A DNA stretch of 64,000 nucleotides from NCBI GenBank assembly GCA_024636295.1, contig JAGXHI010000028.1, positions 21,565 through 85,564 of the forward strand. The letters are read 5' to 3'. This DNA comes from Desulfuromonadales bacterium. GTDB taxonomy: Bacteria; Desulfobacterota; Desulfuromonadia; Desulfuromonadales; JAGXHI01. The position numbers were made by a program, and so were the translations under genes. Positions 1 to 64,000 of the stretch are shown piece after piece; position 1 is the first letter of the stretch; each line of letters begins with the position of its first letter. The notes under the pieces were generated by a model. That model saw nothing but the letters and a program-made list of their open reading frames with translations, searched no databases and had not been told where the DNA came from.

Positions 1-1221
1 GAATCTGAGATGATATCCCCCGTGCAGCAAGGGGAGAAGATCCCGGGTCAGGGTGGTAGGGTTGCAGGAAACATATAAAATCCGCCTGGGGCGAAGTTTG
101 AGAAGATCCTTTACCTCCTGATAGGCCCCCGTTCTTGGCGGATCGAGAACAGCAAGATCGAAATTTTCCCCGCTCCCGAAACGCAATCCGGCTCCTGCGG
201 CAGGTGTGTAGTGGAAAACCGCTGAATTGATGCCGTTGGATAGTGCGTTTTTCCGGGCGTTTAAAACCGCCGGTTCAAAATTTTCGATTCCGACCACACG
301 GGCTCCTGATGCTGCAAGGGGTATCGATAAATTACCCATTCCACAGAAAAGCTCGAGAATATTCTCCGCCGAGGTCGCTTCCGCTGCGAGAACAAGATCC
401 CGTACCATTGTCCTGTTTTGATCCAGGTTCACTTGTGCGAACCCTCCCGGTCCGTAGGCCAGCCGGGGACCCCCCTGTCCAAGAGGCAGTATGTGCAGAT
501 TTTCCTCGCCGAATCCACGGACCAGTGAATTTTTTCGCTCCGATTGAATGAAAAGGGCATAGCCCGCATTTCTGACCGCACCATTCAAATGCTGGAAAAG
601 AGGATCTGGATCATCTCCGATAAAATGAACGACGGCCCGGATCTTCTTTTCATCATCCACCTCCAGGTCCACCTGCGGTATCTTGTCAGGACAGGGAGAA
701 TCGGCCAGCCAGAATCGAAATCGGGCAAGTGCTTCGTTCAGGGGCGCCGCCATGATAGGGCACTGCTCCACGTCGATGACGAAATGGGATGCTCGCCTGT
801 AAAATCCCATAACGAATCCCTGCTCCGTCTGCCTGCACTTGAACTGAACCCGGCTCCTGTAATTCCATTCACGGGGGGAATGGACCAGAGGAAGGAGAAT
901 GTCGGAAGAAACCCCGGCCTGTCTTCCCAGGAAATCACCCAGAATCCTCTCCTTCCAGGAGCACTGAAGGTGATAGGGAAGGTACTGCCATTGGCAGCCG
1001 CCGCACTGCCCGAATACAGGACAAGGCGCCTCCCTCCGGTGCGGGGATGGATCGAGAATTTCCACCACCTCCCCTTCGGCGAACCGCCTTTTGTCCCGCA
1101 CCAGGCGGCACCGCACGCGGTCGCCCGGTGCCGTGTACGGGATGAAAACGGCCTTTCCGTCTAGACGACCGACGCCGTTTCCCCCAAAAGCGAGGTTTTC
1201 AATAACCAGATCGAAGATCAT
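1..1221 (-). CDS. 23S rRNA (uracil-5)-methyltransferase, RumA/RlmD family; 3' end runs off the window
   Basis: Manual minus-strand translation starts at ATG 1221 (MIFDLVIENLAFGGNGVGRLDGKAVFIPYTAPGDRVRCRLV, TRAM-like). It contains the CPVFGQCGGCQWQ cysteine cluster. At the window edge it reads VLDPPRTGAYQEV..ILYVSCNPTTLTRD (SAM-MTase motifs). It is missing from the ORF track because no stop lies in the window. Confidence 0.85.
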   Translation of the reverse strand, partial: MIFDLVIENLAFGGNGVGRLDGKAVFIPYTAPGDRVRCRLVRDKRRFAEGEVVEILDPSPHRREAPCPVFGQCGGCQWQYLPYHLQCSWKERILGDFLGRQAGVSSDILLPLVHSPREWNYRSRVQFKCRQTEQGFVMGFYRRASHFVIDVEQCPIMAAPLNEALARFRFWLADSPCPDKIPQVDLEVDDEKKIRAVVHFIGDDPDPLFQHLNGAVRNAGYALFIQSERKNSLVRGFGEENLHILPLGQGGPRLAYGPGGFAQVNLDQNRTMVRDLVLAAEATSAENILELFCGMGNLSIPLAASGARVVGIENFEPAVLNARKNALSNGINSAVFHYTPAAGAGLRFGSGENFDLAVLDPPRTGAYQEVKDLLKLRPRRILYVSCNPTTLTRDLLPLLHGGYHLRF

Positions 1222-1604
1222 CGGGATCCGAAGACAGGAAGAATGTTCCGGCGTCGCGCCCATTCGCGGCGAATGAAGCGGCACGGAAAGTCGGACCTTG
1301 AGAGATAAGGGTTGGAGCTGCACATGAAATTTTCGATCATATCCCGCCGGGTCCGTTCGACGTCCTCGCCGCTCACTCCCATTTTTTCAATTTTGCGGGT
1401 AGAAGTTACCCCTTCTCCGAATTCTTCCCTGGCACGCCGGAGCTCTTCCCCGGGATCTTCGGCGTCTGAAAAATACTCCGGCAGAAGGGGAATCGTGCAG
1501 AGGACTTCGATGCAGATCCGGTGGTAATCTCCAAAATAACGGTTCGATTTATCATAGAACTCGATGATCAATCCGTTACTCAATTTTTCCGTTGCGATTT
1601 TCAT
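1218..1604 (-). CDS. hypothetical protein (128 aa)
   Basis: ORF track. Its stop overlaps the ATG of the downstream methyltransferase (ATGA), suggesting co-translation. No family recognised. Confidence 0.5.
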   Translation of the reverse strand: MKIATEKLSNGLIIEFYDKSNRYFGDYHRICIEVLCTIPLLPEYFSDAEDPGEELRRAREEFGEGVTSTRKIEKMGVSGEDVERTRRDMIENFMCSSNPYLSRSDFPCRFIRREWARRRNILPVFGSR

Positions 1605-2355
1605 GAGGCGTTTTCGATTCCGTATTTTTAGTCAGTTCATCCTTCAGCCATTCGATTCGGCTCCACAGTCCCCGAAGAATGCGAACCTCCCTGTCGTTAA
1701 GACCCGCCCTTCCGAAAACCCTTCGATAGGACCGGAGAATATGATCCGGATTCTGAGGGTCCAGATATTCGATTTCCAACAGCGTTGTCCTCATGTGCCG
1801 ATACATGCTTTCAAGGGTTTTCCCGGAAGCGAGCTTCCTCTCTCCTCCGCCCTTCCCTTCCATTTTAGCCCCTGTCCGGGAAACTTCATACAGGCACAGA
1901 GCGACGGCCTGGGCCATGTTCATCGAAGGAAGATCATCCGATGTCGGGATGGTGATCAGGCGCTGGCAAAGATCAAGTTCGGACGTCAGCAGACCTCGAT
2001 CCTCCCGGCCGAAGACCAGGGCCGTCTTCCCTTTTTCATTTATTGACAGCAGATATTCAGCAGCTTCGTCCGGGTGGAGAAAATCCTCCCTGTACTTACC
2101 GAATCGACGGGTGCTCCCCAGCGCCAGGCTGCAATCCGCAAGACATTCTTCCAGGGAAGAAAAAATTTCGGCAGTTTCCAGCAGATCCGCAGCTTTGACG
2201 GCCATGCGGCGAGCTTCGTCTCCCAGATAATCCGCCTGAGGCCGAACCATCCGGAGGCGGGAGAAGCCAAAATTCTTCATAGCCCGGCAGACAGATCCAA
2301 TGTTCAGAGCACCTTGCGGCTCTACAAGTACAACTGGAATGTTTGGAAAATTCAT
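1576..2355 (-). CDS. trmJ: SpoU/TrmH-class tRNA 2'-O-methyltransferase (TrmJ-like)
   Basis: 259 aa. VVLVEPQGALNIGSVCRAMKNFG, ALVFGREDRGL and SMNMAQAVALCLYE align by eye with E. coli TrmJ motifs. Confidence 0.8.
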   Translation of the reverse strand: MNFPNIPVVLVEPQGALNIGSVCRAMKNFGFSRLRMVRPQADYLGDEARRMAVKAADLLETAEIFSSLEECLADCSLALGSTRRFGKYREDFLHPDEAAEYLLSINEKGKTALVFGREDRGLLTSELDLCQRLITIPTSDDLPSMNMAQAVALCLYEVSRTGAKMEGKGGGERKLASGKTLESMYRHMRTTLLEIEYLDPQNPDHILRSYRRVFGRAGLNDREVRILRGLWSRIEWLKDELTKNTESKTPHENRNGKIE

Positions 2356-2394
2356 GATCTGCAGAGAGACAATTCCGGGTAAGAGAAAAAGAGG

Positions 2395-3162
2395 TTATCC
2401 CAGATCGCCGACAGCGTACTGGAGAATGGCCGAGGCGGCGATGGCCGCAGTTTCAGTCCTGAGAATCCGGGGACCGAGGGATACCGGAAGAAATCCCATA
2501 TTCCGGGCATCCTCAACTTCAGAGCTGTGAAATCCACCCTCGGGTCCGACAAGAAGAGCGGAGCGCGCGGGGTGTTCACCGGAGAGGGCCTCCTTCAGGG
2601 TCCAGGTCGCTTCTTTCTCCAGGAGCATGAGTCTCAGATCGGCGGAGGATGCGAGATAGGATGCAGAGTCCCAGTCCATCACCGGAAAAAGTTCAGGCAG
2701 CATGGCGCGCCTGCATTGACGGGCGGCCCGGAGGATGACCTCCGGCCAGCGATGGGATTTCTTCTGAACCGCGTCCCTCTCCTCGAGCGTGGTGGAGCGA
2801 CGTGAAATAAATGGAACTATCCGCATCACGCCCAGTTCGGTGAGCTTCTGCAGAATCAGCTCGAAACGTTCTTTTTCCGGGAGCGCCTGATAAATTTCGA
2901 TGCGGGCTCGGCTTTCAGAGGGAACCGGAAGTCTTTCGAAAGCAATCGCCCGGCCACCGTTCGCTTCAAGAGCCGTCAGGCGAATCCGGTAAAAGCTGCC
3001 GATGGGGTCGACCGCTGTGAAAATCTCCCCATGCCTCGCCCGCCAGCGGGTGAGAGCGCGCAACGCATTCGCCGAAAGAGGGATTTCCTCTTCCAGGGAG
3101 GGAGTCGAATCCAGCTGGATGAGGCTTGCAGGCCCACCCTCATTCACGCATGTGGGGCTCAA
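2395..3162 (-). CDS. rsmE: 16S rRNA (uracil1498-N3)-methyltransferase RsmE
   Basis: 255 aa. The C-terminal LLVGPEGGFHSSEVE...SLGPRILRTETAAIAA is the RsmE signature. Confidence 0.85.
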   Translation of the reverse strand: MSPTCVNEGGPASLIQLDSTPSLEEEIPLSANALRALTRWRARHGEIFTAVDPIGSFYRIRLTALEANGGRAIAFERLPVPSESRARIEIYQALPEKERFELILQKLTELGVMRIVPFISRRSTTLEERDAVQKKSHRWPEVILRAARQCRRAMLPELFPVMDWDSASYLASSADLRLMLLEKEATWTLKEALSGEHPARSALLVGPEGGFHSSEVEDARNMGFLPVSLGPRILRTETAAIAASAILQYAVGDLG

Positions 3163-3559
3163 AACCTTCCTCCCTGTACCGAAGAAACCGACGCCTGGCC
3201 TCGGCTGCTCGTTGCGGCTCGTGCACTTCGGCGAAATCCACTACCTCTTCGAACTGCCGGATAAAAGCCAGGGAGCAAGGCTTCCCCATGACCAGAACAT
3301 TGGCGCCATTCGGGTTTTTTTCTTCGGTAACGATCGTAACCGCCTCACTCGAACAGTCAACCGCGCCATTATGGTAGGCATGGGGCAGAAAGGATCCTTT
3401 CCGCCAGGTCCACATGAAACGGTCGAGGGTCACTGCCTGGTTTTCATCCATGACGGTAATGAGTACTTTTTGTCCCTCTCCAAAGAACTCGTCGGCCAGT
3501 TCACAAAGGTGCCGGGCTTTTTCGGGTTTTTTTATCTTTATGAAGGAAACCCGCGTCAC
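3140..3559 (-). CDS. holC: DNA polymerase III chi subunit
   Basis: 139 aa. GQKVLITVMDENQAVTLDRFMWTW..FLPH and FEEVVDFAEV...RRRFLRYREEGF align with E. coli HolC. Confidence 0.75.
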   Translation of the reverse strand: MTRVSFIKIKKPEKARHLCELADEFFGEGQKVLITVMDENQAVTLDRFMWTWRKGSFLPHAYHNGAVDCSSEAVTIVTEEKNPNGANVLVMGKPCSLAFIRQFEEVVDFAEVHEPQRAAEARRRFLRYREEGFEPHMRE

Positions 3560-4122
3560 CGCTGCGCCCTGGATTTCTCGGTTCCTGTCATTGCATAAGC
3601 GGCCCCACGATCGATCGCTTCCTTGTTAAGAGGAATAAAACCATGATTCCGCTCCGGAAGGACCTCTTTCAGCGCCTCTTTGAGGCTCTCCAGGGACACC
3701 GCTCCGGTATGGGCGACATAGGCTCCCAGAGAAACCATGTTAACCAGTCGGGCATCCCCCGTCTCCAAGGCAAGCTGGTTGGCGGGAAGACGCAGGATTT
3801 CGATATCCTCCCGATTCTCCTCGCCATCGATCAGAGAAGAATTAATCAGACAAAAACCGCCTTTACGGATCCGATGAAAGTATTTATCCATCGAGAGCTG
3901 GTTGAAAAGAAGGCCTGCGCCGGGGCTTCCGATCACCGGGGAACCGACTTCTTCGTCGGAAATGACTACCGTGCAGGTAGCAGCCCCGCCTCGCTTCTCC
4001 ACCCCGTAGGCAGGAAAATAGGAAACGTTTTTCTCTTCGATAATGGCGGCCATGGACAGAAGATTTCCCGCAACCAGAACGCCCTGCCCACCGTATCCCG
4101 CCATGAAAGCTTCGTAATTCAT
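3556..4122 (-). CDS. 2-oxoacid:ferredoxin oxidoreductase, gamma subunit
   Basis: 188 aa. Gamma-subunit-like N-terminus ([15 protein letters not shown]). Linked by a 4-bp overlap to the beta subunit. Substrate specificity cannot be determined from the sequence. Confidence 0.85.
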
Positions 4123-4928
4123 GATTTTTTCCCCAAGTGAGACAGCTTTGATTCACCCTGTGGCTTTTTGCCGGCTTTAGCGGTGTGGTCCCTGAAAACG
4201 CCCAGAGGGAAATAAGGTATCATCTCCCTTCCGACACGTTCATTGGCCTTGAGGGAATTCATCCCCCAGTTGGTCGGACATGCGGAAAGAACCTCCACGA
4301 ATGCGAAGCCTGCTCCTTCCACCTGGCATTGAAAAGCTTTCCGGATCGTTTTTCCAGCCTCCAGAACATGCCTGGGGGAATCAACCGCCACGCGCGCCGA
4401 GAAGGTCACTCCTTCAAGAATCGAAAGCAACTCGGCCATACGGATGGGATACCCTTCACTCCCGACATTCCGACCGTACGGAGAGGTGGTGGTGACCTGT
4501 TCCGGAAGTGTAGTGGGCGCCATCTGCCCTCCCGTCATCCCGTAGGTGGTATTGTTGACGAAAATGACGGTTATTCCCTCCCCACGGTTTGCAGCATGTA
4601 TGATTTCGCTGGTCCCGATGGCGGCCAGATCGCCATCACCCTGATAGGTGAAAACCATCCGGTCCTTCAGCACGCGTTTGACCCCGGTAGCCACGGCGGG
4701 CGCCCTGCCGTGTGGGGCCTCGACCACGTCTACATCGAAGTAGCCGTAAAGAAAGACGCTGCAGCCCACCGAAGCCACCCCGATCGTTCGCTCCTGGATA
4801 TCGAAGTGATCGATCGCTTCGGCCACCAGACGATGTATCGTGCCGTGATGGCAGCCGGGACAGAAATGGGTCTGTACATCCTTCAGAGAAACGGGGCGCT
4901 GAAACGCCGGTTTCAGAACAGTGGTCAT
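4119..4928 (-). CDS. 2-oxoacid:ferredoxin oxidoreductase, beta (TPP-binding) subunit
   Basis: 269 aa. [12 protein letters not shown] and GDGDLAAIG...[16 protein letters not shown]-binding motifs. Confidence 0.9.
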
Positions 4929-5995
4929 GATATGGCCTCATAATATTTTTTTATCTGTTCAAAAATTTCTTCCGGCGTAGGCTGGGATCCCGCGCCCGGC
5001 GGACGGCCATACAGGAAGACCTCGGCGTCCCGATGGACGGAAAGGCGCACGTCCTCGACCATCTGTCCGGCGTTGAGCTCCACGCACAGTACCCGGCCGC
5101 AAGTCTCGGTGGCTTTCCTGAAGGCCTGCTCCGGAAAAGGGTAAAGAGTAATCGGCCGCAGAAGACCCACTTGCATTCCGACCTCACGTGCCATTCGAAC
5201 GGCCGTTTTGGAGATTCGGGCCGCGGAGCCGAAGGCCGTGACGATCAGTCGGGCATCCTCCAACTCCACCCCCTCATAGCGAACTTCCTTCTCCTTGAGG
5301 ATTCGATATCGTTCATGAAGCTTCAGGTTGTGCGCCTCAAGTTCTCCGTCTCCAAGATAGAGGGATTTGATGATGCTCTGTTCCTTCCGTCCTCCTTTTC
5401 CGGATACCGCCCAATTTTTGGATGGCAAGCCCGGATTGCGATAAGAATGAGGGACAAGAGCCTCCTTCATCTGTCCGACAACCGAATCACCTAGAATCAT
5501 GGCGGGAATTCGATAGAGATCGGACAGATCAAAAGCAAGCATGGTCAAATCGTACATTTCCTGTACGGAATGAGGTGCCAGGACGATGATATGATAGCCG
5601 CCGTGACCTCCGCCTTTGACCGCCTGAAAGTAATCAGCCTGTGAAGCGTCGATTCCGCCCAGCCCCGGACCCGAGCGGCAGATATTAACGATCAGCCCGG
5701 GGAGTTCGCTCCCGGCCATATAGGAAATCCCCTCCTGCTTCAGAGAAATGCCGGGGCTGGAGGAGGAAGTCATCGCCCGGACTCCGCAGGCGCTCGCCCC
5801 CAGCAACATATTGATAGAGGCGATTTCGCTTTCTGCCTGGATGAATTCCCCGCCGATGCGGGGCAGTTCGCGTGACATGTATTCCGGAATTTCGCTCTGC
5901 GGGGTAATGGGGTACCCGAAATAATACCGACATCCGGCCTCTATTGCGCCCATCGCAAGCGCATCGTTTCCTTTGACGAAAAGTCGCTTATTCAC
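4925..5995 (-). CDS. 2-oxoacid:ferredoxin oxidoreductase, alpha subunit
   Basis: 356 aa. Alpha-subunit-like ([28 protein letters not shown]). Overlaps both the beta and delta genes. Confidence 0.9.
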
Positions 5996-6236
5996 CGGCG
6001 GCCTCCAGTTTCGTCTGTTCCTCGACTTCGCGCCAAACGGCTATGGCGACATCCGGACATATCCGGGCACATAGAGTGCAGGAGGTGCATTCTTTCATTT
6101 TTCCTTCGGCCATCGCTGCAGGAAAATATCCCTGCCTGTTCATTTCTTCGCTCATCTGAAGCAGTTCCCGGGGGCAGGCGATGGTGCACAAGGCGCATCC
6201 TTTGCATCTGAGCTCATCAATAACTATCTTCGGCAC
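5988..6236 (-). CDS. 2-oxoacid:ferredoxin oxidoreductase, delta (2x[4Fe-4S] ferredoxin) subunit
   Basis: 82 aa with two CxxCxxCxxxCP motifs (CKGCALCTIACP, CTSCTLCARICP). Confidence 0.85.
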   Translation of the reverse strand: MPKIVIDELRCKGCALCTIACPRELLQMSEEMNRQGYFPAAMAEGKMKECTSCTLCARICPDVAIAVWREVEEQTKLEAAGE

Positions 6237-6289
6237 TTCCTCTATCCTTTCAAAACATCTTGAATGTGTTCGGGCGGCACAAAACGGTG

Positions 6290-7501
6290 TCAGTCAACCC
6301 CCCGGATAAGCTTTTCCATTAACCTGAATCCGGGCTGGATCCGCACTCCGGTGGCGGCCGCCTCCGGTTCATTGTATCCGGAAACTTTCCCAACCGGCGT
6401 AAATTCACCGGAAGATCCGTAAAGGATGAAGGGGACGGGATCCAGAGTATGGGTCATTTTCTCTACCGGGGTGGGATGATCCGGAAGAACGGCGATGCGG
6501 TAGTCGCCGAGATCGGCAATCCCGTCCAGCACCGTTCTGACAACTTCCCTGTCAAAGGATTCGATCGCCTGGATTTTCTTCTCCAGGCTTCCTTCGTGGG
6601 CCGCCTCATCCGGCGCTTCGACGTGAACATAGACAAAATCCCGGCGCCTTAGAGCATCCAGGGCGTATTCAGCCTTTCCCCGGTAATTGGTGTCGATGTA
6701 CCCGGTCGCCCCGGGGACCTCGATGACGTCCAGACCGGCGTAAATTCCGATTCCCTTGATCAGATCTACCGCGGAAATCACCGCTCCCGAGATTCCGAAC
6801 TTCTGCTTCATGGTCTCCATCCGGGGCGTCCGCCCCTGCCCCCAGAGCCAGATGGAGTTGGCGGGAGCCAGTCCTTGATCCAGCCGGCGTTTATTCACCG
6901 GATGCCTGTGAAGAAGCATCTGGGCGGAGGTGGTCAGCCTCATCAGGTCTTCCGCCCCGTCTCCCTGCGGCAGGTGCCCCTCGATACTTTGTCCCGTCAG
7001 GTCATGAGGGGGTGCGAAACAAAATTGGTCCTTTCCGTTCCTCCAGACCATAAGGTGTCGGTAAGAGACTCCGGGGTGGAATTCAAAGTTTTCGTCTCCC
7101 AGTTCCTCTTGTAGATGTACAAGTAGTTCGCGAGCTTCGGGAGTGGAAATATGGCCAGCCGAAAAATCCGCCATGTACAGCTTTCCCTGGTGCGCCGCGA
7201 GATAAACGAGATTCAACCGGAAGGCGACATCGTTCGGTCCCAGGCTTACACCCATGCTGGCCGCCTCCAGGGGTGAGCGTCCGCTGTAGCATTCATTCGG
7301 ATCATATCCGAACACCGAAAGATTGGCCACATCGCTTCCCGGATGAAAATTCGAGGGCACCGTCTCAGCCATCCCTACCAGTCCCTTACGGGCCAGTTCA
7401 TCCATGTGCGGTGTTCTGGCCGCCTCCAGCGGGGTTTTGCCGTCCAGTTCGCTAAGAGGCTCGTCGGCCATTCCGTCACCAAGCAGAACAATATATTTCA
7501 T
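6290..7501 (-). CDS. apgM: cofactor-independent phosphoglycerate mutase, archaeal ApgM type (family also proposed as alternative homoserine kinase)
   Basis: 403 aa. MKYIVLLGDGMADEP N-terminus and a metalloenzyme-superfamily C-terminus (VHVEAPDEAAHEG, PDHPTP). Confidence 0.8.
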   Translation of the reverse strand: MKYIVLLGDGMADEPLSELDGKTPLEAARTPHMDELARKGLVGMAETVPSNFHPGSDVANLSVFGYDPNECYSGRSPLEAASMGVSLGPNDVAFRLNLVYLAAHQGKLYMADFSAGHISTPEARELLVHLQEELGDENFEFHPGVSYRHLMVWRNGKDQFCFAPPHDLTGQSIEGHLPQGDGAEDLMRLTTSAQMLLHRHPVNKRRLDQGLAPANSIWLWGQGRTPRMETMKQKFGISGAVISAVDLIKGIGIYAGLDVIEVPGATGYIDTNYRGKAEYALDALRRRDFVYVHVEAPDEAAHEGSLEKKIQAIESFDREVVRTVLDGIADLGDYRIAVLPDHPTPVEKMTHTLDPVPFILYGSSGEFTPVGKVSGYNEPEAAATGVRIQPGFRLMEKLIRGVD

Positions 7502-7521
7502 TACTCCTCACATTTGGACGC

Positions 7522-7715
7522 GGTACTAATTAGTTTTCGTCCGGAAACGGCCCTTTTCCGCAATCTCCGCGTCAACCCGCGGATTTGATTGTGCGGCGTA
7601 AAGTACTACGCCTCCGCTCAAATCCTTGATTTCCTTGATCTTGCGAAAAATTACTCGTTTCCAGATCGAAAACCGCATTTGTGCTTCCCGGGGTTTCCGG
7701 ACGGGTACTAATTAT
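7522..7715 (+). ncRNA. structured intergenic element, copy 1 (candidate 6S-like RNA; alternative MITE)
   Basis: The core 7538-7703 aligns with 15935-16100 with 13 substitutions and no indels. Closing helix 7538-7548/7693-7703, extended by 7527-7534/7707-7714. Central hairpin ggatttga(7581-7588)/tcaaatcc(7618-7625). Inner helix 7553-7563/7641-7650. The strand call rests on G:U versus A:C positions. Confidence 0.45.
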
Positions 7716-7791
7716 AATTTCGGCGGAAATGGTCTCATTTCCAATCAAAGAAAACTGCTCGGCATCCACCGAATTTAATGGCTTCATATTT

Positions 7792-8679
7792 TTATCCCCG
7801 TGGATGAAACTGCTCGTGAACCTTTCTGAGCCTTTCACGGGTGACATGAGTGTAAATCTGGGTCGTGGAGATATCCGCATGTCCGAGCATGGTCTGCACC
7901 GACCGCAGGTCGGCCCCATTTTCGAGCAGATGGGTCGCGAAGGAGTGCCTTAAAGTGTGAGGCATGATGTTTTTACTGATTCCCGCCTCCCGCGCGCGGC
8001 GCTTAATAATCTTCCAGAAGCCTTGGCGTGTCAACCCCTGTCCGGATCGATTCAGAAAGAGAAATGTGGCGGAGGGCTCCTTCCCCAGAGAGGGCCGGCC
8101 AAACTGCAGATATCGCCGCAGTTCATCCAGGGCGGCTTCGCCCAGGGGAACCAGACGCTGCTTGCTTCTCTTGCCCATGGCTGTCAGACATCCTATATCT
8201 GGCTGGATATCGTTTAGTTTCAAGCCGATCAACTCCGACACCCGAAGTCCTGTGGCGTAGAGAATTTCCAGCATGGACCTGTCACGAAGAGCGAGGGGCC
8301 CGTCTCCTTGTGGAGCGACCAGAAGCCGGTCGACTTCATCAGGATCAAGGGTGCGCGGGAGGGACTTCAGGGTCCTGGGCGCCTCCACCCTGCCTGCAGG
8401 ATTGGCGGAGACAATTCTTTCCGCCAACAGAAACTTATGAAAACCACGAAGTGATACCAGGGCGCGCGCCCGGCTGCGAGGGGAAAGTCCGCCCCTTTTC
8501 AGGTGCGCCAGGAATTGGAGTACCAGAGGAGGCGTTATCCCTTCAGGATGTGAGATCTTCTCCCCTGCAAGGAACTCAATATACCGGATCAGATCCCTTC
8601 CATAAGCATCAAGTGTGTTTCGGGAGAGGCCTTTTTCCACAGCAAGAAAGTTAAGAAAAAGATCTAAGTATTCGTCCAT
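7792..8679 (-). CDS. xerD: tyrosine site-specific recombinase XerD/XerC
   Basis: 295 aa. N-terminal SAM-like domain (FLNFLAVEKGLSRNTLDAYGRDL). C-terminal HTLRHSFATHLLENGADLRSVQTMLGHADISTTQIYTHV. Confidence 0.85.
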   Translation of the reverse strand: MDEYLDLFLNFLAVEKGLSRNTLDAYGRDLIRYIEFLAGEKISHPEGITPPLVLQFLAHLKRGGLSPRSRARALVSLRGFHKFLLAERIVSANPAGRVEAPRTLKSLPRTLDPDEVDRLLVAPQGDGPLALRDRSMLEILYATGLRVSELIGLKLNDIQPDIGCLTAMGKRSKQRLVPLGEAALDELRRYLQFGRPSLGKEPSATFLFLNRSGQGLTRQGFWKIIKRRAREAGISKNIMPHTLRHSFATHLLENGADLRSVQTMLGHADISTTQIYTHVTRERLRKVHEQFHPRG

Positions 8680-8729
8680 AGGTACCTTTGTTATCAGGGA
8701 GAAAATCCATTTAGAAGATCTGAACTCCC

Positions 8730-11432
8730 TCAGTCGGTCTCCAGACTTTCCAGAACCCTCTTTTTCAACTCATCCAGCTTTTCAGGTTGAGTGACCTTAT
8801 GCCCGAAAATGTCCTGAAGGTAGAAGGTATCTGAGACCTGATCGACCTTAGTGGAAATTTTGGAGACACCGATGTAGAGGCTGAGTTCCTTCAAGGTCCT
8901 GGTAATCTGATAAAGGAGACCGACTTTGTCGTTGGCGTATACATCGACGACTGTATATTCGTCCGAGACCTCGTTGTCGATTTCTACCCGGTTGGAGAAA
9001 CGTGGCCGTGCCGGTTTGGGAAGAAGACTTGAACCGCGTCGCCTGCTGACGAGGTTTTCCACCCGTCCCCGGCCCTCAAGGACGGAAACCAGATCGTCAC
9101 GCACCCTTTGCCATTTCCCTTCGTCATCGATGATTTCCCCCGCAGGGCTTTTCACCTGAAGGATATCAAGAGTCACCCCGTTGCTCTGGGTGTAAATCTG
9201 GGCGCCCATAATATTGACGCCGTTTGCAGCCATCACTCCGGCGATCTTTGAAAACAAGCCGGGAATATCCAAGGTGGATATGGTGACTTGTGTATATTCG
9301 CCCTGCGGTTCATGCTCCACTTTCATAACCAGTGGCTGGCTTCTGCGGCTGAGAATCAGCCTTATATGATCGGCGATGTCGACGGAGCGGTGCGACAGGA
9401 GATACCGGGTGCCCATGACCTTGAGGACATCCTTGACCGTCCGGGCGCCGAATTCCGCCTCCAGTATTCCAACGACCTTTTTCTTGCGGTTTCGTACTTT
9501 CTCCGAACGCTTCTCCAGCCGGAAATCGCTCCTTTCTAGAACATCGTAGGCTTTTTCATAGAGCTCGATCAGAAGGAAGCCTTTCCACTCGGACCAGACG
9601 TCCGGGCCCACCGCCTTCAGGTCGGCGAAGGTCAACAGAAAGAGCATTTTGAGATTTTCGCTCATCTCCATGGACCGGGCGAATTGAATGATCAGTTTGT
9701 CATCATGCAGATCCCGCCGCTGTGAGATGTGAGCCATGCTGAGGTGGTTGCGCACCAGGAATTCGAGACGCCTGCTATCTTCCTTTTTGAGACCCATCCG
9801 CCTTGCGATTGTGGGGATCATATCAGCGCCCTTGTTGCTGTGATCCTTGCCTTCCCCTTTGCCGATATCGTGAAGGAGCACGGCAAGATGCAGGAGTTCG
9901 AGCTTTTCGATATCGTTGGCAACACGAGTCAACAGGGGTTTTTTCTTCTGGTAATCCCCTCGCCGGAGTTTCTCGATCTCTTCCACGGCGAACAGGGAAT
10001 GGATATCGACCGTGTAAATGTGATAGGCGTCGTGCTGAACCTTGCAGTAAATCCGGTTGAATTCGGGAATGAACCGGGTGAGAAACTGAAGGTGATGCAT
10101 GTCTTTGAGGGTTTTGGCAACCCCGTGAGGATGACGGAGGATGTCCAGGAAAGTCTCGCTCATGGCGCGCGTGCGGCGAACCCGGTCGTTGATGCGGCGC
10201 AGGTTGTCCCGGATCAGCCCCTTGAGATGAAAGCTGAGTTCCACCTGATGCCGCTGGGCCAGCAGGAACGCCTTCATCATGAGGGAGGGATCCTCTACGA
10301 AGATGTTCTCCCGATTGACTCGAAGCTCTCCCCGCAGGACGTAAAAGCCGTCATCGACGAACCGCCGAGAAAGGTAGCCCATGATTTTGAGACCCGGCTC
10401 CTCCTGATTCGTGGCCTGTCCAATCAAAGAAGAGGACATATGTTCGACCCGAGTGCCGTGGGAATAATAATCCTGCATGAACTGCTCCACCGCGGGTGCT
10501 TTCCTGTTGTCCCGATAGCCAAGGAAATTAGCGATTTCTTCCTGCTGATCAAAATGGATCTGATCGTTCTTGCGCCCCGAAAGATAGTGAAGTTCGTTTC
10601 GTATTTTCCAGAGATAATCAAAGGCGCTCTCGAATTCCTCTCCCTCCCTTTCCGTCAGAACGCCCTTGATGATCAGGTCTCTCAGCGAGACTGATTTGTA
10701 CTTGATTCGCGCAATCCAGAGGGCGGAATGCAAGTCCCGCAGCCCCCCTTCTCCTTCTTTGATGTTGGGCTCCAGAAGGTATACCGAGGAGCCGTACTTC
10801 TGAAGCCTGCGACTCCTCTCCTCTATTTTTTCCCGAATAAAGGCCGAAGAATTCTTCATGATCGGTGTTCCGAGAACCTGTTTGGTGAATTCCCGGTACA
10901 GGTTATCGTCCCCGATCAGATAACGTGAATCGAGCAGGGCGGTACGGGCGGTGATGTCTTTCTCGATCATCTCCAGACAGTCCGCTGCGGTGCGAACGCT
11001 GTGCCCGATATCGAGGCCTAGGTCCCAGAGCAGGTAGAGCATCCTCTCGGAGATCTGTTCCGCCCACTTTTTTTCCCTGTCGCTGCAGAAAAAAAGGATA
11101 TCGATATCGGAACGGGGATTCAGTTCCCCCCGACCGTATCCTCCCAGAGCGACGAGCGTGCACGAACGCAACGCCTCATCCTTTAGATCCGCCGAGACGC
11201 CCCGGTACAGGTTCCGAACCAGCGTGTCCGCCATGGATGTCAGGTTGCCTACAATAGTCCGGCCCGAAGCGCCCGCCCGGTGCTCCTCACGGATGCGCTG
11301 TTGGTGATATTCAAGAAATGCGCTGGAGGAATCCAGTAGAATCCTGCGCCGCTCCTCGAAGGGAAGCCGTGAATCGGTGATGAGGTCTCGCGGATAGAAA
11401 TGATCCGAAGTGATCAGGTTCTGCGCACTCAT
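8730..11432 (-). CDS. glnD: [protein-PII] uridylyltransferase/uridylyl-removing enzyme GlnD
   Basis: 900 aa. Nucleotidyltransferase motif GGYGRGELNPRSDIDILF, an HD domain (LAVLLHDIGKG), and two C-terminal ACT-like segments. Confidence 0.9.
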   Translation of the reverse strand: MSAQNLITSDHFYPRDLITDSRLPFEERRRILLDSSSAFLEYHQQRIREEHRAGASGRTIVGNLTSMADTLVRNLYRGVSADLKDEALRSCTLVALGGYGRGELNPRSDIDILFFCSDREKKWAEQISERMLYLLWDLGLDIGHSVRTAADCLEMIEKDITARTALLDSRYLIGDDNLYREFTKQVLGTPIMKNSSAFIREKIEERSRRLQKYGSSVYLLEPNIKEGEGGLRDLHSALWIARIKYKSVSLRDLIIKGVLTEREGEEFESAFDYLWKIRNELHYLSGRKNDQIHFDQQEEIANFLGYRDNRKAPAVEQFMQDYYSHGTRVEHMSSSLIGQATNQEEPGLKIMGYLSRRFVDDGFYVLRGELRVNRENIFVEDPSLMMKAFLLAQRHQVELSFHLKGLIRDNLRRINDRVRRTRAMSETFLDILRHPHGVAKTLKDMHHLQFLTRFIPEFNRIYCKVQHDAYHIYTVDIHSLFAVEEIEKLRRGDYQKKKPLLTRVANDIEKLELLHLAVLLHDIGKGEGKDHSNKGADMIPTIARRMGLKKEDSRRLEFLVRNHLSMAHISQRRDLHDDKLIIQFARSMEMSENLKMLFLLTFADLKAVGPDVWSEWKGFLLIELYEKAYDVLERSDFRLEKRSEKVRNRKKKVVGILEAEFGARTVKDVLKVMGTRYLLSHRSVDIADHIRLILSRRSQPLVMKVEHEPQGEYTQVTISTLDIPGLFSKIAGVMAANGVNIMGAQIYTQSNGVTLDILQVKSPAGEIIDDEGKWQRVRDDLVSVLEGRGRVENLVSRRRGSSLLPKPARPRFSNRVEIDNEVSDEYTVVDVYANDKVGLLYQITRTLKELSLYIGVSKISTKVDQVSDTFYLQDIFGHKVTQPEKLDELKKRVLESLETD

Positions 11433-13117
11433 TTGGAGGCGACCATTTTAAGGGAATCGGCATAACGTCGAACGGCCCGTGATATGGATTCCGCCGTCTT
11501 CTCCTGGAACCCTTTGTCGATGAGGCGGGCCTCCTCCCGTTTATTGCTGATAAATGCCGTTTCGACCAATACCGAGGGCATCGTCGCTCCCAGAAGCACA
11601 TAGAAGGGACCCTGGCGAACGCCAAGATCCCTGATATTGGAATAGTGGCGTCCGAGGTCATTGACCAGGGATTTCTGGATCTCCGCCGCGAGTCGGCTCG
11701 ACTCGTTGATCTTGGAATTGGCCATCAGATCGAAAAGGATCAGTTCAAGATTCCCGATCTCCTTGAGAGACGTGCCGTTTTCACGTGCAGCGACCGCCGC
11801 AGCCTTCTCATTCTTGGAAAAATTCAGGTAAAATGTTTCGACTCCGAAGGCGCTTCGGTTCGGCGCTGCGTTGGCGTGGATGGAAATAAAAAGGTCCGCC
11901 CCGAACCGATTCGCGATCGCGGTTCTCTCCTCCAGAGGCAGGTAAACATCAGAGTTCCTGGTTAGAATCACCTCGCAACCGAGATCCTGCTCCAATCGAC
12001 GGGCCACGATCTTCGCCATCGCGAGGACAACATCCTTTTCCAACACACCGGAGGGGCCGACGGCCCCTGGATCCTTGCCACCGTGGCCGGCATCCACTAC
12101 GATTCGTCGAAGGCTGAAACCCTCGGACGGTGGAATGCCGACCTTCCCGGGTTTTTCCCTGCCGTTGCTCAGCAGCCTGTCGATACTGCCAGAGGGTGCG
12201 CTCCGAATTTCCGACCTGGCTGCTTTCATTTCAGCACTGCCGGTCACATCCAGAACAATCCGATGCGGATCCTTCAGGTGGAAGATCTTGTAATCGTCGA
12301 ATCTGTTCAGGTCCAGGACGACACGGACATCGTTATTCGCAGGCCTTCCTGTCCGAATCCGTTTCAAAAGGCTGCCTTCCACCTCGAAAGCTTCAGACAG
12401 ATCCCCCGAAGGGGCGGCGTTCCGTATATCCACATAGATCCGGGGAGGTTTTCCCTTTTCGGCGGCTTTCCCGAGAGAGTTGGACTCGAACTCCGCCGGT
12501 CCGGTCAGGTCGATCACGACCCGGGTGTATCCCGGGTTGCTCCAATACCGTATCCCACTCACTTCCACCCTGCCCAGATATTTCTCTGCCGGCGCGGTGC
12601 GAACGGGGGCGAAACGAGCCAGCTCGTCCCTCTTTTTCCTGGCGGAGCCGTTCATGTCTCCAGAGGGGAATTCTTCTGCCGCTTTTCGATATCTCAGATA
12701 GGCTTCCGCCGGGTCTTTAAGGATATTTTCCTGAATTTTTGCCGCAAGCACAAGGGCATCATCCGCAAGGGAACTCTCCGGATAACGATCCGCGATCCGA
12801 TCGAAGATCTCAATGGCCCGGCGTGCGTCTTTTTGTGCCCGGGAAACCTCGTACAGACCGCTGCAGGCCTTTCCACCCAGGTACAGAGCGGAAGGAGCTT
12901 TCGAGGATCGAGGGAAATTTTCGTCCACCGAAAGAAAAGCTTCGATCACGCGGTTCCAGTTCTCCCGATAAAGCTGTTTCCGGGCAGAGGATAGAAGCTG
13001 GCGGTATTCCTCTTTCGCACTCCGATACGCCTTTTCGCCGGAAGAGGCGTCGACCGGGGGAGATGCCAGAAGCAGGAGAAGCACACACGGAAGGAAAATA
13101 CGAAAAAAATTCATCAT
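11429..13117 (-). CDS. N-acetylmuramoyl-L-alanine amidase (AmiC-like) with TPR-like N-terminal region
   Basis: 562 aa. Signal peptide. Amidase_3 motifs VVDAGHGGKDPGA and ADLFISIHANA. Overlaps the glnD start by 4 bp. Confidence 0.85.
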   Translation of the reverse strand: MMNFFRIFLPCVLLLLLASPPVDASSGEKAYRSAKEEYRQLLSSARKQLYRENWNRVIEAFLSVDENFPRSSKAPSALYLGGKACSGLYEVSRAQKDARRAIEIFDRIADRYPESSLADDALVLAAKIQENILKDPAEAYLRYRKAAEEFPSGDMNGSARKKRDELARFAPVRTAPAEKYLGRVEVSGIRYWSNPGYTRVVIDLTGPAEFESNSLGKAAEKGKPPRIYVDIRNAAPSGDLSEAFEVEGSLLKRIRTGRPANNDVRVVLDLNRFDDYKIFHLKDPHRIVLDVTGSAEMKAARSEIRSAPSGSIDRLLSNGREKPGKVGIPPSEGFSLRRIVVDAGHGGKDPGAVGPSGVLEKDVVLAMAKIVARRLEQDLGCEVILTRNSDVYLPLEERTAIANRFGADLFISIHANAAPNRSAFGVETFYLNFSKNEKAAAVAARENGTSLKEIGNLELILFDLMANSKINESSRLAAEIQKSLVNDLGRHYSNIRDLGVRQGPFYVLLGATMPSVLVETAFISNKREEARLIDKGFQEKTAESISRAVRRYADSLKMVASK

Positions 13118-15732
13118 TACACCATTTGTTTCAATTCATTCAAAAGATTCAACGCTTCCAGAGGAGTAAGAACGGAGATGTCAATTTCCTCGAGGCGCCG
13201 CCGAAGTTCACCTGAATCTTCCCTGAACAGCGAGAGTTGGGGCTTCATTTCGGCAACTTCACCCCGTCGGCTGTGGGCAAGTCTCGGATGCCCTTCTTTC
13301 TCGAATTCCCCCGATTCGAGGTTGCGAAGGATTTCGCGGGCGCGCCCGATGACTATTTCGGGAAGACCCGCCAGACGGGCAACCTGTATTCCATAGGAAT
13401 GGCTGGCGCCCCCTTTGACGATCTTCCTGAGGAAAACAATCTGATCATTCCACTCCCGAACGGCGATATTGTAATTTTTCACCCGTTCACGGGTCAATGC
13501 GAGTTCGGTCAGCTCATGATAGTGTGTTGCGAAGAGGGTCTTGGCGGCCACCCGGGGGAAATCATGGAGATACTCGGCAACCGACCAGGCGATGCTGATT
13601 CCGTCAAAAGTCGAGGTTCCCCGTCCAATTTCATCCAGAACGATCAGACTGCGAGAGGTGGCGTGATGGAGGATATTCGCTGTTTCGGTCATTTCCACCA
13701 TAAAAGTGGACTGACCTTTGGACAGGTTGTCACTTGCGCCCACCCGGGTGAAAATTCGGTCCACAATTCCGACAGTAGCCGACCGGGCCGGCACGAAACT
13801 GCCGGTCTGGGCAAGAAGGGTGATCAGGGCGACCTGTCGCATGAAAGTGGATTTTCCCGCCATGTTCGGACCGGTAATAACAAGGATCTGGTTCTCAACG
13901 GAATCCATTTTCACATCATTGGGAACGAACCGTTCCGAGAGCGCCTGCGCTTCAATAACCGGATGCCGGCCGTCGATGATTTCCAAGGCGTTTCCGTCGT
14001 TTACCTCGGGCCGGGCATAATCCCTTTCGTGGGCCAGTTCCGCCAGAGAATACAGCACGTCCAGAACTGCCAGGACTTCAGCCGTTTTCTGGATTCTCTT
14101 CCCCTCCTCCGCTGTCCTGCTCCGGACGGTCTGAAAAATCTCGTACTCAATCTCGACTATTTTTTCCTCGGCGCCCAGTATATTATCTTCGTACTCCTTG
14201 AGGGCAGGCGTAATGTAGCGCTCCGCGTTGGCCAGGGTCTGCTTGCGTACATAATCATCGGGGACCTTCTCGAAGTGTGTCCTGGTCACCTCGATGTAAT
14301 ACCCGAACACCCTGTTGTACCGGACCTTGAGGGAAGCAATGCCCGTTTTCTCCCTCTCCTCCCGCTCAAGCAGGGCGATCCAGCCTTTACCGTCCCGACT
14401 GATTCGTCGCAGGGCATCGAGTTCGGGATCGAACCCGTCCCGAATCAGGCCGCCTTCCCTCACAACAAAGGGGGGATCGTCGACCAGGGCTCCGCCAATC
14501 AAATCGGTTATATCGGTCAGGGGATCGAGTTCATTTCGAAGCTGAATAAGAAGAGAGGATTCCAATCCAGAGACGATCTCGAGAATACCCGGCAACCGGA
14601 GGAGAGAATTTTTAAGGGAAACAAGATCTTTGCCGCCGGCGGTTCCGAGGGAAATCCTGGAAATCAGCCGCTCCAGATCCTGTATCCCATCCAGTGCCTC
14701 CCGAAGATCTCCCCGTTCAAGGCTTTTTTCCAGCAGCTCCTCCACCGCGTCCTGGCGGCCCCGAATTCGCTCCACGTCGATCAAAGGTTGGCCGATCCAC
14801 TGTCTCAAAAGGCGCCCCCCCATGGAAGTGACCGTCCGGTCCATAACCCCGAGCAGAGATCCACGTCGGCTTCCGTCACGCATGGTGGCGGTCAATTCCA
14901 GGTTTCTTCGGGTCGCTTCGTCCAGGATCATGGCATCATGGGCGAAGTAGGTGGCAAGGGGTCGCAGATGCCGGACTCCCTCCTTCTGTGTTTCCTCAAG
15001 ATAGTGAAGAACCGCTCCGGCTGCAGCGATGGCGGCCATCAGTCCAGCGCACCCAAAAGGTTCAAGTGAGGCGCAGGCGTAAAAATTTCTGATACGCTCC
15101 CCGCATCGATCCGGATCGAACGCTTCCAGTGGAAGGGAACTGACCACCCGTTCCCGGAGATTAATGGAAAAATCCCGGGACAGAGATTCGCCGACAGTCC
15201 CCTCGGGAAGAAGAATCTCCCGTGGTTCGATAGATGTGATCTCACTGCGAACCTCGTCGACATCGGCGGTTTCCGTGGTACGGAATTCACCGGTGGTGAT
15301 GTCCAACACAGCTATTCCCCACCGGTTTTCAATGCAGGAGAGCGCCATGAGATAGTGGTTTTCCTTGGGCGTCAACAAATCGGCATCCATCACCAGTCCG
15401 GGGGTGATCACTCGGACAACGTCCCTCTTTACGATCCCTTTGGCGGTTTTTGGGTCCTCCACCTGTTCGCAGATCGCCACCTTGTAGCCCTGCTCGACCA
15501 GGCGTGCGATATACGGTTGACAGCTGTGATAAGGAATCCCGCACAGGGGGACATTGTCCGCCGCCCCCTTGTTCCGGGAGGTCAAGGCGATGTCGAGAAT
15601 TTTACTGGCGGTAAGGGCGTCCTCCATGAACATTTCATAGAAGTCCCCCAATCGGTAAAAGAGGATGGAATCGGGGTATCTGGATTTGATTTCCAGATAT
15701 TGCCGCATCATCGGGGTCGTTGCGGACATCAA
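13117..15732 (-). CDS. mutS: DNA mismatch repair protein MutS
   Basis: 871 aa. [12 protein letters not shown]-terminus, Walker [10 protein letters not shown], and [12 protein letters not shown]. Confidence 0.95.
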
Positions 15733-15923
15733 AACCTCGCTTGGGGAATAAACAATGCAGTCAATCCGAAAGAATCGGATATTTATTCTTTCATTTTTAG
15801 CATGTTATGTTAACAAAACCCACCCTTGCATGTAAATACAATTGGTTCGCCAACTAGAAGTTTCAATGATGTTTCTGAGATTAATGTCAAGAAATTCTCA
15901 TGTTGAAAGAAGCCCTTATAAAT

Positions 15924-16113
15924 GGCGCCCGGGTCGTCCGGAAACGGCCCTTTTCCTCAATCTCTGCGTCAACCAGCGGATTTGATTGTGCGGCGTAAAG
16001 GTCTACGTCTGCGCTCAAATCCTTGGTTTCCTTGACCTTGCGAAAAATGACTCGTTTCCAGATCGAAAACTGCATTTGTGCCTCCCGGGGTTTCCGGATG
16101 AGCGCTAACTATT
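15924..16113 (+). ncRNA. structured intergenic element, copy 2 (paralog of 7522-7715)
   Basis: Same order of helices as copy 1: 15935-15945/16090-16100 with one G:U, and hairpin 15978-15985/16015-16022. A possible sigma70 promoter lies upstream (TTCTCA 15895-15900, 16-nt spacer, TATAAA 15917-15922). Confidence 0.45.
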
Positions 16114-16176
16114 CCCGGGGAATTCTCTTGACCGGTCCAGAATGAGGTGCTAAGAAATTCGCCACCGGAGGATGAT

Positions 16177-16713
16177 ATGGACTGGAAAAATCTCCCGGAG
16201 GAAGACCGACGGCTCTTCGATCCGGAAAATTTTCATATTAAAGACCTGAAGGATGAAATTCAGGCGGATGAACTTTGCGTCAATTTACTGAGAATTTTTA
16301 TCCGAGAAAAGAAGGAAGCGGGAGAATTGAATGCCCATGAAGCTGGCGCTTTGGCAAGCGGAGCGGATTACTTCCTGCGGGACTTTATCATCTCCGATCG
16401 CAGAGAGAATATTTTCAAGGTCGATGCCTTTAGAATTCGTCAGTTCGCCGGCAACTGGTACATCGTCAAAAACATGCAGCCCAACCTTCCTGAACTGAAG
16501 GCGATACTGATGGGAGTCGAAGCTTTCTACGATTTCTGCACAAGGGCGGGAAGGATGGAGCAGGAACGATTTGACGGAATACGAAGGGAGTGCCGTCGCC
16601 TGGAGTACTTCGCGGAAAGAATCGAAAAATTCTGGGCCATCGAGGGAGCAGGCTTTTTTGAATGGGAGCGGGAGTGCTCTCTCAGGATTCCAACCCGCGA
16701 CGGAAAAGAATGA
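16177..16713 (+). CDS. hypothetical protein (about 178 aa)
   Basis: ORF 16147-16713. ATG 16177 is preferred because GGAGGA lies 4 nt upstream. Its stop overlaps the ATG of the CDF transporter (ATGA). No family recognised. Confidence 0.55.
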   Translation: MDWKNLPEEDRRLFDPENFHIKDLKDEIQADELCVNLLRIFIREKKEAGELNAHEAGALASGADYFLRDFIISDRRENIFKVDAFRIRQFAGNWYIVKNMQPNLPELKAILMGVEAFYDFCTRAGRMEQERFDGIRRECRRLEYFAERIEKFWAIEGAGFFEWERECSLRIPTRDGKE

Positions 16714-17648
16714 AAAAGGGCAATCCTAAAATCGCCGCCGCACGTCTTTCCATTCTGACGGCCATGGTCCTTGCGGTTATGAAATTTATTGCGGGTGCAA
16801 CGACGGGTTCCCTCGCCCTGCTCTCCTCGGCGGTTGATTCCCTTCTGGACATATTCATGTCCGGGGTCAATTACTTGGCTATTCGTCAGGCCGAACAACC
16901 TCCAGACGAAAAACATCCTTTCGGCCATGGTAAATTTGAGACAATCGCCACCCTTGTCCAGTCAACAATCATCGGCGCTTCAGGAATCTGGATTTTTTAC
17001 GAATCGGTTCGACGACTCATTAAAGGCACTGAACTGGTGAGGGTCGACAAGGGGCTTGCCGTACTTGTCGTGAGCGCCGCCGCCTCCTGGTGTCTTGCAT
17101 GGTATTTGAGGAAGACGGCCCGGGAAACGGACTCCTCCGCCCTTCGGGCCGATTCGCTTCATTACTCCATGGATGTTTTCACAAATCTGGCACTTCTGGC
17201 CGGCCTGGCCGCGATAAAGCTGACAGGCCTCACCTGGTTGGATCCTGCCCTTTCCATGCTGATGGCCGTATATATTCTCTTTGAAGCAGTACGCCTGGTG
17301 CGCCATGGAATGCAGGATGTCCTTGATACGGAGTTGCCCGAATCGACCCGCCGGGAGGTTGCCCGTCTGATCGAGGAGCACAGGGAACATCTACTTGGAT
17401 TTCATCGCCTGCGCACCCGCCGGGCTGGCTCCCAGAAAATCATGGATTTCCATCTGACCGTCTGCAAGCACCTCTCCGTTCAGGAGGCTCACGATATCGC
17501 CGACCATCTGGAAAAAAGAATCCAACAGGAAATCCATGGATCGGATGTGATTATTCATGTGGAACCCTGCGAAAGATCGGACTGCCCCGGGCAGGCGAAA
17601 TGTAGAGAGGAACGAACAAGATGGCATGGCGACGAAGCTGAGAACTGA
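16710..17648 (+). CDS. cation diffusion facilitator (CDF) family metal efflux transporter
   Basis: Start chosen at MKKGNPKIAAARLSIL. TM helices carry DSLLD and HYSMDVF metal-site motifs. C-terminal cytoplasmic domain (IHVEP). Confidence 0.85.
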   Translation: MKKGNPKIAAARLSILTAMVLAVMKFIAGATTGSLALLSSAVDSLLDIFMSGVNYLAIRQAEQPPDEKHPFGHGKFETIATLVQSTIIGASGIWIFYESVRRLIKGTELVRVDKGLAVLVVSAAASWCLAWYLRKTARETDSSALRADSLHYSMDVFTNLALLAGLAAIKLTGLTWLDPALSMLMAVYILFEAVRLVRHGMQDVLDTELPESTRREVARLIEEHREHLLGFHRLRTRRAGSQKIMDFHLTVCKHLSVQEAHDIADHLEKRIQQEIHGSDVIIHVEPCERSDCPGQAKCREERTRWHGDEAEN

Positions 17649-17682
17649 AAAAGGGAAGCCCCGTCACGAGAACCTCCCTTTC
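17648..17682 (+). terminator. stem-loop downstream of the CDF gene
   Basis: aaagggaag...cctcccttt inverted repeat followed by a C/T-rich tract. Lies in the convergent gap with the MCP gene. Confidence 0.4.
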
Positions 17683-17792
17683 TCTTTCTCTTTCTGTTCA
17701 GTCAAGAGAAGCTATTATATCGGCATCATCGGGACCGCGGATTCTAAGACTCTCATGTCCTTCGTTCCCCTGAAACAGCTTCAAAAGGAAGG

Positions 17793-19796
17793 TCAATTCC
17801 GCACGTTTTCCTGCTTCAGGCTTTCCAGTTGACGAATTACCTCACGGCTGCGCTGCTGCCGCATTTCCAGTTCCTTGAATATGCGGGTAATCATCTCCCG
17901 GACCGAATTCGAAGCTTCCTCGATCTCTCTGGTATTCCGCTGCTGGCGTTCGGTGGCGGAAACCATATCGTCAGCCATGTGCTTGACTTCTTCAATCGAC
18001 TGAGCGATGCTCCGGGTTCCCTGGGACTGTTCGCGGGAGGCGTGAGTGATCTGACCGGACATCTCTCCCAATGTTTCGATGGAGCGGCTCACGGATTCCA
18101 CACTGCCCACCATTTCCTGGGTTGCATTGCGGATTTTTGATGCCATCTCTACCGCGGTGATCGCACTCTCCAGGATCTGCCGCAGAAAGACTTCCATTTC
18201 CTGTCCAAGGGTGACCCCTTCTTCCACGAGATTCCGACTTTTTCCTACGAAATCCACAGCTTCACGGGTGTATCCCTTAATTTCGGAGATAATGCCCGAA
18301 ATGGCCACGGTGGAATTGGCAGCCTCCTGGGAGAGACTGCGTATCTCCTCCGCCACCACGGCGAATGTCCTGCCGTGTTCACCCGCCTGGGCAGCGATTA
18401 TTGCCGCATTCAGCGCCAGAAGATTCGTCTTCTGGGTTACTTCCGTGATAACCTCATTTATGCCGTCGATCTCTTCTCCTTTTCTGGATAGCCGGTCGAT
18501 CGCGGCAACAGCGTCTTCAACAGCTCCGGATATCCCCCGCAACCCTTTTTCGGTCTTGGAAACTCCTTCTGCCCCCTTTTCGGCCTGTTGCATGACTTTT
18601 TCCGACATCTGCTGAGACTGTACCCCGCTCTCCTCCACCGCCTTGATGGTTGCGGAAATTTGAGTCATGGAGGAGATTGAACTTTCCATGAACCTGTTCA
18701 GGCGATCCATGTTCTGGGAAACCTGTTCGATGGAAACGGAAATTTCTCCAGCAGCGGAGCGGGACGATTCCACCGCCTCCCTGACCACATCCGCGGCCTC
18801 GGCAATTTCCCGAATCGCCTCTCCAGTGGCAGAGGTCGCCAGGTGAAGAGCCCCATCCAGCCTGGAATGCTCCTCCCGGTACTTGAGCAGTTCCTCAAAG
18901 GTCAGTTCCAGTTCACCCGTCAGAGATTCCACAGCTTCAATAAGATCGATTTTGGTGAGTGCGGAAGCTACCTGATCGGCAAAAAGCTTGACATTATCGA
19001 CATCAGTGTCATCGAGTTTTTTTCTGTGGACCTTGTTATCGACTCCCAACAGGCCGACCACCTCTCCCTGAATAACGATCGGGCAAAGGATAAAGGTCCG
19101 TGAGCGCAATTGTCGGATGGCGTCACAGGGTGGTTTGAGGTGGTATTCGGCGGGCATTCGGGTGATGTCCTCGACAAGGAATACCCGATTTTCATTGACG
19201 GCCTTGAAGAGCGCTCCGGAACGATCGTCCATGGGCATTTTCAGATCATCCACCTGATCATCCCCGGAGCCTCGGCTGGCGACAAATTCAAGGAGATCTT
19301 TTTTGCGATTGAGCATCAGAACATTCACACGATCATAACCGATGATCTCATGAAGGCTTTCGGCGGCCAATCGCAGGACCTCTCGGGAATCCACCGATTT
19401 TTGAATGTGGGTGTTGAGTGCGTGAAAATCCTTGATGTTCTGCTTCAGTTCCTCAAAGCTGCGCTCGAAATTCTCCTTCTCCAGTGCGATTGTCCTGTTA
19501 AGGCTATCCAGATTGCCAGCCCGCAGGTGAAGTTCGTGGGAGGCCCTGCCTATGACGAATCCGAAGAGACCAAGAACGGCCGCAGTCCCACCACCCATGT
19601 AGATATAGAGCGACAGAGTTTCTCCGGATTCCAGAATCCTCGATGTGACCTGAGGCCAGATGCCCTGATCCCAGTCCACGAAAAAAAAGATGCTAACCGC
19701 AATCCATCCCAGAGGGGCCAGAACACCGAGCAAAACGCCGAAAAAGGCATACAGAGAACTTCGGGTCATCCACTTAAGGGCTGCTCTCTCCGTCAT
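17793..19796 (-). CDS. methyl-accepting chemotaxis protein with GAF-like sensor region
   Basis: 667 aa. Two N-terminal TM segments. A GAF-like block (VFLVEDI...ILCPIVIQGEVVGLLGVDN). MA signalling domain (LLALNAAIIAAQAGEHGRTFAVVAEEIRSLS). Confidence 0.85.
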   Translation of the reverse strand: MTERAALKWMTRSSLYAFFGVLLGVLAPLGWIAVSIFFFVDWDQGIWPQVTSRILESGETLSLYIYMGGGTAAVLGLFGFVIGRASHELHLRAGNLDSLNRTIALEKENFERSFEELKQNIKDFHALNTHIQKSVDSREVLRLAAESLHEIIGYDRVNVLMLNRKKDLLEFVASRGSGDDQVDDLKMPMDDRSGALFKAVNENRVFLVEDITRMPAEYHLKPPCDAIRQLRSRTFILCPIVIQGEVVGLLGVDNKVHRKKLDDTDVDNVKLFADQVASALTKIDLIEAVESLTGELELTFEELLKYREEHSRLDGALHLATSATGEAIREIAEAADVVREAVESSRSAAGEISVSIEQVSQNMDRLNRFMESSISSMTQISATIKAVEESGVQSQQMSEKVMQQAEKGAEGVSKTEKGLRGISGAVEDAVAAIDRLSRKGEEIDGINEVITEVTQKTNLLALNAAIIAAQAGEHGRTFAVVAEEIRSLSQEAANSTVAISGIISEIKGYTREAVDFVGKSRNLVEEGVTLGQEMEVFLRQILESAITAVEMASKIRNATQEMVGSVESVSRSIETLGEMSGQITHASREQSQGTRSIAQSIEEVKHMADDMVSATERQQRNTREIEEASNSVREMITRIFKELEMRQQRSREVIRQLESLKQENVRN

Positions 19797-19901
19797 GTCG
19801 GTCTCCTTTTGGGGTCCTGATTCTAAAAGTAAATTGGGTGAATGCCCTGCTTCGGATCAGAAGCTCCAGGTGTCCGGCACGAAACCGATATCAAAACCGC
19901 A

Positions 19902-20864
19902 TTAAAGGATTTCCAGCCGATCCCAGGCCAACCGAACCGCCCCCAGAATCCCTGCATTGTCCCCCAGCACCCCCCGCACGATTTTCAGACGCCTGACGGG
20001 AACTTCAAAGGCCCGATATTCCAATTCCTTCTCCAGGGAGGGGCGTATCAGGTCCAGAGCTTCACTCGCGCCTCCTCCAAAGACAATGCCGTCCGGATTC
20101 AACAGATTGACAATCCCGCCTAAAGCCTGCCCCAGTCGCCTGCCAGCCTCCTGAAACGCTTCCCGGCATACGGGGTCCTCCCGACGGGCAAACAGGGCTA
20201 TTTTTTGGCTTGTCATATCTTCATCCGCCATTTCCCGGGCAAGGGAGGGTTCTCCCCTTTCGAATGCCTCCCGAACGGAGCGGACGATTCCCGTGGCGGA
20301 TGCGTACTGTTCAAGGCATCCCCGACTGCCGCAGCCGCAGGTCCGGCCTTCCGGCTCCACCATGATATGTCCCACCTCCCCCGCGGCGCCGTCGGCGCCG
20401 AACCAGAGATTGCGGCCCAGCACCAGCCCACCGCCGACACCTGTTCCGAGAGTAACCATCAAAAAGGAAGAGAATTCCCGCCCGGCGCCGAAAAGAGCTT
20501 CCCCCCAGGCGATGGCATTGGCATCATTCAGAAGCGTTACGGGAAGATGAAGACGCTTTCGAAGCTCGTCCGCCAGGGGAAACCCGTCCAGAATGGCCAG
20601 ATTCGGGGAACTGGTTACGGTACCGTCCGGAGCGATGACTCCGGGCGCGCCCATGCCGATGGCGGAGATCCGGACGCCCTTTTTTTCTCCCTTTTCCTGA
20701 ACCTCAAGGCACAGTCCGATCAGACGATCCAGAAAATGCTCAAGCCCCAGGTGAATTTCCGTTGAGATGCGTTGTGATCCGCTGATTTCCCCTTCAACTG
20801 TGGCCAGGGCGGCCCTGCAGTTGGTTCCCCCGAGATCGATTCCGATCACTGCTTCTCCGGTCAT
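19902..20864 (-). CDS. glk: ROK-family glucokinase
   Basis: 320 aa. IGIDLGGTNCR ATP-binding motif and the CGCGSRGCLE zinc motif. Confidence 0.85.
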   Translation of the reverse strand: MTGEAVIGIDLGGTNCRAALATVEGEISGSQRISTEIHLGLEHFLDRLIGLCLEVQEKGEKKGVRISAIGMGAPGVIAPDGTVTSSPNLAILDGFPLADELRKRLHLPVTLLNDANAIAWGEALFGAGREFSSFLMVTLGTGVGGGLVLGRNLWFGADGAAGEVGHIMVEPEGRTCGCGSRGCLEQYASATGIVRSVREAFERGEPSLAREMADEDMTSQKIALFARREDPVCREAFQEAGRRLGQALGGIVNLLNPDGIVFGGGASEALDLIRPSLEKELEYRAFEVPVRRLKIVRGVLGDNAGILGAVRLAWDRLEIL

Positions 20865-21277
20865 GGCTTCCTCCTGGATTCGGTGGCGATCGCCAGAGTT
20901 CCAAATCCTGCCTCCCGGGCCAGGTCCATGATCTTTACCACCTGTCCGTGGCGGGCATCCTGGTCCGCAAGCAGAACGAAGGAGATGTCCCCCCCGGCCT
21001 CTCTTCTTAACTCCTTAAGCCGCGGCGCCAGATCAGGGAGGGATGTCTTCACGTCGCCCAGGTAGATTTCTCCCCGGCTGGTGAGATGAACCTTGACCTC
21101 TTTTTCCTCGGCTATCGATTTTCGTGAGGAGGACTCGGGCAGCTTAACGCTGATACCAGGGGTTTCCACAAAGGTCGTGGATATCATGAAGAAGATGAGG
21201 AGGAGAAAAACCACATCCACCATGGGGGTCAGTTCAACCCGGGGTTCCTCGTTTTTTCTTCTGAAAAAGGCCACCAT
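20861..21277 (-). CDS. exbD: ExbD/TolR family biopolymer transport protein
   Basis: 138 aa. LTPMVDVVFLLLIFFM TM segment typical of ExbD/TolR. Confidence 0.85.
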   Translation of the reverse strand: MVAFFRRKNEEPRVELTPMVDVVFLLLIFFMISTTFVETPGISVKLPESSSRKSIAEEKEVKVHLTSRGEIYLGDVKTSLPDLAPRLKELRREAGGDISFVLLADQDARHGQVVKIMDLAREAGFGTLAIATESRRKP

Positions 21278-21876
21278 TATCTCCCGAGAAGATCCACAAC
21301 GCGAAGGGAGGCTTCCTCTAATTCCAGGGCGATGCGGTCAAGACGCCCACTGAGGTACTTGTGAAGAAGGATGGTGGGAATGGCCACCGTCAAACCGGAT
21401 GCGGTAGTAATCAGCGCCTTGGAAATGCCGCCTCCGAGGGTGGCTGGCGTTCCGACCCCTTGAGAAGCAATGACGTTGAAAGCCTCCATCATTCCGAGGA
21501 CTGTCCCCAGAAGACCCAGCAGGGGCGTAATGGTCGCAATCGTTCCAAGAAGACCGAGATAACGTGACAGGGGCGCCACTTCGCGTGAACCGACTTCCTC
21601 GACGATGGTCTTGATCTGATCCCGGGGCCTGCCCTGCGCACCCAGAGCCGCGATGAAAATTCGGGACAAGGCATTCCCCGTCCGTCGGCAGACGATCAGC
21701 GCTTCTTCGTTTTTGCCTTTATGCACCAGGTCGCCAACTTCCCGAATAAGGCCCGTGTTGCCACGACGGATTCTGGTAAATGTCCATATTCTTTCGAGAA
21801 AAATGGCCAAAGCCAGAACCGAGCAGGCAAGAATGATATACATGATCGGCCCACCCGCTTTAAAAATTTCCAGCAT
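21277..21876 (-). CDS. exbB: MotA/TolQ/ExbB proton channel protein
   Basis: 199 aa. Three TM segments and the LGLLGTVLGM motif. Overlaps exbD by 1 bp. Confidence 0.85.
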   Translation of the reverse strand: MLEIFKAGGPIMYIILACSVLALAIFLERIWTFTRIRRGNTGLIREVGDLVHKGKNEEALIVCRRTGNALSRIFIAALGAQGRPRDQIKTIVEEVGSREVAPLSRYLGLLGTIATITPLLGLLGTVLGMMEAFNVIASQGVGTPATLGGGISKALITTASGLTVAIPTILLHKYLSGRLDRIALELEEASLRVVDLLGR

Positions 21877-21936
21877 GTACCCAAGTCCTTTCTTTCGGGT
21901 AATTCAAAAAGCATTTCGAGTGGGATTTGAAATCCT

Positions 21937-22434
21937 TCAAAATTTTATCTCGGAAAACGCCCTGAGCAGTTGATCGTATGTCTCTTCCAGGTGCTGCGGT
22001 ATTATTCGAATATCGTTGAAGACCGGCATGAAATTGGTGTCCCCGCACCATCGAGGAACGATATGAAGATGGATATGATCGGCGATGCCGGCGCCGGCCG
22101 CCTCGCCAAGATTCATTCCGATATTGAAACCCTGTGGGGACAGGTGATCTCCAAGTATTTTCCGGCAAAGAACCAGGAGGCGGTGGATTTCAAGACCTTC
22201 CTCATGCGTAAGATCTCCGATTTCCGAGAGGTGCCGGTAAGGGGTGACCATCAGATGGCCATTGGTATAGGGATACTTGTTCATAATGACAAAGGCATGC
22301 TCGCCTCTTCTGAGAATCCCTCGGCTCCTGTCCTCTTCCGTTGAATTACCGACGCAGAATATGCATCCGCTTTCGGGTGCATGCGATTCGCCACGGAGAT
22401 AGCTCATTCGCCAGGGCGCCCAGAGCTGTTTCAT
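21937..22434 (-). CDS. HIT (histidine triad) family nucleotide hydrolase/transferase
   Basis: 165 aa. ADHIHLHIVPR histidine-triad motif. Confidence 0.85.
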   Translation of the reverse strand: MKQLWAPWRMSYLRGESHAPESGCIFCVGNSTEEDRSRGILRRGEHAFVIMNKYPYTNGHLMVTPYRHLSEIGDLTHEEGLEIHRLLVLCRKILGDHLSPQGFNIGMNLGEAAGAGIADHIHLHIVPRWCGDTNFMPVFNDIRIIPQHLEETYDQLLRAFSEIKF

Positions 22435-23067
22435 CGTTCAATTCCTCCTTTGTCTCGACTGGAGACACACGCGGGGTGGAATTTCTCGGACCGTCATGAG
22501 TCGGTCGACCGGTCAAAAGCAAATACGAAAGGAAGTTCATGCGGCGGCAGTCCAGGGACGGGCCGCCGACAAATCCCCCATTTCGAGAAAAATGTCCCCG
22601 TTCCCGGTTCTTCCGCCGGATTCGGAAATGGAGAATTTTGCTTTAGAATTCCTAGCTTTTTACCTCCCCGACAGGGGTTGTGTCAACCTAAATAGATTAA
22701 ATGATATCCATAAAGACATTCGAATGCGGGGGAAAAGGAGTGAAATTTCTCCTGAGGTGATACCGAAATGTATCGACTGGATGCTACACCCTACCGAAAG
22801 AATTTAACTTACCTAATTCTTACTCTTGATCTTACGAAAATACGATGTATTTTTAATAATGTGAAGATTTCCAACTCCTCCCCTTCTGGAAAGATGGGGA
22901 TTTTCCTTGACACTTTTGTCCCCTTGCCATTATCTTTCAGTTTAATTTAACTAAAAAGGATCATGGTAAAAAAATTTTGCCGAATATCCGGTTATTTTTA
23001 GCTTTATGAGAATTGCCCCGGATATTTTTTTAGGGAAATTAAAGCCAATAGACGGAGGAATTTAATC

Positions 23068-25353
23068 ATGTCCAAACGGCAGGACGCTTTAGAATACCAT
23101 AGTTCCGGACGCAAAGGCAAAATCGAAGTCATTACGACCAAACCCTGCGCTACAAGTCGGGATCTGTCCCTCGCCTACAGTCCCGGAGTGGCCATACCCT
23201 GTCTGGAAATCGAAAAAAATCCCGATGACGCATACGAATATACGGCCAAGGGCAATCTGGTAGCGGTCGTTTCCAACGGAACGGCGGTACTTGGCCTGGG
23301 AGATATCGGAGCGTTGGCGGGAAAACCGGTCATGGAGGGAAAGGGAGTTCTGTTCAAGCGTTTTGCCGATGTGGACGTTTTTGATCTCGAACTCGATACC
23401 AAGGATCCGGATGAGATCGTCCGTACGGTAAAGATCCTGGAGCCCACGTTCGGGGGTATCAACCTGGAGGACATCAAGGGCCCGGAGTGCTTCTATATCG
23501 AAGAAAAACTACAGGAAATTCTCAATATTCCCGTCTTCCACGACGATCAGCACGGCACCGCGATTATTGCCTGCGCCGGCCTGATCAACGCCCTTGAACT
23601 GGTAAATAAAAAAATGGAGGACGTCAAAATCGTCGTCAACGGCGCCGGCGCCGCAGGGATTGCCTGTGCCAAGCTGGTTCTGGTTCTTGGCGCCAGACAG
23701 GAAAACGTCATCCTCTGTGACAGCAAGGGGGTCATTTTCAAGGGCCGGACTTCCGGCATGAACGCCTACAAGGAGCGTTTCGCGATTGAAACGGATGAAC
23801 GCACCCTGGAGGAAGTCATGAAGGGCTGTGACGTTTTCATCGGCGTCTCCGTCAAGGGCGCCGTTACGGCCGAAATGGTCCGGTCAATGGAGCGTGACCC
23901 CATCATTTTCGCCATGGCCAATCCGGACCCGGAAATCACTCCCGATGAAGCCAAAGAGGTGCGGGACGATGTGATCATCGGCACAGGCCGAAGCGACTAC
24001 AACAACCAGGTCAACAATGTCCTCTGCTTCCCCTTCCTTTTCCGTGGCACCCTGGATACCCATGCCTCGGCCATTAATGACGAAATGAAGATGGCGGCTG
24101 TCCTGGCTCTCGCTAAACTGGCCAAGGAGGACGTGCCCGATTCTGTCAGAAAGGCCTATGGGAACGAGGTTATCAGCTTCGGCAGGGAGTACCTGATTCC
24201 CAAACCTTTTGACCCTCGAGTCCTTCTCCATGTCGCTCCCGCCGTTGCCAAAGCGGCTATGGACTCAGGTGTAGCCCGGCGGAAGATCGAGAACCTCGAA
24301 AAATATGTCGAATCGCTCGAGGCCCTTCAGGGACGTTCCAAGGAAATAATGCGCGTCCTGATCAACAAGGCCAAAGCCGGCCCCCGGCGGATCGTTTTCC
24401 CGGAAGGTGATGAGGACAAGATCCTGCGCGCCGCACAGCTCCTCGTGGACGAAGGGATCGCCATTCCGATCCTTCTTGGGAACAGAGATGAAATCACTGC
24501 GAAAATAAGCGAACTGCATCTGGACCTTTCGAAGGTCGAGATCATTGATCCGATGGATAGCCCCAAATCGGAAAGCTACACGGAAGAGTTTTTCAAGATC
24601 CGTCAGCGCAAGGGCATCACCATGGCCGACGCCAAGCGTCTGATCCTGAAAAACCGCAATTATTACGGTGCCATGATGGTAGAGCGCGGAGACGCCGACA
24701 CCCTGCTTTCGGGAATTTCCCACAATTATCCCGACACCATCCGTCCCGCACTTGAAATCATCGGCAAGCAGGACGGCCTTTCAAAAGTGCACGGCGTCTA
24801 CATGCTGGTGTTCAAAAAAACGGTTGTTTTCTGTGCGGATGCGACGGTCACCATTGAGCCGACGGCGGAAGAGCTTGCGGAAACTGCGATTCTCACGGCC
24901 CAGAAAGCAATCAATTTCGACGTGAAACCGCATGTTGCGATGCTCTCCTTCTCGAATTTCGGCAGCACCGAGCATCCTCTGTCCCTGAAAGTTAAGCAGG
25001 CGACGGCCCTGGTCAAGGAATGGGCTCCGGAACTTACAGTGGACGGTGAAATTCAGGCCAATGTGGCCCTCGACCCAGAACTTATGGCGGACCAGTATCC
25101 TTTTTCCTCCCTGAAAGGGGAAGCCAATGTTCTTATTTTTCCGGATCTCCAGTCCGGCAATATCTGCTATAAGCTGCTCAATAAACTGGGAGGCGCCGAA
25201 ACGGTGGGCCCGATCCTCATGGGGATGAAAAAACCAATCCATGTCCTGCAGCGCGGAGATGACGTCGCGGATATAGTTAATATGGCTGCGGTAGCGGTCG
25301 TGGATGTCCAGTCCGCTGAAAATCTGAAAAACCCCCTGGAAATTCCCACCTGA
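23068..25353 (+). CDS. maeB: NADP-dependent malic enzyme (malic enzyme + PTA-like domain)
   Basis: 761 aa. N-terminal malic enzyme motifs ([24 protein letters not shown]). The C-terminal ~330 aa is phosphate-acetyltransferase-like. Confidence 0.9.
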
Positions 25354-25371
25354 GTCTGATCCTGTGCCATG

Positions 25372-25398
25372 CGAAAGGGAGCGCCTTGCGCTCCCTTT
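25372..25398 (+). terminator. Rho-independent terminator of maeB
   Basis: 12-bp perfect stem gaaagggagcgc/gcgctccctttc with a 3-nt loop, followed by ttttt. Confidence 0.8.
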
Positions 25399-25486
25399 CT
25401 TTTTCACACTTTGCTATCCGAAAAGTTCCTGTTACCATACAGCGTTTACCGACTATATTTCAGGAGAGGCCCAAGGAGCAGTATTG

Positions 25487-26875
25487 ATGAATTACCTGAG
25501 TACGCGCGGCGGAGTACGCGAAATCTCCTTCCAGGACGCAGTCATGATGGGACTGGCGGATGACGGAGGCCTGCTGCTGCCCTCGTCCATTCCGTCATTG
25601 AATGCCGGAGATCTCGAATCCTTCGAAAAGCTTGCCTATCCTGAACTGGCTTTCCAGATCTTCTCACGGTTCACGGGTCAGTTCCCCGCCGCGGACCTCA
25701 AGGATCTTATTGACAGATCCTATGCAAACTTCTCCCATCCCGAGGTGACCCCGGTGTCCCATCAGGACGGGGTCTACCTGCTTGAACTTTTTCATGGCCC
25801 CACCCTGGCTTTCAAGGATGTGGCCCTCCAATTCCTGGGAAACCTGTTCGAGCATCTTCTTCGGAAGAAGGGTCGTGAAATGAACATCATCGGCGCCACC
25901 TCCGGCGATACGGGAAGCGCCGCCATTTACGGTGTACAGGGCAAGGAGAAGATCCGTATCTTCATTCTTCACCCGTATGGGAAGATATCTCCCATACAGA
26001 AACTCCAGATGACGACCGTCACAGAACCAAATGTGTTCAACATCGCTATCCGGGGAAATTTCGACGACGGCCAGAGAATCGTTAAGGAGATTTTCGGTGA
26101 TCTGGATTTCAAGGCCCGCTATTCCCTCGGGGCGGTAAACAGTATCAACTGGGCGCGAGTCATGGCGCAGATTGTTTACTATTTCTATGCCTGGGGAAGA
26201 GTTCGCAGGGAAACCGGATGCGATTCCATTTACTTTTCCGTCCCTACGGGGAATTTCGGTGACATTTTCGCGGGATATATGGCCAAGCGAATGGGTCTGC
26301 CGGTGCGGCGCCTGATCATTGGGACCAACGAAAACAATATCCTCTCCCGGTTCGTCAATGATGGGGAATATGCCATCGGGTCAGTGGTCCCCACCCTTTC
26401 GCCCTCCATGGACATTCAGGTAGCCAGCAATTTTGAGCGCTATCTCTACTACCTCTATCAGGAGGACCCAAACAGTGTAGGCCGTGCATTGGAGGAGTTC
26501 GGACGGACAGGGAAAATCCGGTTTGATGAGGAAGAACGAAAAACCATTCGGCAGGATTTCCTGGCCCAGTCGGTGGACCGGCAAATGACCCTGGAAACGA
26601 TCCGGGATTTTTATAGTTCCACCGGCACCATTCTCGATCCTCACACAGCGGTAGGCGTTCGCGCAGGAAAAGATCTATCCGGAGGAGAGGTCCCGGTGGT
26701 CTGTCTGGCTACCGCGCATCCCGCCAAATTCGGGGACGCCGTTCGCGAGGCAATCGGCAAGGACCCGGATCGTCCTGCCTCCCTGGAAGGCATTGAAAAC
26801 CGGGAGCGACGCTGTGAAGTGCTCGACGCCAGCGTTTCGGCCATCCGGGAATTCATTGCCCGCAAGGCCTCCTGA
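25487..26875 (+). CDS. thrC: threonine synthase
   Basis: Start moved to MNYLSTRGG (AGGAG upstream). PLP-lysine motif FHGPTLAFKDVALQ. Confidence 0.9.
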   Translation: MNYLSTRGGVREISFQDAVMMGLADDGGLLLPSSIPSLNAGDLESFEKLAYPELAFQIFSRFTGQFPAADLKDLIDRSYANFSHPEVTPVSHQDGVYLLELFHGPTLAFKDVALQFLGNLFEHLLRKKGREMNIIGATSGDTGSAAIYGVQGKEKIRIFILHPYGKISPIQKLQMTTVTEPNVFNIAIRGNFDDGQRIVKEIFGDLDFKARYSLGAVNSINWARVMAQIVYYFYAWGRVRRETGCDSIYFSVPTGNFGDIFAGYMAKRMGLPVRRLIIGTNENNILSRFVNDGEYAIGSVVPTLSPSMDIQVASNFERYLYYLYQEDPNSVGRALEEFGRTGKIRFDEEERKTIRQDFLAQSVDRQMTLETIRDFYSSTGTILDPHTAVGVRAGKDLSGGEVPVVCLATAHPAKFGDAVREAIGKDPDRPASLEGIENRERRCEVLDASVSAIREFIARKAS

Positions 26876-26935
26876 TTCGAAGGATTTGACGCCTCCCCCC
26901 TCCGGGAAAGAAAAGTCTGAAAGAAAAGAGCCAAC

Positions 26936-26970
26936 GGAAAAGGCCCCCGCCAGTGACGGGGGCCTTTTCC
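26936..26970. terminator. bidirectional terminator between thrC and glnA
   Basis: 14-bp perfect stem ggaaaaggcccccg/cgggggccttttcc with loop ccagtga. A/T runs lie within both stem ends. Sits between convergent genes. Confidence 0.8.
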
Positions 26971-26986
26971 GTGCAGGACAGGAAGA

Positions 26987-28396
26987 TCAGCAGTCGTAAT
27001 AGAGCGCGAATTCCATCGGGGTCGGCCGCATACGCACAGGATTGACTTCGCTCTCCGTTTTGTATTCGATCCATTTCTCAATGAGATCCAGGGTGAAGAC
27101 ATCGCCCTTCAGAAGAAATTCATGATCTTCGGCAAGACTGCGGAGGGCGTCCTCCAGGGATCCGGCCACGGAAGGGATGTCCTTGAGTTCCTCGGGGGAG
27201 AGTCCATAGATATCCTTATCGAGAGGATCGCCCGGATCGATCTTGTTTTCAATCCCGTCGAGGCCCGCCATCAGCATGGCGGCAAAGGCCAGGTACCCGT
27301 TGCAGGAAGGATCAGGCGTACGATATTCAACCCGCTTGGATTTGGGATTGGTGGTCACGGGAATCCGAAGGGAGGCGGAGCGGTTTCTGTTGGAGTAGGC
27401 CAGATTCACCGGCGCCTCGAATCCGGGCACAAGCCTTTTGTAGGAATTTGTACTGGGATTGGTGAAAGCGCAGAGGGCCTTTGCGTGTTTGATGATTCCA
27501 CCGATGTAATACATGGCTTCGCGGGAGAGTCCCCCATAACCGTCTCCGGCGAAGAGATTCTGCCCGTTTTTCCACAGGGACTGGTGGCAGTGCATGCCGG
27601 AGCCGTTATCCCCGTAAATAGGCTTGGGCATAAAGGTAACCGTTTTTCCATTCCTTACCGCTACATTCTTGATAATATACTTGAACCACTGAAGAGTGTC
27701 GCCCATATGCATCAGCGAATCGAAGCGCATATCGATCTCGGCCTGGCCGGCGGTAGCCACCTCATGATGGGAGGCCTCCACGCGAATGCCGGCTCCCTGC
27801 AGGACCTTCACCATTTCGTTGCGGATATCGATCATGGAATCGGTCGGCGCACACGGGAAATACCCTTCCTTGTGCCGGGGTTTGTAACCGAGATTGGGAA
27901 ATTCCTCCCGACCGGCGTTCCAGATCCCTTCCACGGAATCGATGGCATAGAATGATTCATTCGAACTGGAGCCGTACCGGACATCATCCAGAATGAAGAA
28001 TTCAGGCTCGGGGCCGAAAAACGCTGTATCCGCAATTCCCGTAGACTTCAAATAAGCTTCGGCCTTCTGGGCGACGAAACGCGGATCACGAGTATATCCC
28101 TCTTTGGTAATCGGATCGATGATATTGCAGATGAGGCTGAGAGTAGACGCCTGGACAAAAGGATCGATTTTGGCCGTTTCCGGATCGGGCATGAGCAGCA
28201 TGTCACTGTTGTGAATGGGTTGCCATCCCCGAATGGAAGATCCGTCAAAACCCACACCCTCTTCAAAGGTCTCTTCTTCGAATTCACTTATGGGAACAGT
28301 GAAATGTTGCCAGATGCCGATGAAATCAAGAAATTTGAAATCCACCATCTGGACATCGTTTTCCTTTGCAAAAGCCAATACTTCTTTGGGTGTCAT
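26987..28396 (-). CDS. glnA: glutamine synthetase type I
   Basis: 469 aa. FDGSSIRGW and [18 protein letters not shown] motifs. Confidence 0.95.
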
Positions 28397-28471
28397 GCTT
28401 TATCTCCTTTAAAGATCAGTGTTCGAGTTCACCTGAGACAGGTGGTCAGTCATCTATTGTCGCAGCGGGGT

Positions 28472-28810
<339 letters not shown>

Positions 28811-28931
28811 CTAAGTTCCTCCAGGTGAAAATGGCCCGACCAAGGGCGGTCATCGGAGCATCCGGTCCGCCGGGAGAGAGGCGATTTATCTCTCACTCTT
28901 ACGCCGCCAGGTCTCCATGTCGAATTACTTG

Positions 28932-28948
28932 AGCAAATAGCCTGCCTA
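28932..28948 (-). promoter_or_regulatory. sigma-54 (-24/-12) promoter candidate for glnB-glnA
   Basis: The minus strand reads TAGGCAGGCTATTTGCT. GG and GC have the correct 12-nt register against TGGCACG-N4-TTGCW. It lies about 120 nt upstream of the glnB ATG. Confidence 0.6.
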
Positions 28949-29064
28949 AATTGCTATCGAATTTCAATATTTAAAGAACTACATGATTTTCCAGGAATTT
29001 TTATCTCCAGAAACTTCATTGGTCCGAACGGAAGGGAATGGGATCGGATTGGAAGAGTTGTTTT

Positions 29065-29095
29065 TTTGTGCAGTCATTCCACCCTGGTGCACAAA
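29065..29095. promoter_or_regulatory. palindromic candidate enhancer (NtrC-type) site
   Basis: TTTGTGCA-N15-TGCACAAA, a perfect 8-bp inverted repeat containing TGCACC/GGTGCA-like half sites. It lies about 130 bp upstream of the sigma-54 candidate. Confidence 0.35.
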
Positions 29096-29271
29096 TAATA
29101 TGCAAACAAAATTATCTGCCTCTTGTAAATACGCGCGGAAGGCTTAAGGGAAAGTAAAAATACAACCCGGTATCTTTAACAGAATCATCCTGATCGGAAA
29201 ACCCTTGATGATTGTCATACTGAGATGCTATAGGAAAACTTCCACATTCACGGAAATGGAAGGAGAAATTA

Positions 29272-30066
29272 ATGCCAGAGGTTCATTCCACGGCTTTTGT
29301 AGATTCTACGGCCCGACTCTCCGAAGGAGTCAAGATAGGTCCTCAGGCCTATATCGATGCCGATGTCGCCATCGGGAGAAATACGCGGATCGGCCATGGC
29401 GCCCACATTGGACGCTGGACTACAATGGGAGAGGACAATATCGTTTATCCGGGCGCGGTCATCGGACATGATCCCCAGGATATCGGTTATCGTGGGGAAG
29501 AAGCCTACACGGTGATCGGAAATGGAAATATTTTTCGCGAAGGAACCACTGTCCACCGGGGCAATCGGGGGGGGACTTCTACGCAGATCGGCGACGGCAA
29601 TTTTTTTATGGTCAACAGCCATGTGGCGCATAACTGCCTCATCGGAAATCATGTGATACTTGTCAACGGTTCCCTTCTCGCCGGCCATGTACAGGTGGAT
29701 GATCGAGCCATCATTTCCGGCAATTGCCTCGTGCATCAGTTCGTCCGGATCGGACGCCTCGCATTGATGCGCGGCGGATCGGGAGCCGGAAAGGATATCC
29801 CTCCCTTCTGCATCAACGATCAGCTGAACTGGATCCGGGCTCTCAATCTTGTTGGACTGCGCCGAAACGGATTTGACCAGGGACAAATCGGGGCGCTTAA
29901 GAAGGCATTCCAGATCCTGTTCCGCAGCAATCTCAAACTCAGCGATGCTCTTCTGAAAATTGAGGAGCAGGTGGAACCCACCGAAGGTGTCCGGGTCCTG
30001 CTCGATTTCATCCGCTCCAGCAAAAGGGGGATTGCCGGCGGCCGAAACAGGAATGTGGGGGAGTAA
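29272..30066 (+). CDS. lpxA: acyl-ACP--UDP-N-acetylglucosamine O-acyltransferase
   Basis: 264 aa. Left-handed beta-helix hexapeptide repeats plus an LpxA C-terminal helical domain. Confidence 0.85.
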   Translation: MPEVHSTAFVDSTARLSEGVKIGPQAYIDADVAIGRNTRIGHGAHIGRWTTMGEDNIVYPGAVIGHDPQDIGYRGEEAYTVIGNGNIFREGTTVHRGNRGGTSTQIGDGNFFMVNSHVAHNCLIGNHVILVNGSLLAGHVQVDDRAIISGNCLVHQFVRIGRLALMRGGSGAGKDIPPFCINDQLNWIRALNLVGLRRNGFDQGQIGALKKAFQILFRSNLKLSDALLKIEEQVEPTEGVRVLLDFIRSSKRGIAGGRNRNVGE

Positions 30067-30070
30067 AAAA

Positions 30071-30553
30071 ATGTCCTTCAATCACTTCGATGCCTCGGGA
30101 AAGGCGGTGATGGTCGACGTCAGCGGAAAGGAAATAACTCTGCGCACTGCTGTGGCCCGTGCGCGGGTTCACCTCAAACCTGAAACTCTGCGTGAAATCC
30201 GGGAAGGCAAATTGGCCAAGGGAGATGTTCTTGCGGTCGCCCGGCTGGCGGGGATTTCCGCCGCCAAGAAAACGCCTGATCTCATCCCTCTCGCGCACCC
30301 ACTGGCCATCCATCACGTATCGGTTGACTTCTCTGAGTTCCTGGACCAGGGCCACCTCGATATCACCGCCACTATCAAGGCGGCAGAAAGAACTGGTGTG
30401 GAAATGGAGGCGATGGTTTCCGCAACGGTGACCGCCCTGACCATCTATGACATGTGCAAAGGAGCGGACAAGAGCATTTCGATCGGGGAAATCGTTCTTT
30501 TGTACAAAGAAGGGGGCAAAAGCGGCATCTTTCGAAGGGATGAACAGGAATGA
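30071..30553 (+). CDS. moaC: cyclic pyranopterin monophosphate synthase MoaC
   Basis: Start chosen at MSFNHFDASGKAVMVDVSGK. Also KGDVLAVARLAGISAAKKTPDLIPLAHP. Confidence 0.9.
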   Translation: MSFNHFDASGKAVMVDVSGKEITLRTAVARARVHLKPETLREIREGKLAKGDVLAVARLAGISAAKKTPDLIPLAHPLAIHHVSVDFSEFLDQGHLDITATIKAAERTGVEMEAMVSATVTALTIYDMCKGADKSISIGEIVLLYKEGGKSGIFRRDEQE

Positions 30554-31047
30554 ATGTCGCCATTCTGACCATCAGCGACAGAAGCTTTCGCGGGGAAAGA
30601 GATGACATGACAGGGCCGGCCCTGAAATCCTGGCTGGAAGCCCGAGGGGTAGCGGTGCTTGCCATGATGGTCGTTCCCGATGAGGAAGATGCCATTTCGC
30701 ACACACTCCAGGAATGGGCCGACGACAGGGCGTTTGATCTCATTATCACCAACGGCGGGACCGGGGTTGCACCAAGAGACGTGACTCCTGAAGCGACACG
30801 GAAGATCCTCCACAGGGAAATTCCCGGCCTGAGCGAGATCATGCGCCTGAAGAGCCTTGAGAAAACCCCCATGGCTGTCCTCTCCCGGGCCATCGCCGGC
30901 AGCCGGGGCCGAACCCTGATCATCAACCTTCCTGGAAGCCCGCAGGGGGCGGTGGAAAATCTCGAAGCGGCCTGGCCCGCGATTCCACACGCTGTAGCCA
31001 AAATCCAGGGAGATCCGAGCGACTGCGCTCCCCTGGAAGAGGCATGA
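30550..31047 (+). CDS. mog: molybdopterin adenylyltransferase MogA/MoaB family
   Basis: 165 aa. LIITNGGTGVAPRDVTPEAT motif. Overlaps moaC by 4 bp. Confidence 0.85.
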   Translation: MNVAILTISDRSFRGERDDMTGPALKSWLEARGVAVLAMMVVPDEEDAISHTLQEWADDRAFDLIITNGGTGVAPRDVTPEATRKILHREIPGLSEIMRLKSLEKTPMAVLSRAIAGSRGRTLIINLPGSPQGAVENLEAAWPAIPHAVAKIQGDPSDCAPLEEA

Positions 31048-31102
31048 CGAGTACCGCCCGAGCTCTTTCCCACTTCCTCTTTCCTGTCTTGCGAGGATCA
31101 CT

Positions 31103-31438
31103 ATGGCGGATTTTCTTCACATCGACCAGATGGACTGGAAACCGGTCCGTTCCGGTCTGACGACCGGCGTCACAGGAAAAACTTTGCTGGAAGGTCCAAC
31201 GAAGGCGGTATTGACCCGGGTGGCGCCGGGGGGTTGCTTCCGGCCCCATGGGGACCCCTATGCTCACCTTTTTCATATTCTTGTGGGGCAGGCACGCGTA
31301 ACGGCCGGAAGTCAAACCTCCATTCTCGGCCCGGGTTCGGTGGTGCGGATCGATGCCGGAGAAATTCACGGTTATGAGAATGTGGGAACCGGGGAATTGC
31401 TCCTCCTCTCTCTCAACCTCCCCACGGAGGAAGAGTAG
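31103..31438 (+). CDS. cupin domain protein
   Basis: 111 aa. Single cupin barrel pattern (HGDPYAHLFHILVG...G...IDAGEIHGYEN). Confidence 0.6.
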   Translation: MADFLHIDQMDWKPVRSGLTTGVTGKTLLEGPTKAVLTRVAPGGCFRPHGDPYAHLFHILVGQARVTAGSQTSILGPGSVVRIDAGEIHGYENVGTGELLLLSLNLPTEEE

Positions 31439-31689
31439 AATCCGCACAAACCAGCTTGCGCACTCCCTTTCTCTGTCCGTTGAACCAAAAAAATTCTTTT
31501 CCTCTTCATGTGAGAGTTTTTTCGCGAGAAGAAACAGGCACTGGCGATACCGGCGCACCATGGAAGGTGTGGAAGAGCGCTCAACCTGGCTCTCTTTCCT
31601 GCAGTGGGGCCATCTTCGGCGATCTATTAGGTGGAGATCCTCATCCAGGATGGTAGACTTTATCCGGCATACCTTTGAACGGGAGACAA

Positions 31690-33015
31690 ATGGATAACGT
31701 TCTCGCCGCACGCGCCCTGATGGGCGTTTCGCTTGGCTTCCATATCATCTACGCCACCATCGGGGTCGGTCTTCCTCTGATGCTCATGATTGCGGAGGGG
31801 ATCGCTCTTCGCACCGGCCAGGAACTGTATCACCAGATGGCGCGCAGATGGATCCGGCCCGCAGCGGTTCTTTTTGCTATCGGCGCCGTCTCGGGCACCA
31901 TTCTTTCTTTCGAGCTTGGCTTTCTGTGGCCCCGGTTCATGGAATTCAGCGGCCCCATGATCGGACTTCCCTTCTGGATGGAGGGATACGCATTCTTTAC
32001 GGAAGCGATATTCCTCGCCCTCTATCTTTATGGGGCCGCACGTCTCTCCCGGAAAGCCCTTTTTCTCTGCACGATTCCCATGGCTGTCGCTGCCGCGGCT
32101 TCGGCTGTTTTCGTCATCAGCGCGAATTCATGGATGAACACCCCCTCCGGGTTCACCCTGGAAGCGGGATCTCTTGCAAACGTCAGCCCCCTGAAAGCCA
32201 TGGCCAATCCCGCCTGGGCGCACCAGGCGGTCCATGGAACGGTTGCCGCCTACGTGGCGACCTGTTTTGCCATGGCGGGAGTATACGCCCTTGCTCTGCT
32301 CCGTGGAAAGGCCTCGGAATATAATCGAAAAGCCCTGACACTCTCCCTGGCAGTGGGGACCATTTTCCTCCCATTCATGCTGATATCCGGAGACTGGGCT
32401 TCCGCCTTTCTGGCCAAACATGAAAAAGCCAAGCTTGCGGCGGCCGAATCACACTTCAAAACCATGTCGGGCGCACCGCTCACAATTGGCGGATGGCCTG
32501 ATCTGGAAGCGGAGCGGGTCCGGTTCGGAATCGAGATCCCTTATGCCTTGAGTCTTCTCGCTCATCGAGATCCGTTTGCCGAAGTGACGGGGCTCGATGC
32601 CTTCCCTCCCGACCAGAGGCCCGACCCCCGTCTCGTTCATCCATTTTTTACCCTGATGGTGGGGGGCTTTTTCATTATGGCTGCCGCCGCAGTCGCCTTT
32701 TGGTGGCGACTTTGGCGTGGAAAGGGTATCCCGGAGACTAAAAATCTCATGCGCTTGATTCTGATCGCTTCTCCCTTCGGGCTTATCGCCCTGGAGAGCG
32801 GGTGGCTGGTCACCGAATTCGGACGGCAGCCCTGGGTTGTTATGGATATTATGAAGGTCTCCGAGGGCGCAACGCCCAATGAAGGCATAGGAATCGTTTT
32901 CTTTATTTTCATGGCAGTTTACGCGGCGCTCACAGCTGGTCTTTTTAAAACGTTGATGCGCCGCGGACCGGAAAGAATCGAGGCAACGCAGGAGGGACGC
33001 CGTGTGGACGATTAG
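31690..33015 (+). CDS. cydA: cytochrome bd-type quinol oxidase subunit I
   Basis: ATG 31690 is preferred (GGGAGA upstream). MDNVLAARALMGVSLGFHIIYA N-terminus. Short Q-loop type, about 441 aa. Confidence 0.9.
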   Translation: MDNVLAARALMGVSLGFHIIYATIGVGLPLMLMIAEGIALRTGQELYHQMARRWIRPAAVLFAIGAVSGTILSFELGFLWPRFMEFSGPMIGLPFWMEGYAFFTEAIFLALYLYGAARLSRKALFLCTIPMAVAAAASAVFVISANSWMNTPSGFTLEAGSLANVSPLKAMANPAWAHQAVHGTVAAYVATCFAMAGVYALALLRGKASEYNRKALTLSLAVGTIFLPFMLISGDWASAFLAKHEKAKLAAAESHFKTMSGAPLTIGGWPDLEAERVRFGIEIPYALSLLAHRDPFAEVTGLDAFPPDQRPDPRLVHPFFTLMVGGFFIMAAAAVAFWWRLWRGKGIPETKNLMRLILIASPFGLIALESGWLVTEFGRQPWVVMDIMKVSEGATPNEGIGIVFFIFMAVYAALTAGLFKTLMRRGPERIEATQEGRRVDD

Positions 33016-34024
33016 CCATATTGCCGCATCCATTCTACTCCTGGGCCTCATCATGTACGCAGCTTTCGGAGGGGCGGATTTTGGCGGAGGCATCTGGACC
33101 GCCCTGGCTTCCGGTCCCCGAAAACGGGAACAAAGGGAAAGTCTTTTTCAGGCAATCGGTCCGGTCTGGGAAACCAATCATGTCTGGCTGATTTTTGTAG
33201 TGGTCGTTCTTTTCATGGTCTTTCCCCGAGCTTTCTCGACTCTTTTTATAGCCCTGTTGGTCCCTTTGGTCATTGCGCTGATCGGCATCAATTTTCGGGG
33301 TGCAGCCTTCGCCTTCCGTCATTTTGGAGAGGAAGATGGCGGGGGCGTTCCCCTGATCGCACGTACTTTTGAAATTTCCAGTATCTTGACCCCATTTGCC
33401 ATGGGAATGGCGGTAACTGCTGTTGCTCAGGGAAAAATTCAGATCGTGGATGGCAAGGTCCTTTTCGGCCTATGGAGCTGGATCACCCCTTTCACACTGA
33501 TGGGCGGCCTCATAGGACTGGCGATCTGTGCGTATCTGGCGCCCATTTACATGACAGTACGCACGAAAGGGGAACTTCAGGAAGATTTCCGGAAACGGGG
33601 AATGACCGCCGGATGGGCGCTTGGAATTCTGACGGCCCTCGAGGTCCCGATCGCCTTTTTCGATGCACCCGTTTTCGCCGATCGATTCCTTCTGCCGCGA
33701 ACATTGATCTGCATTGCCCTGGCGATCGGGTTCGGGGTTCTGACGGAAGTCCTTCTCTGGAGAAAACGGTACATGGGGGCGCAGATTGCCGCCGGCGGGA
33801 CAATCGCCTTGACCTTTGCCGGATTCGGAGCCGCCCTCTATCCGGACCTCATCCTGGATCAACTCACAATTGCAGAGGCTGCAGCTCCCCGGGAAACCAT
33901 CCTTGCCTTTTTCACAGTCCTTCCTTTCGGCATAGCCGTTTTGGCGCCATCTCTGTTTTTCCTGTACTGGACCTTTCGAGGCCCGCCGGATCCGGAAATC
34001 CCTCCCGATGACCTCAAGACCTGA
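33002..34024 (+). CDS. cydB: cytochrome bd-type quinol oxidase subunit II
   Basis: 340 aa. GTG start overlapping the cydA end. GGADFGGGIW motif. Confidence 0.9.
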   Translation: MWTISHIAASILLLGLIMYAAFGGADFGGGIWTALASGPRKREQRESLFQAIGPVWETNHVWLIFVVVVLFMVFPRAFSTLFIALLVPLVIALIGINFRGAAFAFRHFGEEDGGGVPLIARTFEISSILTPFAMGMAVTAVAQGKIQIVDGKVLFGLWSWITPFTLMGGLIGLAICAYLAPIYMTVRTKGELQEDFRKRGMTAGWALGILTALEVPIAFFDAPVFADRFLLPRTLICIALAIGFGVLTEVLLWRKRYMGAQIAAGGTIALTFAGFGAALYPDLILDQLTIAEAAAPRETILAFFTVLPFGIAVLAPSLFFLYWTFRGPPDPEIPPDDLKT

Positions 34025-34108
34025 CTCCACCTCCCTCCATCTCGAAGTGGCGAAATGTCACCTTCCCTGTTATCATTAACATGAAATCAACCAGTTTCGG
34101 GTGCATGA

Positions 34109-34795
34109 ATGAAGAAAAGATCCCGCATATTTCTTCCACTTCTCGTCCTTGCTTTCGGGATTGTTCTGCTGGCATTTTTTTTCGTTTCCCGCAATCTGGA
34201 CTCCTTTGTTGCCGCGGCCATCGAAGCCTACAGTTCTGATGCAGCAGGAGTCCCGGTGAAAGTGAAAAATCTGGATCTCCAACTTCGGGATGGCGAGGGC
34301 GCAATCGATCGTATATTCGTTTCCAATCCCAATGGATTCTCAAACGATCCAATTTTCAGCCTTGAGAAGATCCGACTGGCCATGGTTCCCGGACCCCTCA
34401 CCTCCGAAGGGTCGATCATCAAGGAGATCCATGTCCAGACTCCGACATTCCTTTATGAAGTCAATGAAAGCGGAGAAATCAATCTGGATGCGCTCCGGGA
34501 GAATCTGCGGCAATTCACCCAACGGAAAGAGGAACAGGACCCGAGTGAAAAATCGGCGCTGAATCTTCGGATCGAGAGCCTGATTATTGAACAGGGAAAG
34601 ACAATTTTCGATTTTACCGCCGTGGGAGGGAAACGGATTGAAGCCGAACGGCCTCGCATGGTCCTGACAGACATCGGCGGGGAAGAAGGCATCACGCCCG
34701 AAGGTCTCTCTGGGGCGGTCTTCTCCGCATTGATTCGGGAACTGGAGGAATCCGCCGCAGAGCAGGGACTTGAACAGGCGACAGGAGGTGGGTGA
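34109..34795 (+). CDS. hypothetical membrane-anchored protein
   Basis: 228 aa. One N-terminal TM segment (IFLPLLVLAFGIVLLAFFFV). No family recognised with confidence. Confidence 0.55.
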   Translation: MKKRSRIFLPLLVLAFGIVLLAFFFVSRNLDSFVAAAIEAYSSDAAGVPVKVKNLDLQLRDGEGAIDRIFVSNPNGFSNDPIFSLEKIRLAMVPGPLTSEGSIIKEIHVQTPTFLYEVNESGEINLDALRENLRQFTQRKEEQDPSEKSALNLRIESLIIEQGKTIFDFTAVGGKRIEAERPRMVLTDIGGEEGITPEGLSGAVFSALIRELEESAAEQGLEQATGGG

Positions 34796-34845
34796 AAGAT
34801 GAAATCTACAAACCTGACGAAATTCACAGCCGGAGGATCTGGAAA

Positions 34846-35593
34846 TGCGAGATAATGATGAACTTAAATCTTTAGTCCTTCAGAAGTACCAGAAAGCGGC
34901 AGAACCGCGGAAGAACTATTCAATTTTCCGACGGGGACGGGCGGAACAAGAGCTCTGGGCTACAATCCTTACATGATCAAGGCAGCTCCCGAAGATATGA
35001 TGAAGAGTTACTGCGGAGTGGGCAATCCCTTCACCCTGAGAAATGTGATTCCCGACACCGACCTTCTGGATGTGGGGTGCGGTTCGGGCTTCGACCTTTT
35101 CTGTGCCAGCCATGCCGTTGGCCCTCTGGGAAAAGTCTTTGGAATAGACTTATCTCCGGCCATGGTGGCAAAGGCCGAAAGGGGATTGGCGAAAACGGGG
35201 CGGCAAAATGCCGAGGTGAAAGTCGCAGATGCCGAAAACCTGCCCTTCGAAGAAGGAAAATTCGATACGGTCATCTCAAACGGAACCCTTAATCTGATTC
35301 CCGATAAGGAGCGTGCTGTATCAGAAATTTATCGTGTTCTCGCTCCCGGCGGTTATTTTTTATGTGCCGATATGGTCCGCAGGGAGGATGCGCCTCCAGT
35401 TGATGGTGAAAGGCGCGACTGGGACCAATGAATCGGAGGTGCCGTCCCGGTCGGGGATGTGATAAAAATGCTTAAAAAAGTTGGCTTCGGTGAGGTTGAA
35501 TACAGGGGGACCAGCGGTTTCGTCTCTTCTCAGATGACGGAAAGTGCCTTGTTCAGAGCCCGGAAACCCGAGGTCGGGATTAAAATGAAGTAG
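34846..35593 (+). CDS. ArsM/UbiE-like class I SAM-dependent methyltransferase; candidate selenoprotein (in-frame UGA 35429-35431) with apparent 1-nt frameshift near 34917-34921
   Basis: ORF 34973-35431 (GVGNPF, LDVGCGSGFD, ISNGTLNL). It continues in the same frame after the TGA for 53 codons (IGGAVPVGDVIKMLKKVGFGEV...ALFRARKP). The TGA sits where homologs have the Cys of the W..C(I/V).GA motif. The N-terminal MRDNDELKSLVLQKYQKAAE is in another frame. Confidence 0.6.
35442..35460 (+). promoter_or_regulatory. SECIS-like hairpin downstream of UGA
   Basis: Stem CGUCCC(35443-35448)/GGGAUG(35454-35459) with apical loop GGUCG, starting 12 nt after the UGA. The GGUC loop resembles the E. coli fdhF SECIS apical loop. 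Confidence 0.5.
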
Positions 35594-35607
35594 ATGATGT
35601 GATGCGA

Positions 35608-35681
35608 ACAAAAAAAGCCCCGAAAGCAGGAGGGAAAAAACTTTCAGGGCTAAAGAGGAAGCTAGCTTCCTTGCTAGTGTT
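35608..35681 (-). ncRNA. sRNA candidate A (or 3' terminator module) with CCCUCCU loop
   Basis: Minus strand: TTGACA (35717-35712), 18-nt spacer, TATAGT (35693-35688). Then hairpin AGGAAG-CUAG-CUUCCU. Then an 11-bp terminator stem with loop UUUUUUCCCUCCUG followed by U7. Confidence 0.45.
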
Positions 35682-36170
35682 GACTTAACTATAACCTTCC
35701 CAGTCTTCTTTTGTCAACCCCTTCCCGCTTTAAAAATCCACACCTGCGAAATGATCAACTTCTCCAGCGATGGCGCCGATTCCTGTTTCTGAGATCCTGA
35801 TTTTTCCGGCGGGAATTTCGTCGTTGTATTTTCTTATGGCAAATGGTAAGGTATAAAACATTGTTTGTTAAGTCTGTTGGTTTTGATTTTTTTCGAACTC
35901 TCTCGATATTGAACACCAAACCATTTTCAGGCTCGAATTCTTTATGCACATATTTCCCCTCGGCATTAATGCAACCCCCATTTCGGGAAACGATTTTTTA
36001 TTGATCCGGGGATTTTCATTTTCCCCGCTGGAAGATTGCCACCCGTTCCTGCGATTCGTCTCTGGGGTGGCTGACTCCGGCAAGACACGGGACACAACAC
36101 CGACCGCTTGATTCCCATATCCATTCGGCTGTCGGAACCCGAATCCCCATTCCAACACTTCGAGGATGTG

Positions 36171-36785
36171 ATGAAAAGAATAATCATTCTGCTGAAACTG
36201 AGTGTTTTGGGAATCGTATCGGCCGGGTTACTGGGGTTATTGACCGTATCGTCGGAAGCCGCCCGGGAAAAGTACTTTGATCGTTCGGGCAGGCTCATCG
36301 TCATTGATAAACCTGCAGCCGACCTCCTACGTACCTACGACACCAAGAATCGACCCCCGGAAAAGTCCTTTCCCGTCCCCCCTCCCCCCTTTACGGAAGG
36401 AATCTTCCCCTGCTCGGACTGCCACGAAGGCATGGAGCCGAATCTGCAGCGCAGAACACTGGAAGACATGCACACCGATATCCTGCTGAATCATGCCGAG
36501 GGACAGCGCTGGTGCCTGGATTGCCACAATCCCGAAGACAGGGACACACTCCGTCTGGTTTCCGGCGAAGTGATTCCTTTTTCCGAATCCTACCGCCTGT
36601 GCGGCCAGTGTCATGGCGATAAATACCGGGACTGGCGCAAAGGAATACATGGAAAGCGTACGGGGTTCTGGAACGGGGACAAGGAATATCTTCTGTGCGC
36701 TCACTGCCACAATCCGCATGACCCGCGATTCAAACCGATTCACCCCATGCCGCCGCCAGAACGCCCGGCGAGAGGACCGCATTAA
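36171..36785 (+). CDS. membrane-anchored tetraheme cytochrome c (module 1)
   Basis: Start at MKRIIILLKLSVLG (GAGGA upstream). Four CxxCH motifs (CSDCH, CLDCH, CGQCH, CAHCH). Confidence 0.85.
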   Translation: MKRIIILLKLSVLGIVSAGLLGLLTVSSEAAREKYFDRSGRLIVIDKPAADLLRTYDTKNRPPEKSFPVPPPPFTEGIFPCSDCHEGMEPNLQRRTLEDMHTDILLNHAEGQRWCLDCHNPEDRDTLRLVSGEVIPFSESYRLCGQCHGDKYRDWRKGIHGKRTGFWNGDKEYLLCAHCHNPHDPRFKPIHPMPPPERPARGPH

Positions 36786-36819
36786 ATACCGTCAACCATC
36801 TGCTGTGGGAGATCGACAG

Positions 36820-37746
36820 ATGTCGGAAAAGAAAAAGTGCGACCCCCGAGTTTTTCAACTGTCCCGCCGCAAAGCCCTGAAGGGGCTAGCGGCCGGAGTC
36901 GGCGTCCTGGCCATCCCCTCTCCAAAAGCTTCAGCGTCGGTCTGGGAATCTTTTTTCCAGAAACATTTCAAAGAGCTCAGCAAAGAAGACCTGCCGAAGG
37001 TGCTTGCGCGAATGGAAGAGCAATACAGCCGGGAATATGGCAGGCCGGTGACAGTAAAGGCGACTCCTCATATCGAAGGGGTCAAATTCGGCTATGGCCT
37101 TGATCTTTCTCGCTGCGTCGGCTGCCGCCGTTGCGTATATGCCTGCGTCTCGGAAAACAATCAGTCTCGCGAGCCCCAGATACATTGGATTCGCGTTGTT
37201 CGGCTGAACAAGGAAAAGGGGATCGACCTCAGTGAAGCCGAGCATTATTACAATCCCAGGGAAGTCCCGGAAAAAGGGCACTTTTACCTGCCCGTCCAGT
37301 GTCAGCAGTGCGAGAACGCTCCCTGCACAAAGGTCTGCCCGGTTCAGGCCACATGGCGGGAAAACGACGGCATCATCGTTGTCGACTACAACTGGTGCAT
37401 CGGATGCCGATACTGCATGGCCGCATGTCCCTACGGCGCGCGCCATTTCAACTGGCGAAAAAGCCGGATTCCAACCGATGAGTTGAATCCGGATACCCAC
37501 TATCTCGGCAACCGGCCCCGCCCGGTAGGAGTCGTCGAGAAATGCACCTTCTGCATTCAAAAAACCCGGGAGATGCCGGGGCGATATCCGGCCTGCGAAG
37601 AAATCTGTCCTGTCGGAGCCCGCAAGTTCGGCAATCTTCTCGACCCCGAGAGCGAAATTCGATACCTGATCGAAAATAAACGTGTTTTCCTTCTCAAAGA
37701 AGACCTGAACACTCAGCCCAAGTTCTTCTATTTCTACGGGTCCTAA
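36820..37746 (+). CDS. periplasmic 4Fe-4S cluster protein, NrfC/HybA/DsrO-like, Tat signal (module 1)
   Basis: Start at MSEKKK...SRRKALKGLAAGVGVLAI (twin-arginine). Four Cys clusters (CVGCRRCVYAC, CQQCENAPC, CIGCRYCMAACP, CTFC...CEEICP). Confidence 0.85.
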   Translation: MSEKKKCDPRVFQLSRRKALKGLAAGVGVLAIPSPKASASVWESFFQKHFKELSKEDLPKVLARMEEQYSREYGRPVTVKATPHIEGVKFGYGLDLSRCVGCRRCVYACVSENNQSREPQIHWIRVVRLNKEKGIDLSEAEHYYNPREVPEKGHFYLPVQCQQCENAPCTKVCPVQATWRENDGIIVVDYNWCIGCRYCMAACPYGARHFNWRKSRIPTDELNPDTHYLGNRPRPVGVVEKCTFCIQKTREMPGRYPACEEICPVGARKFGNLLDPESEIRYLIENKRVFLLKEDLNTQPKFFYFYGS

Positions 37747-37779
37747 TCGGTTACGGGATCTAACCGGCGGAGCGAAATC

Positions 37780-39108
37780 ATGAAGGAAATCTGGCATTTT
37801 TACAAAGGGACGTTCGTCCTGGTCGGCAAGGGGAGCAAAGCTTATTACATCTGGGTGGGGGCTCTTCTGGTGCTGATGGCAATCGGCGCGGCCGCGTATG
37901 TACAGCAACTGAACCAGGGCCTCGCCCTCACAGCCATGACCGATCAGGTCTCCTGGGGGTTCTATATCTCCAATTTCACTTTTCTGGTCGGAGTTGCCGC
38001 CGCGGCGGTCCTGTTGGTCATTCCCGCATACGTTTATCACTGGAAGCCGATCAAGGAAATCGCCGTTCTCGGCGAGCTGCTAGCCATCTCCGCCATTGTC
38101 ATGTGCCTTCTTTTCGTAACAGTCGATATCGGCCGACCCGATCGCTTCTGGCACCTTATTCCCGGCATTGGAATTCTGAATTTCCCCAGTTCGCTTCTGG
38201 CGTGGGATGTTATCGTTCTGAATGGTTATCTCATTCTCAATCTGGTGATCGCCGTATATATCCTCTATAACATGTACTACCGCCGCGAACCCAACAAGAG
38301 TTTCACCACTCCTCTTCTCCTGCTCTCCATTCCCGCGGCAATCTCTATCCACACGGTCACTGCTTTTCTCTACAATGGACTGGGCGCCCGCCCTTTCTGG
38401 AATGCTTCGATTCTGGCGCCACGCTTTCTTGCTTCGGCCTTCTGTTCAGGCCCTGCGTTCATGATTCTGGTTTTCCTTCTGATTCGTCGATATACCCGCT
38501 TCAACATAAAAGACGAAGCCATCCACAAGATTGCCGAACTGATCGCTTACGCAATGTTCATAAACCTTTTCCTCCTTGGCGCTGAAATTTTCAAAGAATA
38601 TTACACCGACACTCTCCACCTCGCGCCGATGAAATACCTGTTCCAGGGCCTTCACGGCCATTCGGCCCTTGTTCCCTGGATCTGGACGGCCCTGCTGTTC
38701 AATATCTCGGCCTTTCTTATCTTCCTTGTGCCCGAGACCCGCAAAAACCACGTTACTCTTGTGCTCGGCTGCATTCTGATTTTCATCGGCGTCTATATTG
38801 AAAAAGGAATGGGACTGATCATTCCCGGTTTCGTACCGGACGTGCTGCATGAAATTTATGAATATTCCCCCACGGGAATCGAACTCCTTGTGACCGCTGG
38901 GATATGGGCGACCGGGTTTTTCGTTTTCACCATGCTCCTGCGGGTAGCCATTCCAATTCTCAACGGAGATTTCCACGTGTCAGATGATGGGGTTGGATAC
39001 TATATCGGAGACCAACTTTTTTTCATACCGAGTCGGAAAAGGGGAGCACAGGGACAGGGAAGACTGGGTACTGCCAGGGACTCGGCTGCTCCCGAAGTGA
39101 ACAACTGA
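37780..39108 (+). CDS. NrfD/PsrC-like integral membrane quinone-interacting subunit (module 1)
   Basis: 442 aa polytopic membrane protein. The N-terminal region resembles NrfD-family subunits of the HmcC/DsrP/ActC type. Confidence 0.8.
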   Translation: MKEIWHFYKGTFVLVGKGSKAYYIWVGALLVLMAIGAAAYVQQLNQGLALTAMTDQVSWGFYISNFTFLVGVAAAAVLLVIPAYVYHWKPIKEIAVLGELLAISAIVMCLLFVTVDIGRPDRFWHLIPGIGILNFPSSLLAWDVIVLNGYLILNLVIAVYILYNMYYRREPNKSFTTPLLLLSIPAAISIHTVTAFLYNGLGARPFWNASILAPRFLASAFCSGPAFMILVFLLIRRYTRFNIKDEAIHKIAELIAYAMFINLFLLGAEIFKEYYTDTLHLAPMKYLFQGLHGHSALVPWIWTALLFNISAFLIFLVPETRKNHVTLVLGCILIFIGVYIEKGMGLIIPGFVPDVLHEIYEYSPTGIELLVTAGIWATGFFVFTMLLRVAIPILNGDFHVSDDGVGYYIGDQLFFIPSRKRGAQGQGRLGTARDSAAPEVNN

Positions 39109-39134
39109 AAAAGAAAAGGAGCATTCTCCCTCCG

Positions 39135-39160
39135 CTCCGCCAAAAGATCTTTTGGCGGAG
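39135..39160 (+). terminator. stem-loop terminator after module 1
   Basis: Perfect 26-nt palindrome ctccgccaaaagatcttttggcggag, followed by caatttctt. Confidence 0.6.
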
Positions 39161-39408
39161 CAATTTCTTAAAGACAGTGAGGCTGACGACATGCGCAATA
39201 TAGCCGTTCGCAAACCGCACGCGAAAAGCCGAGGGTTGAAGCGTTCATAAGGAAATCTCCGAAGAGCCCAAAAACCTGCCTCAATCCATTTACAGGTAAA
39301 GCTGAACTCAATATTTCACCCGTCGGATGGAATTGACGATGTTTTATTTATTTCTTTATAAAAACACTTGAATTTAAAATTTTTATCCCCTCAAATCCAT
39401 GATACTTA

Positions 39409-39437
39409 TTGACAAATAAGGAATAAACTCCTATTTT
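39409..39437 (+). promoter_or_regulatory. sigma70-type promoter candidate for module 2
   Basis: TTGACA 39409-39414, 17-nt spacer, TATTTT 39432-39437, within a strongly AT-rich stretch. Confidence 0.45.
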
Positions 39438-39533
39438 AAAATCCCATATCACACCTGACCGCCGAGATTTTTGCGGCGCCTTTTTTTGTCAGGACCTCAT
39501 CTGTCTCATCATTTTACAAAGGGGAAAAAAGCA

Positions 39534-40022
39534 GTGAAGAATCACGTTTGGAGACCCCTCATCGTGGTCATAGGAATTGTTCTCGCTATTCTTGTTTTCC
39601 GACTCTTTTACGTCCCGAACGATTTCGAATCAGGGGAAAGAGGCTTCATGTACAGTTATTATCGCCAGTCCAACGAGTTGGAGTGGGAAAACCAGCCTAT
39701 CAAATACCTGGACACCGGAAAGCAGCACATGCATGAATTCTGCATCGAGTGCCATAGCCACGAAGTCGAAATCCGGACGGAGGATCTGCATGGCGTCATT
39801 GCCTGTGAAAACTGCCATGGACCTGCCCTCGACCATCCGATACATCCGGAAAAGTTGGAAATAGATCGCAGCCGCGAAGTCTGTCTCCGATGTCATACTC
39901 TTCTCACCTATACCACCAGCGAACGAAAACGGATTCCCGGCATTGACCCAAAGGAGCATATGACGGAATATGAATGCGTCGAATGCCACAACCCGCACAA
40001 TCCGAGACTGGAGGACATGTAA
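39534..40022 (+). CDS. membrane-anchored tetraheme cytochrome c (module 2)
   Basis: GTG 39534 is preferred (AAGGGG upstream). One TM segment (RPLIVVIGIVLAILVF). Four CxxCH motifs (CIECH, CENCH, CLRCH, CVECH). Confidence 0.85.
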   Translation: MKNHVWRPLIVVIGIVLAILVFRLFYVPNDFESGERGFMYSYYRQSNELEWENQPIKYLDTGKQHMHEFCIECHSHEVEIRTEDLHGVIACENCHGPALDHPIHPEKLEIDRSREVCLRCHTLLTYTTSERKRIPGIDPKEHMTEYECVECHNPHNPRLEDM

Positions 40023-40795
40023 TGAAGAGGCGAGATTTTCTGAAAAAGTCCATTCTTGTCATTGCCGGCGCCTCGGTCCCCCTGTCGGCTCTCCAGATGG
40101 TCGACCCGAAAAAGGTGCTGGCGGAGAACTTAGATATCCATTGGGCGTTCCTTATCGATACTTTCAAATGCGTTGGCTGCGGTTTCTGCGTTAAGGCCTG
40201 CAAGACGGAAAATAACATTCCTTTTGAGGCAAACGTCACCCGGACCTGGGTGGAACGATACGTCTATACCAAAGATGACCGCCGGTATATCGACAGCCCG
40301 AAGGGCGCCCTCTACGGTTATACCGATCCGCGCATCGATATGGGAATGGGGGAATACAAGGAGATCGACCCGGACAATGTCGGAAAAGCATTTTTCGTTC
40401 CCAAACTCTGTAATCACTGCATAACCCCGCCCTGCACCCAGGTCTGCCCGGTCGGGGCCACATATAAAGCGGACAATGGAGTCGTTCTGGTCGACCGCTC
40501 CTGGTGCATCGGCTGCGGCTACTGCATCATGGCGTGCCCCTACGGCGCCCGCTTCTTTCATCCGACTCTGCATGTGGCCGACAAATGCACTTTCTGCTAC
40601 CACAGGATTACCAAAGGGATGGACACGGCCTGCGTCAACGCCTGCCCTTTTGGCGCGCGAAAAATGTGCAACATCAGGGACATTGATGATCCGATCACCA
40701 AGATCATCATGAATCAGCGGGTGGGGGTCCTCAAAGACGAATTCGGCACCAAGCCCCAGGCTTTCTACATCGGTCTTGCCCAGGAGGTACGTTGA
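40022..40795 (+). CDS. periplasmic 4Fe-4S cluster protein, NrfC/HybA/DsrO-like, Tat signal (module 2)
   Basis: MKRRDFLKKSILVIAGASV Tat signal. Four Cys clusters (CVGCGFCVKAC, CNHCITPPC, CIGCGYCIMACP, CTFC...CVNACP). Overlaps the cytochrome stop (TAATG). Confidence 0.9.
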   Translation: MKRRDFLKKSILVIAGASVPLSALQMVDPKKVLAENLDIHWAFLIDTFKCVGCGFCVKACKTENNIPFEANVTRTWVERYVYTKDDRRYIDSPKGALYGYTDPRIDMGMGEYKEIDPDNVGKAFFVPKLCNHCITPPCTQVCPVGATYKADNGVVLVDRSWCIGCGYCIMACPYGARFFHPTLHVADKCTFCYHRITKGMDTACVNACPFGARKMCNIRDIDDPITKIIMNQRVGVLKDEFGTKPQAFYIGLAQEVR

Positions 40796-40797
40796 TC

Positions 40798-42153
40798 ATG
40801 ATTGAACAAGTTGCCCAGCACGCAATGCAGGTTCATGGCGAAGCCTGGACGGTTAAGGAGCTTTTCGTTCTCCCCAATGAATATATTTATTGGTCGATCC
40901 AGATCGTCATGTATCCTTTCATGACGGGACTTGTGGCCGGGGCCTTTGTACTCTCGTCGCTCTATCATGTTTTTGGAGTGAAGAAGCTCAAGGAAATCGC
41001 AAGATTTTCTCTCGTGTTCTCTTTCGCCCTCCTTCCGGTGGCCATGATGCCGTTGCTGCTGCATCTTCAGCAACCCTTACGGGGGATAAACGTCCTTATG
41101 ACGCCGCACTTCACATCGGCCATTTCCGCTTTCGGCATTGTCTTTCTGACCTACTCCTTCATCGTCGCCAGCGAACTCTGGTTCGAATACCGCAAGCATT
41201 TCGTCCTGACCTACAGCAGACTGGAAGTCCGCCTTGATCTCGGTTTTTTTGATAATCTCAGGCGCCTGTTTTTCAAGACGCTTACCCTCGGCGCCTTTGA
41301 CATCAGCGAAGAAGCGCAGGAAAAGGACCACAAAGCCGTCAAGGTCCTTGCATCCATCGGAATTCCGATCGCTTGCTTTCTCCATGGCTATGCCGGTTTT
41401 ATTTTCGGCTCCGTCAAGGCGAACGCTCTCTGGATGACTCCACTGATGCCCGTCATCTTTATCTGCTCCGCCGTGGTCTCCGGTATCGCTCTGTGCATAC
41501 TGACTTATGTCCTTACACAGGAAATCCGCAAATTCATGGCGCGACGGCGTATAGCCCGGTGGGCCAAAGATACCGGCGCACCAAGTTTCGAAGAATTACG
41601 GGGAGCCGAAGAGCAGGAAGTCAGGACGGTGTCCAATTACCTGCTCTATTTCATGATTGCTGCAATCACCCTCGAAATCCTCGACCTGATTTTCCGCGGC
41701 TACACCCAGGTCAAGTCATGGGATATTCTTCGCGAAGTGATCATGGAAAGAGATTTCTTCAAAATCTTTATCCTTCAATACACCATCGGCAATGCCTTGC
41801 CTTTTCTTATGATGATCTGGCCGAACCGCTCGGTTCGCCGGGTTACCGCAGCCTCGGTTCTCATTCTTTTCGGGGTTTTCATGATGCGATGGAACGTGGT
41901 CATCGGCGGTCAGGCATTCTCGCTCAGCTTCGCCGGGTTCATGCACTATCACATGCCGATCATTCCCCACAATTGGGAAACATTCAAAGAAGGATTTTTC
42001 GGAGCACTGACGGTAATGATCACTCCCTTCGTTATCTTCTATTTCCTGAATAAAATATTCCCGGCATTCCTCAAAGATGATGAAAGTGTTGAAGAGTTTG
42101 AAGGGGTAAATGGAAAATCGGCTCCAGAATTTTCAGCAACCCGGCCGTACTGA
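40798..42153 (+). CDS. NrfD/PsrC-like integral membrane subunit (module 2)
   Basis: The ORF opens at 40792 (TTG). ATG 40798 is preferred (AGGAGG 10 nt upstream). About 451 aa polytopic membrane protein of the NrfD family. Confidence 0.85.
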   Translation: MIEQVAQHAMQVHGEAWTVKELFVLPNEYIYWSIQIVMYPFMTGLVAGAFVLSSLYHVFGVKKLKEIARFSLVFSFALLPVAMMPLLLHLQQPLRGINVLMTPHFTSAISAFGIVFLTYSFIVASELWFEYRKHFVLTYSRLEVRLDLGFFDNLRRLFFKTLTLGAFDISEEAQEKDHKAVKVLASIGIPIACFLHGYAGFIFGSVKANALWMTPLMPVIFICSAVVSGIALCILTYVLTQEIRKFMARRRIARWAKDTGAPSFEELRGAEEQEVRTVSNYLLYFMIAAITLEILDLIFRGYTQVKSWDILREVIMERDFFKIFILQYTIGNALPFLMMIWPNRSVRRVTAASVLILFGVFMMRWNVVIGGQAFSLSFAGFMHYHMPIIPHNWETFKEGFFGALTVMITPFVIFYFLNKIFPAFLKDDESVEEFEGVNGKSAPEFSATRPY

Positions 42154-42198
42154 TCCTGAGACGGGTTCCCGGCCAGCCGAATAAAACGGAGGGGCGTT

Positions 42199-44034
42199 AT
42201 GCCGGAACAGAAGCACTCTCTTGAAAAAAGGGTCGATCAGCTTGCTCAACAAGTAGAAATCCTCAGCCGCAGGGTGGATGAACTGACCACCCACCGTGAA
42301 CGAGCGGGGCCGCTTTACGCCATCTCACCCGGAACACAGGGGGAGAAAAAAAATCTCGAAGCCACGGAGGAACTTCTGTCCTGGGTGGGAAAATCCTCCC
42401 TGCTGCAGCGTCTGGCGACCCTCTGTTTTCTCCTGGTCCTGGCATTGGCCCTCCGTACCGCCACCGACAGTGAAGCCCTCGATTACAGCCTGGGAACCTT
42501 CATCGGGATGGGGTACGCTTCACTCCTCATGGTTATCGGCTGGCACAAATACGGCCTCTCCAGCCCTCTTGCTTCTGTCTTCACCGTTTGCGGCGCGCTT
42601 CTCATGTTTGCCGTGGTGGGAGAAACCCACGCCCATTTCGAATCCCTTCCAGCCATCCCTGCCTATGTCCTTCTGTTGCTTACCGGCATTGCACTTGCGG
42701 CAGCCAGCCGGCATCGGGATGTCGCTCTACCGATCATGGTCGGAACTCTGGGAATGTCTGTTACTGCCATATCCATTGGTTTTCCCAATCCTATATTCTC
42801 TTATCTGATGTTCATTCTTCTGACGGCCAACGTCCTCGGCTATTCCGCCACAAAGCTGAGGCGCTGTTCATGGCTTCGCTGGATTCTTCTGCTCATCATT
42901 ATAGCTATGTACCAGGTCTGGGCCATAAAACTGGGCTTTTCCCATCGGACTTCCGTGGACCCGGGGTGGCGTCTTTCCGCGAGCCTTTTCTTTCCCGCCG
43001 GCATTTTCCTGACCGTCGCCTTCTCGGGAATGGCACTTGTCGGAATGGTACGCAACGAGAAATTATCGAAATTCGATCTTGCCCTTCCTGCCGTCAGCGC
43101 TATCTGCCTTTTTTATTCCGCCCGGTATCTCCTGGCGATTCGAGAGAGCGGATCTGAACTTCTGGGAACGGCAGGCATTCTGGTGGCGCTGGTTCACCTG
43201 GGCATCGCCTCCTGGCTTGCTCGCCGTGAGCCTGAAAAGAAACTCGCAAGGGCAGCGTTTACACTGTCATCGATCCTGCTTCTGATTTTCGCCCTGCCAG
43301 CCGCTTTCAAAGGCCTCCTGCCCTCCCTCCCGGTCCTTTCCGTTCTGGCCCTCGCGCTGGCTTTTCTCTCCCATCAATGGGAAAGCCCAAGAATACGGGT
43401 TCTAGCGTATGCCCTTCAGGCGTTTGTCGGCATGTCCCTTTTTGTGCTGCTTCGGGGCAACGGACCGGAGACCTCCTCTCTTTTCAGCGCTGCCTCGGCG
43501 GGAGCGGTCGCCTTGATCGCCCTCCTCAATTACCGCTGGTGCCGTCTGCACCCGCCTTCCATGGATTCAATTATTTTCAACCGCTTCGACACGAAAGACC
43601 GCATTCCGGTCATCATCCTCCTGACGGCGCTGACCGGTGGCTTTTTTCTCCTCAGAGCCGCCCTTTACCATATTTTCGTCCCGTTGCCCGGAGATATCAA
43701 CGACACCTACCGCTGCGCTCAATCTATCATGATCAACGCATCAGCGGCTGGCCTGATGTTATTCGCTTACATCCGTCACAATCGCGAGATTCGGAATGTC
43801 GCCGTGCTGGTGACCGTGATCGGAGGGATAAAGGTTCTTCTGTACGATCTTTTCGGCACCAGCGGATTGCCGCTCGTATTCAGCGTCTTTTCCTTCGGGG
43901 TGATCGCCGCTCTCGAATCGGCCCTTCTGGGACGATGGCAGCACGGTCTGCCGGAAAACGACAAGAAAACAGATTTGGAATCTTCTTCCGAGAAGGCCGA
44001 AAACACATCCCTGACCCCTGTCAAGCCGGATTGA
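42199..44034 (+). CDS. large polytopic membrane protein, DUF2339-like
   Basis: 611 aa. N-terminal coiled-coil-like EKRVDQLAQQVEILSRRVDELT followed by many TM helices. Family assignment is from memory of DUF2339 architecture. Confidence 0.6.
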   Translation: MPEQKHSLEKRVDQLAQQVEILSRRVDELTTHRERAGPLYAISPGTQGEKKNLEATEELLSWVGKSSLLQRLATLCFLLVLALALRTATDSEALDYSLGTFIGMGYASLLMVIGWHKYGLSSPLASVFTVCGALLMFAVVGETHAHFESLPAIPAYVLLLLTGIALAAASRHRDVALPIMVGTLGMSVTAISIGFPNPIFSYLMFILLTANVLGYSATKLRRCSWLRWILLLIIIAMYQVWAIKLGFSHRTSVDPGWRLSASLFFPAGIFLTVAFSGMALVGMVRNEKLSKFDLALPAVSAICLFYSARYLLAIRESGSELLGTAGILVALVHLGIASWLARREPEKKLARAAFTLSSILLLIFALPAAFKGLLPSLPVLSVLALALAFLSHQWESPRIRVLAYALQAFVGMSLFVLLRGNGPETSSLFSAASAGAVALIALLNYRWCRLHPPSMDSIIFNRFDTKDRIPVIILLTALTGGFFLLRAALYHIFVPLPGDINDTYRCAQSIMINASAAGLMLFAYIRHNREIRNVAVLVTVIGGIKVLLYDLFGTSGLPLVFSVFSFGVIAALESALLGRWQHGLPENDKKTDLESSSEKAENTSLTPVKPD

Positions 44035-44283
44035 CCCACGACCGCATCACCTGTGCCGAAAAAGAAGCTTTCGGGCCCTTTCCTCTGATGGGGCGGACCC
44101 TTCTTTTTACGCGCTTGAACTCCAAAGGCATCTCCTTTATATTTTTCATCATCAACTCTTTTTGGTTTTTGCCATGAACGTTGTCCGCCTCCCTGGCAGT
44201 CTGATGAAAAACCGAACCAAGAAAGAACTTGCCGTCTTTGCCGGGAGGTTGATTGCTCCGACCGCGGAAAAGGGAGTCCGTTC

Positions 44284-44607
44284 ATGAGGGCCGAAGGTAA
44301 TATTTTTCGGGACATTCCATTCAGCCCTGCCGAGGAAGAAACCCTCTCCATTCTTTCGACCAGGAATCTGCGGATCGAGCGCATTGTTTCAACGGGCCAG
44401 GCATCGGCCGAGGGATTCTGGTATGAGCAAAAGGAGAATGAATGGATTGTGGTATTGAGGGGGCGCGGAGTTATCGAATACGAGGATGGATCCTTGACCG
44501 AGTTGGGAGAAGGAGACTGGTTGCATATTCCAGCCCGACTCCGGCATCGTGTCAAAGAAACCTCTTCCGATAGACCGACCGTCTGGCTGGCAGTATTTCA
44601 CCGGTAA
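44284..44607 (+). CDS. cupin domain protein
   Basis: 107 aa. Cupin barrel (EWIVVLRGRGVIEYEDGS...GDWLHIPARLRHRV). Confidence 0.7.
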   Translation: MRAEGNIFRDIPFSPAEEETLSILSTRNLRIERIVSTGQASAEGFWYEQKENEWIVVLRGRGVIEYEDGSLTELGEGDWLHIPARLRHRVKETSSDRPTVWLAVFHR

Positions 44608-44768
44608 TTTTTGATGGCGTCGCAAAAAGTCCGCCCTACGGCGTTACGGCGTTTTTTCAGGACCTCGACATACCTGATGTATGCCTTCGCCCCTGAAAAA
44701 CCATCAGGCCTTGTAGGACGAAATTTTTGCTTAGCCATCCTCTGAGTTTTTGCGAAGGCATCATTTTT
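44608..44768. repeat. ~160-bp inverted-repeat element (MITE-like or structured RNA)
   Basis: Terminal inverted repeats gatggcgtcgcaaaaa (left) and tttttgcgaaggcatc (right) match 14/16. Internal pairings: ttttcagg/cctgaaaa, cctgatg/catcagg, and atgccttcgc(44681-90)/gcgaaggcat(44751-60). Confidence 0.45.
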
Positions 44769-44805
44769 CAAATCGAAAATTTGTCACTCCCTTCGATGGC
44801 CAGCA

Positions 44806-44985
44806 TTACAGAATCCCCCGTATGACATCCCCTGGAATGGGTGGCGCATACCGTCCGTTCCTCCCGTTCATTCCTTCTGAATAAAACATGGCATTCAGGA
44901 CGGCCTCTTCCGTAGCCTCGATGACGGCTTCATACAGCAGATTCACGATATTGTCCCGACGAATTCGATGCCTAGAAGCCCCGGA
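44806..44985 (-). pseudogene. C-terminal remnant of a DmpA/P1-family aminopeptidase gene
   Basis: The minus strand reads ...RDNIVNLLYEAVIEATEEAVLNAMFYSEGMNGRNGRYAPPIPGDVIRGIL-stop (TAA at 44806-44808). In-frame stops occur immediately upstream, and no N-terminal part is present. Confidence 0.6.
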
Positions 44986-45124
44986 CTCTCCTTGGCCTCA
45001 CGGCTAAAAGAATCTGACTCCCCTTCAATCCTCTCCGCCCTTCCCCCGACTCCTGGAATTTTGATACTATTTTCTCAATGGAAAGCTGTCGGGGACATGG
45101 ATCTGCATGGCATCTTCTGGCTCC

Positions 45125-45232
45125 TGAAAACAAAAAAAGCCCCGAAAGCAGGAGGGAAGCCTTTCGGGGCAAAATTGGAAACCCGCGTCCGGGTTTCCAG
45201 GAAATTCTAGGGTAAATTAAGGTAAATTCTGA
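45125..45232 (-). ncRNA. sRNA candidate B with CCCUCCU terminator loop
   Basis: Minus strand: TTGACA (45265-45260), 17-nt spacer, TAATAT (45242-45237). Its 5' region has three AAUUU(A)CC repeats. A 9-bp hairpin GGAAACCCG-GACG-CGGGUUUCC follows. The terminator is GCCCCGAAAG/CUUUCGGGGC plus U7. Confidence 0.55.
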
Positions 45233-45409
45233 AATTATATTACCTCATGTGCAGTAAAATGTCAATTTTGCCTCCAAGGCTCCAAGCTACCGTTCTTAAA
45301 GGTTTTTATCGATCTCGATAACCGCTTCGTACGGCTCGAAAATGTATTCAAAAGATCCTTTTCGTCTCTTTGCCTCCTGTGGTACATTGACGAGTAAGGA
45401 GGACGCCCG

Positions 45410-46039
45410 ATGGAAGAACTGAACAGTATCGTACAGATTATCGCCCTCACCATGGGCGTGGCCTGGGCCAGCGGGATCAACCTGTACGCCGCTCTTCTTG
45501 TTCTTGGTGTTCTTGGGGCTTCCGGCAACATGGTTTTGCCTCCAGGGCTTCAGTTGCTGACTTCGCCACTCGTCCTTTCCGCGTCGGGATTTATGTTCAT
45601 TGTAGAATTTATCGCCGACAAAACACCCGGGGTGGATACGGGGTGGGATGCATTGCATTCATTTATCCGGATTCCCGCTGGAGCGGTTCTCGCTGCGACT
45701 GCGGTCGGGGAGGTTGACCCCGCTTTTTCTCTTGCTGCCGCCATCATCGGAGGCAGTCTGACCGCCGTCTCCCATGTCACCAAGGCGGGAACTCGCGTTC
45801 TGATCAATGCGTCTCCGGAACCCTTCAGCAACTGGTTTGCCTCTCTCACCGAGGATGCAGCTGTGATAGGGGGACTTTTGCTTGCGCTTTATCATCCGTG
45901 GGTCTTTCTATTCCTTCTTTTTGTTTTTTTGCTGATGGCCGCCTGGCTCTTGCCCAGGGTCATTTCAGGAATCCGGCATCTTTTTTCCTTCGCAGGCCGT
46001 CTTTTCCGGAGAAGCGATTCTTCCTCCCCTGCAGGATGA
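45410..46039 (+). CDS. DUF4126-like membrane protein
   Basis: 209 aa. Four or five TM segments and a FIADKTPGVDTGWDALHSFIRIPAGA motif typical of that family (from memory). Confidence 0.6.
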   Translation: MEELNSIVQIIALTMGVAWASGINLYAALLVLGVLGASGNMVLPPGLQLLTSPLVLSASGFMFIVEFIADKTPGVDTGWDALHSFIRIPAGAVLAATAVGEVDPAFSLAAAIIGGSLTAVSHVTKAGTRVLINASPEPFSNWFASLTEDAAVIGGLLLALYHPWVFLFLLFVFLLMAAWLLPRVISGIRHLFSFAGRLFRRSDSSSPAG

Positions 46040-46081
46040 CAATCCGAGCCACCGAACCGACAGAGCCGAGAACTTCTCCCG

Positions 46082-46663
46082 ATGATTACCCCTGCCCAAA
46101 TCCAACGAATCCTTTCCATCCGGCAACCATCCCTTCTGCAGAGTGAAAACCCGGCAAAAGCTGCCGTTGCCTTGATCCTTCGGTTCGGGACATCAGGTCT
46201 CGAGGTCCTGTTCATAGAACGTGCTCACCACGATGGGGATCCCTGGTCCGGAAATTTGGGCTTCCCCGGAGGTCGGCTGGAAAGCTTTGACGCGGGCCCC
46301 AGAGAAGCGGCGATCCGGGAGACAATGGAGGAGATCGGACTGGATCTGAGGACCGCCCTGCACCTGGGAAGAATGGACGATATCGCCACCGCCTCGATTC
46401 CCGTGCAGGTTTCCTGTTTTGTTTACCTTTTAAACGATTCCCCTCGCCTTCGGCCGAACCATGAAGTGCGTTCCACCTACTGGATTCCTCTCAAAGACAT
46501 TTCCAATCCCAACCGGAGGATGGAAGCGATCGTGCATTTCGGCGGCCGCAAGCTGGTTCGTCCAGCTATCGACGTTCTCGGACCCGGGGAAATTGTACTA
46601 TGGGGCCTCACCTACCGATTGATTCTTCAGTTTATTGAACTTGTGGAGGGCAGCAACGCTTGA
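46082..46663 (+). CDS. NUDIX hydrolase (CoA pyrophosphatase-like)
   Basis: 193 aa. Nudix box GFPGGRLESFDAGPREAAIRETMEEIGL. Confidence 0.8.
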   Translation: MITPAQIQRILSIRQPSLLQSENPAKAAVALILRFGTSGLEVLFIERAHHDGDPWSGNLGFPGGRLESFDAGPREAAIRETMEEIGLDLRTALHLGRMDDIATASIPVQVSCFVYLLNDSPRLRPNHEVRSTYWIPLKDISNPNRRMEAIVHFGGRKLVRPAIDVLGPGEIVLWGLTYRLILQFIELVEGSNA

Positions 46664-46677
46664 GGGAAGGCGCTTTC

Positions 46678-47394
46678 TCAGGGGGATCCGGAACCTGGAG
46701 GGCCGGTCTTTGTCCCCCACCTGTTTTCCTGCCATTGGTACCATTCCCGAGGGCGAAAGTGGTCTTTGTAAGCCACGCGGGAACAACCGAGGACGTAATA
46801 ACCAAGGTAGTAATATTTCAAACCCAGATCCCGGGCGCGGAAAATTTCCTGAAGAATGCTGAATGTGCCCAGGTTCCGGGCGGAAAAGCGGGGATCAAAG
46901 CAGAAGTAAACGCTGCTCAGTGAATCGCTCCCTCGATCAAGGAAACCCACCCCGACCAACTCCTCGCCCAGATAGAATTCCGACTGCAGCACCGGACAGG
47001 ATGGCATATAGAAGTTGAAGAGAAAGTCTTCCAGCAGAGGATCGTCGGAAAATCTCTCCCTAGAATGACTTCGATAGATGGAAAAAATTTTATCGGAAAA
47101 CTTCAAAGGGCCGAAAACCGTCCGGAGATCCCGGTTGGCTCTCAGCACCCGCCGCTGACTGCGGGAGGGGACGAAGTCGGTGGTCGGCACCCGAAGCGGG
47201 ATACACCGTTCACAGGCGGGACAGACTGGTCGAAAATAATAATGGCCGAATTTTCGCCATCCGGCATTCAGGAAAAAAGCCAGCTCATCTGCGCTGACCT
47301 GACCGGCGAAGAAAGATTCGTATTTCCTCTCCCGGCCCGTCAAATAGGGGCAGGGTCCAAGTTCTTCCTGGCGGGGCGCCTGAATGAGCCGCAT
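46678..47394 (-). CDS. bpt: arginyl/leucyl-tRNA--protein transferase Bpt (N-end rule)
   Basis: 238 aa. CPYLTGRERKYESF, GWRKFGHYYFRPVCPACERCIPLRV, and SRSQRRVLR motifs. Confidence 0.85.
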   Translation of the reverse strand: MRLIQAPRQEELGPCPYLTGRERKYESFFAGQVSADELAFFLNAGWRKFGHYYFRPVCPACERCIPLRVPTTDFVPSRSQRRVLRANRDLRTVFGPLKFSDKIFSIYRSHSRERFSDDPLLEDFLFNFYMPSCPVLQSEFYLGEELVGVGFLDRGSDSLSSVYFCFDPRFSARNLGTFSILQEIFRARDLGLKYYYLGYYVLGCSRVAYKDHFRPREWYQWQENRWGTKTGPPGSGSP

Positions 47395-47620
47395 GATTTA
47401 TTTTCCTCCGGCAGGATTCCCTTCTTGCTTCCCATACAAGGATGGCACAGGCCGAGGGTCCGGTCAACGGCCCTTCAAAGCTTTTTTCTTTGTCGATGGA
47501 CAGGCCCCACTGTCGGATGGTTCAATCGGTGTGCGCAAAAAGTCCCGAGCTGGATTTCATGAAGAGATTTCGTCAATTATTCGCATATTTATCTTTTTAA
47601 AAAAAAATCATGTTTTACAT

Positions 47621-47829
47621 TTGACAGTCACGGAATCCGCAGTACAGTAGAATCAAACGGTGGCGGGATGAAGCCAGGTAAGTGCCAACGGGTTGTTACG
47701 GAATTTAACCGATAAAGGAAAAACTCCTTTATCCGTGAATCCGAAAACAACGCGAAGCAGTCGGAACACACCGAAAGGTGATGTACCTCGACAGGCACAA
47801 AGGCTGTTCCGTCACTGTTCTTTTTTGAG
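47621..47829 (+). ncRNA. structured leader or sRNA upstream of ku (promoter to terminator-like end)
   Basis: TTGACA 47621-47626, 16-nt spacer, TACAGT. A perfect 9-bp hairpin at 47711-47733. A CACC-GAAA-GGUG hairpin at 47769-47780. A long-range stem 47758-47768/47805-47817 is followed by UUCUUUUUU. Confidence 0.35.
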
Positions 47830-47947
47830 CTGTCGTCAATTCCTCCGAAGGCTCAATCCCTCTTCTTCCCCACCAGACTTGATAGATTCTCGTTTTCTGC
47901 CAATCTTAAAGGAGAATATCTTTTATACTCACCATGGAGTGTAGATT

Positions 47948-48811
47948 ATGGCGCCCAAAACATCCTGGACCGGCAATCTGAAACTGTCTCTGATATCTGT
48001 TCCCGTCCGTTTATACCGGGCTGTCAGCGCCACCTCCCGTATCAGCCTCAACATGCTCCATGAGGGATGCAATCGACGGATTCATTACCGTTATGACTGT
48101 CCGGTGCATGGCACGGTCGACAAAAACGATATCGTCAAGGGATACCAGTACGAAAAGGGCAAGTACGTCGTTTTAGATGAAGAAACCCTGGGCAATGTCA
48201 AACTGGAGACGACAAAAACCATGGAGATTGTGCAATTCGTCCGGGAGGAAGAACTGGATCCAGTTTACCTGGGCACTCCCTACTACCTGGCGCCGGACGG
48301 TCCGGTAGCCGAAGAGGCTTTCAGCGTCCTTCGGGAAGCATTCAGGCTAAGCGGGAAAGTTGGAATCGGGCGGGTGACCATGGCCGGCCGGGAGCATATA
48401 GCTGCCATCCAGCCCAGGGACAAGGGATTTGTCCTGACAACCCTTCATTATGCAAAAGAAGTAAGAAATGCCGGAATTTACTTCGAGGGCATCCATGGTC
48501 GGGAGATCGCCCGGGATGAACTGGACCTGGCGCAACAGTTGATTGAGAAAAAGACCCGGACCTTCCATCCCGAGGAGTTCAGGGATCGTTATGATGAGGC
48601 GCTCAGCGAAGTCATCCAGGCGAAACTGGCGGGGAAGGAACCCACGGTTGTTGCTGAAGAGCAACCCGGGAAAGTGGTCGATTTTATGGAGGCCCTCAAG
48701 CGAAGCATCGCACAGGAAGGCGAAACCAGGCCCAGAGAAAAGAGCCCATCTCCTCCTCGGGGCAAACGCCGTGCACCAACCGAGAAAAAGAAACAAAGCG
48801 GAAAGGGATAA
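47948..48811 (+). CDS. ku: Ku protein (bacterial NHEJ DNA end-binding)
   Basis: 287 aa. SWTGNLKLSLISVPVRLY, KGYQYEKGKYVVLDEE, and a lysine-rich C-terminal tail. Confidence 0.9.
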   Translation: MAPKTSWTGNLKLSLISVPVRLYRAVSATSRISLNMLHEGCNRRIHYRYDCPVHGTVDKNDIVKGYQYEKGKYVVLDEETLGNVKLETTKTMEIVQFVREEELDPVYLGTPYYLAPDGPVAEEAFSVLREAFRLSGKVGIGRVTMAGREHIAAIQPRDKGFVLTTLHYAKEVRNAGIYFEGIHGREIARDELDLAQQLIEKKTRTFHPEEFRDRYDEALSEVIQAKLAGKEPTVVAEEQPGKVVDFMEALKRSIAQEGETRPREKSPSPPRGKRRAPTEKKKQSGKG

Positions 48812-48867
48812 TTCTCTCGCAAAGGTTGCTGGAAATGGTGGATCTCCAAATCCGCCGCGCTGCGACT

Positions 48868-49102
48868 TCAGCGAATCACGTCGGGGACAATATCGAGAAC
48901 CTCACGCAGAGCAATATTCATCGTCTCCCACCCGGAACCGGGAATATCCGGGAGGGAGTTCGGATAACTTCTGCTCCAATTCCTCGGGAAGAGGCATCCC
49001 TGCAACGCCAGGGGGTATTTCCCCTGTTCTGGCGTCTCCTTGCGTACATGTTATCAGCTTGAGAAGGATCAGCAATTCTGATGTGAATTTCATCTCTTGC
49101 AA
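48868..49102 (-). pseudogene. small secreted CigR/RcnB-like protein with apparent 1-nt frameshift
   Basis: ORF 48902-49102 ends ...LPPGYSRFRVGDDEYCSA. Skipping one nt after GDD gives NIALREVLDIVPDVIR-stop (48868). That fits the family pattern LPPGY..V.D.L....T..I.DV, recalled from memory. Confidence 0.35.
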
Positions 49103-49149
49103 TTAATGAAAATGATCCCTATAGTTAAACGATTTTCTGAACAGCCTGT

Positions 49150-50301
49150 ATGGATATTGAGATGAGGTTATCGTCGGAGGCAAATAAAGCGGATCTTCAG
49201 ATCCGTTCCGAAGGAGAGAAGTTCATTATCAAACTGGCTGGACGCCTGGATGCCTCCACTACCGGAGAAATCTGGCGCCAGACCCAACAACGCCTCGATC
49301 GGGAAAACCCAAAAGAAATTCTTGTGGATGCCTCCGGGATCGAATATGCGGACGGTTCGGGCATCGCTTTTCTTGTCGATCTTCGATGCCGTCAGCAGGA
49401 CCGCAAGGGGAAGTTTAAAATCCGGGAACTTCGCGATGAATTGAACCAGCTGCTCAACCTCTATGCTCCCCCCACATTCGAAAAGCCCCCCCCGGAAAAA
49501 CTCCAATCATTTCATATACCGGAGGAGCTCGGCCGCCTGACCTACACCATCTGGTCCGACTGGAAAGCCTCCGTCATATTTATCGGTGAACTGGCGACCA
49601 ATCTTGCCTTCGCCGTTCTCCATCCCCGCAGCATCCGCTGGAGGGAGGTATTACTCATTGGGGAGAAGGCGGGCGTCAACGCTCTGCCCATTGTTGTTCT
49701 TATCAGTTTCCTTGTCGGGCTGATCATGGCTTTCCAGTCCGCCATCCCCATGCGTCAGTTCGGGGTGGAAATCTACGTGGCGAATCTCATAGCCTTGTCC
49801 ATGCTCAGGGAACTGGGTCCACTGATGACGGCGCTCACCCTGGCCGGACGAACCGGGTCCTCATTCGCAGCGGAACTCGGCACAATGAAGGTGAACGAGG
49901 AAATCGACGCCCTCCTCACCATGGGAATCCACCCGGTCCGCTTTCTGGTGATTACCCGGATTGCAGCGGCCGTTATCATGACCCCCATCCTGACTGTTTT
50001 CGCTGATCTGGTCGGCGTCATGGCCGGTTCCCTCGTTCTTCTGTCCATGGGATATCCCCTTGTTACTTATGTAAATCAGGTTTTAAGCGCAGTCTCCTGG
50101 ATAGATTTCTCTCAAGGATTGCTGAAGTCCATCGTTTTCGGCCTGGTCTATTCATCCATCGGATGTCTTCGAGGTCTTCAGACAGAAACCGGGCCCAGCG
50201 CGGTCGGTGATTCGGCCACCAGAGCAGTCGTCGGCGGAATCATCATGATTGTTGTCGTCGATGGAATTTTTGCTGTAATTTTCTATATATTGGGAATCTG
50301 A
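49150..50301 (+). CDS. mlaE: MlaE-type ABC permease with N-terminal STAS domain
   Basis: 383 aa. The first ~110 aa are STAS/anti-sigma-antagonist-like (FIIKLAGRLDASTTGEIW...VDASGIEYADGSGIAFLV). The rest is an MlaE permease. Confidence 0.8.
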   Translation: MDIEMRLSSEANKADLQIRSEGEKFIIKLAGRLDASTTGEIWRQTQQRLDRENPKEILVDASGIEYADGSGIAFLVDLRCRQQDRKGKFKIRELRDELNQLLNLYAPPTFEKPPPEKLQSFHIPEELGRLTYTIWSDWKASVIFIGELATNLAFAVLHPRSIRWREVLLIGEKAGVNALPIVVLISFLVGLIMAFQSAIPMRQFGVEIYVANLIALSMLRELGPLMTALTLAGRTGSSFAAELGTMKVNEEIDALLTMGIHPVRFLVITRIAAAVIMTPILTVFADLVGVMAGSLVLLSMGYPLVTYVNQVLSAVSWIDFSQGLLKSIVFGLVYSSIGCLRGLQTETGPSAVGDSATRAVVGGIIMIVVVDGIFAVIFYILGI

Positions 50302-50303
50302 AT

Positions 50304-51077
50304 GTGATGACCTCCTCCGGGAAAAACATCATACAGGTGGAGAACCTGACGGTCGGTTACGATGAAACGGTCATCGTCGAGGATGTTTCCTTCAACGTGA
50401 AAGAAGGAGAGATTTTTGTCATTCTCGGAGGCTCCGGAAGTGGGAAAAGCACCCTGCTTAAAGCCATGATCGGCCTCCTTCGCCCCCTTGCCGGCCGTAC
50501 CCTTATCGACGGAGAAGACCTGTGCGCGGCCGATGAAAAAGGTCAATTGCGGATCCTGAAAAAGATCGGGGTCATGTATCAGAGCGGCGCCCTCTTCGGT
50601 TCGATGACCTTGTCGGAAAACCTGCGCCTTCCGCTGGAAGAATTCACCGATCTTCCCCGAGAAGCCAGGAATCTGATCAGCTGTCTGAAGCTCAACCTTG
50701 TGGGGCTTAAAGGATATGAAAACTATATGCCCTCGGAAATCAGTGGAGGCATGAAAAAAAGGGCCGCCATCGCCCGGGCGATGGTTCTGGACCCTCGGAT
50801 CCTTTTTCTTGACGAACCCGCGGCAGGCCTCGATCCCATCACCCAGGCCGAAGTAGATCAACTGGTGCTGAGCCTGGCCAGGAATCTGGGCATTACTTTC
50901 ATTATTGTCACCCATGAACTGCCAAGCATCTATGCTGTGGCCGATCGGCTGATCATGCTGGACAAGAGCTCACGGAAAATCATTGCCGAGGGAGATCCCC
51001 ATTACCTGAGGGATCACAGTGACAATCCTCGGGTAAGGCGATTTTTCCGGCGGGAGGCCGATCCAGGATCGGTTTAA
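50304..51077 (+). CDS. mlaF: MlaF-type ABC transporter ATP-binding protein
   Basis: 257 aa. Walker A GGSGSGKST, signature SGGMKKR, Walker B LFLDEP. Confidence 0.9.
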   Translation: MMTSSGKNIIQVENLTVGYDETVIVEDVSFNVKEGEIFVILGGSGSGKSTLLKAMIGLLRPLAGRTLIDGEDLCAADEKGQLRILKKIGVMYQSGALFGSMTLSENLRLPLEEFTDLPREARNLISCLKLNLVGLKGYENYMPSEISGGMKKRAAIARAMVLDPRILFLDEPAAGLDPITQAEVDQLVLSLARNLGITFIIVTHELPSIYAVADRLIMLDKSSRKIIAEGDPHYLRDHSDNPRVRRFFRREADPGSV

Positions 51078-51162
51078 ACGTATTTGTGCCCCGGACGATC
51101 GTATGTCCTCGGCATGTTAAAATGGATATCCCAGTTGGAGAAGGGAAAGGAGCAGGGGCGGA

Positions 51163-52218
51163 ATGTCCGTTCGAGCGAATTATTTCAAGACAGGGCTCTT
51201 CGTTATCATCGGGATCGTCATCGCAGTTGCGGCGGTGGTCATTCTCGGCGTGGGCGCCATTCTCCGTGAGGAGATAATGGTCGAGTCCTACTTTGAGGAT
51301 TCGGTGCAGGGACTGGATGTGGGATCCCCGGTAAAATTCCGTGGCGTGCAGATCGGCAAGGTGGATACGATCGCCCTTGTCAATCAATATTATCCGACCG
51401 ACCGCCGCTACGTCCTCATCAGAATGGCCCTGTTTTCGGATGTTTTCCTAGTGGAGAAGTCGGATAATGGAGACGGTCTCAAAAAACTGATCCGGGACGG
51501 TTTACGGGTCCGATTGAATTTTCAGGGAGTCACCGGAGCCGCGTATATCGAGGCGGATTACCTCGAACCGGATAGATATCCTCCCCTGGTCTTCAACTGG
51601 GAGCCCAGATATCCGTATATCCCTTCAGCCCCGAGCATCATCACCCGTCTGTCGGAATCGGCGGACAAGATCATGAGGAATCTGGAGAAGATCAATCTAG
51701 AAGGCCTCATTGAGACGGTGGAGAAATCCCTTCAGGCGGTCACCAGTGTTCTTGATGAAACCAACGTTGCCCAGATCGGAGATGAAACCGAAAAACTTCT
51801 CTCGGAGCTCCGAGAAACCAATCGTCAGATAAACTCTCTGGTGGAAAAAATCGATTTGGAACCGCTCCTGAAAGAAGCTTCCGCAACTGTCGCCGATACG
51901 CGTCAGCTGGTTCAAGATGTTCGAAAGCCCCTGGAGAGCTTTCTCGCTACCTCGACGGAGGCAGCGAACAGTGTCAACCGTATCGTAGGGAATCTCGAAT
52001 CTTCAGGGGACCTTTCTGCTGCTCTTTCCCGACTGCAGAATACCGCTCGCCGACTGGACAATATGGTTTCCGGACAGCAGGTGGATATCGAGACCATCGT
52101 CGAGAACTTCAGGATATTCTCGGAAAATTTTCGCGAGGTCTCGGAGGAACTCTCAAGGAATCCCCGCAAATTTATTTTCGGCGGACCACCGCCGAGGCCT
52201 GAATCAGGAGGGAACTGA
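51163..52218 (+). CDS. mlaD: MCE/MlaD-domain substrate-binding protein
   Basis: 351 aa. An N-terminal TM segment, an MCE domain (GLDVGSPVKFRGVQIGKV), and a long helical C-terminus. Confidence 0.85.
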   Translation: MSVRANYFKTGLFVIIGIVIAVAAVVILGVGAILREEIMVESYFEDSVQGLDVGSPVKFRGVQIGKVDTIALVNQYYPTDRRYVLIRMALFSDVFLVEKSDNGDGLKKLIRDGLRVRLNFQGVTGAAYIEADYLEPDRYPPLVFNWEPRYPYIPSAPSIITRLSESADKIMRNLEKINLEGLIETVEKSLQAVTSVLDETNVAQIGDETEKLLSELRETNRQINSLVEKIDLEPLLKEASATVADTRQLVQDVRKPLESFLATSTEAANSVNRIVGNLESSGDLSAALSRLQNTARRLDNMVSGQQVDIETIVENFRIFSENFREVSEELSRNPRKFIFGGPPPRPESGGN

Positions 52219-52850
52219 TGAGTTGGCCGACACGAAGCACTGCATTGTTTCTCGTTGCCCTCTGGCTCATGCCGATTACGGGCTGTATAAAGCTGGAAAG
52301 GGATTACCCGCGTAGGGAGTCCTTTCTGATCGATGTCTCACGAGAAAATTCATCGACATCTCCCGCGGGAGAGCACATTTTGCGGATTCGGAAAATCCGC
52401 ATATCCCCTCGCTTTCAAAATCAGAGCTTCGTGTATCAAAAAGGATCGAACAGTTATGAAGCCGATTACTACAATCAGTTTTTCATCCCACCTGGAGAAA
52501 TGCTGACGGAAGAGATCCGGGACTGGCTGAAGAATTCCGGGATCTTCGCCCAGGTAGTCGATAGACCAGGCCAGATATATCCGGATTACTTCCTCGAGGG
52601 AAATGTTTCCGCCCTGTTCGGCGATTACTCCCAGGATCCTCCCCGAGCCGTTATCGGGATGGAGTTTACAATGATTCACGATCTGCCCGCCGGGGCGGAA
52701 ACGGTCATCAAGAAAAACTACCGTCAGGAAATTTCTCTCCCGGCCCGATCGCCCGAAGCGCTGGTCGAGGGGTGGGAGGAGGGACTGCGGAAAATTCTGG
52801 CGGAGCTGGAGTCGGATCTTCAGGAGGCCATAATCGGGAGAACGGATTGA
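52218..52850 (+). CDS. ABC-type transport auxiliary lipoprotein (PqiC/DUF330-like)
   Basis: 210 aa. Lipobox-like LMPITGC. Sits immediately after the MCE gene with a 1-bp overlap. Confidence 0.65.
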   Translation: MSWPTRSTALFLVALWLMPITGCIKLERDYPRRESFLIDVSRENSSTSPAGEHILRIRKIRISPRFQNQSFVYQKGSNSYEADYYNQFFIPPGEMLTEEIRDWLKNSGIFAQVVDRPGQIYPDYFLEGNVSALFGDYSQDPPRAVIGMEFTMIHDLPAGAETVIKKNYRQEISLPARSPEALVEGWEEGLRKILAELESDLQEAIIGRTD

Positions 52851-52920
52851 AAAACTGGAGAAGTTTTCCTGAAAACAATCGGCAGGACTATCCGGAGGAT
52901 TTAATACCAGGAGGGCTTAC

Positions 52921-53268
52921 GTGTACTTTCTTCTGAACTGGCTCATTGCTTCTCTGTCCATAGGCATCGCAGCCTATCTCCTTCCCGGCATTTCACTATC
53001 AGGCTTTTTTGCCGCCCTGGTGACTGCCCTTATCCTGGGCCTGATCAATGCATTCATCAAACCGGTACTGATCATTCTCACCCTGCCTTTGAACATATTG
53101 ACACTGGGTCTGCTGACCTTTGTCATCAATGCTCTTCTGATAATGCTGACCGGCGTCCTGATTCCGGGCTTCATCGTTCAAGGTTTCTGGTGGGCACTGC
53201 TGTTCAGTCTGATACTTTCCCCGATTAACTGGGCTTTGAGCGCCATCTCTCCTGATCCGAAAATGTGA
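52921..53268 (+). CDS. small membrane protein of the Phage_holin_4_2/YvlD (DUF360) family
   Basis: 115 aa with four TM segments. The LGLINAFIKPVLIILTLPLNILTLGL motif is typical of that family (from memory). Confidence 0.6.
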   Translation: MYFLLNWLIASLSIGIAAYLLPGISLSGFFAALVTALILGLINAFIKPVLIILTLPLNILTLGLLTFVINALLIMLTGVLIPGFIVQGFWWALLFSLILSPINWALSAISPDPKM

Positions 53269-53431
53269 GAACCAACGATCTGGCCCCGAATACCCATAAA
53301 TTTTTAAGGATTTGATCTGAAGTTGAGAGAGAGTATATGGGGGGGGAGATTCAGGGCTTGATTACATTCGGTCGCGGCGATATGGAATCCTGCTTAAAAC
53401 TCGGGATCGAAGCCCTTTCATCCACTGCTGG

Positions 53432-53674
53432 TCAAAGTGGCTTTTTCTCAATTGCGTAAAGATCGGATATGATATCCAGAACGATTTCCTGCTTATCTTC
53501 GGAAAGTTCCCTGAACATTCCCATGAGAAGTCGCTCCGGTTGCGGATTTCGATATTTTTTCAATGAGTTGAATGTACGCAACCATCCACCATTTTCCACA
53601 GTTTCCCCTTTCATAAACAAATTTTTCATCATTGTGCCACTCCCGGATGATTTTTTATGATTTAAAGTATACAC
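53432..53674 (-). CDS. hypothetical small protein
   Basis: 80-aa ORF (an internal start at MMKNLF is possible). No family recognised. Confidence 0.35.
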   Translation of the reverse strand: MYTLNHKKSSGSGTMMKNLFMKGETVENGGWLRTFNSLKKYRNPQPERLLMGMFRELSEDKQEIVLDIISDLYAIEKKPL

Positions 53675-53721
53675 ATTTTCAATAGAACAACAAACGCCGG
53701 CATTTTACTTTTTCAGTTAAA

Positions 53722-53756
53722 AAAAGGACGACAGAATGCTTTCCTGTCGTCCTTTT
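53722..53756 (-). terminator. Rho-independent terminator downstream of tRNA-Gln
   Basis: 13-bp perfect stem aaaaggacgacag/ctgtcgtcctttt. The minus-strand RNA ends in a U run. Confidence 0.8.
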
Positions 53757-53765
53757 AAAATATTA

Positions 53766-53839
53766 TGGCTGGGGTGCCAGGATTCGAACCTGGGATACCG
53801 GAGTCAGAGTCCGGTGCCTTACCGCTTGGCGACACCCCA
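53766..53839 (-). tRNA. tRNA-Gln (anticodon CUG), CCA encoded
   Basis: Manual cloverleaf: acceptor UGGGGUG/CACCCCA, anticodon stem CCGGA/UCCGG with loop CU-CUG-AC, T arm CCAGG-UUCGAAU-CCUGG, and 3' GCCA. Close to E. coli tRNA-Gln. Confidence 0.95.
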
Positions 53840-53975
53840 AGAAAATTCCGGACGCAATGTTTCCGGACGGACAGAAATAAACCAGCTGATCATGGTTTGT
53901 CAAGGGTTTTCCGAATCAGGTCTTCCTGCAATCACCTCCCGGATTAACCATCAATAAAACTTTCCTGTGGGCGTT

Positions 53976-56237
53976 CTATTGGGTAAGCCGTTCGAGACTC
54001 TCACGGACGCCTTCATGTCCCGGATCCAGCAGAAGGGCATGCCGGTATTCCTCGACAGCCCTGAAAGTGAGCCCCATCCGTTCATAGAGAACAGCGGCGG
54101 ACCGTCTCAATTCAGCATCACCAGGAAATTTTCCAATACCCAGAGTGAGGGCATTCAGGGCAGCCTCATAATTTTCCTGATCCCTGAAGCGCACGGAGAT
54201 TTCGAGAAAAAGCGATGGATCCGGAATGTCTTCTTCCGCCACAAGGGTAAGTGCTGTCTGGTAGCTCTTTTTCGCTGTCTTGAGATCTCCCTTCTCCGCG
54301 GAATAGTCCCCGAACAGAAAATGAGACAGGAACCTTTCAGGCAGGATTTCTCCCGCTTTTGCCGAGGGGATTCCCAGGGTTTCGAGAAGAGAAAGATAGG
54401 AAGTGGTCATTTCAGGAGATCGAGTGAGATCGGTTTGCATTTCATCGATTCCCACATCTTCTTTTCCCCGGGAAATAAGCCAGGCGATAAAGCGCCTTCG
54501 CTGGAAGGACCCGGGGCGTTCCTCCGCAACGGAACGGCGATATAACTTTTCAGCGTCATCCTCCTTCCCCCGGTATTCGCTGAAAGCCCCAGCAAGCCTC
54601 AGAGACTCCCGGCCGGCCGGGTTCAGTTGAAGGATACGATGGATAGATTTTTCCGCCCCTGAGAGATCACCCTCTTTCAATCGAGATCTGAAATCAGCAT
54701 TAAGTCGACCCAGATCCAGGGGATTTCTCAGCAAGCTGGATCTCTGATCGTTTTCTGAAATAAAATCTTCAGCCTCTGATTGCGATCTCAGAAGTGTTCC
54801 TACAAAAATCCATGCATTCAGAAGACAGATTACCGCCAATATCCCCGCCCATGCCGGCAATCGGGATCCTGCCTCTTCCGCCAGTTCAGTTGAAGACGCT
54901 CCGCGCGACCTCGTGCAGGCAGCAGAAACAGCAAGAGCGGCCAGAAAAAAGAAACCATAGCCCGCTCCGCCCCGAACCAGGGTCTCCCCAGCAAAAACGG
55001 ACCCGATCCCGGCCAGCAAACCGGCGACCGCACCGGGGTAAAGAAATCGGGAAGTCCTGTTTCGCCGCCTGCGCCAGACAGGATAGGTCTTCCACAGGAG
55101 GACTGCGATAAAAATGGAAAGACAAAGCCCTTCTATCAAGCCCTTTCGTGCAGGTGACCACAGATGACTGAAATAGGAGGCTTCCGCCACCGGCAGGGGA
55201 TCGGTCATTTTCCATGGGAACTCACCCTTTTTTCGCACCTCATCAGGCCAGGCGATATTCTGCGTATGGGTTTCGCTTTCCGGAAAGGATGCATTCACTG
55301 ACAACTGAAGCTTTCCCGGAAACGCCCCCCGCCATTCGAAAACACCTGCTTCCCCTGCTGCAAGCGCGAAAATACCCAATATGATCAGACATCCGACGAT
55401 CGGGAGTTCGCTTAGTTTTTCCAGCCCCTGAATAAGAAAAATCATGCCGAAGAGAACCAGAGTCCCGGTCAATACCAGCATGGAGGCTCTGGATGATTGA
55501 ATCAATATCGCTGCAAAAATTATTGTTGTCGGTATCGCATAGAGAATATGGGGCAAGGAGCCGGGAAAGCGGAAAAATTGGACTATCCTCTCGCGAAAAG
55601 GGAAATACCGGACCTGGGGGCGTCCGGCCATGACAAGGCCCAGGGCCAAAGGAAAAATTGATATCATAAACCCGACAGCAAAGCCCTCCTGAATATCGGA
55701 GGCGAGTCGAAAGAGGATTGGCGAGAGTTCCAGAAAGGTCTCCCTTGGCGTTAAAAACAGGGAGAGTACAATAATCGATTGAAGTCCCCCGGCAAGGAGA
55801 ATGACCACCGCGGCACGTTTAATTCGGTTCCGGTTCGTCAGAAACTGAACCGCCACCCAGTAAAGGCCGATAAAGGAGATCATCTGAAGAAGCGTCAGGA
55901 AGGTTTTTACGGGGAAATCCGAGAGGGTCATCCATGCGGTCGGACTGAAGACCCAGATTGTTTCCCGATACAACTCTGCTTTGTCCGGAGATAAAAATTC
56001 GACTGCGCCGGGGGGGAGCGGTACAAGTTGTATCGCAAGATAGGACGAGAGCAGCACCAGTGGAAATAATCCAGGGACACGCAGATGCCCGAGACGAGCC
56101 GCCAGGATGCATGTGGCCAGTGCCATCAGGAGCCATATCAGACTTAGAAACAGGGCAATAAAATTGCCACTGAATTGGGGCATTAAAAACGTGCAAAAAC
56201 TCAGCACAAGGAATAAATAGTAGAGAAACCTAGACAT
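53976..56237 (-). CDS. O-antigen ligase-like polytopic membrane protein fused to C-terminal TPR repeats
   Basis: The ORF runs to 56396, but the start at MSRFLYYLFLVLSF (56237) avoids a long overlap with the upstream gene. Many TM helices are followed by a ~250-aa TPR-like region. Confidence 0.7.
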   Translation of the reverse strand: MSRFLYYLFLVLSFCTFLMPQFSGNFIALFLSLIWLLMALATCILAARLGHLRVPGLFPLVLLSSYLAIQLVPLPPGAVEFLSPDKAELYRETIWVFSPTAWMTLSDFPVKTFLTLLQMISFIGLYWVAVQFLTNRNRIKRAAVVILLAGGLQSIIVLSLFLTPRETFLELSPILFRLASDIQEGFAVGFMISIFPLALGLVMAGRPQVRYFPFRERIVQFFRFPGSLPHILYAIPTTIIFAAILIQSSRASMLVLTGTLVLFGMIFLIQGLEKLSELPIVGCLIILGIFALAAGEAGVFEWRGAFPGKLQLSVNASFPESETHTQNIAWPDEVRKKGEFPWKMTDPLPVAEASYFSHLWSPARKGLIEGLCLSIFIAVLLWKTYPVWRRRRNRTSRFLYPGAVAGLLAGIGSVFAGETLVRGGAGYGFFFLAALAVSAACTRSRGASSTELAEEAGSRLPAWAGILAVICLLNAWIFVGTLLRSQSEAEDFISENDQRSSLLRNPLDLGRLNADFRSRLKEGDLSGAEKSIHRILQLNPAGRESLRLAGAFSEYRGKEDDAEKLYRRSVAEERPGSFQRRRFIAWLISRGKEDVGIDEMQTDLTRSPEMTTSYLSLLETLGIPSAKAGEILPERFLSHFLFGDYSAEKGDLKTAKKSYQTALTLVAEEDIPDPSLFLEISVRFRDQENYEAALNALTLGIGKFPGDAELRRSAAVLYERMGLTFRAVEEYRHALLLDPGHEGVRESLERLTQ

Positions 56238-56934
56238 CCAGTATCTTTCCGGAAAGGACAATGGCCGGATTTGCGAAAACCAGGCGGTTTGCCGCCTCTT
56301 TTCCGATAAGGCGCGCTGCCGCTCGCAGACCGCGGGAAAGAACAGGCTTTCGCGATTCCGGCGAATGCGCATCGGTCGCCAGAAAGTGAACTGCATTCTT
56401 TCTTATCAGGTACGCAGCGCACTCCCTCGCTTCGGGACCGAAATGACCTGTGAGGCTGTCGGCGGTCACCTGCACCAGAGCGCCGAGGCGTATCAGGTCG
56501 AAGAGTCGCTCGGGATTTTCGATAATGGAAGGATTCCGCTCAGGATGGGTGATAATCGGTTTCAGCCCTTCGAGAAGAACAGCGAAGATCATTTCCTCCG
56601 CATTGGGCGGAAGGTGGGAATGAGGAAATTCGAAGAGGAGATAATCGGAACCGTTGATGGTGTAGTTTTTCAGATCGCGCACATCCAGGAGCCCGTAAAC
56701 ATCCGCTCCGGGCAATATCTCCAGACTGATTTTTTCCCCCCGGAGTTCTGAATTAAGGATGTCCACATTGCGGCGGATCAAATCAGGAGCATTTTCCTTG
56801 CCCATCACATGGGGCGTAGCGACAATCTGGCGAATCCCGTCCTTGACAGCGATTCTGGCCATCTCCAGAGAGTGCTCCATTGTCGCCGGGCCGTCATCCA
56901 TCCGGGGGAGGATATGGCAATGCAGATCGATCAC
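56230..56934 (-). CDS. PHP-domain protein-tyrosine phosphatase (CpsB/YwqE type)
   Basis: 234 aa. MIDLHCHILPRMDDGP and ATPHV motifs. Confidence 0.85.
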   Translation of the reverse strand: MIDLHCHILPRMDDGPATMEHSLEMARIAVKDGIRQIVATPHVMGKENAPDLIRRNVDILNSELRGEKISLEILPGADVYGLLDVRDLKNYTINGSDYLLFEFPHSHLPPNAEEMIFAVLLEGLKPIITHPERNPSIIENPERLFDLIRLGALVQVTADSLTGHFGPEARECAAYLIRKNAVHFLATDAHSPESRKPVLSRGLRAAARLIGKEAANRLVFANPAIVLSGKILDV

Positions 56935-59117
56935 TTCAGAATCCCTGGAGAAAACCCACCTTCTTTTTTGTGGGCGACATAGTAATCACTGTAGTAATAA
57001 TCCGCTTTACGGACATTGACACCATTGAGCACAAGCCCCAAAACGCGCGCATTGACGTCATGCAGGGCCTTCAAAGAGCGCCCGGCGAGTTCATAAGTGG
57101 TCTTGTGGGCCAGGATAACCAGGAGGGAGCCATCGAAAATTCGGCTCAGAATCGCGGGATCCGATACCGAAAGAAGCGGGGGCGAATCACAGATGACCAT
57201 ATCAAATTCCTGACCGAGGGATTCGATGAGCTTCTTCATCCTCTTCGACATCAGGAGTTCCGACGGATTGGGCGGGATCGGTCCTGAAGTGAGGATCATC
57301 AGGTTGGGCAAAGGTCCCTGCTGCAGGAGGTGATTCCCAGGCGACGCCCCTGCCAGGAAATTGCTGAGTCCCTGCCGATTGTTCAATCCGAAGATCTTGT
57401 GAAGTCGGGGTTTTCGAAGATCACCGTCGATCAGAACCACGCGGTTTTCGGATTGAGCGAGAACCGTCGCAAGGTTGACCGCCGTCGTACTTTTGCCTTC
57501 CCCGACGGTGGAGCTTGTAACGAGAATGCGGCGCGGAGGTGAATCGGCGGAAGAAAGAAGGAGTGTGCTCCTAAGAGCCTTGTACCCTTCCGCGGTTCCC
57601 GAAAGCGGCTCTTTCAGAACGATCTCCTCAACGTTCTGTTTTCCACGGCAGCGGGAAACCATCCCAAGAACCGGAGCGCCCAGCACAGCTTCGGCTTCCT
57701 CGGGATTCTTCACCGAATTATCCAGGTATTCCACAAAGAAGGCGAAGGCCACTCCACCCAACAGACCCAGAACCATTCCCAGGGAAAGATTGAGCGCTTT
57801 GAGGGGCTTCGATGGAACTCTCGGCACCTGTGCCTCCTCGACAATCAAGACATTCACCGGATTATTTTCCTCCGTAATGCTCTGCTCCTTTATCCTCAGC
57901 ATCAGAGCATCATAGAGTTGCCGATTGGTGTCCAACTCTCGTTTGAGGGCGCCGTATTGAACAAATTTTTCATTGAGAAGATGCGCCTCGCCCTTTGTCT
58001 GCTCCATCTGGCCGCGCAAACTTCTTTCCGTGGACTGCGCCAGTTCGTATTCATTCTTGATCGACTCGACAATCCTTTCTATTTCCTGCTCCTTTTTCAT
58101 TTTCAGAATCGTCAGATCGCCGAGGGCCTTCTCCATGACCGGGTGCTTTTTCCCATATTTGCCGGAGAGCTCCATGATATTTTTTTCGGCAGTCACAATC
58201 TGCGAACGGAGTGCACTAAGCGAGGGATCGGAAGCAACAGCGGAGACGGTTTCAGGCGATCTGACCCTTTTCACCTTATAATAGAGCGCCTCCAGACGTT
58301 TCCGCTCCGATTCGGCTCGCACCAGTTGCGTACTGATTTCAGAGATTTCCTCCGGGGTACCGGTAACACGGTTTTCGAGGGTGACGATATCGTTAGCCTT
58401 CATATACGCGTGAAGAGCCTTTTCGGACTTTTCAAGTTTCAGTCTCTCGGCTTCCGCCTTTTTGGTCATCCATTCCAGGGTGCGCCGGGTACCCTCCATC
58501 TTCATGTTCAGCGTTTCCTCGATGTACGCCTTGGCCGTGGTATTGGCGATCAGTGCGGCGAATTCCGGATGAGGGGACGTAAAACTGATGACGACTATCC
58601 GGCTCTCGGCTATGGGCTGGACGATGAGATTCGGGAGAATTGCATTGACCATCCTGTCTTCGGGCGAGGTTTTGGCCTTTTCTTCTTCAGCGATTCCTTC
58701 CTGATCACCCTCGCTTGAGTTGCTGAACAGACCGGAAAGAAAACCGGCAACCTTGTTTTTGATTTCTGAGGAAAGGCTCTTTTCGGATCCCGACCCGAAA
58801 AATTCCATGGAATTTTCATCGAGAGAAAGAAGGTTTACAACACGCAGAGCTACCGGCCTGCTTTTTATCAACTGAAATTGAGTCTGATAAAAGCCTGGAT
58901 CAAAGGAACTGGATCGGTAATTGCCTGTCAGCCCCGCACCTCCGTCTTTTTCCAACATAACCTTGGTGGAGGCTTTGTACTGGGGAGTGGTCGTAAAGGT
59001 AAAAAAGACCACAAAGAGAAAAGTGACCAGAAAAAAAATGCCCGTGACCGCGCGTCTCTTTTTAAGGACACGCAGGTAATCTCTCAAATGGACGTTTTCT
59101 TGCGGGATGATGGGCAT
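56931..59117 (-). CDS. polysaccharide co-polymerase / BY-kinase (Wzc/GumC-like tyrosine autokinase)
   Basis: 728 aa. Wzz-like N-terminus with two TM segments and a coiled coil. Walker A STVGEGKSTTAVNLA. Tyr-rich tail ADYYYSDYYV. Confidence 0.85.
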   Translation of the reverse strand: MPIIPQENVHLRDYLRVLKKRRAVTGIFFLVTFLFVVFFTFTTTPQYKASTKVMLEKDGGAGLTGNYRSSSFDPGFYQTQFQLIKSRPVALRVVNLLSLDENSMEFFGSGSEKSLSSEIKNKVAGFLSGLFSNSSEGDQEGIAEEEKAKTSPEDRMVNAILPNLIVQPIAESRIVVISFTSPHPEFAALIANTTAKAYIEETLNMKMEGTRRTLEWMTKKAEAERLKLEKSEKALHAYMKANDIVTLENRVTGTPEEISEISTQLVRAESERKRLEALYYKVKRVRSPETVSAVASDPSLSALRSQIVTAEKNIMELSGKYGKKHPVMEKALGDLTILKMKKEQEIERIVESIKNEYELAQSTERSLRGQMEQTKGEAHLLNEKFVQYGALKRELDTNRQLYDALMLRIKEQSITEENNPVNVLIVEEAQVPRVPSKPLKALNLSLGMVLGLLGGVAFAFFVEYLDNSVKNPEEAEAVLGAPVLGMVSRCRGKQNVEEIVLKEPLSGTAEGYKALRSTLLLSSADSPPRRILVTSSTVGEGKSTTAVNLATVLAQSENRVVLIDGDLRKPRLHKIFGLNNRQGLSNFLAGASPGNHLLQQGPLPNLMILTSGPIPPNPSELLMSKRMKKLIESLGQEFDMVICDSPPLLSVSDPAILSRIFDGSLLVILAHKTTYELAGRSLKALHDVNARVLGLVLNGVNVRKADYYYSDYYVAHKKEGGFSPGILK

Positions 59118-59150
59118 GGAATCAAACCTTTCGCGAATGAAACATGGTCT

Positions 59151-59963
59151 TCAGAAAAAACTCTCAGGCACTACGATGACGTCTCCCGGAAGAATCGGCG
59201 TGTGCATCGAGACGTTTTCAAGGACGCTTTCCCGTCCCTGAACCTTTCGAATTATTTTTACTTTTTTTTGGGAGGCCAGATTGGTAAATCCTCCGGCCAT
59301 GGTGATCGCCTGAATGAGAGTCTCCCCTTTTTCGAGTTTGTAAGCATCCGGACGATTCACCTGCCCGGTTACAAAGATGATTCCCGCTTTGGGCACGAAA
59401 ACGTTATCCCCGTCCCGAATGGCAATGTCCAGGGAGGTGTCCCCCCTCTCGAGCAGATCCTTAAGATTGATCGGAATCATCTGTTCCCCTCCAGTTCCCG
59501 TTTCAGGGGAACTGCGACGGATCGTCAGGTAATCTCCGGCTTCCCTGTTCAGCCCCTCTGCTTTGGAAATCAGCTCGAGCAGAGTGGTTGGGCCGCTCAG
59601 TTCATAAAGTCCGGGAGAATTCACCTGCCCCATGATAGTGACCTTCTTGCTCCGGAACTCCTCTATAAAAACAGAGATCTGCGGATTGACGATATATCCG
59701 TCGGACAATTTCTCGGCAAGCAATTGAGAAACTTCAGGTATGGTCATTCCGCTGATCCGAACCTGGCCGATCAGGGGAAAGTGAATTACTCCTTCCCCCG
59801 AAACCCGGGCCACCGAGGTCAAGTCGGCATGATCATAAACCTCGATCTTGATGACATCCCCTTCTCCGATCCGGTATTCGGAATCAGCCGCAAAAGATGC
59901 CGCTGGAGCAAGGACGATCATACACGCCAAGACCCATCGCCAAAGATCGTGATCAAGTTTCAT
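59151..59963 (-). CDS. polysaccharide export protein (Wza-like, Poly_export + SLBB)
   Basis: 270 aa. Signal peptide, YRIGEGDVIKIEVY, and an SLBB-like second half. Confidence 0.8.
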   Translation of the reverse strand: MKLDHDLWRWVLACMIVLAPAASFAADSEYRIGEGDVIKIEVYDHADLTSVARVSGEGVIHFPLIGQVRISGMTIPEVSQLLAEKLSDGYIVNPQISVFIEEFRSKKVTIMGQVNSPGLYELSGPTTLLELISKAEGLNREAGDYLTIRRSSPETGTGGEQMIPINLKDLLERGDTSLDIAIRDGDNVFVPKAGIIFVTGQVNRPDAYKLEKGETLIQAITMAGGFTNLASQKKVKIIRKVQGRESVLENVSMHTPILPGDVIVVPESFF

Positions 59964-60036
59964 TTCTCACCTTTCATGGGAAAAAGTGCGAATCGGGTTG
60001 AATTGTTTCAAGCATCTTCCGATACAGATGGATTTA

Positions 60037-61434
60037 TTAGAGGGCCGCCGTCAGTGACAGAAATATCGTGTTGTTCGTGTAGTCGAAAATTTCAAAATTT
60101 GAATTGCGATCCACATAGGTGTAGGCAGCACTCAGATTGAGCCACCTCCGGAAGGAGTACCCCAGGGACAAAGAGGCGCTGACATATTTGTCTTCCCTGT
60201 CATTCGTCACGCCGCCAAAGGTAATGGATTCCTGATAATCTTCCTGAACGTACGACAGATCAACCGACCCGGTGATCCGGGGCGCCAGTCTCTGATTGTA
60301 GCCAATTCCTGCACGGTGGGTAAGGATAGTCCCTCCGCCCTGAATGTCGGTTTCATCGATTCGGCGCAGAGCAAGGAGGTAGAGGGAAGTTTTGGGGCTG
60401 TAGCGGTAATCGATCTGAAATTCACCAATCAGGTCCTCGCGATCGTCGATCTCCTGATCGAAATCTTTCATACCGTATCCCAGCTTGAGGCGAGCCCGGG
60501 ATTTTGCGCCGGAATTCCACTGAAGTCCTCCGAAGAAGTGATGCTCCTTGCTATCGCTCTGCAGATCCCGGTCATAATCCACATCCAGATACTCGTACTG
60601 AAGAAACACCGCGGTTTTGGGAAGAACGCGGTAAAACGCATAAGTCGATACGACCTGATCGTCGCGGTCCCGAAAATCATTTCGCTCTTCATCATAGTTT
60701 AGTGAATACAGGGAATAATCGGCGCGGAGCAGAATCTTCGGGGTGATCTGGTAGGCCGCCAGGAAATTGAAAAAATTCGAACGAAATTCGTCAAGCTGCC
60801 GGGATAGGCCAGTGCTGTAGGCATCCTGGTCTATCTCGTAAATGTCCATGACTTCCAGGGAAAGTCCGCCTCGGAAGTTATATTGCAGGAATCCTTCTGC
60901 GTGATGGCTTTCCGTCTCTTCTTCCGGAAAGTTCGCATGTTCACGGAACTCTGACCGGAACAGTCCATAGGCCTGCAGACGTCTCTCGGCCTCCACCTGA
61001 AAGCGGCTGACGGCAAGCCCGCCCGGAGCGGTATTCATAGTCCGAACCCGAAGGAGCTGCTGTCGGCTTGCGGGAAAAGACATCCAGATTCCAGGTGTAA
61101 TGAGGGTTATAAATTCATCGACTTCCCCATCGGAGGTATTGAAAAGATTGTCCGTATAGTATTCGCCGAGAGAAAGGAATGGATGAAAATAGCCCGTCTT
61201 GCCACCCAATACTGCACCGGCGGAAGATCTCCGGTCCAGCGGTTCGGGCTGATAGAGAGCCTCAGCAGGCAAAGGTGAAGCCTCCTCAAGGCTGGGCAGG
61301 GACATATCCTGTTCAGCCGGCGAGCTGCATGGGGTCAGAATGAGGAGCAGGAACAGCAGGAAATTCCAGCGACGGAAACCTCTTAGTGCAGAAGAGAAAG
61401 GCACTTTTACCCCTCCGGAAAATGAGCAGGACAA
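60037..61434 (-). CDS. predicted outer-membrane beta-barrel protein of the EPS locus
   Basis: 465 aa. Signal peptide, alternating beta-strand pattern, and a C-terminal aromatic-rich terminus (FLSLTAAL). Family not identified. Confidence 0.55.
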   Translation of the reverse strand: MSCSFSGGVKVPFSSALRGFRRWNFLLFLLLILTPCSSPAEQDMSLPSLEEASPLPAEALYQPEPLDRRSSAGAVLGGKTGYFHPFLSLGEYYTDNLFNTSDGEVDEFITLITPGIWMSFPASRQQLLRVRTMNTAPGGLAVSRFQVEAERRLQAYGLFRSEFREHANFPEEETESHHAEGFLQYNFRGGLSLEVMDIYEIDQDAYSTGLSRQLDEFRSNFFNFLAAYQITPKILLRADYSLYSLNYDEERNDFRDRDDQVVSTYAFYRVLPKTAVFLQYEYLDVDYDRDLQSDSKEHHFFGGLQWNSGAKSRARLKLGYGMKDFDQEIDDREDLIGEFQIDYRYSPKTSLYLLALRRIDETDIQGGGTILTHRAGIGYNQRLAPRITGSVDLSYVQEDYQESITFGGVTNDREDKYVSASLSLGYSFRRWLNLSAAYTYVDRNSNFEIFDYTNNTIFLSLTAAL

Positions 61435-61535
61435 GGAATGTTTATTGAGAACCGAACTCAGAAAATGTTAAATCACTTTAACAATTTTTCGGAGATTGTC
61501 AAATAGGACCTACAATAGATGGAATGTTCATTCTT

Positions 61536-63455
61536 TCAAGTATTCCCGACAGGAAGGATGCGGAGCTTTGGCTCAGGATGTGCTGCTCTGGATTTTTTGG
61601 TATTTTCGTGTTCCGGCTGAAATTCAGGAACCATTTCTCTCAAAATGACGCGGAGCCCCGGGTCGCCTCCGGCATGAACCGCTCGTTCGATCTTCTCCAG
61701 CAGGAAGAAAATTCTCGCTGCATCCTGAAAAGCTGATTCCATGACCCGTATCTTATCGTGTCGAGTGGGCAGGACGCCCTCTCCGGCCAGCATCAGTTCT
61801 TCATGAAGTTTCTCTCCCGGCCGAAGACCGGAAAAAACGATATCGATATCCTCGTAAGGCCGAAGCCCCGAAAGCCGGATAATTTCCTCCGCCAGGTGCA
61901 ACACTTTGACAGGGTTTCCCATATCCAGAAGAAAGATCTCTCCCCCCATCCCCATGCATCCCGCCTGGAGGACAAGCTGGACCGCCTCGGGGATGGTCAT
62001 GAAAAACCGGGTAATCTCCGGATGGGTCACCGTGACGGGACCGCCTTTTTGGATCTGTTCCTTAAAAATGGGGACAACGCTGCCATTGCTTCCGAGAACA
62101 TTACCGAATCTGACTGTGACAAATTTGACGGAACTTTTACGGGCCAGCGTCTGGACGTAAATCTCCGCGGCGCGTTTGGTGGCTCCCATGACATTCGTAG
62201 GATTTACAGCTTTGTCCGTGGAAACCATGACAAAATGATCAATGCCGTGGCAGTGTGCCGCATCCGCGAGAATTCGAGTCCCGAGAATATTGTTCTCGGC
62301 GACTACTACGGAATTGCTTTCCGACATGGGGACATGCTTGTAAGCGGCGGCATGGAAAACCACATCTGGACGGTAATGCGAAAAAACAAAGTCCACCTTT
62401 GACCGATTGCGGATATCGCCCAGACTCGAAACAAGAGAAATCCCCGGGAATTTAGCCATAAGCTCATTTTCAATGTGAAACAGGGGAGTTTCGGCATTAT
62501 CAAAGAGCACCATGCATTCCGGATCAAACACCGCCACCTGCCGGCATATTTCACTACCGATACTTCCGCCTGCGCCGGTGATCAGAACTTTTTTCTCCCT
62601 TAAATAATTGGCGATATTTTCTACATCCAGGCTGACCTGCTTGCGCCCGAGAAGGTCCTCGATCTGAACGTCGCGGATATGCTGCACCGAAACGCGACCT
62701 TGAAGTATGTCTCCCAGGGCCGGAAGGATCTGCGATCGGATATTCAAACGTCGACAGAGCTCGGCAATTTTTCTCAACTGCCTGGAGGATACGGCCGGTT
62801 GAGCGATGATCACCGTCTCTACTTTCTCTACCCGGCATATTTTTTCCAGATCGTCCAGCGCTCCCAGGACTGGAAGACCCTGAAAAGTCTGTCCCTGTCG
62901 CTCGAGATCGTCGTCCAGGTATCCGACCACGTTCTTTTCGAGATGAGGATTCTGGTAGATTTCCTTTGCGATCATCTGCCCAACGCCTCCGGCGCCGATG
63001 ACCAGGACTTTCTTTCCTGCTTTGGAATGCACTCCCCTGCTCCTTTCCCGGAGAATTCGGGTGAACACCCGCGTGCCGCTCATCAACAGGAAACAAAGAA
63101 TGAAATCGAGAATTGGAACCGAGCGGGGGATGGGAAGAGAGCTGAAAACGAATATGACGTATACTAAGAAAAGCCCTGAAGCAAGGATATTTGCTTTCAG
63201 GAGGGTGACGAGATCGGGCAGCGAAATGTAGCGCCACCATCCTGAAAACAGCTTCATCCGCCAGAAGACGATAAGTTTGATTCCGATCAAAGCAGGGAGA
63301 AGTCCGACCATGGATACCCAGTATTTTGCAGGGATCGCCGAATCGAACCGGATGATAAAAGAAAACAAAAATGCGGAAATGATCACCAGAAGTTGAAAAG
63401 TGAAAATGATCGGTTTACGAAAGGTACTCTCGAGAAGAGCTTTCAGAGGTTCCAT
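61536..63455 (-). CDS. membrane-bound nucleotide-sugar 4,6-dehydratase/epimerase (CapD/PglF/WbpM family)
   Basis: 639 aa. Four N-terminal TM segments, two Rossmann motifs (VIGAGGVGQ, ITGAGGSIGSE), and the catalytic region MGATKR. Confidence 0.85.
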   Translation of the reverse strand: MEPLKALLESTFRKPIIFTFQLLVIISAFLFSFIIRFDSAIPAKYWVSMVGLLPALIGIKLIVFWRMKLFSGWWRYISLPDLVTLLKANILASGLFLVYVIFVFSSLPIPRSVPILDFILCFLLMSGTRVFTRILRERSRGVHSKAGKKVLVIGAGGVGQMIAKEIYQNPHLEKNVVGYLDDDLERQGQTFQGLPVLGALDDLEKICRVEKVETVIIAQPAVSSRQLRKIAELCRRLNIRSQILPALGDILQGRVSVQHIRDVQIEDLLGRKQVSLDVENIANYLREKKVLITGAGGSIGSEICRQVAVFDPECMVLFDNAETPLFHIENELMAKFPGISLVSSLGDIRNRSKVDFVFSHYRPDVVFHAAAYKHVPMSESNSVVVAENNILGTRILADAAHCHGIDHFVMVSTDKAVNPTNVMGATKRAAEIYVQTLARKSSVKFVTVRFGNVLGSNGSVVPIFKEQIQKGGPVTVTHPEITRFFMTIPEAVQLVLQAGCMGMGGEIFLLDMGNPVKVLHLAEEIIRLSGLRPYEDIDIVFSGLRPGEKLHEELMLAGEGVLPTRHDKIRVMESAFQDAARIFFLLEKIERAVHAGGDPGLRVILREMVPEFQPEHENTKKSRAAHPEPKLRILPVGNT

Positions 63456-63461
63456 GACTTC

Positions 63462-64000
63462 TCACCTCTCGCCCTGATCCGCCCCGATACGACCGGATTC
63501 AGACCCGCGCCGTTCGGAGCGCGTGGAAATAATTATTTTCCCGGGTATCCGCACCGGCGGATGTACCGCCGGAGATGGCATGCCTCTGGAGACCCCCTCC
63601 CGGAGATTCCACCCCTGAAAGCGGGTGCGGCGGGTCGCAGCGGTCATCACCTTTGAAACGGCCCTGCAGGTGTCCGCCATGTTTTCAATATTCAGTGTTG
63701 GATGCACAAGGAACATCAGGCTGGTTTCCCCCAGTTCCCGAGCCACCGGCAGTCGTTCCCGAGGGGCTATTCCTGTTCCGTCAAAGGCCTGCTCCAGGTA
63801 AATCTCGCTGCAGCTTCCGCTGAAGCATGGAATCCCCTCTTCGTTGACGGCATTCAGCACCCTGTCCCGATCCCAGCTTTTCCGAAGCTTTTCGGATCGA
63901 ATGAAGGTGTAATACTTATAATAGGAATGATGAAAATCCCGAGATGGCTTTGTGATTCGAAGAGCGGGAAATTCTTCGAATTTTTCCATCAGAATGTCAG
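63462..64000 (-). CDS. DegT/DnrJ/EryC1/StrS-family sugar aminotransferase; 5' part outside the window
   Basis: The reading frame is open to the window edge. Its C-terminal domain resembles this family (YYKYYTFIR, EEGIPCFSGSCSEIYLE). It has an unusually long ~55-aa basic tail. Confidence 0.7.
   Translation of the reverse strand, partial: DILMEKFEEFPALRITKPSRDFHHSYYKYYTFIRSEKLRKSWDRDRVLNAVNEEGIPCFSGSCSEIYLEQAFDGTGIAPRERLPVARELGETSLMFLVHPTLNIENMADTCRAVSKVMTAATRRTRFQGWNLREGVSRGMPSPAVHPPVRIPGKIIISTRSERRGSESGRIGADQGER

Follow-up and report, generated by a model that had tools for sequence, protein, structure and literature searches.

The DNA between mutS and a gene for a conserved hypothetical protein is best explained as a degraded copy belonging to a MITE family characterised here for the first time, with an ISNCY-type insertion sequence as its partner, a reading to which we assign a probability of about 0.9. 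The MITE is 176 bp long and carries no transposase gene. Transposition is evident from the duplicated target sites, from a copy number in the hundreds, and from an insertion sequence that matches the element. Two copies, and no third, are present in the window (the whole 64-kb stretch of DNA that was analysed), against a chance expectation of 0 (Table 1). The copy next to mutS, copy 2, had been described in the original prediction as a second copy of a discrete repeated element, lying between mutS and a hypothetical gene in the orientation of copy 1 and 8.4 kb away from it, with inverted-repeat ends able to pair. This description was borne out: positions 15934-16112 aligned with positions 7537-7715 over 179 nt without a gap, in the same orientation, with 91 % identity and an offset of 8397 nt. 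A search with nhmmer using the family profile matched copy 2 to model positions 4-172 at 16102-15934 (E 8e-56) and copy 1 to model positions 2-176 (E 3e-59). Copy 1 is flanked by genes on the same strand, 85 nt past the xerD-like gene and 32 nt ahead of apgM, and its DNA had no match in a plasmid collection. No Pfam match was obtained for the product of the gene downstream of copy 2.

Table 1 Coordinates of the two copies of the element and of the features around them
Feature	Position	Strand	Basis or remark
MITE copy 1, both ends intact, between xerD-like gene and apgM	7533-7708	minus	nhmmer
Target-site duplication TAATTA, left of copy 1	7527-7532	unstranded	
Target-site duplication TAATTA, right of copy 1	7709-7714	unstranded	
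mutS	13117-15732	minus	
Pair of overlapping sigma-70-like sites between element and mutS, upstream of the latter	15785-15836	minus	promoter scan
ORF of 62 aa, start GGAGG-5 nt-ATG	15887-16075	minus	not considered a conserved protein-coding gene
Proposed promoter TTCTCA-16-TATAAA, hexamers 15895-15900 and 15917-15922, in flank DNA	15895-15922	plus	unsupported
MITE copy 2	about 15930-16105 (homology to family 15934-16105)	minus	nhmmer family profile
Long imperfect body hairpin HP2, 133 nt, element positions about 38-176	15934-16066 in copy 2	minus	
Window-left terminal inverted repeat core CGTCCGGAAAC, 5' arm of proposed inner helix	15935-15945	unstranded	
Terminal palindrome HP1, terminal repeat self-folded, element positions 1-29	16077-16105 in copy 2	minus	
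Window-right terminal inverted repeat core GTTTCCGGATG, 3' arm of proposed inner helix	16090-16100	unstranded	
TAACTA, remaining half of the 6-bp target-site duplication of copy 2	16106-16111	unstranded	fits TAnnTA
TTGACC-17 nt-TAAGAA, likely promoter of downstream 178-aa gene, outside element	16128-16156	plus	
Conserved hypothetical gene (178 aa), downstream of copy 2	16177-16713	plus	

Boundaries, target sites and partner of the family

Relatives of the two copies were gathered via the minus-strand ORF, using a profile of the two window-copy translations and peptide patterns on that strand; collection by peptide pattern on one strand could bias the variants seen. The tests on the family alignment were done with 64 copies, and those on the hairpin also with 30 representatives below 90 % identity. 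At least 447 copies were confirmed in species-representative genomes, nearly all of them in Desulfuromonadales/Geopsychrobacteraceae assemblies, and a metagenome scan yielded 170 further copies, including a divergent subfamily. One assembly supplied 27 of the best 80 loci, and many copies were located right at the ends of contigs. Matches to the family profile covered model positions 3-170 of 171, with ends varying by 1-3 nt between matches. Since their starts and stops differ by no more than a few bases, the element is a discrete 176-bp unit with sharp ends. No description of this MITE family was found in the searchable literature. At gathering score, Rfam returned one tRNA and nothing else over the whole window and, with E values up to 10 allowed around copy 2, only snoRNA matches at chance level (E of 3 or more).

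On the minus strand of the window, the element reads as a 6-bp direct repeat, GTGTCCATCCGGAAAC at one end, GTTTCCGGACGAAAAC at the other, and the same 6 bp again. The consensus of the family ends is an imperfect 16-bp inverted repeat, in which GTGTCCATCCGGAAAC and the reverse complement GTTTTCGTCCGGAAAC agree at 13 of 16 positions. The 6-bp target-site duplication was perfect in 19 of the 64 copies and had at most one mismatch in 33 of them, compared with about 1 % when flanks were paired across different copies, while direct repeats of 5, 7, or 8 bp did not fit the flanks of the same 64 copies. The target consensus is TA-rich and reads TAnnTA. Inverted-repeat ends combined with a 6-bp duplication are what a DDE transposase leaves behind when it inserts an element by cut and paste. 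Beside a tRNA, at 53859-53874, a further 16-mer looks like the terminal repeat; it was dismissed as a terminal repeat because, with three mismatches allowed, about one such match is expected per window by rough estimate.

A candidate source of such a transposase adjoins one of the MITE copies. At locus L009, a 1667-bp insertion sequence with a perfect 16-bp terminal repeat, GTGTCCATCCGGAAAC, lies next to the MITE, and the 23 terminal bases of its right end agree with the MITE end without exception. Its product is a 449-aa transposase with the Pfam domains DDE_Tnp_1 and DUF772, which scored 484.4 bits on the NCBIfam model NF033593 (ISNCY; cut-off 325) and whose close homologues carry the database name ISNCY family transposase. 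Five further copies of the insertion sequence, 1662 bp in length and with the same 16-bp terminal repeat, were found on contigs of 3.7 Mb and 0.83 Mb of one assembly ("uncultured Desulfuromonas sp.") and on a 155-kb contig. These five are flanked by perfect 6-bp duplications (TAGTTA, TACACT, TAACTA, TACCTA, and TAGTTA), so that the terminal repeat is identical on six copies of the insertion sequence and a perfect TAnnTA-type duplication is present on five of the six. The transposase is about 50 % identical to those of ISRm17, ISRle10, and ISRsp17 from rhizobia. Elements of this kind are presumably placed by ISfinder in an ISNCY subgroup with duplications of 6-7 bp. Beyond the termini, neither similarity nor antisense complementarity was detected between the body of the MITE and the interior of the partner. 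We infer that this 1.66-kb ISNCY-family insertion sequence, related to ISRm17/ISRle10, would supply in trans the DDE transposase that moves the MITE. The transposase would recognise the terminal repeat common to both elements, GTGTCCATCCGGAAAC, as well as its variant GTTTTCGTCCGGAAAC, and would insert the element at TA-rich TAnnTA sites with duplication of 6 bp.

Copy 2 itself has suffered at its ends. At the window-left terminus, the last 4-5 nt have been substituted (GTTTT in the family, CCGGG here), and the other end reads AGCGC, the family consensus being GACAC. No left target-site duplication was found. As one terminus and the duplication have been lost, copy 2 is probably immobile. Its own duplication being absent and one terminus being intact, its status as a transposon copy follows from its 91 % identity to copy 1 and its membership of the family. 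Another assembly includes a contig from the genome of the window, on which the 178-aa protein is encoded unchanged; this contig agrees with the window at every base and breaks off within copy 2, at 16052. A syntenic copy in a related genome was also looked for. At locus L163, where the order of mutS, the hypothetical gene, and a CDF-transporter gene is kept, the element was absent; the orthologue of the hypothetical protein there, the nearest one found, is 57 % identical at the protein level. The spacer between mutS and the hypothetical gene measures 444 nt in the window, that is 268 nt plus the 176 nt of the element, versus 274 nt at this distant locus. The only clearly shared motif in the spacer is TTGACC-17-TATGAA in L163, whose spacing from the start codon equals that of TTGACC-17-TAAGAA in the window. 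The latter is likely to be the promoter of the 178-aa gene, judging from this conservation. Together with the promoter-like sites of mutS, it would place copy 2 between two divergent promoters.

Readings as an RNA gene or a small-protein gene

In the original prediction, copy 2 was an independent sRNA gene on the plus strand, equipped with a possible promoter of its own, closed by an inner helix, and extended by an outer helix that seemed to covary between the two copies. The named helices and hexamers do exist in copy 2. CGTCCGGAAAC is complementary to GTTTCCGGATG, with a single G:U pair at 15936/16099 that is G-C in copy 1 (C at 7702, T at 16099). The C-to-U change from which this pair was thought to have arisen must be reversed, however, as G:U is the family consensus in 54 of the 64 copies and the G-C pair of copy 1 is derived. 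What was read as the inner "closing helix" is formed by the terminal inverted repeats of the transposon. Over the 64 copies it is 91 % pairable, and the variation that occurs breaks pairs, changes in one arm being left uncompensated in the other. Its covariation score was matched by 114 of 500 shuffles, with 19 double changes versus 26.8 in the shuffles, and a partly compensated RNA helix is not supported. The outer pairing of copy 2, between GGCGC (15924-15928) and GCGCT (16102-16106), is likewise genuine as complementarity and needs bulges, of 6 nt on one side and 1 nt on the other. GCGCT is made up of the last four bases of the mutated terminus and the first base of TAACTA, and GGCGC is flank DNA; when two 16-nt flanks are drawn at random, at least five consecutive pairs form in 57 % of cases, and the figure for shuffled flanks of copy 2 is 52 %. 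The outer helix of copy 1, UAAUUAGU/ACUAAUUA, is mostly the target-site duplication TAATTA. This sequence is palindromic, so the two duplications of copy 1 pair with each other and form most of that helix. With a duplication in the one copy and chance pairing in the other, covariation between the two outer helices is absent. The TTCTCA-16-TATAAA promoter fared no better: its hexamers are present, but the -10 hexamer lacks the T at position 6, the promoter scan did not list the site (only minus-strand sites, at 15836-15807 and 15813-15785, were reported), and it is situated in non-homologous flank DNA with no equivalent upstream of copy 1. The plus strand of copy 2 folds somewhat better than shuffles (-64.6 kcal/mol, z -2.2), yet it is the poorly folding strand, the minus strand reaching -71 kcal/mol with a z of -4.7. 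In the consensus fold of the 64 copies, the values are -17.9 kcal/mol for the plus strand and -42.7 kcal/mol for the minus strand, and with the 30 representatives -18.5 and -50.0 kcal/mol, respectively. At only about -18 kcal/mol, the plus-strand consensus fold has a covariation term near zero and does not include the closing helix. Considering also that duplications, copy number, and the matching insertion sequence point to transposition, an sRNA gene of the proposed kind is highly improbable.

The minus-strand ORF could instead mark a multi-copy family of small proteins of 50-62 aa. The frame is open in both window copies, each with a Shine-Dalgarno sequence (GGAGG-5 nt-ATG), and in 51 of the 64 copies of the alignment, and 183 predicted database proteins of 49-97 aa match the profile of the two translations. 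Nearly all of these are unnamed or "hypothetical", and several of them occur in one Desulfuromonadales assembly; an exact look-up of the product of the copy 2 ORF gave no record. The substitutions do not behave as those of a coding sequence. Of the 11 differences between copy 1 and copy 2, 7 affect the second codon position, and 8 of 47 shared residues are changed. Over the 64 copies, the three codon positions vary to the same extent (0.049/0.052/0.045), without periodicity. Start codon, N-terminus, and C-terminus all vary among the 183 "proteins", frameshifted versions are present, and the start codon of the ORF falls in the most variable segment of the element. The amino acid changes that set subfamilies apart (S to L, R to P, R to G, and K to E, as in FSIWKR to FLIWKP and GRFRTKT to GGFRTET) reflect changes in both partners of compensated base pairs, and the small ORFs matched no Pfam family. 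Substitution pattern and missing periodicity led us to reject the coding hypothesis, and we consider a small-protein family very unlikely.

Structure of the minus strand

The conserved structure of the family is on the strand opposite to that of the original prediction and is made of different helices. The terminal palindrome HP1 has the family consensus GTGTCCATCCGG-AAAC-TCCGGATGGACAC and is weak in copy 2. Over the first 34 nt, folding energies average -12.0 kcal/mol, versus -5.9 kcal/mol in shuffles, with -11.1 kcal/mol for copy 2, and HP1 is equally stable on both strands. The body hairpin HP2 has at its base an internal copy of the terminal repeat, GTTTTCGATCTGGAAAC, paired with the right end. 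In the 30 representatives, 96.5 % of its cells pair, and sliding the partners by 1-3 columns makes pairing collapse to 37-53 %. Pairs with changes on both sides number 11, versus 5.2 ± 1.1 in shuffles, and none of 500 shuffles reached any of the five measures used; the copies share descent, which has to be kept in mind in reading this covariation. At the pair 85-127, GC was found in 73 copies and CG in 33, in addition to AT and TA, and the pairs 67-147, 68-146, and 71-143 are likewise altered on both sides. In one lineage, a 9-bp stretch of HP2 has been rewritten into a perfect helix.

One-sided transitions in HP2 yield G·U on the minus strand much more often than A·C (172 versus 29 cells, about 6:1). 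Among variants present in at least three copies, G·U occurred at 16 pairs and A·C at 2 (p = 0.0013), and no excess of C-to-T or A-to-G was seen in unpaired columns. Such a preponderance of G·U over A·C is what would be expected if the minus strand were under selection in a single-stranded form. The body hairpin would be kept by compensatory changes that tolerate G·U but not A·C on this strand. From the sequences at hand, we infer that the constraint acts on a single-stranded form, most likely RNA, which would have a role at the RNA level. Co-transcription of copy 1 with its neighbours is plausible, given its location between the xerD-like gene and apgM on the same strand. With respect to the neighbouring genes, 19 copies are on the same strand, 31 are opposite, 21 convergent, and 11 divergent (as classified with a crude gene caller). 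This roughly random orientation is a poor fit to a simple role within host mRNAs.

The same orientation data suit a MITE whose long hairpin matters at the DNA level only, either as arms bound by the transposase or as a palindrome maintained via intrastrand templated repair, with no part for RNA. Many MITEs are palindromic for historical reasons, and the internal terminal-repeat copy GTTTTCGATCTGGAAAC facing the right end at the base of the hairpin means that part of the covariation could come from protein-binding sites that change together. Against this, compensatory changes occur deep within the hairpin, at the four pairs named above and distant from the ends, and the preference for G·U is strand-specific with unbiased unpaired columns, whereas the two strands should not differ if selection acted on double-stranded DNA. 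We regard a purely DNA-level hairpin as possible, although not as the favoured explanation. Strong, strand-asymmetric hairpins are also a feature of elements handled as single-stranded DNA, which would bring to mind a repeat moved by a REP/RAYT- or IS200/IS605-type Y1 (HUH) transposase, or else an IS110-type non-coding RNA. Elements of these kinds have neither target-site duplications nor terminal inverted repeats. The present MITE has both, its duplication measuring 6 bp and its repeats being identical to those of a DDE insertion sequence; this duplication and the DDE partner rule out such an identity. The lack of an Rfam match points the same way, and the chance that any of these systems is involved is negligible. 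For the MITE with an ISNCY partner, the strongest version of the structural argument is that a single-stranded minus strand, RNA or DNA, is needed for spread or persistence of the element, for instance as an RNA that acts with or regulates the ISNCY transposase or as a mobile regulatory RNA module kept by the host. We think this rather unlikely.

Relation to known elements and implications

The Correia/NEMIS, RUP, and Nezha MITEs, examples of prokaryotic MITEs that descend from DDE insertion sequences, resemble the present family in being short and devoid of a transposase gene, in having terminal repeats that match a resident insertion sequence, a duplication of fixed length, and many dispersed, mostly intergenic copies, and in their ability to form hairpins. 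The present MITE differs from them in its ISNCY partner, in its 6-bp TAnnTA duplication instead of TA, and in a core that is unrelated to the interior of the partner. Functionally, the family comes closest to bcr1 of the Bacillus cereus group, an element of approximately 155 bp with 5-bp direct repeats and a cruciform of two stem-loops, for which transcription was shown and in which compensatory changes keep the RNA structure (PMC3184786). Size (about 155-176 bp), short flanking direct repeats, and compensatory changes are shared by the two, the last being a trait of RNA-folding MITEs of the bcr1/ERIC type. Unlike bcr1, the present MITE consists of one long hairpin and a terminal palindrome and has an identified partner transposase.

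Closer in terms of host is the Chunjie MITE of Geobacter uraniireducens Rf4, which measures 178-235 bp and has 21-bp terminal repeats and 9-bp direct repeats (PMC3184786). It comes from the same broad bacterial group, is similar in size, has a stable predicted RNA fold, and has inserted between genes of an operon, as copy 1 has. With terminal repeats of 16 bp and direct repeats of 6 bp, the present elements cannot be Chunjie and belong to a different family. The terminal repeat of ISRm17, ISRle10, and ISRsp17, GTGCCCGTCCATAAAC, is related to GTG[T/C]CCATCCGGAAAC of this family. These insertion sequences use TA-rich targets containing CTAG, and their tandem copies are split only by the duplicated target. 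They differ in being autonomous elements of 1.67 kb from Alphaproteobacteria with an apparent 7-bp repeat (TAGTCTA), the present MITE being a non-autonomous element of 176 bp from Desulfuromonadales.

For annotation, these results mean that hundreds of "hypothetical proteins" of 49-97 aa in Desulfuromonadales are translations of this repeat, and that neither of the two window copies is to be annotated as an sRNA gene or as a small protein. The repeat also breaks assemblies at its copies. For the little-studied ISNCY (ISRm17-like) group, the family provides a clean pair of a MITE and its partner, with a defined terminal repeat, a 6-bp TAnnTA target, and a tandem habit. Beyond this group, only the strand-specific compensated hairpin may be relevant. 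If a single-stranded form were indeed required, the element would be a transposon carrying a structured RNA in a DDE family in which none is known.

Sequences beside and within copy 2

The left terminus of copy 2 of the transposable element, located between mutS and a 178-aa hypothetical gene, is mutated, with GGG replacing TTT. On the plus strand, this change yields a sequence resembling a terminator (see the table), which is absent from the consensus of the MITE family. Upstream of the 178-aa gene, a conserved motif, TTGACC-17 nt-TAAGAA, has a counterpart, TTGACC-17-TATGAA, in a locus of which the protein is just 57 % identical to the 178-aa product; the motif probably serves as the true promoter of the gene. 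The gene is widely conserved in Desulfuromonadales, always with a CDF-family cation efflux gene next downstream. On the other side of copy 2, the mutS ORF as listed begins at a TTG codon. Alignment with the orthologue suggests that the true start is the ATG of MMRQYLEIK, approximately 21 nt downstream.

Features of the window at and near the two element copies
Feature	Position	Strand	Remarks
Direct repeat at copy 1 (family D3)	7516-7532 and 7698-7714		GGTACTAATTA
Terminus-like left flank of copy 1	7516-7526		GGACGCGGTAC
Right terminus of copy 1	7699-7708		GGACGGGTAC
Terminator-like site in copy 2	15931-15950	+	7-bp GC-rich stem, then TTTTCC
mutS start, listed TTG	15732
Region of the mutS start	15711-15732
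TTGACC-17 nt-TAAGAA	16128-16156		upstream of the 178-aa gene

Copies in other assemblies and a possible third copy

A few copies of the element were found in assemblies that are classified in unrelated phyla, namely in MAGs of a Saccharicrinis sp. (L020), a Desulfopila sp. (L009), and a Chloroflexi bacterium (predicted protein P0109). The contigs that carry them are short, or else the copy lies at a contig end, and their placement reflects either binning contamination through repeat-ended contigs or horizontal spread. In L009, a metagenomic contig of 4.4 kb in which the MITE adjoins its partner insertion sequence, the DNA to the left of the MITE (1940-1967) is the exact reverse complement of that to the right of the insertion sequence (3817-3845). 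It follows that this contig either was assembled as a chimera or fold-back or represents an inverted duplication that is genuine. The 97-aa predicted protein P0001 derives from translation of a partial tandem duplication of the element, which suggests a third, rearranged copy, located outside the window and probably on its source contig: the contig encoding P0001 and that bearing the copy-2 ORF are both 186,298 bp long.

Abutting ends and tandem insertion

The direct repeat around copy 1 is longer than the 6-bp target-site duplication, and the left flank of this copy resembles the right terminus of the element itself, only 15-25 nt from the start codon of apgM. This flank looks like either what is left of another copy that abutted copy 1 or the result of an insertion preference for terminus-like sequences. 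Elsewhere, MITE copies are arranged head-to-tail with nothing but the duplicated target of 6-7 bp between them (L025, ~1946-1967; L007, 1872-1975; L043, ~1190-1205). The same arrangement, with only a duplicated target of 6-7 bp in between, is seen for ISRm17 copies on the S. meliloti plasmid pHRC017 (L166, 238-278 and 1908-1947). Insertion in tandem beside an existing end seems to be typical of this group of transposases.

Follow-up and report, generated by a model that had tools for sequence, protein, structure and literature searches.

A predicted selenocysteine-containing methyltransferase of the ArsM/AS3MT superfamily, with a SECIS-like hairpin downstream of its in-frame UGA, in a Desulfuromonadales genome

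Introduction

In the window, by which we mean the whole 64,000-nucleotide stretch of Desulfuromonadales DNA analysed here, a methyltransferase reading frame stops at a TGA and the same frame then stays open for another 53 codons, raising the question whether this UGA encodes selenocysteine (Sec) or whether it reflects decay of the gene, its ordinary end or the insertion of some other amino acid. A preliminary description, made from the sequence of the locus, had proposed Sec and had pointed to reports of Sec-containing SAM-dependent methyltransferases. Such a family is indeed recognised: arsenite methyltransferase, with the motif UxxG, is listed among the experimentally verified prokaryotic selenoproteins (PMC13188914 Table 1; PMC9312934), PMC9312934 citing Fomenko et al. 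2007 in Science for it, and Peng et al. 2016 counted 41 sequences of Sec-containing arsenite S-adenosylmethyltransferase in 39 organisms (PMC5029168). Related curated models, NF047649, NF041536 and NF041537, are attributed in PMC13188914 to Haft and Tolstoy 2025. Here we ask whether the gene in the window belongs with these proteins, where it begins and ends, and what its active site suggests about its substrate.

Results

Extent of the gene and a single-nucleotide deletion near its start

The internal TGA (35429-35431) lies in the frame of the ORF that opens at ATG 34973, is flanked by RRDWDQ and IGGA, and is followed by 53 open codons translating as IGGAVPVGDVIKMLKKVGFGEVEYRGTSGFVSSQMTESALFRARKPEVGIKMK, so that the predicted read-through peptide spanning the Sec codon is DWDQ-U-IGGAVPVGDVIK. 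All coordinates and sequences given in the preliminary description are correct. The ORF 34973-35431 covers only part of the gene before the TGA, for the family N-terminus begins at ATG 34845, in another frame; this start and the frameshift behind it had escaped the preliminary description. The features of the locus are as follows.

34832-34836, forward strand: Shine-Dalgarno site GGAGG, read from the sequence, 8 nt 5′ of the true start codon
34845-34904, forward strand: coding segment 1, the first 20 codons (MRDNDELKSLVLQKYQKAAE), read from ATG 34845 and aligning with the family N-terminus (…KY.K.A…)
34903-34904, no strand assigned: site of the 1-nt deletion, AA in the window and AAA in an independent assembly, shifting the gene to the -1 frame
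34905-35428, forward strand: coding segment 2, from the rest of codon 21 through Q195, the methyltransferase core
35429-35431, forward strand: UGA, the predicted Sec codon, residue 196 of the restored 249-residue protein, in the motif U-I-G-G (UxxG)
35432-35590, forward strand: C-terminal 53 codons (IGGAVPVGD...ALFRARKPEVGIKMK), translated only if the UGA is recoded
35443-35459, forward strand: predicted SECIS hairpin, 6-bp stem 35443-35448/35454-35459 with the loop GGUCG at 35449-35453
35591-35593, forward strand: true stop TAG, read from the sequence

A family HMM built from 44 relatives was run against the six-frame translation of the window, and homology in the methyltransferase frame was found to start near 34901. 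Between the stop at 34865-34867 and ATG 34973, however, this frame contains no ATG, GTG or TTG. Searches for an out-of-frame N-terminus by pairwise tblastn and by an HMM of the N-terminus only gave weak matches (E = 0.04-5), and it was not these searches that settled the frameshift but one of two Logan contigs, from runs SRR13628065 and SRR13628066, found via the upstream DUF748 gene. Over 538 nt the contig from SRR13628066 (L085) differs from the window by a single extra A, located in an AAA at L085:910-912, so that it reads GGCAGAAACC where the window reads GGCAGAACC; on this contig the gene is called from the same ATG and its ORF is uninterrupted (MRDNDELKSLVLQKYQKAAETAEELFNFPTG...). When the extra A is restored in the window, the ORF reads ...KAAETAEELFNFPTG... 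across the site. The contig from SRR13628065 (L084) terminates at this very spot, which is compatible with, and hints at, read heterogeneity or low coverage at the deletion site. The copy in the window carries a 1-nt deletion at 34903-34904 that breaks the gene as assembled. In the independent assembly from the same population the gene is unbroken, so the deletion is either a consensus error or a minor allele. The true start is ATG 34845, giving a restored product of 249 residues with the predicted Sec at position 196; ATG 34973, where the annotated 152-aa ORF starts, has no Shine-Dalgarno site comparable to that of ATG 34845. Programmed -1 frameshifting at 34903-34904 was also considered and rejected, since the site lacks a slippery heptamer and the gene has an intact allele. 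The remaining long genes in the window are intact.

Upstream of the gene lie lpxA, moaC, a moaB-like gene, a cupin gene, cydAB and the DUF748/AsmA-like gene, and downstream of it two cytochrome c/4Fe-4S/NrfD modules. These modules stand in tandem at 36108-42153, each comprising a multihaem cytochrome c, a 4Fe-4S dicluster protein with a Tat-like signal and an NrfD-type membrane subunit, and no catalytic molybdopterin subunit was found near them. In the context given by the window, no ars genes adjoin the methyltransferase gene. Separately, no convincing ORF was seen in the 802 nt at 44608-45409, and Rfam gave no match there; the one TGA-split ORF in this stretch (44746-45210) looks non-coding in translation.

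The protein-coding frame is conserved across the UGA

An open stretch of 53 codons is by itself weak evidence of read-through, and we compared 80 related loci from GTDB species representatives, mostly of Nitrospirota (Thermodesulfovibrionia), Desulfobulbaceae, Syntrophobacterales and other Desulfobacterota. The aligned column is TGA in every one of the 80, never TAA, TAG or Cys, and each locus continues in frame into a conserved C-terminus of 44-59 residues, with longer fused tails in a few. The window protein is at most 49% identical to any of the relatives fetched. The preliminary description had taken the 53 codons for the expected C-terminus of the family, and the HMM search bears this out: the peptide behind the TGA, taken alone, matches positions 204-250 of the family HMM with E = 2.4e-14, the segment before the TGA matching the same model with E = 3.6e-68.

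The UGA aligns with Cys in a full-length homolog and in ArsM. A database protein of 252 aa (P0014) runs on through the column with Cys (SWAD-C-VAGTLPPGQ...FRAVK); in CmArsM the residue is Cys224, and three other solved ArsM structures show the GEC motif here, the corresponding segment being GEC(L)(G/A)GA. The preliminary description had set W..C(I/V).GA of related ArsM/UbiE-like enzymes beside RRDWDQ-U-IGGA, and the check it had named, whether the Cys column aligns with the UGA, comes out in favour of its proposal.

Some of the relatives have longer tails. Five loci (L058, L059, L066, L075 and L078) carry tails ending in ...CAPGG(S/T/A)-TGA-xPK-TGA, about 75 codons past the Sec codon, which is the UXPK-star double selenoprotein form. 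In another (L067) the extension runs to 190 codons, and in a further one (L052) another in-frame stop is followed by sequence that looks AhpD-like by eye.

A hairpin downstream of the UGA is conserved by compensatory changes

Twelve nucleotides past the UGA, a 6-bp stem with the loop GGUCG had been noticed, and this hairpin is present: it begins at the 12th nucleotide past the UGA and is formed by the pairs C35443-G35459, G35444-U35458, U35445-A35457 and C35446, C35447 and C35448 with G35456, G35455 and G35454. ViennaRNA predicts the hairpin, at -9.5 kcal/mol for the hairpin alone; the fold of 62 nt is no more stable than that of shuffled sequences (z = -0.12). Since such single-sequence features are weak, the case rests on comparative data.

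To this end we aligned 57 sequences of the subclade to which the window belongs (IGGA[IV][PS]V[RG]D), gap-free from the UGA. RNAalifold recovered the same helix independently, pairing columns 15-20 with 26-31 around a loop at 21-25. With the helix extended by the pair 21-25, 92% of the cells are paired, 49 cells show changes in both partners, and the covariation score reaches 0.349 versus 0.188 for shuffles. None of 500 shuffles reached the observed values of pairing, double change or covariation, and all slid registers scored lower; the covariation statistics ignore phylogenetic relatedness, and since the sequences are related and the hairpin lies within the conserved codons of the subclade motif, the p-values overstate independence. 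The clearest single case is the pair 16-30, between the first base of the Ile/Val codon and the synonymous third base of the Asp codon, which is AU in 33 sequences, GC in 17, GU in 5 and AC in none (Fisher p = 4e-10, subject to the same overstatement). Pair 19-27 is CG in 42, UA in 12 and UG in 2. At pair 15-31, where 52 of the 57 have G-C, the window alone has C-G, and this swap indicates that the hairpin was kept by compensatory change in the lineage of the window. In the loop, position +22 is G in 57/57 and position +23 is U in 53/57. Conservation of the hairpin in orthologs, which the preliminary description had named as a check on its proposal, is therefore found, with compensatory changes.

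The apical loop had also been likened to that of fdhF. Like the SECIS elements of E. coli fdhF and fdnG, the predicted element in the window is a hairpin in the coding region, immediately 3′ of the UGA, whose small apical loop opens with G-G-U, although its 6-bp stem, unlike theirs, has no bulged U. The fdhF loop is GGUC, and its G23 and U24 contact SelB; the subclade of the window has the corresponding G and U at +22 and +23. For bacterial SECIS elements (bSECIS), the published criteria are a loop of 3-9 nt on a stem of 4-16 bp, a G in the first two loop positions, a distance of 16-37 nt from the UGA and an MFE of at most -7.5 kcal/mol (PMC13188914). The hairpin in the window has all four properties, with a 5-nt loop on a 6-bp stem, a loop start of GGU, a spacing of 17 nt and -9.5 kcal/mol.

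A sister subclade (xGGAIPGKDFLA; L005, L022, L035 and 17 more loci) carries another conserved hairpin, CCGGGAAA-GGA-UUUCCUGG, at +18 to +37 from the TGA, and the family therefore has at least two SECIS variants.

Selenocysteine compared with decay, termination and other decoding

Taken together, the UGA of this gene aligns with Cys, is conserved exclusively as UGA with coding sequence 3′ of it, and is followed by a hairpin with the properties of a bSECIS, which are the sequence hallmarks of a bacterial selenoprotein gene. From these features we consider it very likely that 34845-35593 encodes a 249-residue SAM methyltransferase of the ArsM/AS3MT superfamily with Sec196 at the UGA 35429-35431, and that the hairpin 35443-35459 is a bacterial SECIS. 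Against this reading count the frameshift in the copy of the window and the finding that the 64-kb window holds no selA, selB, selD or tRNA-Sec gene (selC), nor did a scan for TGA-interrupted ORFs in the window bring up another credible selenoprotein gene; two TGA-split ORFs, at 44746-45210 on the forward and 29939-30739 on the reverse strand, were discarded, as their translations look non-coding or overlap lpxA, moaC and the moaB-like gene on the opposite strand.

Among the alternatives, a decaying pseudogene, in which the TGA would be a nonsense mutation and the frameshift at 34903-34904 a second lesion, survives best and is nevertheless improbable. The copy in the window does combine a frameshift with an in-frame stop, and Sec machinery was not seen within the 64-kb window. 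Decay is at odds, however, with a TGA that is the ancestral state of the clade in 80/80 loci, with the retention of all invariant family residues, with a C-terminus still conserved at E = 2.4e-14, and with a hairpin retained through the C-G swap; moreover, the frameshift is missing from the otherwise identical independent assembly. This particular contig may carry a null allele of recent origin, the selenoprotein gene being otherwise functional.

That the UGA is a true terminator is very improbable. The product would then be a truncated methyltransferase of 195 residues, the 53 codons being untranslated or part of a separate small ORF (GTG 35459, 44 aa). Gene callers do end the gene at this point, in the window and in about 100 homologs: in a search of 5.8 billion proteins, about 100 of the 120 best matches are ~202 aa long and end two residues past the invariant Trp, exactly where the ORF in the window ends. 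The check that the preliminary description had suggested, whether homologs stop here, comes out in favour of Sec: the annotated proteins are cut short at this point, but the DNA of 80/80 loci continues in frame past the TGA. TGA is also the usual stop in the window, closing 31 of the 45 long ORFs. Against termination stand the frame continuity and amino-acid conservation across the TGA in the 80 loci, and the fact that the internal codon is always TGA whereas all three stops serve as genuine terminators of these genes (TGA 30, TAA 30, TAG 16), so that the exclusive use of TGA internally is not compositional. Furthermore, the downstream segment matches structural elements of solved ArsM, with (I/L)GGA right after the position of the catalytic Cys, and the putative small ORF has no conserved start. 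As a separate observation on stop usage, the TAG that ends the predicted selenoprotein gene is rare here, closing 2 of the 45 long ORFs in the window as against 31 for TGA and 12 for TAA.

The most remote of the alternatives is decoding of the UGA as Trp, Gly or Cys by a reassigned code or by general read-through, for which nothing specific speaks beyond the unconfirmed Sec machinery of the organism: TGA is a normal stop and the commonest one in the window, so that there is no reassignment of the code, read-through of TGA is required by no further gene of the window, so that the recoding is local as expected for Sec, and the conserved hairpin with its invariant loop G and SECIS spacing is the signature of SelB-dependent recoding, the residue aligned in homologs being Cys.

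The predicted selenocysteine aligns with a catalytic cysteine of ArsM

The restored protein has the fold of a class I SAM-dependent methyltransferase, as it matches the Pfam families Methyltransf_31, _11 and _25 at E = 1e-24 to 1e-29 and carries motif I as LDVGCGSG. Other landmarks of the core are Cys57 (SYCGVGNPF), ISNG147 and W193. Its three best NCBIfam matches are the curated selenoprotein models NF041537 (3.9e-74), NF041536 and NF047649, the generic ArsM model NF008823 coming next, and the window protein reaches the cutoff of none of the four. In a phmmer search against the PDB, residues 46-219 align with ArsM structures at E = 1e-14 to 4e-22, namely with CrArsM (5EVJ, 3.9e-22), 8XT7 and CmArsM (4FR0 and its relatives, ~3e-14). 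The window protein shares with canonical ArsM/AS3MT (CmArsM 4FR0/4FS8/4FSD; CrArsM 5EVJ) the SAM-binding Rossmann core and, as WDQ-U-IGGA, the counterpart of (W/Y)xxC(I/L)(G/A)GA.

In this alignment the UGA column falls on Cys224 of CmArsM, the numbering of which we verified by counting (VISNC174, GEC224LGGAL) and which is equivalent to Cys206 of human AS3MT (Cys206/207 of AS3MT). The predicted Sec196 is thus placed, by alignment, at the position of a substrate-binding catalytic Cys next to the methyl group of SAM. In CmArsM, Cys72, Cys174 and Cys224 bind As(III) and all are needed for the first methylation, and C174A and C224A abolish both methylation steps (PMC3877260); according to PMC3877260, it was Fomenko et al. 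2007 who identified Cys157 and Cys207 of mouse AS3MT. Here the window protein differs from CmArsM. Of the conserved cysteines 44, 72, 174 and 224 of CmArsM it keeps only the last, as the predicted Sec: its N-terminus is short and has no Cys, the position of Cys72 is Val59, with Cys57 two residues earlier (SYC57GVGNPF), and the position of Cys174 is Gly147 (ISNG147TLNL). Two of these features recur through the clade: among 76 relatives the upstream Cys never varies, and in place of SNC 73 have SNG and 3 have SSG. Judged by its aligned residues, the clade lacks the cysteine triad of canonical ArsM, though it has the predicted Sec in the same active-site position. The window protein does not qualify as canonical ArsM by NF008823, scoring 162.3 bits against a cutoff of 263. 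With Gly in place of Cys174, the clade may act on a substrate other than arsenite.

Relation to catalogued selenoprotein families

The closest described relatives are the Sec arsenite (S-adenosyl)methyltransferases, with which the window protein shares the superfamily, the predicted position of Sec, a U-I-G-G that fits UxxG and a SECIS-like element directly downstream, and from which it differs by the Gly at the Cys174 position and by its NF008823 score below the cutoff. The representative of that family is WP_011987699.1. With NF047649 (methyltransferase/UXPK-star double), NF041536 (ArsM/DUF2284) and NF041537 (ArsM/AhpD) the likeness spans the methyltransferase domain from end to end, Sec column included, the alignments to these fusion models covering query residues 2-248. 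Members of these fusion families are among the fetched loci, for instance L058, L059, L066, L075 and L078, and L067 with its long extension. The window protein, however, lacks a second Sec as well as any AhpD, DUF2284 or UXPK tail, and its scores are 249 against a cutoff of 510 for NF041537, and 236 against 575 for NF041536 and against 460 for NF047649. It is therefore no member of these multi-Sec fusion families; it ends at TAG 35591-35593, 53 residues past the predicted Sec.

Discussion

Our analysis indicates that the methyltransferase gene in the window is a selenoprotein gene, and on this reading its expression can be pictured as follows. SelB, with GTP and Sec-tRNA(Sec), would bind the apical GGU loop of the hairpin while the ribosome stands on the UGA. 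Delivery of Sec would compete with release factor 2, and translation would then go on for 53 codons to the TAG. Both the incorporation of selenium at the UGA and the binding of SelB are what we infer from the sequence features of the locus.

In the active site, the selenolate, probably with the clade-invariant Cys57, would bind a soft metalloid or chalcogen substrate during methyl transfer. The suggested proximity of Cys57 and Sec196 comes from the alignment. Alternatively, the Sec may cycle through a selenenylsulfide during methyl transfer.

The combination of an invariant (F/Y)CGVGNP Cys with W-x-x-U-x-G-G, and of both with the lack of a Cys at the ArsM Cys174 position, marks the clade with SNG at that position (the SNG clade). 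Its members occur widely across Nitrospirota and Desulfobacterota; no curated model is dedicated to them, and nearly all are annotated as truncated proteins of 202 aa. That this stand-alone form of ~250 residues is a selenoenzyme with another substrate or another chemistry, and not an arsenite methyltransferase, is a tentative suggestion that we regard as rather doubtful. If it were, it might for example methylate selenide, tellurite, sulfide or some other soft metalloid bound between Cys57 and Sec196, or relay the methyl group through Se-methyl-selenocysteine.

The gene described here is a new, fairly divergent member of an already catalogued selenoprotein family, and it leaves what is known of Sec decoding and of the existing Sec-containing ArsM-like enzymes unchanged. 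Only two features stand out mildly: the clade as a whole has lost the Cys174 position, and the stand-alone form has no model of its own. For biochemistry it poses a modest question, that of the substrate, as only the Cys224 equivalent of the arsenic-binding triad is kept, and that as a predicted Sec. Its practical value lies in annotation: here the gene call covers a fragment of 152 aa, whereas the true product would be a selenoprotein of 249 residues, and the calling of about 100 of its 120 closest database relatives as ~202-aa fragments that end at the Sec codon amounts to a systematic truncation of this family in public annotations.

Follow-up and report, generated by a model that had tools for sequence, protein, structure and literature searches.

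A predicted Cbc4 orthologue adjacent to a DsrOP-type tetrahaem cytochrome trio in a Desulfuromonadales bacterium

We consider it likely that a metal-reducing bacterium of the Desulfuromonadales, related most closely among named organisms to Desulfuromonas sp. TF and Geoalkalibacter, encodes two distinct periplasm-facing respiratory modules that lack a catalytic subunit and act as reversible menaquinol:cytochrome c oxidoreductases, module 2 being Cbc4 and module 1 being of the DsrOP type. The six genes lie on the + strand of the 64-kb stretch of DNA analysed (hereafter the window) and form two trios, module 1 followed by module 2. Each trio combines a tetrahaem c-type cytochrome anchored in the membrane, a Tat substrate bearing four [4Fe-4S] motifs and a membrane subunit of the NrfD family. 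Public gene calls on a 186-kb contig contain four of the six proteins, together with a DUF2339 neighbour, letter for letter; a fifth, the module 2 NrfD subunit, is present in the same calls with a start 9 codons further down.

A first-pass annotation had described two tandem trios of this composition, and all six genes, with their haem, Tat and Cys motifs and PF03916 matches, were found. Its statement that the trios have no adjacent catalytic partner was upheld, as Pfam scans of the called ORFs in most of the 64-kb window detected no molybdopterin, hydrogenase or other periplasmic catalytic subunit. The modules had also been called clearly diverged, and the NrfD subunits indeed represent two different lineages, on which ground a recent duplication was rejected as the origin of the pair. 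The insert of about 50 aa noted between the FeS proteins corresponds to a length gap of 51 aa, approximately 49 aa of which fall after the signal peptide and ahead of the first Cys motif in the module 1 protein. The two cytochromes share 39% identity over 85 aa. The implied novelty was overstated, since both modules belong to families that already have names; the finding is solid and only moderately new.

Module 2 and its relation to Cbc4

The module 2 cytochrome (39534..40022, + strand, 162 aa) is an anchored tetrahaem protein and a predicted CbcS orthologue, with haem motifs CIECH, CENCH, CLRCH and CVECH and a TM helix at residues 9–27. It shows the layout of CbcS, i.e. a TM anchor (residues 1–29), a linker and a domain with four CxxCH motifs. 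The register of the G. sulfurreducens protein, deduced from published cloning primers, is kept in module-2-type orthologues (D30-F-G, first haem Cys at position 64), and the primer-derived residues D30FGVHE and R59TKAYC64 are in register with these cytochromes; two scans of metagenomes with the primer-derived cbcS DNA returned no match. The FeS subunit (40022..40795, + strand, 257 aa), a predicted CbcT orthologue of the PsrB/TtrB-like type, possesses a Tat signal with the twin-arginine motif MKRRDFLK and four Cys motifs for [4Fe-4S] clusters; its top PDB match is PsrB (2vpw_B, 3e-41), and it is 84% identical to its orthologue in a Geobacter MAG. The NrfD subunit (40798..42153, + strand, 451 aa; the annotated start, 40825, gives 442 aa) is the predicted CbcU orthologue and matches PF03916 with E=2.5e-36 (126 bits vs a cut-off of 25.8). 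It shares 70% identity, full-length and across 420 aa, with the Cbc4 membrane subunit of G. daltonii FRC-32, whose database entry is titled 'menaquinol oxidoreductase complex Cbc4, cytochrome b subunit, putative'.

The three genes overlap or abut in the order cbcS-cbcT-cbcU, and both the order and the protein sizes (162/257/451 aa vs 157/261/417 aa) agree with those of the Geotalea daltonii locus. Judged by sequence, module 2 is thus orthologous to Cbc4 of Geobacter (CbcSTU, GSU0068-0070), which is regarded as a putative menaquinol:cytochrome c oxidoreductase, and the resemblance to Cbc4 that the first-pass annotation had suggested is borne out. Orthology was assessed against G. daltonii, the G. 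sulfurreducens genes lying outside the 80 loci kept. The surroundings differ: here and in the most closely related genomes a second, non-orthologous trio precedes the module and a DUF2339 gene follows it, whereas cbcSTU of G. daltonii is adjoined by neither. In vitro, CbcS of G. sulfurreducens, which contains four low-spin haems and has an Eapp of -139 mV, donates electrons to PpcA (10.1101/2025.04.14.648717). A cbcS deletion in G. sulfurreducens is reported to have no phenotype with Fe(III) or Mn(IV), which counts against the proposed role.

Module 1 and its relation to Dsr systems

Module 1 opens with a membrane-anchored tetrahaem cytochrome c (36171..36785, + strand, 204 aa), a CbcS-like paralogue whose exact sequence is contained in the public gene calls. 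It displays the following features: (i) haem motifs CSDCH, CLDCH, CGQCH and CAHCH, (ii) a single N-terminal TM helix at residues 4–22, (iii) seven additional His residues that could serve as distal ligands, and (iv) Pfam matches to Paired_CXXCH_1 (1e-9) and Cytochrome_C7 (5e-7). The FeS subunit, FeS1 (36820..37746, + strand, 308 aa), has its true start at the ATG at 36820 rather than at 36817, and is a Tat-exported protein (twin-arginine motif LSRRKALK) of the DsrO/QrcC/ActB-like type with 16 Cys residues in four [4Fe-4S] cluster motifs. Its top NCBIfam match is DsrO at 171.9 bits, below the cut-off of 200, and its top PDB matches are to the C-terminal FeS domain of ActB from alternative complex III (ACIII). 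The NrfD subunit (37780..39108, + strand, 442 aa) is DsrP-type; it matches PF03916 with E=5e-42 (145 bits vs 25.8), exceeds the NCBIfam DsrP cut-off of 350 (NF045798, 438.5 bits) and aligns with ActC (PDB 6f0k_C) at E=1e-12. Asp116, Ser138 and Asp143 occupy quinone-site positions and Lys342 the position of ActC Arg395. All four residues are invariant in orthologues and fit the DsrP1 signature (PMC8076601), and Ser138, Asp143 and Lys342 are nearly invariant among 45 family representatives. DsrP provides a redox-active quinol site feeding DsrO and DsrJ (10.64898/2026.08.25.746951).

These similarities substantiate the earlier suggestion of a DsrJOP resemblance: from its sequence, module 1 is a DsrO/DsrP-type pair in which a CbcS-like tetrahaem cytochrome takes the place of DsrJ, without DsrMK. 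In common with DsrMKJOP, its NrfD subunit scores above the DsrP cut-off and carries the DsrP1-type Asp, Ser and Asp with the gate Lys342, and its FeS subunit is predicted to be periplasmic with four clusters. On the other hand, FeS1 falls short of the DsrO cut-off, and DsrJ is a trihaem protein with a His/Cys-ligated haem. The DsrJ model did not match the module 1 cytochrome at E<0.01, and neither dsrM nor dsrK was found at this locus or adjacent to it in the annotated related loci; the surroundings consist of an ArsM-like methyltransferase, cydAB and Cbc4 (module 2).

The architecture of module 1 matches that of the 'DsrOhPh-tetrahaem' cluster, also termed a 'candidate alternative complex III', which was described in 2026 from cable bacteria and other bacteria and for which electron transfer from quinol to periplasmic cytochromes has been proposed (PMC13047784). 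Both join homologues of DsrO and DsrP to a tetrahaem cytochrome c without linkage to dsrMK, and both occur in organism groups without Dsr metabolism; the putative orthology rests on this architecture and the HMM score. They differ in that the name of the published cluster places the cytochrome after dsrOhPh (an order taken from the name only), whereas the module 1 cytochrome comes first and carries its own TM anchor, with no separate TMH1 gene. In a neighbor-joining tree of 45 representatives, which holds no labelled cable-bacterial or canonical references, the module 1 NrfD subunit clustered with three sequences, apart from the clade containing the Archaeoglobales 'menaquinol oxidoreductase'.

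Quinone sites, ACIII and Qrc, and the proposed electron path

Both NrfD subunits display the features of the family, namely a Pfam score above the gathering threshold, the quinone-site Ser, a protonatable residue in TMH2 (Asp116 in module 1, His89 in module 2) and a mid-membrane Lys or Arg, and the three residue features are kept across two phyla. In module 2, His89, Ser107 and Arg364 are invariant. Since the quinone-site residues are retained in both, both subunits probably bind quinone. Among solved structures each matches ActC of ACIII best, the module 1 subunit at the sequence level and the module 2 subunit in its predicted fold (AlphaFold model with a pLDDT of 73; Foldseek TM 0.58–0.61 to ActC and ~0.6 to ActC/ActF), in keeping with the ACIII resemblance noted in the first reading. 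The C-terminal domain of ActB is likewise the best match of FeS1, and the combination of a periplasmic FeS protein, a multihaem cytochrome and an NrfD subunit is common to both modules and to ACIII and Qrc. Unlike ActABCDEF and QrcABCD, however, the modules have no molybdopterin-like ActB/QrcB domain or subunit, their FeS proteins (257–308 aa vs about 1000 aa) consist of ferredoxin domains only, and each module has one NrfD subunit and no penta- or hexahaem subunit. The Qrc models scored far below their cut-offs on the trios (QrcC, 160 vs 400; QrcD, 49 vs 570).

We propose that in each module menaquinone or menaquinol would be bound by the cofactor-free NrfD-type subunit near the periplasmic face, that electrons would pass through the four [4Fe-4S] clusters of the Tat-exported subunit to the anchored tetrahaem cytochrome, and that the latter, whose haems are probably all bis-His ligated, would exchange them with soluble PpcA-type periplasmic multihaem cytochromes. 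Their operating potential, direction or proton coupling is probably not the same; going by their sequences, both are most likely reversible. A connection of the quinone pool with periplasmic cytochromes that lacks a catalytic subunit, as put forward in the first-pass annotation, is the same role that has been proposed for Cbc4 (10.1101/2025.04.14.648717) and for DsrOhPh-tetrahaem (PMC13047784).

Juxtaposition of the modules and alternative interpretations

The new, comparative result is the juxtaposition of the two modules, which hints at a functional link. Modules 1 and 2 are adjacent in 46 of the 68 informative related loci, from Desulfuromonadota and Nitrospirota, and in all 46 it is a tetrahaem cytochrome, not dsrJ, that accompanies the module 1 pair. 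Three arrangements were observed: module 1 before module 2 (37 loci), the reverse order (8 Nitrospirota-type loci) and a divergent one (1 locus). Related loci with annotated flanks contain no reductase or dehydrogenase; cytochromes and a Rieske/cytochrome b complex are nearby.

In the present locus the modules are separated by a 425-bp AT-rich spacer in which a strong hairpin is followed by a promoter-like site. The palindrome reported earlier is indeed perfect, though it measures 28 nt rather than 26; it is located at 39134..39161 (+ strand), 26 nt past the module 1 stop codon, and forms a terminator-like hairpin with a 12-bp stem (-21.5 kcal/mol, z=-5.4 vs shuffles) and a weak T-tract (AATTTCTTAA). 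The hairpin is not kept in orthologous spacers between the modules. A sigma-70-like promoter candidate for module 2 (39409..39437, + strand; TTGACA-17-TATTTT), a consensus match at 10 of 12 positions, agrees with the AT-rich promoter region described before. Separate transcription of the two modules is plausible from these predicted elements.

One interpretation is that the modules are obligate partners, forming a supercomplex with two NrfD subunits or an electrogenic quinone loop, either of which would conserve energy or drive reverse electron flow. In the loop form, one trio would reduce menaquinone with electrons from low-potential periplasmic cytochromes and the other would re-oxidise menaquinol, passing electrons to cytochromes of higher potential. 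The frequent adjacency, in three arrangements, speaks for such a partnership, as do the similar between-phyla divergence of both modules (61–70% identity, consistent with co-inheritance) and the precedents of paired quinone sites in ActC/ActF of ACIII and in the Qrc-DsrMKJOP loop (10.64898/2026.08.25.746951). However, Cbc4 occurs with no module 1 inside 4.5–9 kb in 22 loci, among them those of G. daltonii, Geomonas oryzae and 13 Nitrospirota MAGs; the spacer is always a true intergenic gap (about 40–740 bp), with a strong hairpin in this locus; and the quinone-site residues are kept in both NrfD subunits, unlike in ActF. In Nitrospirota, NapC/NirT and Rieske/cytochrome b complexes are encoded nearby as well, which suggests a general respiratory gene island and not a specific pair. 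We regard obligate partnership as improbable, and give the same low credence to a two-module machine in which one NrfD complex reduces and the other re-oxidises menaquinone between cytochrome pools of different potential.

It is less probable still that a periplasmic terminal reductase or oxidase with its genes elsewhere uses one or both trios as its membrane quinol-dehydrogenase arm. Such an arrangement has precedents in NrfCD for NrfAB, MccCD for MccA and SirCD for SirA; NrfCD, TtrBC and PsrBC are homologues of the FeS and NrfD pairs; and a second G. metallireducens cluster, 'CbcSTU-2' (Gmet_0325-0327), directly adjoins the nar operon. Yet no catalytic gene lies beside the trios in the window or in related loci with annotated flanks, each trio has a dedicated anchored cytochrome, and CbcS exchanges electrons with PpcA. 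That module 1 is a genuine DsrJOP of a sulfite reduction or oxidation system, with dsrMK and dsrAB outside the window, is very unlikely, for although its NrfD subunit surpasses the DsrP equivalog cut-off and an orthologue bears the PGAP name 'DsrP', the four-CxxCH cytochrome without a DsrJ match, the sub-threshold DsrO score, the lack of dsrM/dsrK neighbours here and in the annotated related loci, the tetrahaem cytochrome at all 46 loci where the modules adjoin and the report of a like architecture in organisms without sulfur metabolism (PMC13047784) all count against it.

For the favoured reading of two distinct quinone:cytochrome c modules, it is relevant that Cbc3, Cbc4 and Cbc6 are among the gateways from the quinone pool to extracellular electron transfer of the Geobacter type. 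A Cbc4 orthologue beside a DsrOP-type trio in many Desulfuromonadota and Nitrospirota genomes offers a specific lead that can be tested. The modules may substitute for each other or act jointly, which might bear on why loss of cbcS alone gives no phenotype in G. sulfurreducens, should a module 1 counterpart exist there. A two-module machine, if true, would work as an electrogenic loop or as a device for reverse electron transport in extracellular or interspecies electron transfer.

Two minor observations concern neighbouring genes and names. A polytopic DUF2339 membrane protein (42199..44034, + strand, 611 aa; PF10101, E=1e-10) is encoded 45 nt downstream of module 2; in roughly 30 of the 80 related loci the gene adjoins the Cbc4-type module, either on its downstream side or divergently upstream of it, but it was found beside the module in none of the Nitrospirota loci; it is possibly an accessory gene. 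The orthologue of the module 1 NrfD subunit that PGAP calls 'DsrP' is that of Desulfuromonas sp. TF, and the use of this name in organisms that do not reduce sulfate represents a systematic annotation problem.

Composition and predicted function of the two modules

Both modules belong to families that have names but no characterised function; what is new, to a modest degree, is the conservation of their pairing. The first-pass annotation, correct and well read as a whole, had placed six genes here, and ORF calling located all of them, on the plus strand, with small corrections. Module 1 encodes a 204-aa cytochrome (36171–36785; four CxxCH motifs and a single N-terminal TM helix), the 308-aa Tat-exported FeS1 (36820–37746; SRRKALK, 16 Cys in four cluster motifs), which actually begins at the ATG at 36820, and the 442-aa NrfD protein NrfD1 (37780–39108). 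Module 2 encodes an anchored tetrahaem cytochrome of 162 aa (39534–40022), the 257-aa Tat FeS protein FeS2 (40022–40795) and the 451-aa NrfD2 (40798–42153; public gene call from 40825). Within each module the gene-to-gene distance is 0–34 nt. All six proteins are backed by Pfam, with E-values for NrfD of 5e-42 (NrfD1) and 2.5e-36 (NrfD2) and for Fer4_11 of 2e-15 (FeS1) and 5e-23 (FeS2), and with matches of both cytochromes to multihaem families. Four of the six, together with a neighbouring DUF2339 protein, are letter-identical to public gene calls on a 186-kb contig; a fifth, NrfD2, is present in the same calls with a start nine codons downstream. Proteins homologous to NrfD1 and to NrfD2 at 76–89% identity are found in genomes and MAGs of Desulfuromonadales and Geobacteraceae (among them Desulfuromonas sp. 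TF, Geoalkalibacter, Malonomonas and Geobacter argillaceus), hence the attribution of the window to a Desulfuromonadales bacterium.

By sequence, the cytochromes and FeS proteins of both modules are periplasmic and the NrfD subunits retain their quinone-site residues, with a catalytic subunit absent. As had been claimed, the ORFs called over most of the window include neither a molybdopterin enzyme nor a hydrogenase, nor any other catalytic subunit of the periplasm; they comprise only housekeeping, cydAB, moaC/moaB, Mla, Ku and polysaccharide genes. Electrons from quinol would pass through the four FeS clusters and the four haems to soluble cytochromes, or in the reverse direction, and the NrfD subunit may couple protons. 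Whether the quinone site has Asp or His does not predict direction, as each of the two residues is found in quinol oxidases and quinone reductases alike.

Family assignment of modules 2 and 1

Judged from its sequence, module 2 is Cbc4, as its suggested resemblance to the Geobacter complex had anticipated. A search seeded with a Geoanaerobacter orthologue reached a protein of Geotalea daltonii FRC-32 deposited as 'menaquinol oxidoreductase complex Cbc4, cytochrome b subunit, putative', to which NrfD2 is 70% identical over 420 residues. The G. daltonii locus has the order cbcS-cbcT-cbcU, with products of 157, 261 and 417 aa compared with 162, 257 and 451 aa in module 2. The primers published for the cloning of cbcS from G. 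sulfurreducens encode D30-FGVHE and R59-TKAYC64; the module-2-type cytochromes of related loci likewise carry DFG(V/I/A)HE at residue 30 and the first haem Cys at residue 64. The native parts of these primers, used to look for G. sulfurreducens cbcSTU, gave no hit in either of two scans of metagenome contigs. In the literature Cbc4 has three subunits, CbcS (an anchored tetrahaem cytochrome), CbcT (four [4Fe-4S] clusters) and CbcU (in the membrane), and no assigned role; CbcS has an Eapp of -139 mV and reduced PpcA in vitro, and its deletion gave no Fe(III) or Mn(IV) phenotype (10.1101/2025.04.14.648717; PMC13591261). In G. metallireducens two CbcSTU clusters are annotated, Gmet_0325-0327 (CbcSTU-2), which directly adjoins the nar operon, and Gmet_3518-3520, and both were up-regulated during DIET (PMC10989804, PMC2700814).

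FeS2 is PsrB/TtrB-like. Comparison with the PDB returned no solved-structure relative of NrfD2 by sequence; its AlphaFold model (pLDDT 73, pTM 0.74) matches ActC and ActF, the two NrfD-type subunits of alternative complex III, at a TM-score of about 0.5–0.6, and PsrC more weakly. In a profile-profile alignment, the invariant His89, Ser107 and Arg364 of NrfD2 fall on quinone-site and gate positions.

The likeness to DsrJOP that had been proposed is seen in NrfD1, which at 438 bits exceeds the cut-off of 350 set for the NCBIfam DsrP equivalog model; PGAP labels its orthologues 'DsrP' for this reason. The likeness to alternative complex III also held, since ActC is the best solved relative of NrfD1 (E=1e-12) as well as a fold match for NrfD2. 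Asp116, Ser138, Asp143 and Lys342 of NrfD1 align with His139, Ser164, Asp169 and Arg395 of ActC and reproduce the DsrP1 pattern of Calisto and Pereira (Asp106, Ser124, Asp129, Lys329). All four are invariant among orthologues, including those of Nitrospirota, and the latter three are nearly invariant in 45 family representatives. FeS1 is DsrO/QrcC/ActB-like. Module 1 was nevertheless rejected as Dsr itself: FeS1 scores below the DsrO cut-off (172 vs 200), the cytochrome is tetrahaem and does not match DsrJ, and neither dsrM nor dsrK lies nearby. In architecture, module 1 corresponds to the 'DsrOhPh-tetrahaem' (DsrOhPhCyt) cluster, which two 2026 papers describe as homologues of DsrO and DsrP together with a bis-His tetrahaem cytochrome, located apart from dsrMK, present also in organisms that lack sulfur metabolism, and of no assigned function. 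In a tree of 50%-identity NrfD representatives, almost all unnamed and all matching the DsrP model (45/45), the clade of the window is separate from that holding one Archaeoglobales sequence.

The NrfD1 proteins of Desulfuromonadota carry a conserved C-terminal tail past the last TM helix, NGDFHV.DDG.G..IGDQ.F (residues 395–414; 38962–39021, plus strand). Nitrospirota orthologues lack it and end ...TGKLRF, and the family-wide alignment has no consensus in this region.

Divergence and pairing of the modules

The modules had been called clearly diverged, and the paralogue identities agree: the two cytochromes share 39%, FeS1 and FeS2 43%, and NrfD1 and NrfD2 only 23.5%. Compared with its own orthologue in a Geobacter MAG, each of the six proteins is 69–84% identical. 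A better-fitting account than duplication is one of two old FeS/NrfD lineages, as indicated by FeS2 being PsrB/TtrB-like and FeS1 DsrO/QrcC/ActB-like, with a CbcS-like cytochrome gained by module 1; closer paralogy looks to be confined to the cytochromes. Tandem duplication of a whole module was judged unlikely, given that orthologous NrfD subunits rank with the best-conserved components (about 80%) and are yet just 23.5% identical as paralogues. An ActC/ActF-like scheme with one quinone-inactive NrfD was rejected, as both subunits retain the conserved Ser and a protonatable residue in TMH2: with invariant residues at quinone-site and gate positions, both look quinone-competent, which argues against such a division of labour.

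A scan of species-representative genomes returned 377 relatives of NrfD2, and the closest 80, which include neither G. sulfurreducens nor G. metallireducens, were retained; 77 of these loci contained a complete Cbc4. Module 1 precedes module 2 in 37 of the 77, the order is reversed in eight (Nitrospirota-type MAGs and one labelled Chloroflexota), and a single Dissulfurispiraceae locus has the two divergent. Cbc4 stands alone, with flanks of at least 4.5 kb on both sides, in 22/77; for the other nine the flanks are too short for the presence of module 1 to be judged.

In Nitrospirota MAGs a ~335-aa NapC/NirT-like multihaem cytochrome comes before the reversed pair, and a Rieske protein, cytochrome b and a multihaem cytochrome c come after it on the other strand (flanking regions 6634–7638 and 13785–16139 of locus L067, 5777–6787 of L077 and 13482–15824 of L080). 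Pair and flanks form a cluster of several quinol:cytochrome c modules, so that the adjacency of modules 1 and 2 could be part of a broader respiratory gene island. NapC/NirT-family multihaem cytochromes of 508–515 aa, ImcH-like in size and domain, are also encoded, on the minus strand, at the G. daltonii cbcSTU locus L085 (5908–7434; divergent from cbcS) and in the Geobacter MAG locus L003 (3810–5357), where the gene lies ~1 kb upstream of module 1 on the opposite strand with a small cytochrome gene between. No gene of this type lies near the modules in the window.

Spacer and neighbouring genes

The spacer between the modules is 425 bp. The palindrome reported there is indeed perfect but measures 28 nt (39134–39161), not 26 nt; it folds as a 12-bp stem (-21.5 kcal/mol, z=-5.4). 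A TTGACA-17-TATTTT site follows at 39409–39437 (plus strand). A motif search found no sigma-54 promoter upstream of either module, and an Rfam scan of 35300–44700 gave no riboswitch or sRNA above threshold. Among loci with module 1 first, spacers range from ~40 to 740 bp (one exception, estimated at -4 bp) and contain hairpins that are not conserved; separate promoters are thus plausible, though not a general feature.

Directly downstream of module 2, 45 nt past the NrfD2 gene, lies a possible accessory component, the 611-aa DUF2339 membrane protein (42199–44034, plus strand), for which simple hydropathy scanning gives ~16–18 hydrophobic segments. Roughly 30 of the 80 closest relatives have a homologue downstream or divergently upstream of the Cbc4-type locus (including L003, L005, L010, L047–L051, L061 and L068), and none was found beside the module in the Nitrospirota loci among them.

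Another quinol-oxidising enzyme, cytochrome bd quinol oxidase, is encoded 2 kb upstream of module 1 by cydA and cydB (31675–34024, plus strand), which come after moaC, a moaB-like gene and a gene for a cupin. An upstream SAM-methyltransferase ORF (34973–35593, plus strand) has an in-frame TGA at 35429–35431, past which the similarity to homologues runs on in frame (...RRDWDQ*IGGAVPVGDVIKMLKKVGF...). With Cys set at the TGA, the read-through protein scores across the stop with NCBIfam models of ArsM-type selenoproteins (ArsM_AhpD_UU, 211 bits; MTase_UXPK_star, 206; ArsM_DUF2284_UU, 201). This 'UbiE-like' ORF is not a link to quinone biosynthesis; its product is probably an ArsM-like methyltransferase containing selenocysteine. 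The hairpin 3' of the UGA is not significant (z=-0.3), and the family's N-terminal ~50 residues seemingly lie upstream in a different frame. In the 740-bp gap ahead of module 1, at 35610–35717 on the minus strand, there is a strong sigma-70-like site (TTGACA-18-TATAGT, 11/12 to consensus) and, directly downstream on the same strand, a weak Rfam match, to the atoC RNA motif (25.8 bits vs a gathering score of 50, E=0.4).

Follow-up and report, generated by a model that had tools for sequence, protein, structure and literature searches.

Introduction

The atoC RNA motif was described by Weinberg et al. (2010, Genome Biol 11:R31; PMC2864571) from an 8-sequence seed alignment of Geobacter and Pelobacter. 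The seeds open at their 5' edge with a sequence resembling a -10 box (GGUAUACU / GGUAUAAU) and continue with an A-rich tail ending AAGAGUUGC, a hairpin GAGGGUC-N4-GAUCCUC, the linker AUUAU and a terminator whose loop reads UU(K)CCCUCCUA (PMC2864571). Representatives were placed in what may be the 5' UTRs of genes for oxidoreductase-domain proteins, response regulators or FolK, and the motif was rated a probable cis-regulatory RNA (PMC2864571). We found no functional or experimental study of any atoC RNA in the literature searched.

C-rich or C/U-rich loops are used for target recognition by sRNAs of other bacteria. The short sRNA sX13 of Xanthomonas pairs through C-rich loops with G-rich stretches in or close to ribosome-binding sites. 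In RepG of Helicobacter pylori, the C/U-rich loop of the sRNA's own terminator hairpin is the seed and pairs with a G-rich tract in an mRNA leader. RsaE and RoxS of the Firmicutes expose C-rich motifs that pair with the Shine-Dalgarno (SD) regions of several mRNAs. To our knowledge, few sRNAs have been characterised in Geobacter-type metal reducers.

Here we analysed a 64,000-nt stretch of a Desulfuromonadales contig (the window), in which a first-pass annotation made from the letters alone had pointed to a candidate sRNA, called sRNA B below. We consider it reasonably likely that minus-strand positions 45265-45132 of the window form a free-standing sRNA gene of a divergent atoC lineage, whose product acts in trans as a translational repressor through an anti-SD loop. 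Judged from sequence comparison, the conserved feature at B is real; we infer its transcription, its trans mode of action and the anti-SD pairing.

A predicted sRNA gene next to a DUF4126 gene

The promoter of sRNA B was read on the minus strand. Its -35 hexamer TTGACA (45265-45260) is separated by a 17-nt spacer from the -10 element TAATAT (45242-45237), which is overlapped by a perfect TATAAT (45239-45234) at 20-nt spacing from the -35. All three elements had been proposed in the first-pass annotation and are present as it described them. In a consensus scan this promoter was the top-ranked promoter-like site in the 40-50 kb part of the window, scoring 10/12. With a start placed ~7 nt past the -10 and an end at the U7 tract, the predicted transcript is ~99 nt long (45230-45132, minus strand), and the earlier figure of ~105 nt after the promoter is shortened to this extent. 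A second promoter-like site, TTCAGA-18-TAGAAT (45233-45204), was set aside: transcription from it would start inside hairpin 1, and we consider it incidental because its TAGAAT coincides with the A/U-rich RNA tract of the family.

The predicted RNA begins with a single-stranded 5' region (45229-45200, minus strand) that carries three repeats, considered below. It is followed by hairpin 1, GGAAACCCG-GACG-CGGGUUUCC, with 9 bp (45198-45177, minus strand), which the pair U45199-A45176 extends to 10 bp (45199-45176). The linker AAUUUU then leads to a predicted intrinsic terminator hairpin with a 10-bp stem (45170-45139, minus strand). Its 5' arm GCCCCGAAAG (45170-45161) and 3' arm CUUUCGGGGC (45148-45139) enclose the 12-nt loop GCUUCCCUCCUG (45160-45149), and a U7 tract follows (45138-45132). 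Within the loop, CCCUCCU (45156-45150) is a putative anti-SD mimic and the proposed seed. The two hairpins and the U7 tract thus bear out the structure that the first-pass annotation had drawn, with 9-10 bp for hairpin 1. A predicted 103-nt B RNA folds into exactly these two hairpins (MFE -36.8 kcal/mol), with z = -4.4 relative to dinucleotide shuffles, 0/200 of which were as stable. The terminator loop is unpaired in the predicted folds of both B and its paralogue A, described below. A 66-aa ORF with a TTG start (45172-44972), beginning inside the terminator, was rejected as a gene, as it has no ribosome-binding site and spans the terminator.

The surroundings of B were also as first described, a gene-free stretch between a decayed peptidase fragment and a DUF4126 gene. 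Pfam placed the DUF4126 gene on the plus strand from 45410, divergent from B. Downstream of B on the same strand lies only a 32-residue C-terminal remnant of an S58 peptidase (DmpA-type; Peptidase_S58, 44946-44806, minus strand, covering profile positions 274-305 of 307 only), and then a cupin gene on the plus strand (44284-44607), convergent with B. The loss of the S58 gene directly downstream of B suggests a past deletion or rearrangement here. Because the DUF4126 gene is divergent, the B terminator has no co-directional upstream gene to serve, and no T-run follows the stem when it is read on the plus strand. A Ku-domain gene (non-homologous end joining; 47948-48811, plus strand) lies 2.7 kb from B, with arginyl-tRNA-protein transferase and NUDIX genes between.

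A paralogue in the window and the relation to atoC RNA

A BLAST search of the region returned one other significant match in the window: positions 45129-45158 and 35607-35636 are identical over 30 nt on the same strand. The first-pass annotation was therefore correct in reporting 30 identical nucleotides common to two elements, and this is the sole such match in the window. The second element, sRNA A, is a predicted atoC-like sRNA gene on the minus strand (35717-35610), 9.5 kb from B. Its promoter consists of TTGACA (35717-35712), a 17-nt spacer and TTATAG (35694-35689). The short hairpin 1, AGGAAG-CUAG-CUUCCU, is followed by a terminator near-identical to that of B, with the loop UUUUUUCCCUCCUG, ending UUCCCUCCUG, and a U7 tract. 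A lies antisense between a methyltransferase gene and a multihaem cytochrome gene, which are both on the plus strand and 676 nt apart.

At the Rfam gathering thresholds only a tRNA was reported in the window, and neither B nor A. In E-value mode, the top match of B was atoC RNA (RF01733) at 31.9 bits, covering model positions 1-93 of 93 over 45132-45228 of the window, and the top match of A was the same model, also full length (1-93), at 25.8 bits; both scores are below the RF01733 gathering threshold of 50 bits. Both alignments take in the CCCUCCU loop, and that of B forms both helices, in agreement with the MFE fold. B has the atoC architecture of a single-stranded 5' tail, hairpin 1, a short U-rich linker and an intrinsic terminator, and the CCCUCCU terminator loop of the atoC seeds is present in both B and A. 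Neither copy has the location of the seeds in the 5' UTR of a response-regulator, oxidoreductase-domain or folK gene.

The likeness of atoC RNA to B and A extends over the -10 box, the A/U-rich tail, hairpin 1, a U-rich linker of 4-6 nt and a terminator loop UU(N)CCCUCCU(R), and the taxonomic neighbourhood appears similar (delta-proteobacteria / Desulfuromonadales-like). There are also differences. Hairpin 1 of B and A has another sequence with a GGACGC apex, deleted in A; TTGACA stands in place of TTGCNN as the -35; the terminator stem has only 10 bp and no bulge, and is thus the shorter one; and neither copy lies in a 5' UTR. B additionally has a longer 5' tail with the triple repeat. Rfam gives atoC RNA the type cis-regulatory, but judging by the context of B and A an independent sRNA is the better reading. 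Since the curated threshold is not reached, we file B and A as a divergent variant of the atoC lineage and not as Rfam members. The first-pass suggestion of a small paralogous sRNA family therefore stands as regards the paralogy of B and A and the conserved terminator loop, but the family is large and was already in Rfam as RF01733.

The second-best Rfam match of B was sX13 (RF02232) of Xanthomonas, over the full model at 25 bits. This match gives no evidence of homology, because many pairs in the alignment are non-canonical. sX13 comes from another phylum, and CCCC loops cap its three hairpins; it resembles B in its mode of action, as proposed here, and not in family. RepG shares the use of a terminator loop, but it is unrelated in sequence, occurs in epsilon-proteobacteria and targets a homopolymeric G-repeat instead of an SD site. 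RsaE and RoxS fold differently, are unrelated to B in sequence and were absent from the Rfam matches.

Metagenomic relatives and the GGACGC subgroup

We searched a metagenome collection with a degenerate pattern over the loop and 3' arm, CCCTCCTRSTNNCNRGGSNNTTTTT, which fits the atoC seeds as well as A and B, and obtained at least 120 matches to this loop/terminator pattern. About 100 of the 114 listed matches with enough upstream sequence (110 nt inspected) had the whole architecture of promoter, A/U-rich tail, hairpin 1 and CCCUCCU-loop terminator. Among the matches listed, 74 were of a Geobacter type, with a -35 of TTGCNN and a GAGGGUC..GAUCCUC hairpin; 26 formed a second type, the GGACGC subgroup, with a -35 of TTGAC(N) and a variable lower stem in hairpin 1; and 14 belonged to neither. 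The atoC lineage occurs in the genomes of Geobacter and Pelobacter and, beyond these, on many environmental contigs. It has stood in Rfam since 2010 as an 8-sequence "cis-reg" candidate and is, with at least 120 environmental-contig matches, far larger than this.

For the GGACGC subgroup we took the 26 sequences of the classifier, added one that it had missed (L092) and removed one duplicate, leaving 26 distinct sequences. Most of them have the apex CYGGACGCRG, and the corresponding apex of B is CCGGACGCGG. The subgroup terminator, GCCCUGGAUGAC...GUCUCCAGGGU, contains one bulge, and the stem of B differs from it and is one pair shorter (GCCCCGAAAG/CUUUCGGGGC). B thus combines the subgroup apex with TTGACA. 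A has TTGACA and lacks the apex; its hairpin 1 (AGGAAGCU-AGCUUCCU) is that of one subgroup locus, L136 (AGGAAGCU-GGACGC-AGCUUCCU), with the apex deleted.

A covariance model, R1, was built from the 26 subgroup sequences with A and B left out. In a scan of the window, R1 recovered B at 61.0 bits (E 4.6e-15, over 45131-45213) and A at 42.4 bits (E 8.7e-10), and the next match in the window had an E-value of 0.22. There were 0 R1 matches in 80 unrelated DUF4126 loci (0.47 Mb of control DNA). Training members of R1 scored 67-96 bits (most of them 72-96), except two divergent ones at 57-58 bits, and Geobacter-type members scored 46-64 bits. With the Rfam atoC model, four Geobacter-type loci scored 75-99 bits and sixteen second-type loci 35-50 bits, one of them reaching the threshold. 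B scores 29 bits higher, and A 17 bits higher, with R1 than with the atoC model. Taken together, the two sets of scores form a continuum in which B and A are outermost and nearer to the second type. B is probably a member of the GGACGC-apex subgroup of the atoC lineage, and A a paralogue from the same subgroup.

According to the first-pass annotation, a lack of conservation beyond this genome would have spoken against its reading of B as an sRNA. Such conservation is seen in at least ~100 metagenomic relatives with the promoter, both hairpins and the CCCUCCU loop, and in the recovery of both copies by a model built without them. As the subgroup falls below the Rfam threshold, it has been missed by routine annotation.

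We also looked for orthologues of B next to DUF4126 genes. The closest DUF4126 relatives among GTDB species genomes came from Desulfuromonadales, Desulfurivibrio and 'delta proteobacterium' MAGs, mixed with gamma-proteobacterial matches, and were only 63-67% identical. Neither the pattern nor R1 detected the element in 80 loci around DUF4126 homologues from GTDB species genomes; because the nearest relatives are only ~65% identical, these empty loci say little about orthologues of B. The exact DUF4126 protein was matched only on a 1.7-kb Logan contig, which comes from the same organism and carries an identical copy of the sRNA; no close orthologue of B itself turned up.

Covariation and the conserved unit

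Both helices are supported by covariation. In an alignment of the 26 sequences made with MAFFT only, 88% of cells form standard pairs, compared with 38-58% when the partners are slid, and double changes occur at ten pairs. In an alignment of 99 distinct sequences including A and B (A3), which was fitted to the model, 96% of cells pair compared with 34-48% when slid. Double compensatory changes were found there at 16/21 pairs, including all 10 of hairpin 1. Together with the relatives and the R1 recovery, the covariation of both helices supports the first-pass reading of B as an independently transcribed sRNA, with the transcript itself a predicted one.

The CCCUCCU loop is invariant in the 99 aligned members, but the search pattern required CCCTCCT. 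Since the pattern fixed this heptamer and several positions of the 3' arm, it is partly circular to find the loop and much of the terminator stem invariant. Conservation of the loop independent of the pattern is limited to 7/8 published seeds, found without our search, and to A and B.

The promoter can be followed in the same way. GGACGC-subgroup members have TTGAC(A/G/T) at the equivalent place, and a TTGACA-N16-18-TATAAT match of at least 9/12 at a consistent upstream distance was found in 22/25 subgroup members and in 2/25 shuffles. In Geobacter-type members the -10 is mostly TATAAT or TATACT. As far as these sequence matches indicate, the promoter belongs to the conserved unit.

The 5' tail of sRNA B

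The three AAUUU(A)CC-type repeats that had been noted in the single-stranded 5' region of B are present as described: GAAUUUACC (45229-45221), UAAUUUACCC (45219-45210) and GAAUUUCC (45207-45200), all on the minus strand and spaced 10-12 nt apart. The third copy aligns with the A/U-rich tract of the family directly 5' of hairpin 1, which reads AAGAGUUGC / AAGAAUUGC in the atoC seeds. Among composition-matched shuffles, 0.3% contain an exact direct repeat of 8 nt inside 34 nt, and the same is true of 0.4% of the 34-nt windows of this sequence, so that the triple repeat is above chance, though only modestly. Tandem Repeats Finder did not call the repeats. AATTTMCC had 13 matches across the window against 8.9 expected, which is no enrichment, so that the word is unusual only in its local clustering at B.

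The repeats are absent from the 5' regions of the 96 other family members. The first-pass proposal of a conserved seed accordingly holds for the CCCUCCU terminator loop, which is kept in the relatives, and not for the AAUUU(A)CC repeats. Sequence comparison thus suggests that the repeats are a B-specific elaboration of the A/U-rich tail of the family.

[AT]TTTAC is found in 14/96 members, nearly always upstream of the -35 in a position resembling an UP element, and never in the 5' tail of the RNA. In some Geobacter-type members (L133 and L145, with 12 further members), direct repeats A(A/T)TTTAC(Y) stand ~11-12 nt apart just upstream of the -35 and may be UP-element-like or an activator site. 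The same word recurs within the predicted transcribed 5' tail of B.

Gene context of the family

Crude ORF calling found the next downstream gene co-directional in 43/68 Geobacter-type and 9/21 second-type loci, and convergent in 25/68 and 12/21, about 40% overall. The contexts identified with Pfam included an Amt ammonium transporter gene, the sRNA and a convergent Rrf2 regulator gene; an epimerase gene, the sRNA and an HPPK (FolK) gene; the sRNA ahead of the 'atoC' gene, which encodes a sigma-54 activator that also has an Fe-hydrogenase-like domain; the sRNA and a convergent CysRS gene; and elsewhere a NiFe hydrogenase gene. By Pfam, the functions of the downstream genes are mutually unrelated across loci.

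Two features recurred near the relatives. Many GGACGC-subgroup loci (L118, L136, L153, L160, L162, L182, L195, L134 and L180) have an Amt gene on the same strand, the sRNA directly after it and a convergent Rrf2-family gene, a context that could hint at a link to nitrogen or redox regulation. SAM-I riboswitches (71-78 bits) were found near the sRNA gene in L182 (1570-1702, plus strand) and L101 (5381-5507, plus strand); the one in L182 is divergent and ~115 nt away.

Proposed mechanism and alternative explanations

CCCUCCU contains the CCUCCU core of the 16S rRNA anti-SD, and the terminator loop that holds it is the sole strictly conserved single-stranded element of the family. As we propose for a trans-acting repressor, a sigma-70-type promoter would drive a ~99-nt transcript that ends at its own intrinsic terminator. 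The exposed terminator loop of 11-14 nt would present CCCUCCU, the same C/U core as in the 16S rRNA anti-SD tail, and would pair with AGGAGGG-type ribosome-binding sites of selected mRNAs, blocking 30S binding. Hairpin 1, like the terminator and its U-tail, would stabilise the RNA and might offer a handle to a chaperone.

Outside the sRNA genes, the complement of the loop shared by A and B (UUCCCUCCUGCUU) has three perfect matches of at least 10 nt in the window, each of 10-11 nt. All three lie at ribosome-binding sites, and in each case the start codon of an ORF of at least 200 aa follows 6-11 nt downstream; the ORF products were named by eye. The candidate targets are a 2-oxoacid:ferredoxin oxidoreductase subunit-like ORF with an ATG at 5719 (match at 5740-5730, minus strand), a cydB-like ORF with a GTG at 33002 (32988-32997, plus strand) and a 210-aa ORF for a putative lipoprotein with an ATG at 52218 (52205-52214, plus strand). 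As any CCUCC-containing sequence matches SD sites, these three are weak evidence.

An alternative that we regard as improbable is a cis-regulatory 5' leader or attenuator, in which the element would act as a conditional terminator for the downstream gene, or, in transcripts that read through, its anti-SD loop would cover the ribosome-binding site of that gene. The placement of the 8 seeds in potential 5' UTRs by Weinberg et al. (2010; PMC2864571) fits such a role, as do the 43/68 Geobacter-type loci with a co-directional gene, which is often FolK (HPPK) or a sigma-54 activator at a distance of 55-240 nt. The two copies studied here do not: B is followed by only the S58 remnant and the convergent cupin gene, and the gene downstream of A is convergent. 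Since B has no intact co-directional downstream gene and A is antisense, an obligatory leader role is excluded for both. For the family as a whole it is unlikely, given the convergent genes in 25/68 and 12/21 loci and the unrelated functions of the downstream genes; a strong terminator (10-11 bp and U6-8) is also conserved, with no obvious competing antiterminator pairing by eye. The ~60% of Geobacter-type members that lie upstream of a co-directional gene leave room for a cis role in those loci. Overall, the conserved promoter of its own and the frequent convergent gene fit a trans-acting sRNA better than a leader, and the Rfam type 'cis-reg' for atoC is probably wrong. Equally doubtful to us is a protein-binding or sponge RNA, in which the loop, the GGA motifs of hairpin 1 (UGGAAAC and CGGACG in B) or the repeats would titrate a CsrA-like protein, Hfq, ProQ or S1. 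In most of the 26 subgroup members, hairpin 1 does contain two GGA motifs, one on the 5' side of the stem and one at the apex. The family 5' tail is A-rich, and B has three copies of its motif at 10-12-nt spacing. However, the apex is not family-wide: some members have GUGGCA or GGAAAC there, the Geobacter type has a GNRA-like one, and A has lost it; the repeats are confined to B; and known CsrA sponges have many GGA loops.

It is also conceivable, though in our view highly improbable, that there is no RNA gene at B, and that an ordinary or repeated extragenic terminator or REP-like element lies beside a chance promoter, the repeats being a DNA operator of the divergent DUF4126 gene. Terminator-like hairpins are indeed common (18 found and 12 expected in 10 kb), and a response regulator could well bind at repeats with such a 10-bp period. 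Yet there is no co-directional upstream gene for the terminator to serve and no T-run on the plus strand, just two copies occur in 64 kb, and promoter, hairpin 1 and terminator are kept together, with covariation, in ~100 unrelated contigs among those listed.

The trans-acting reading can be widened, tentatively and with a rather low likelihood, to atoC-like RNAs as abundant, multi-copy mimics of the 16S anti-SD in Desulfuromonadota that would compete with ribosomes for a regulon of strong-SD mRNAs. Paralogues would then respond to different promoter inputs, and the lineage-specific AAUUU(A)CC x3 tail of B would be a second, separate binding platform for a protein or target class. Respiratory and redox genes such as cydB and 2-oxoacid:ferredoxin oxidoreductase would be examples of such a regulon.

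Significance and a further sRNA-like element

The finding is an incremental one, as the lineage was already catalogued and is not a new kind of system. What is new here is the divergent subgroup, the much larger family and the evidence against the 'cis-reg' type. If the CCCUCCU loop is an anti-SD seed, the lineage would offer a testable post-transcriptional regulator in Geobacter-type metal reducers.

A third sRNA-like element was seen on several of the metagenomic contigs, at L084:142-219 (minus strand), L107:59-137 (plus), L123:185-258 (plus) and L146:994-1072 and 1483-1561 (both minus). It gave no Rfam match at E <= 0.01 and only 25-31 bits with R1. The element ends in a terminator whose loop is CCCCCUCCUGG; ahead of this stand a conserved CAUCAACG...UUGUUGUGGCAGGCG...CGUUGAUG hairpin and CUUUCGAGAAACCUCUC. 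Its two copies in L146 are 489 nt apart.
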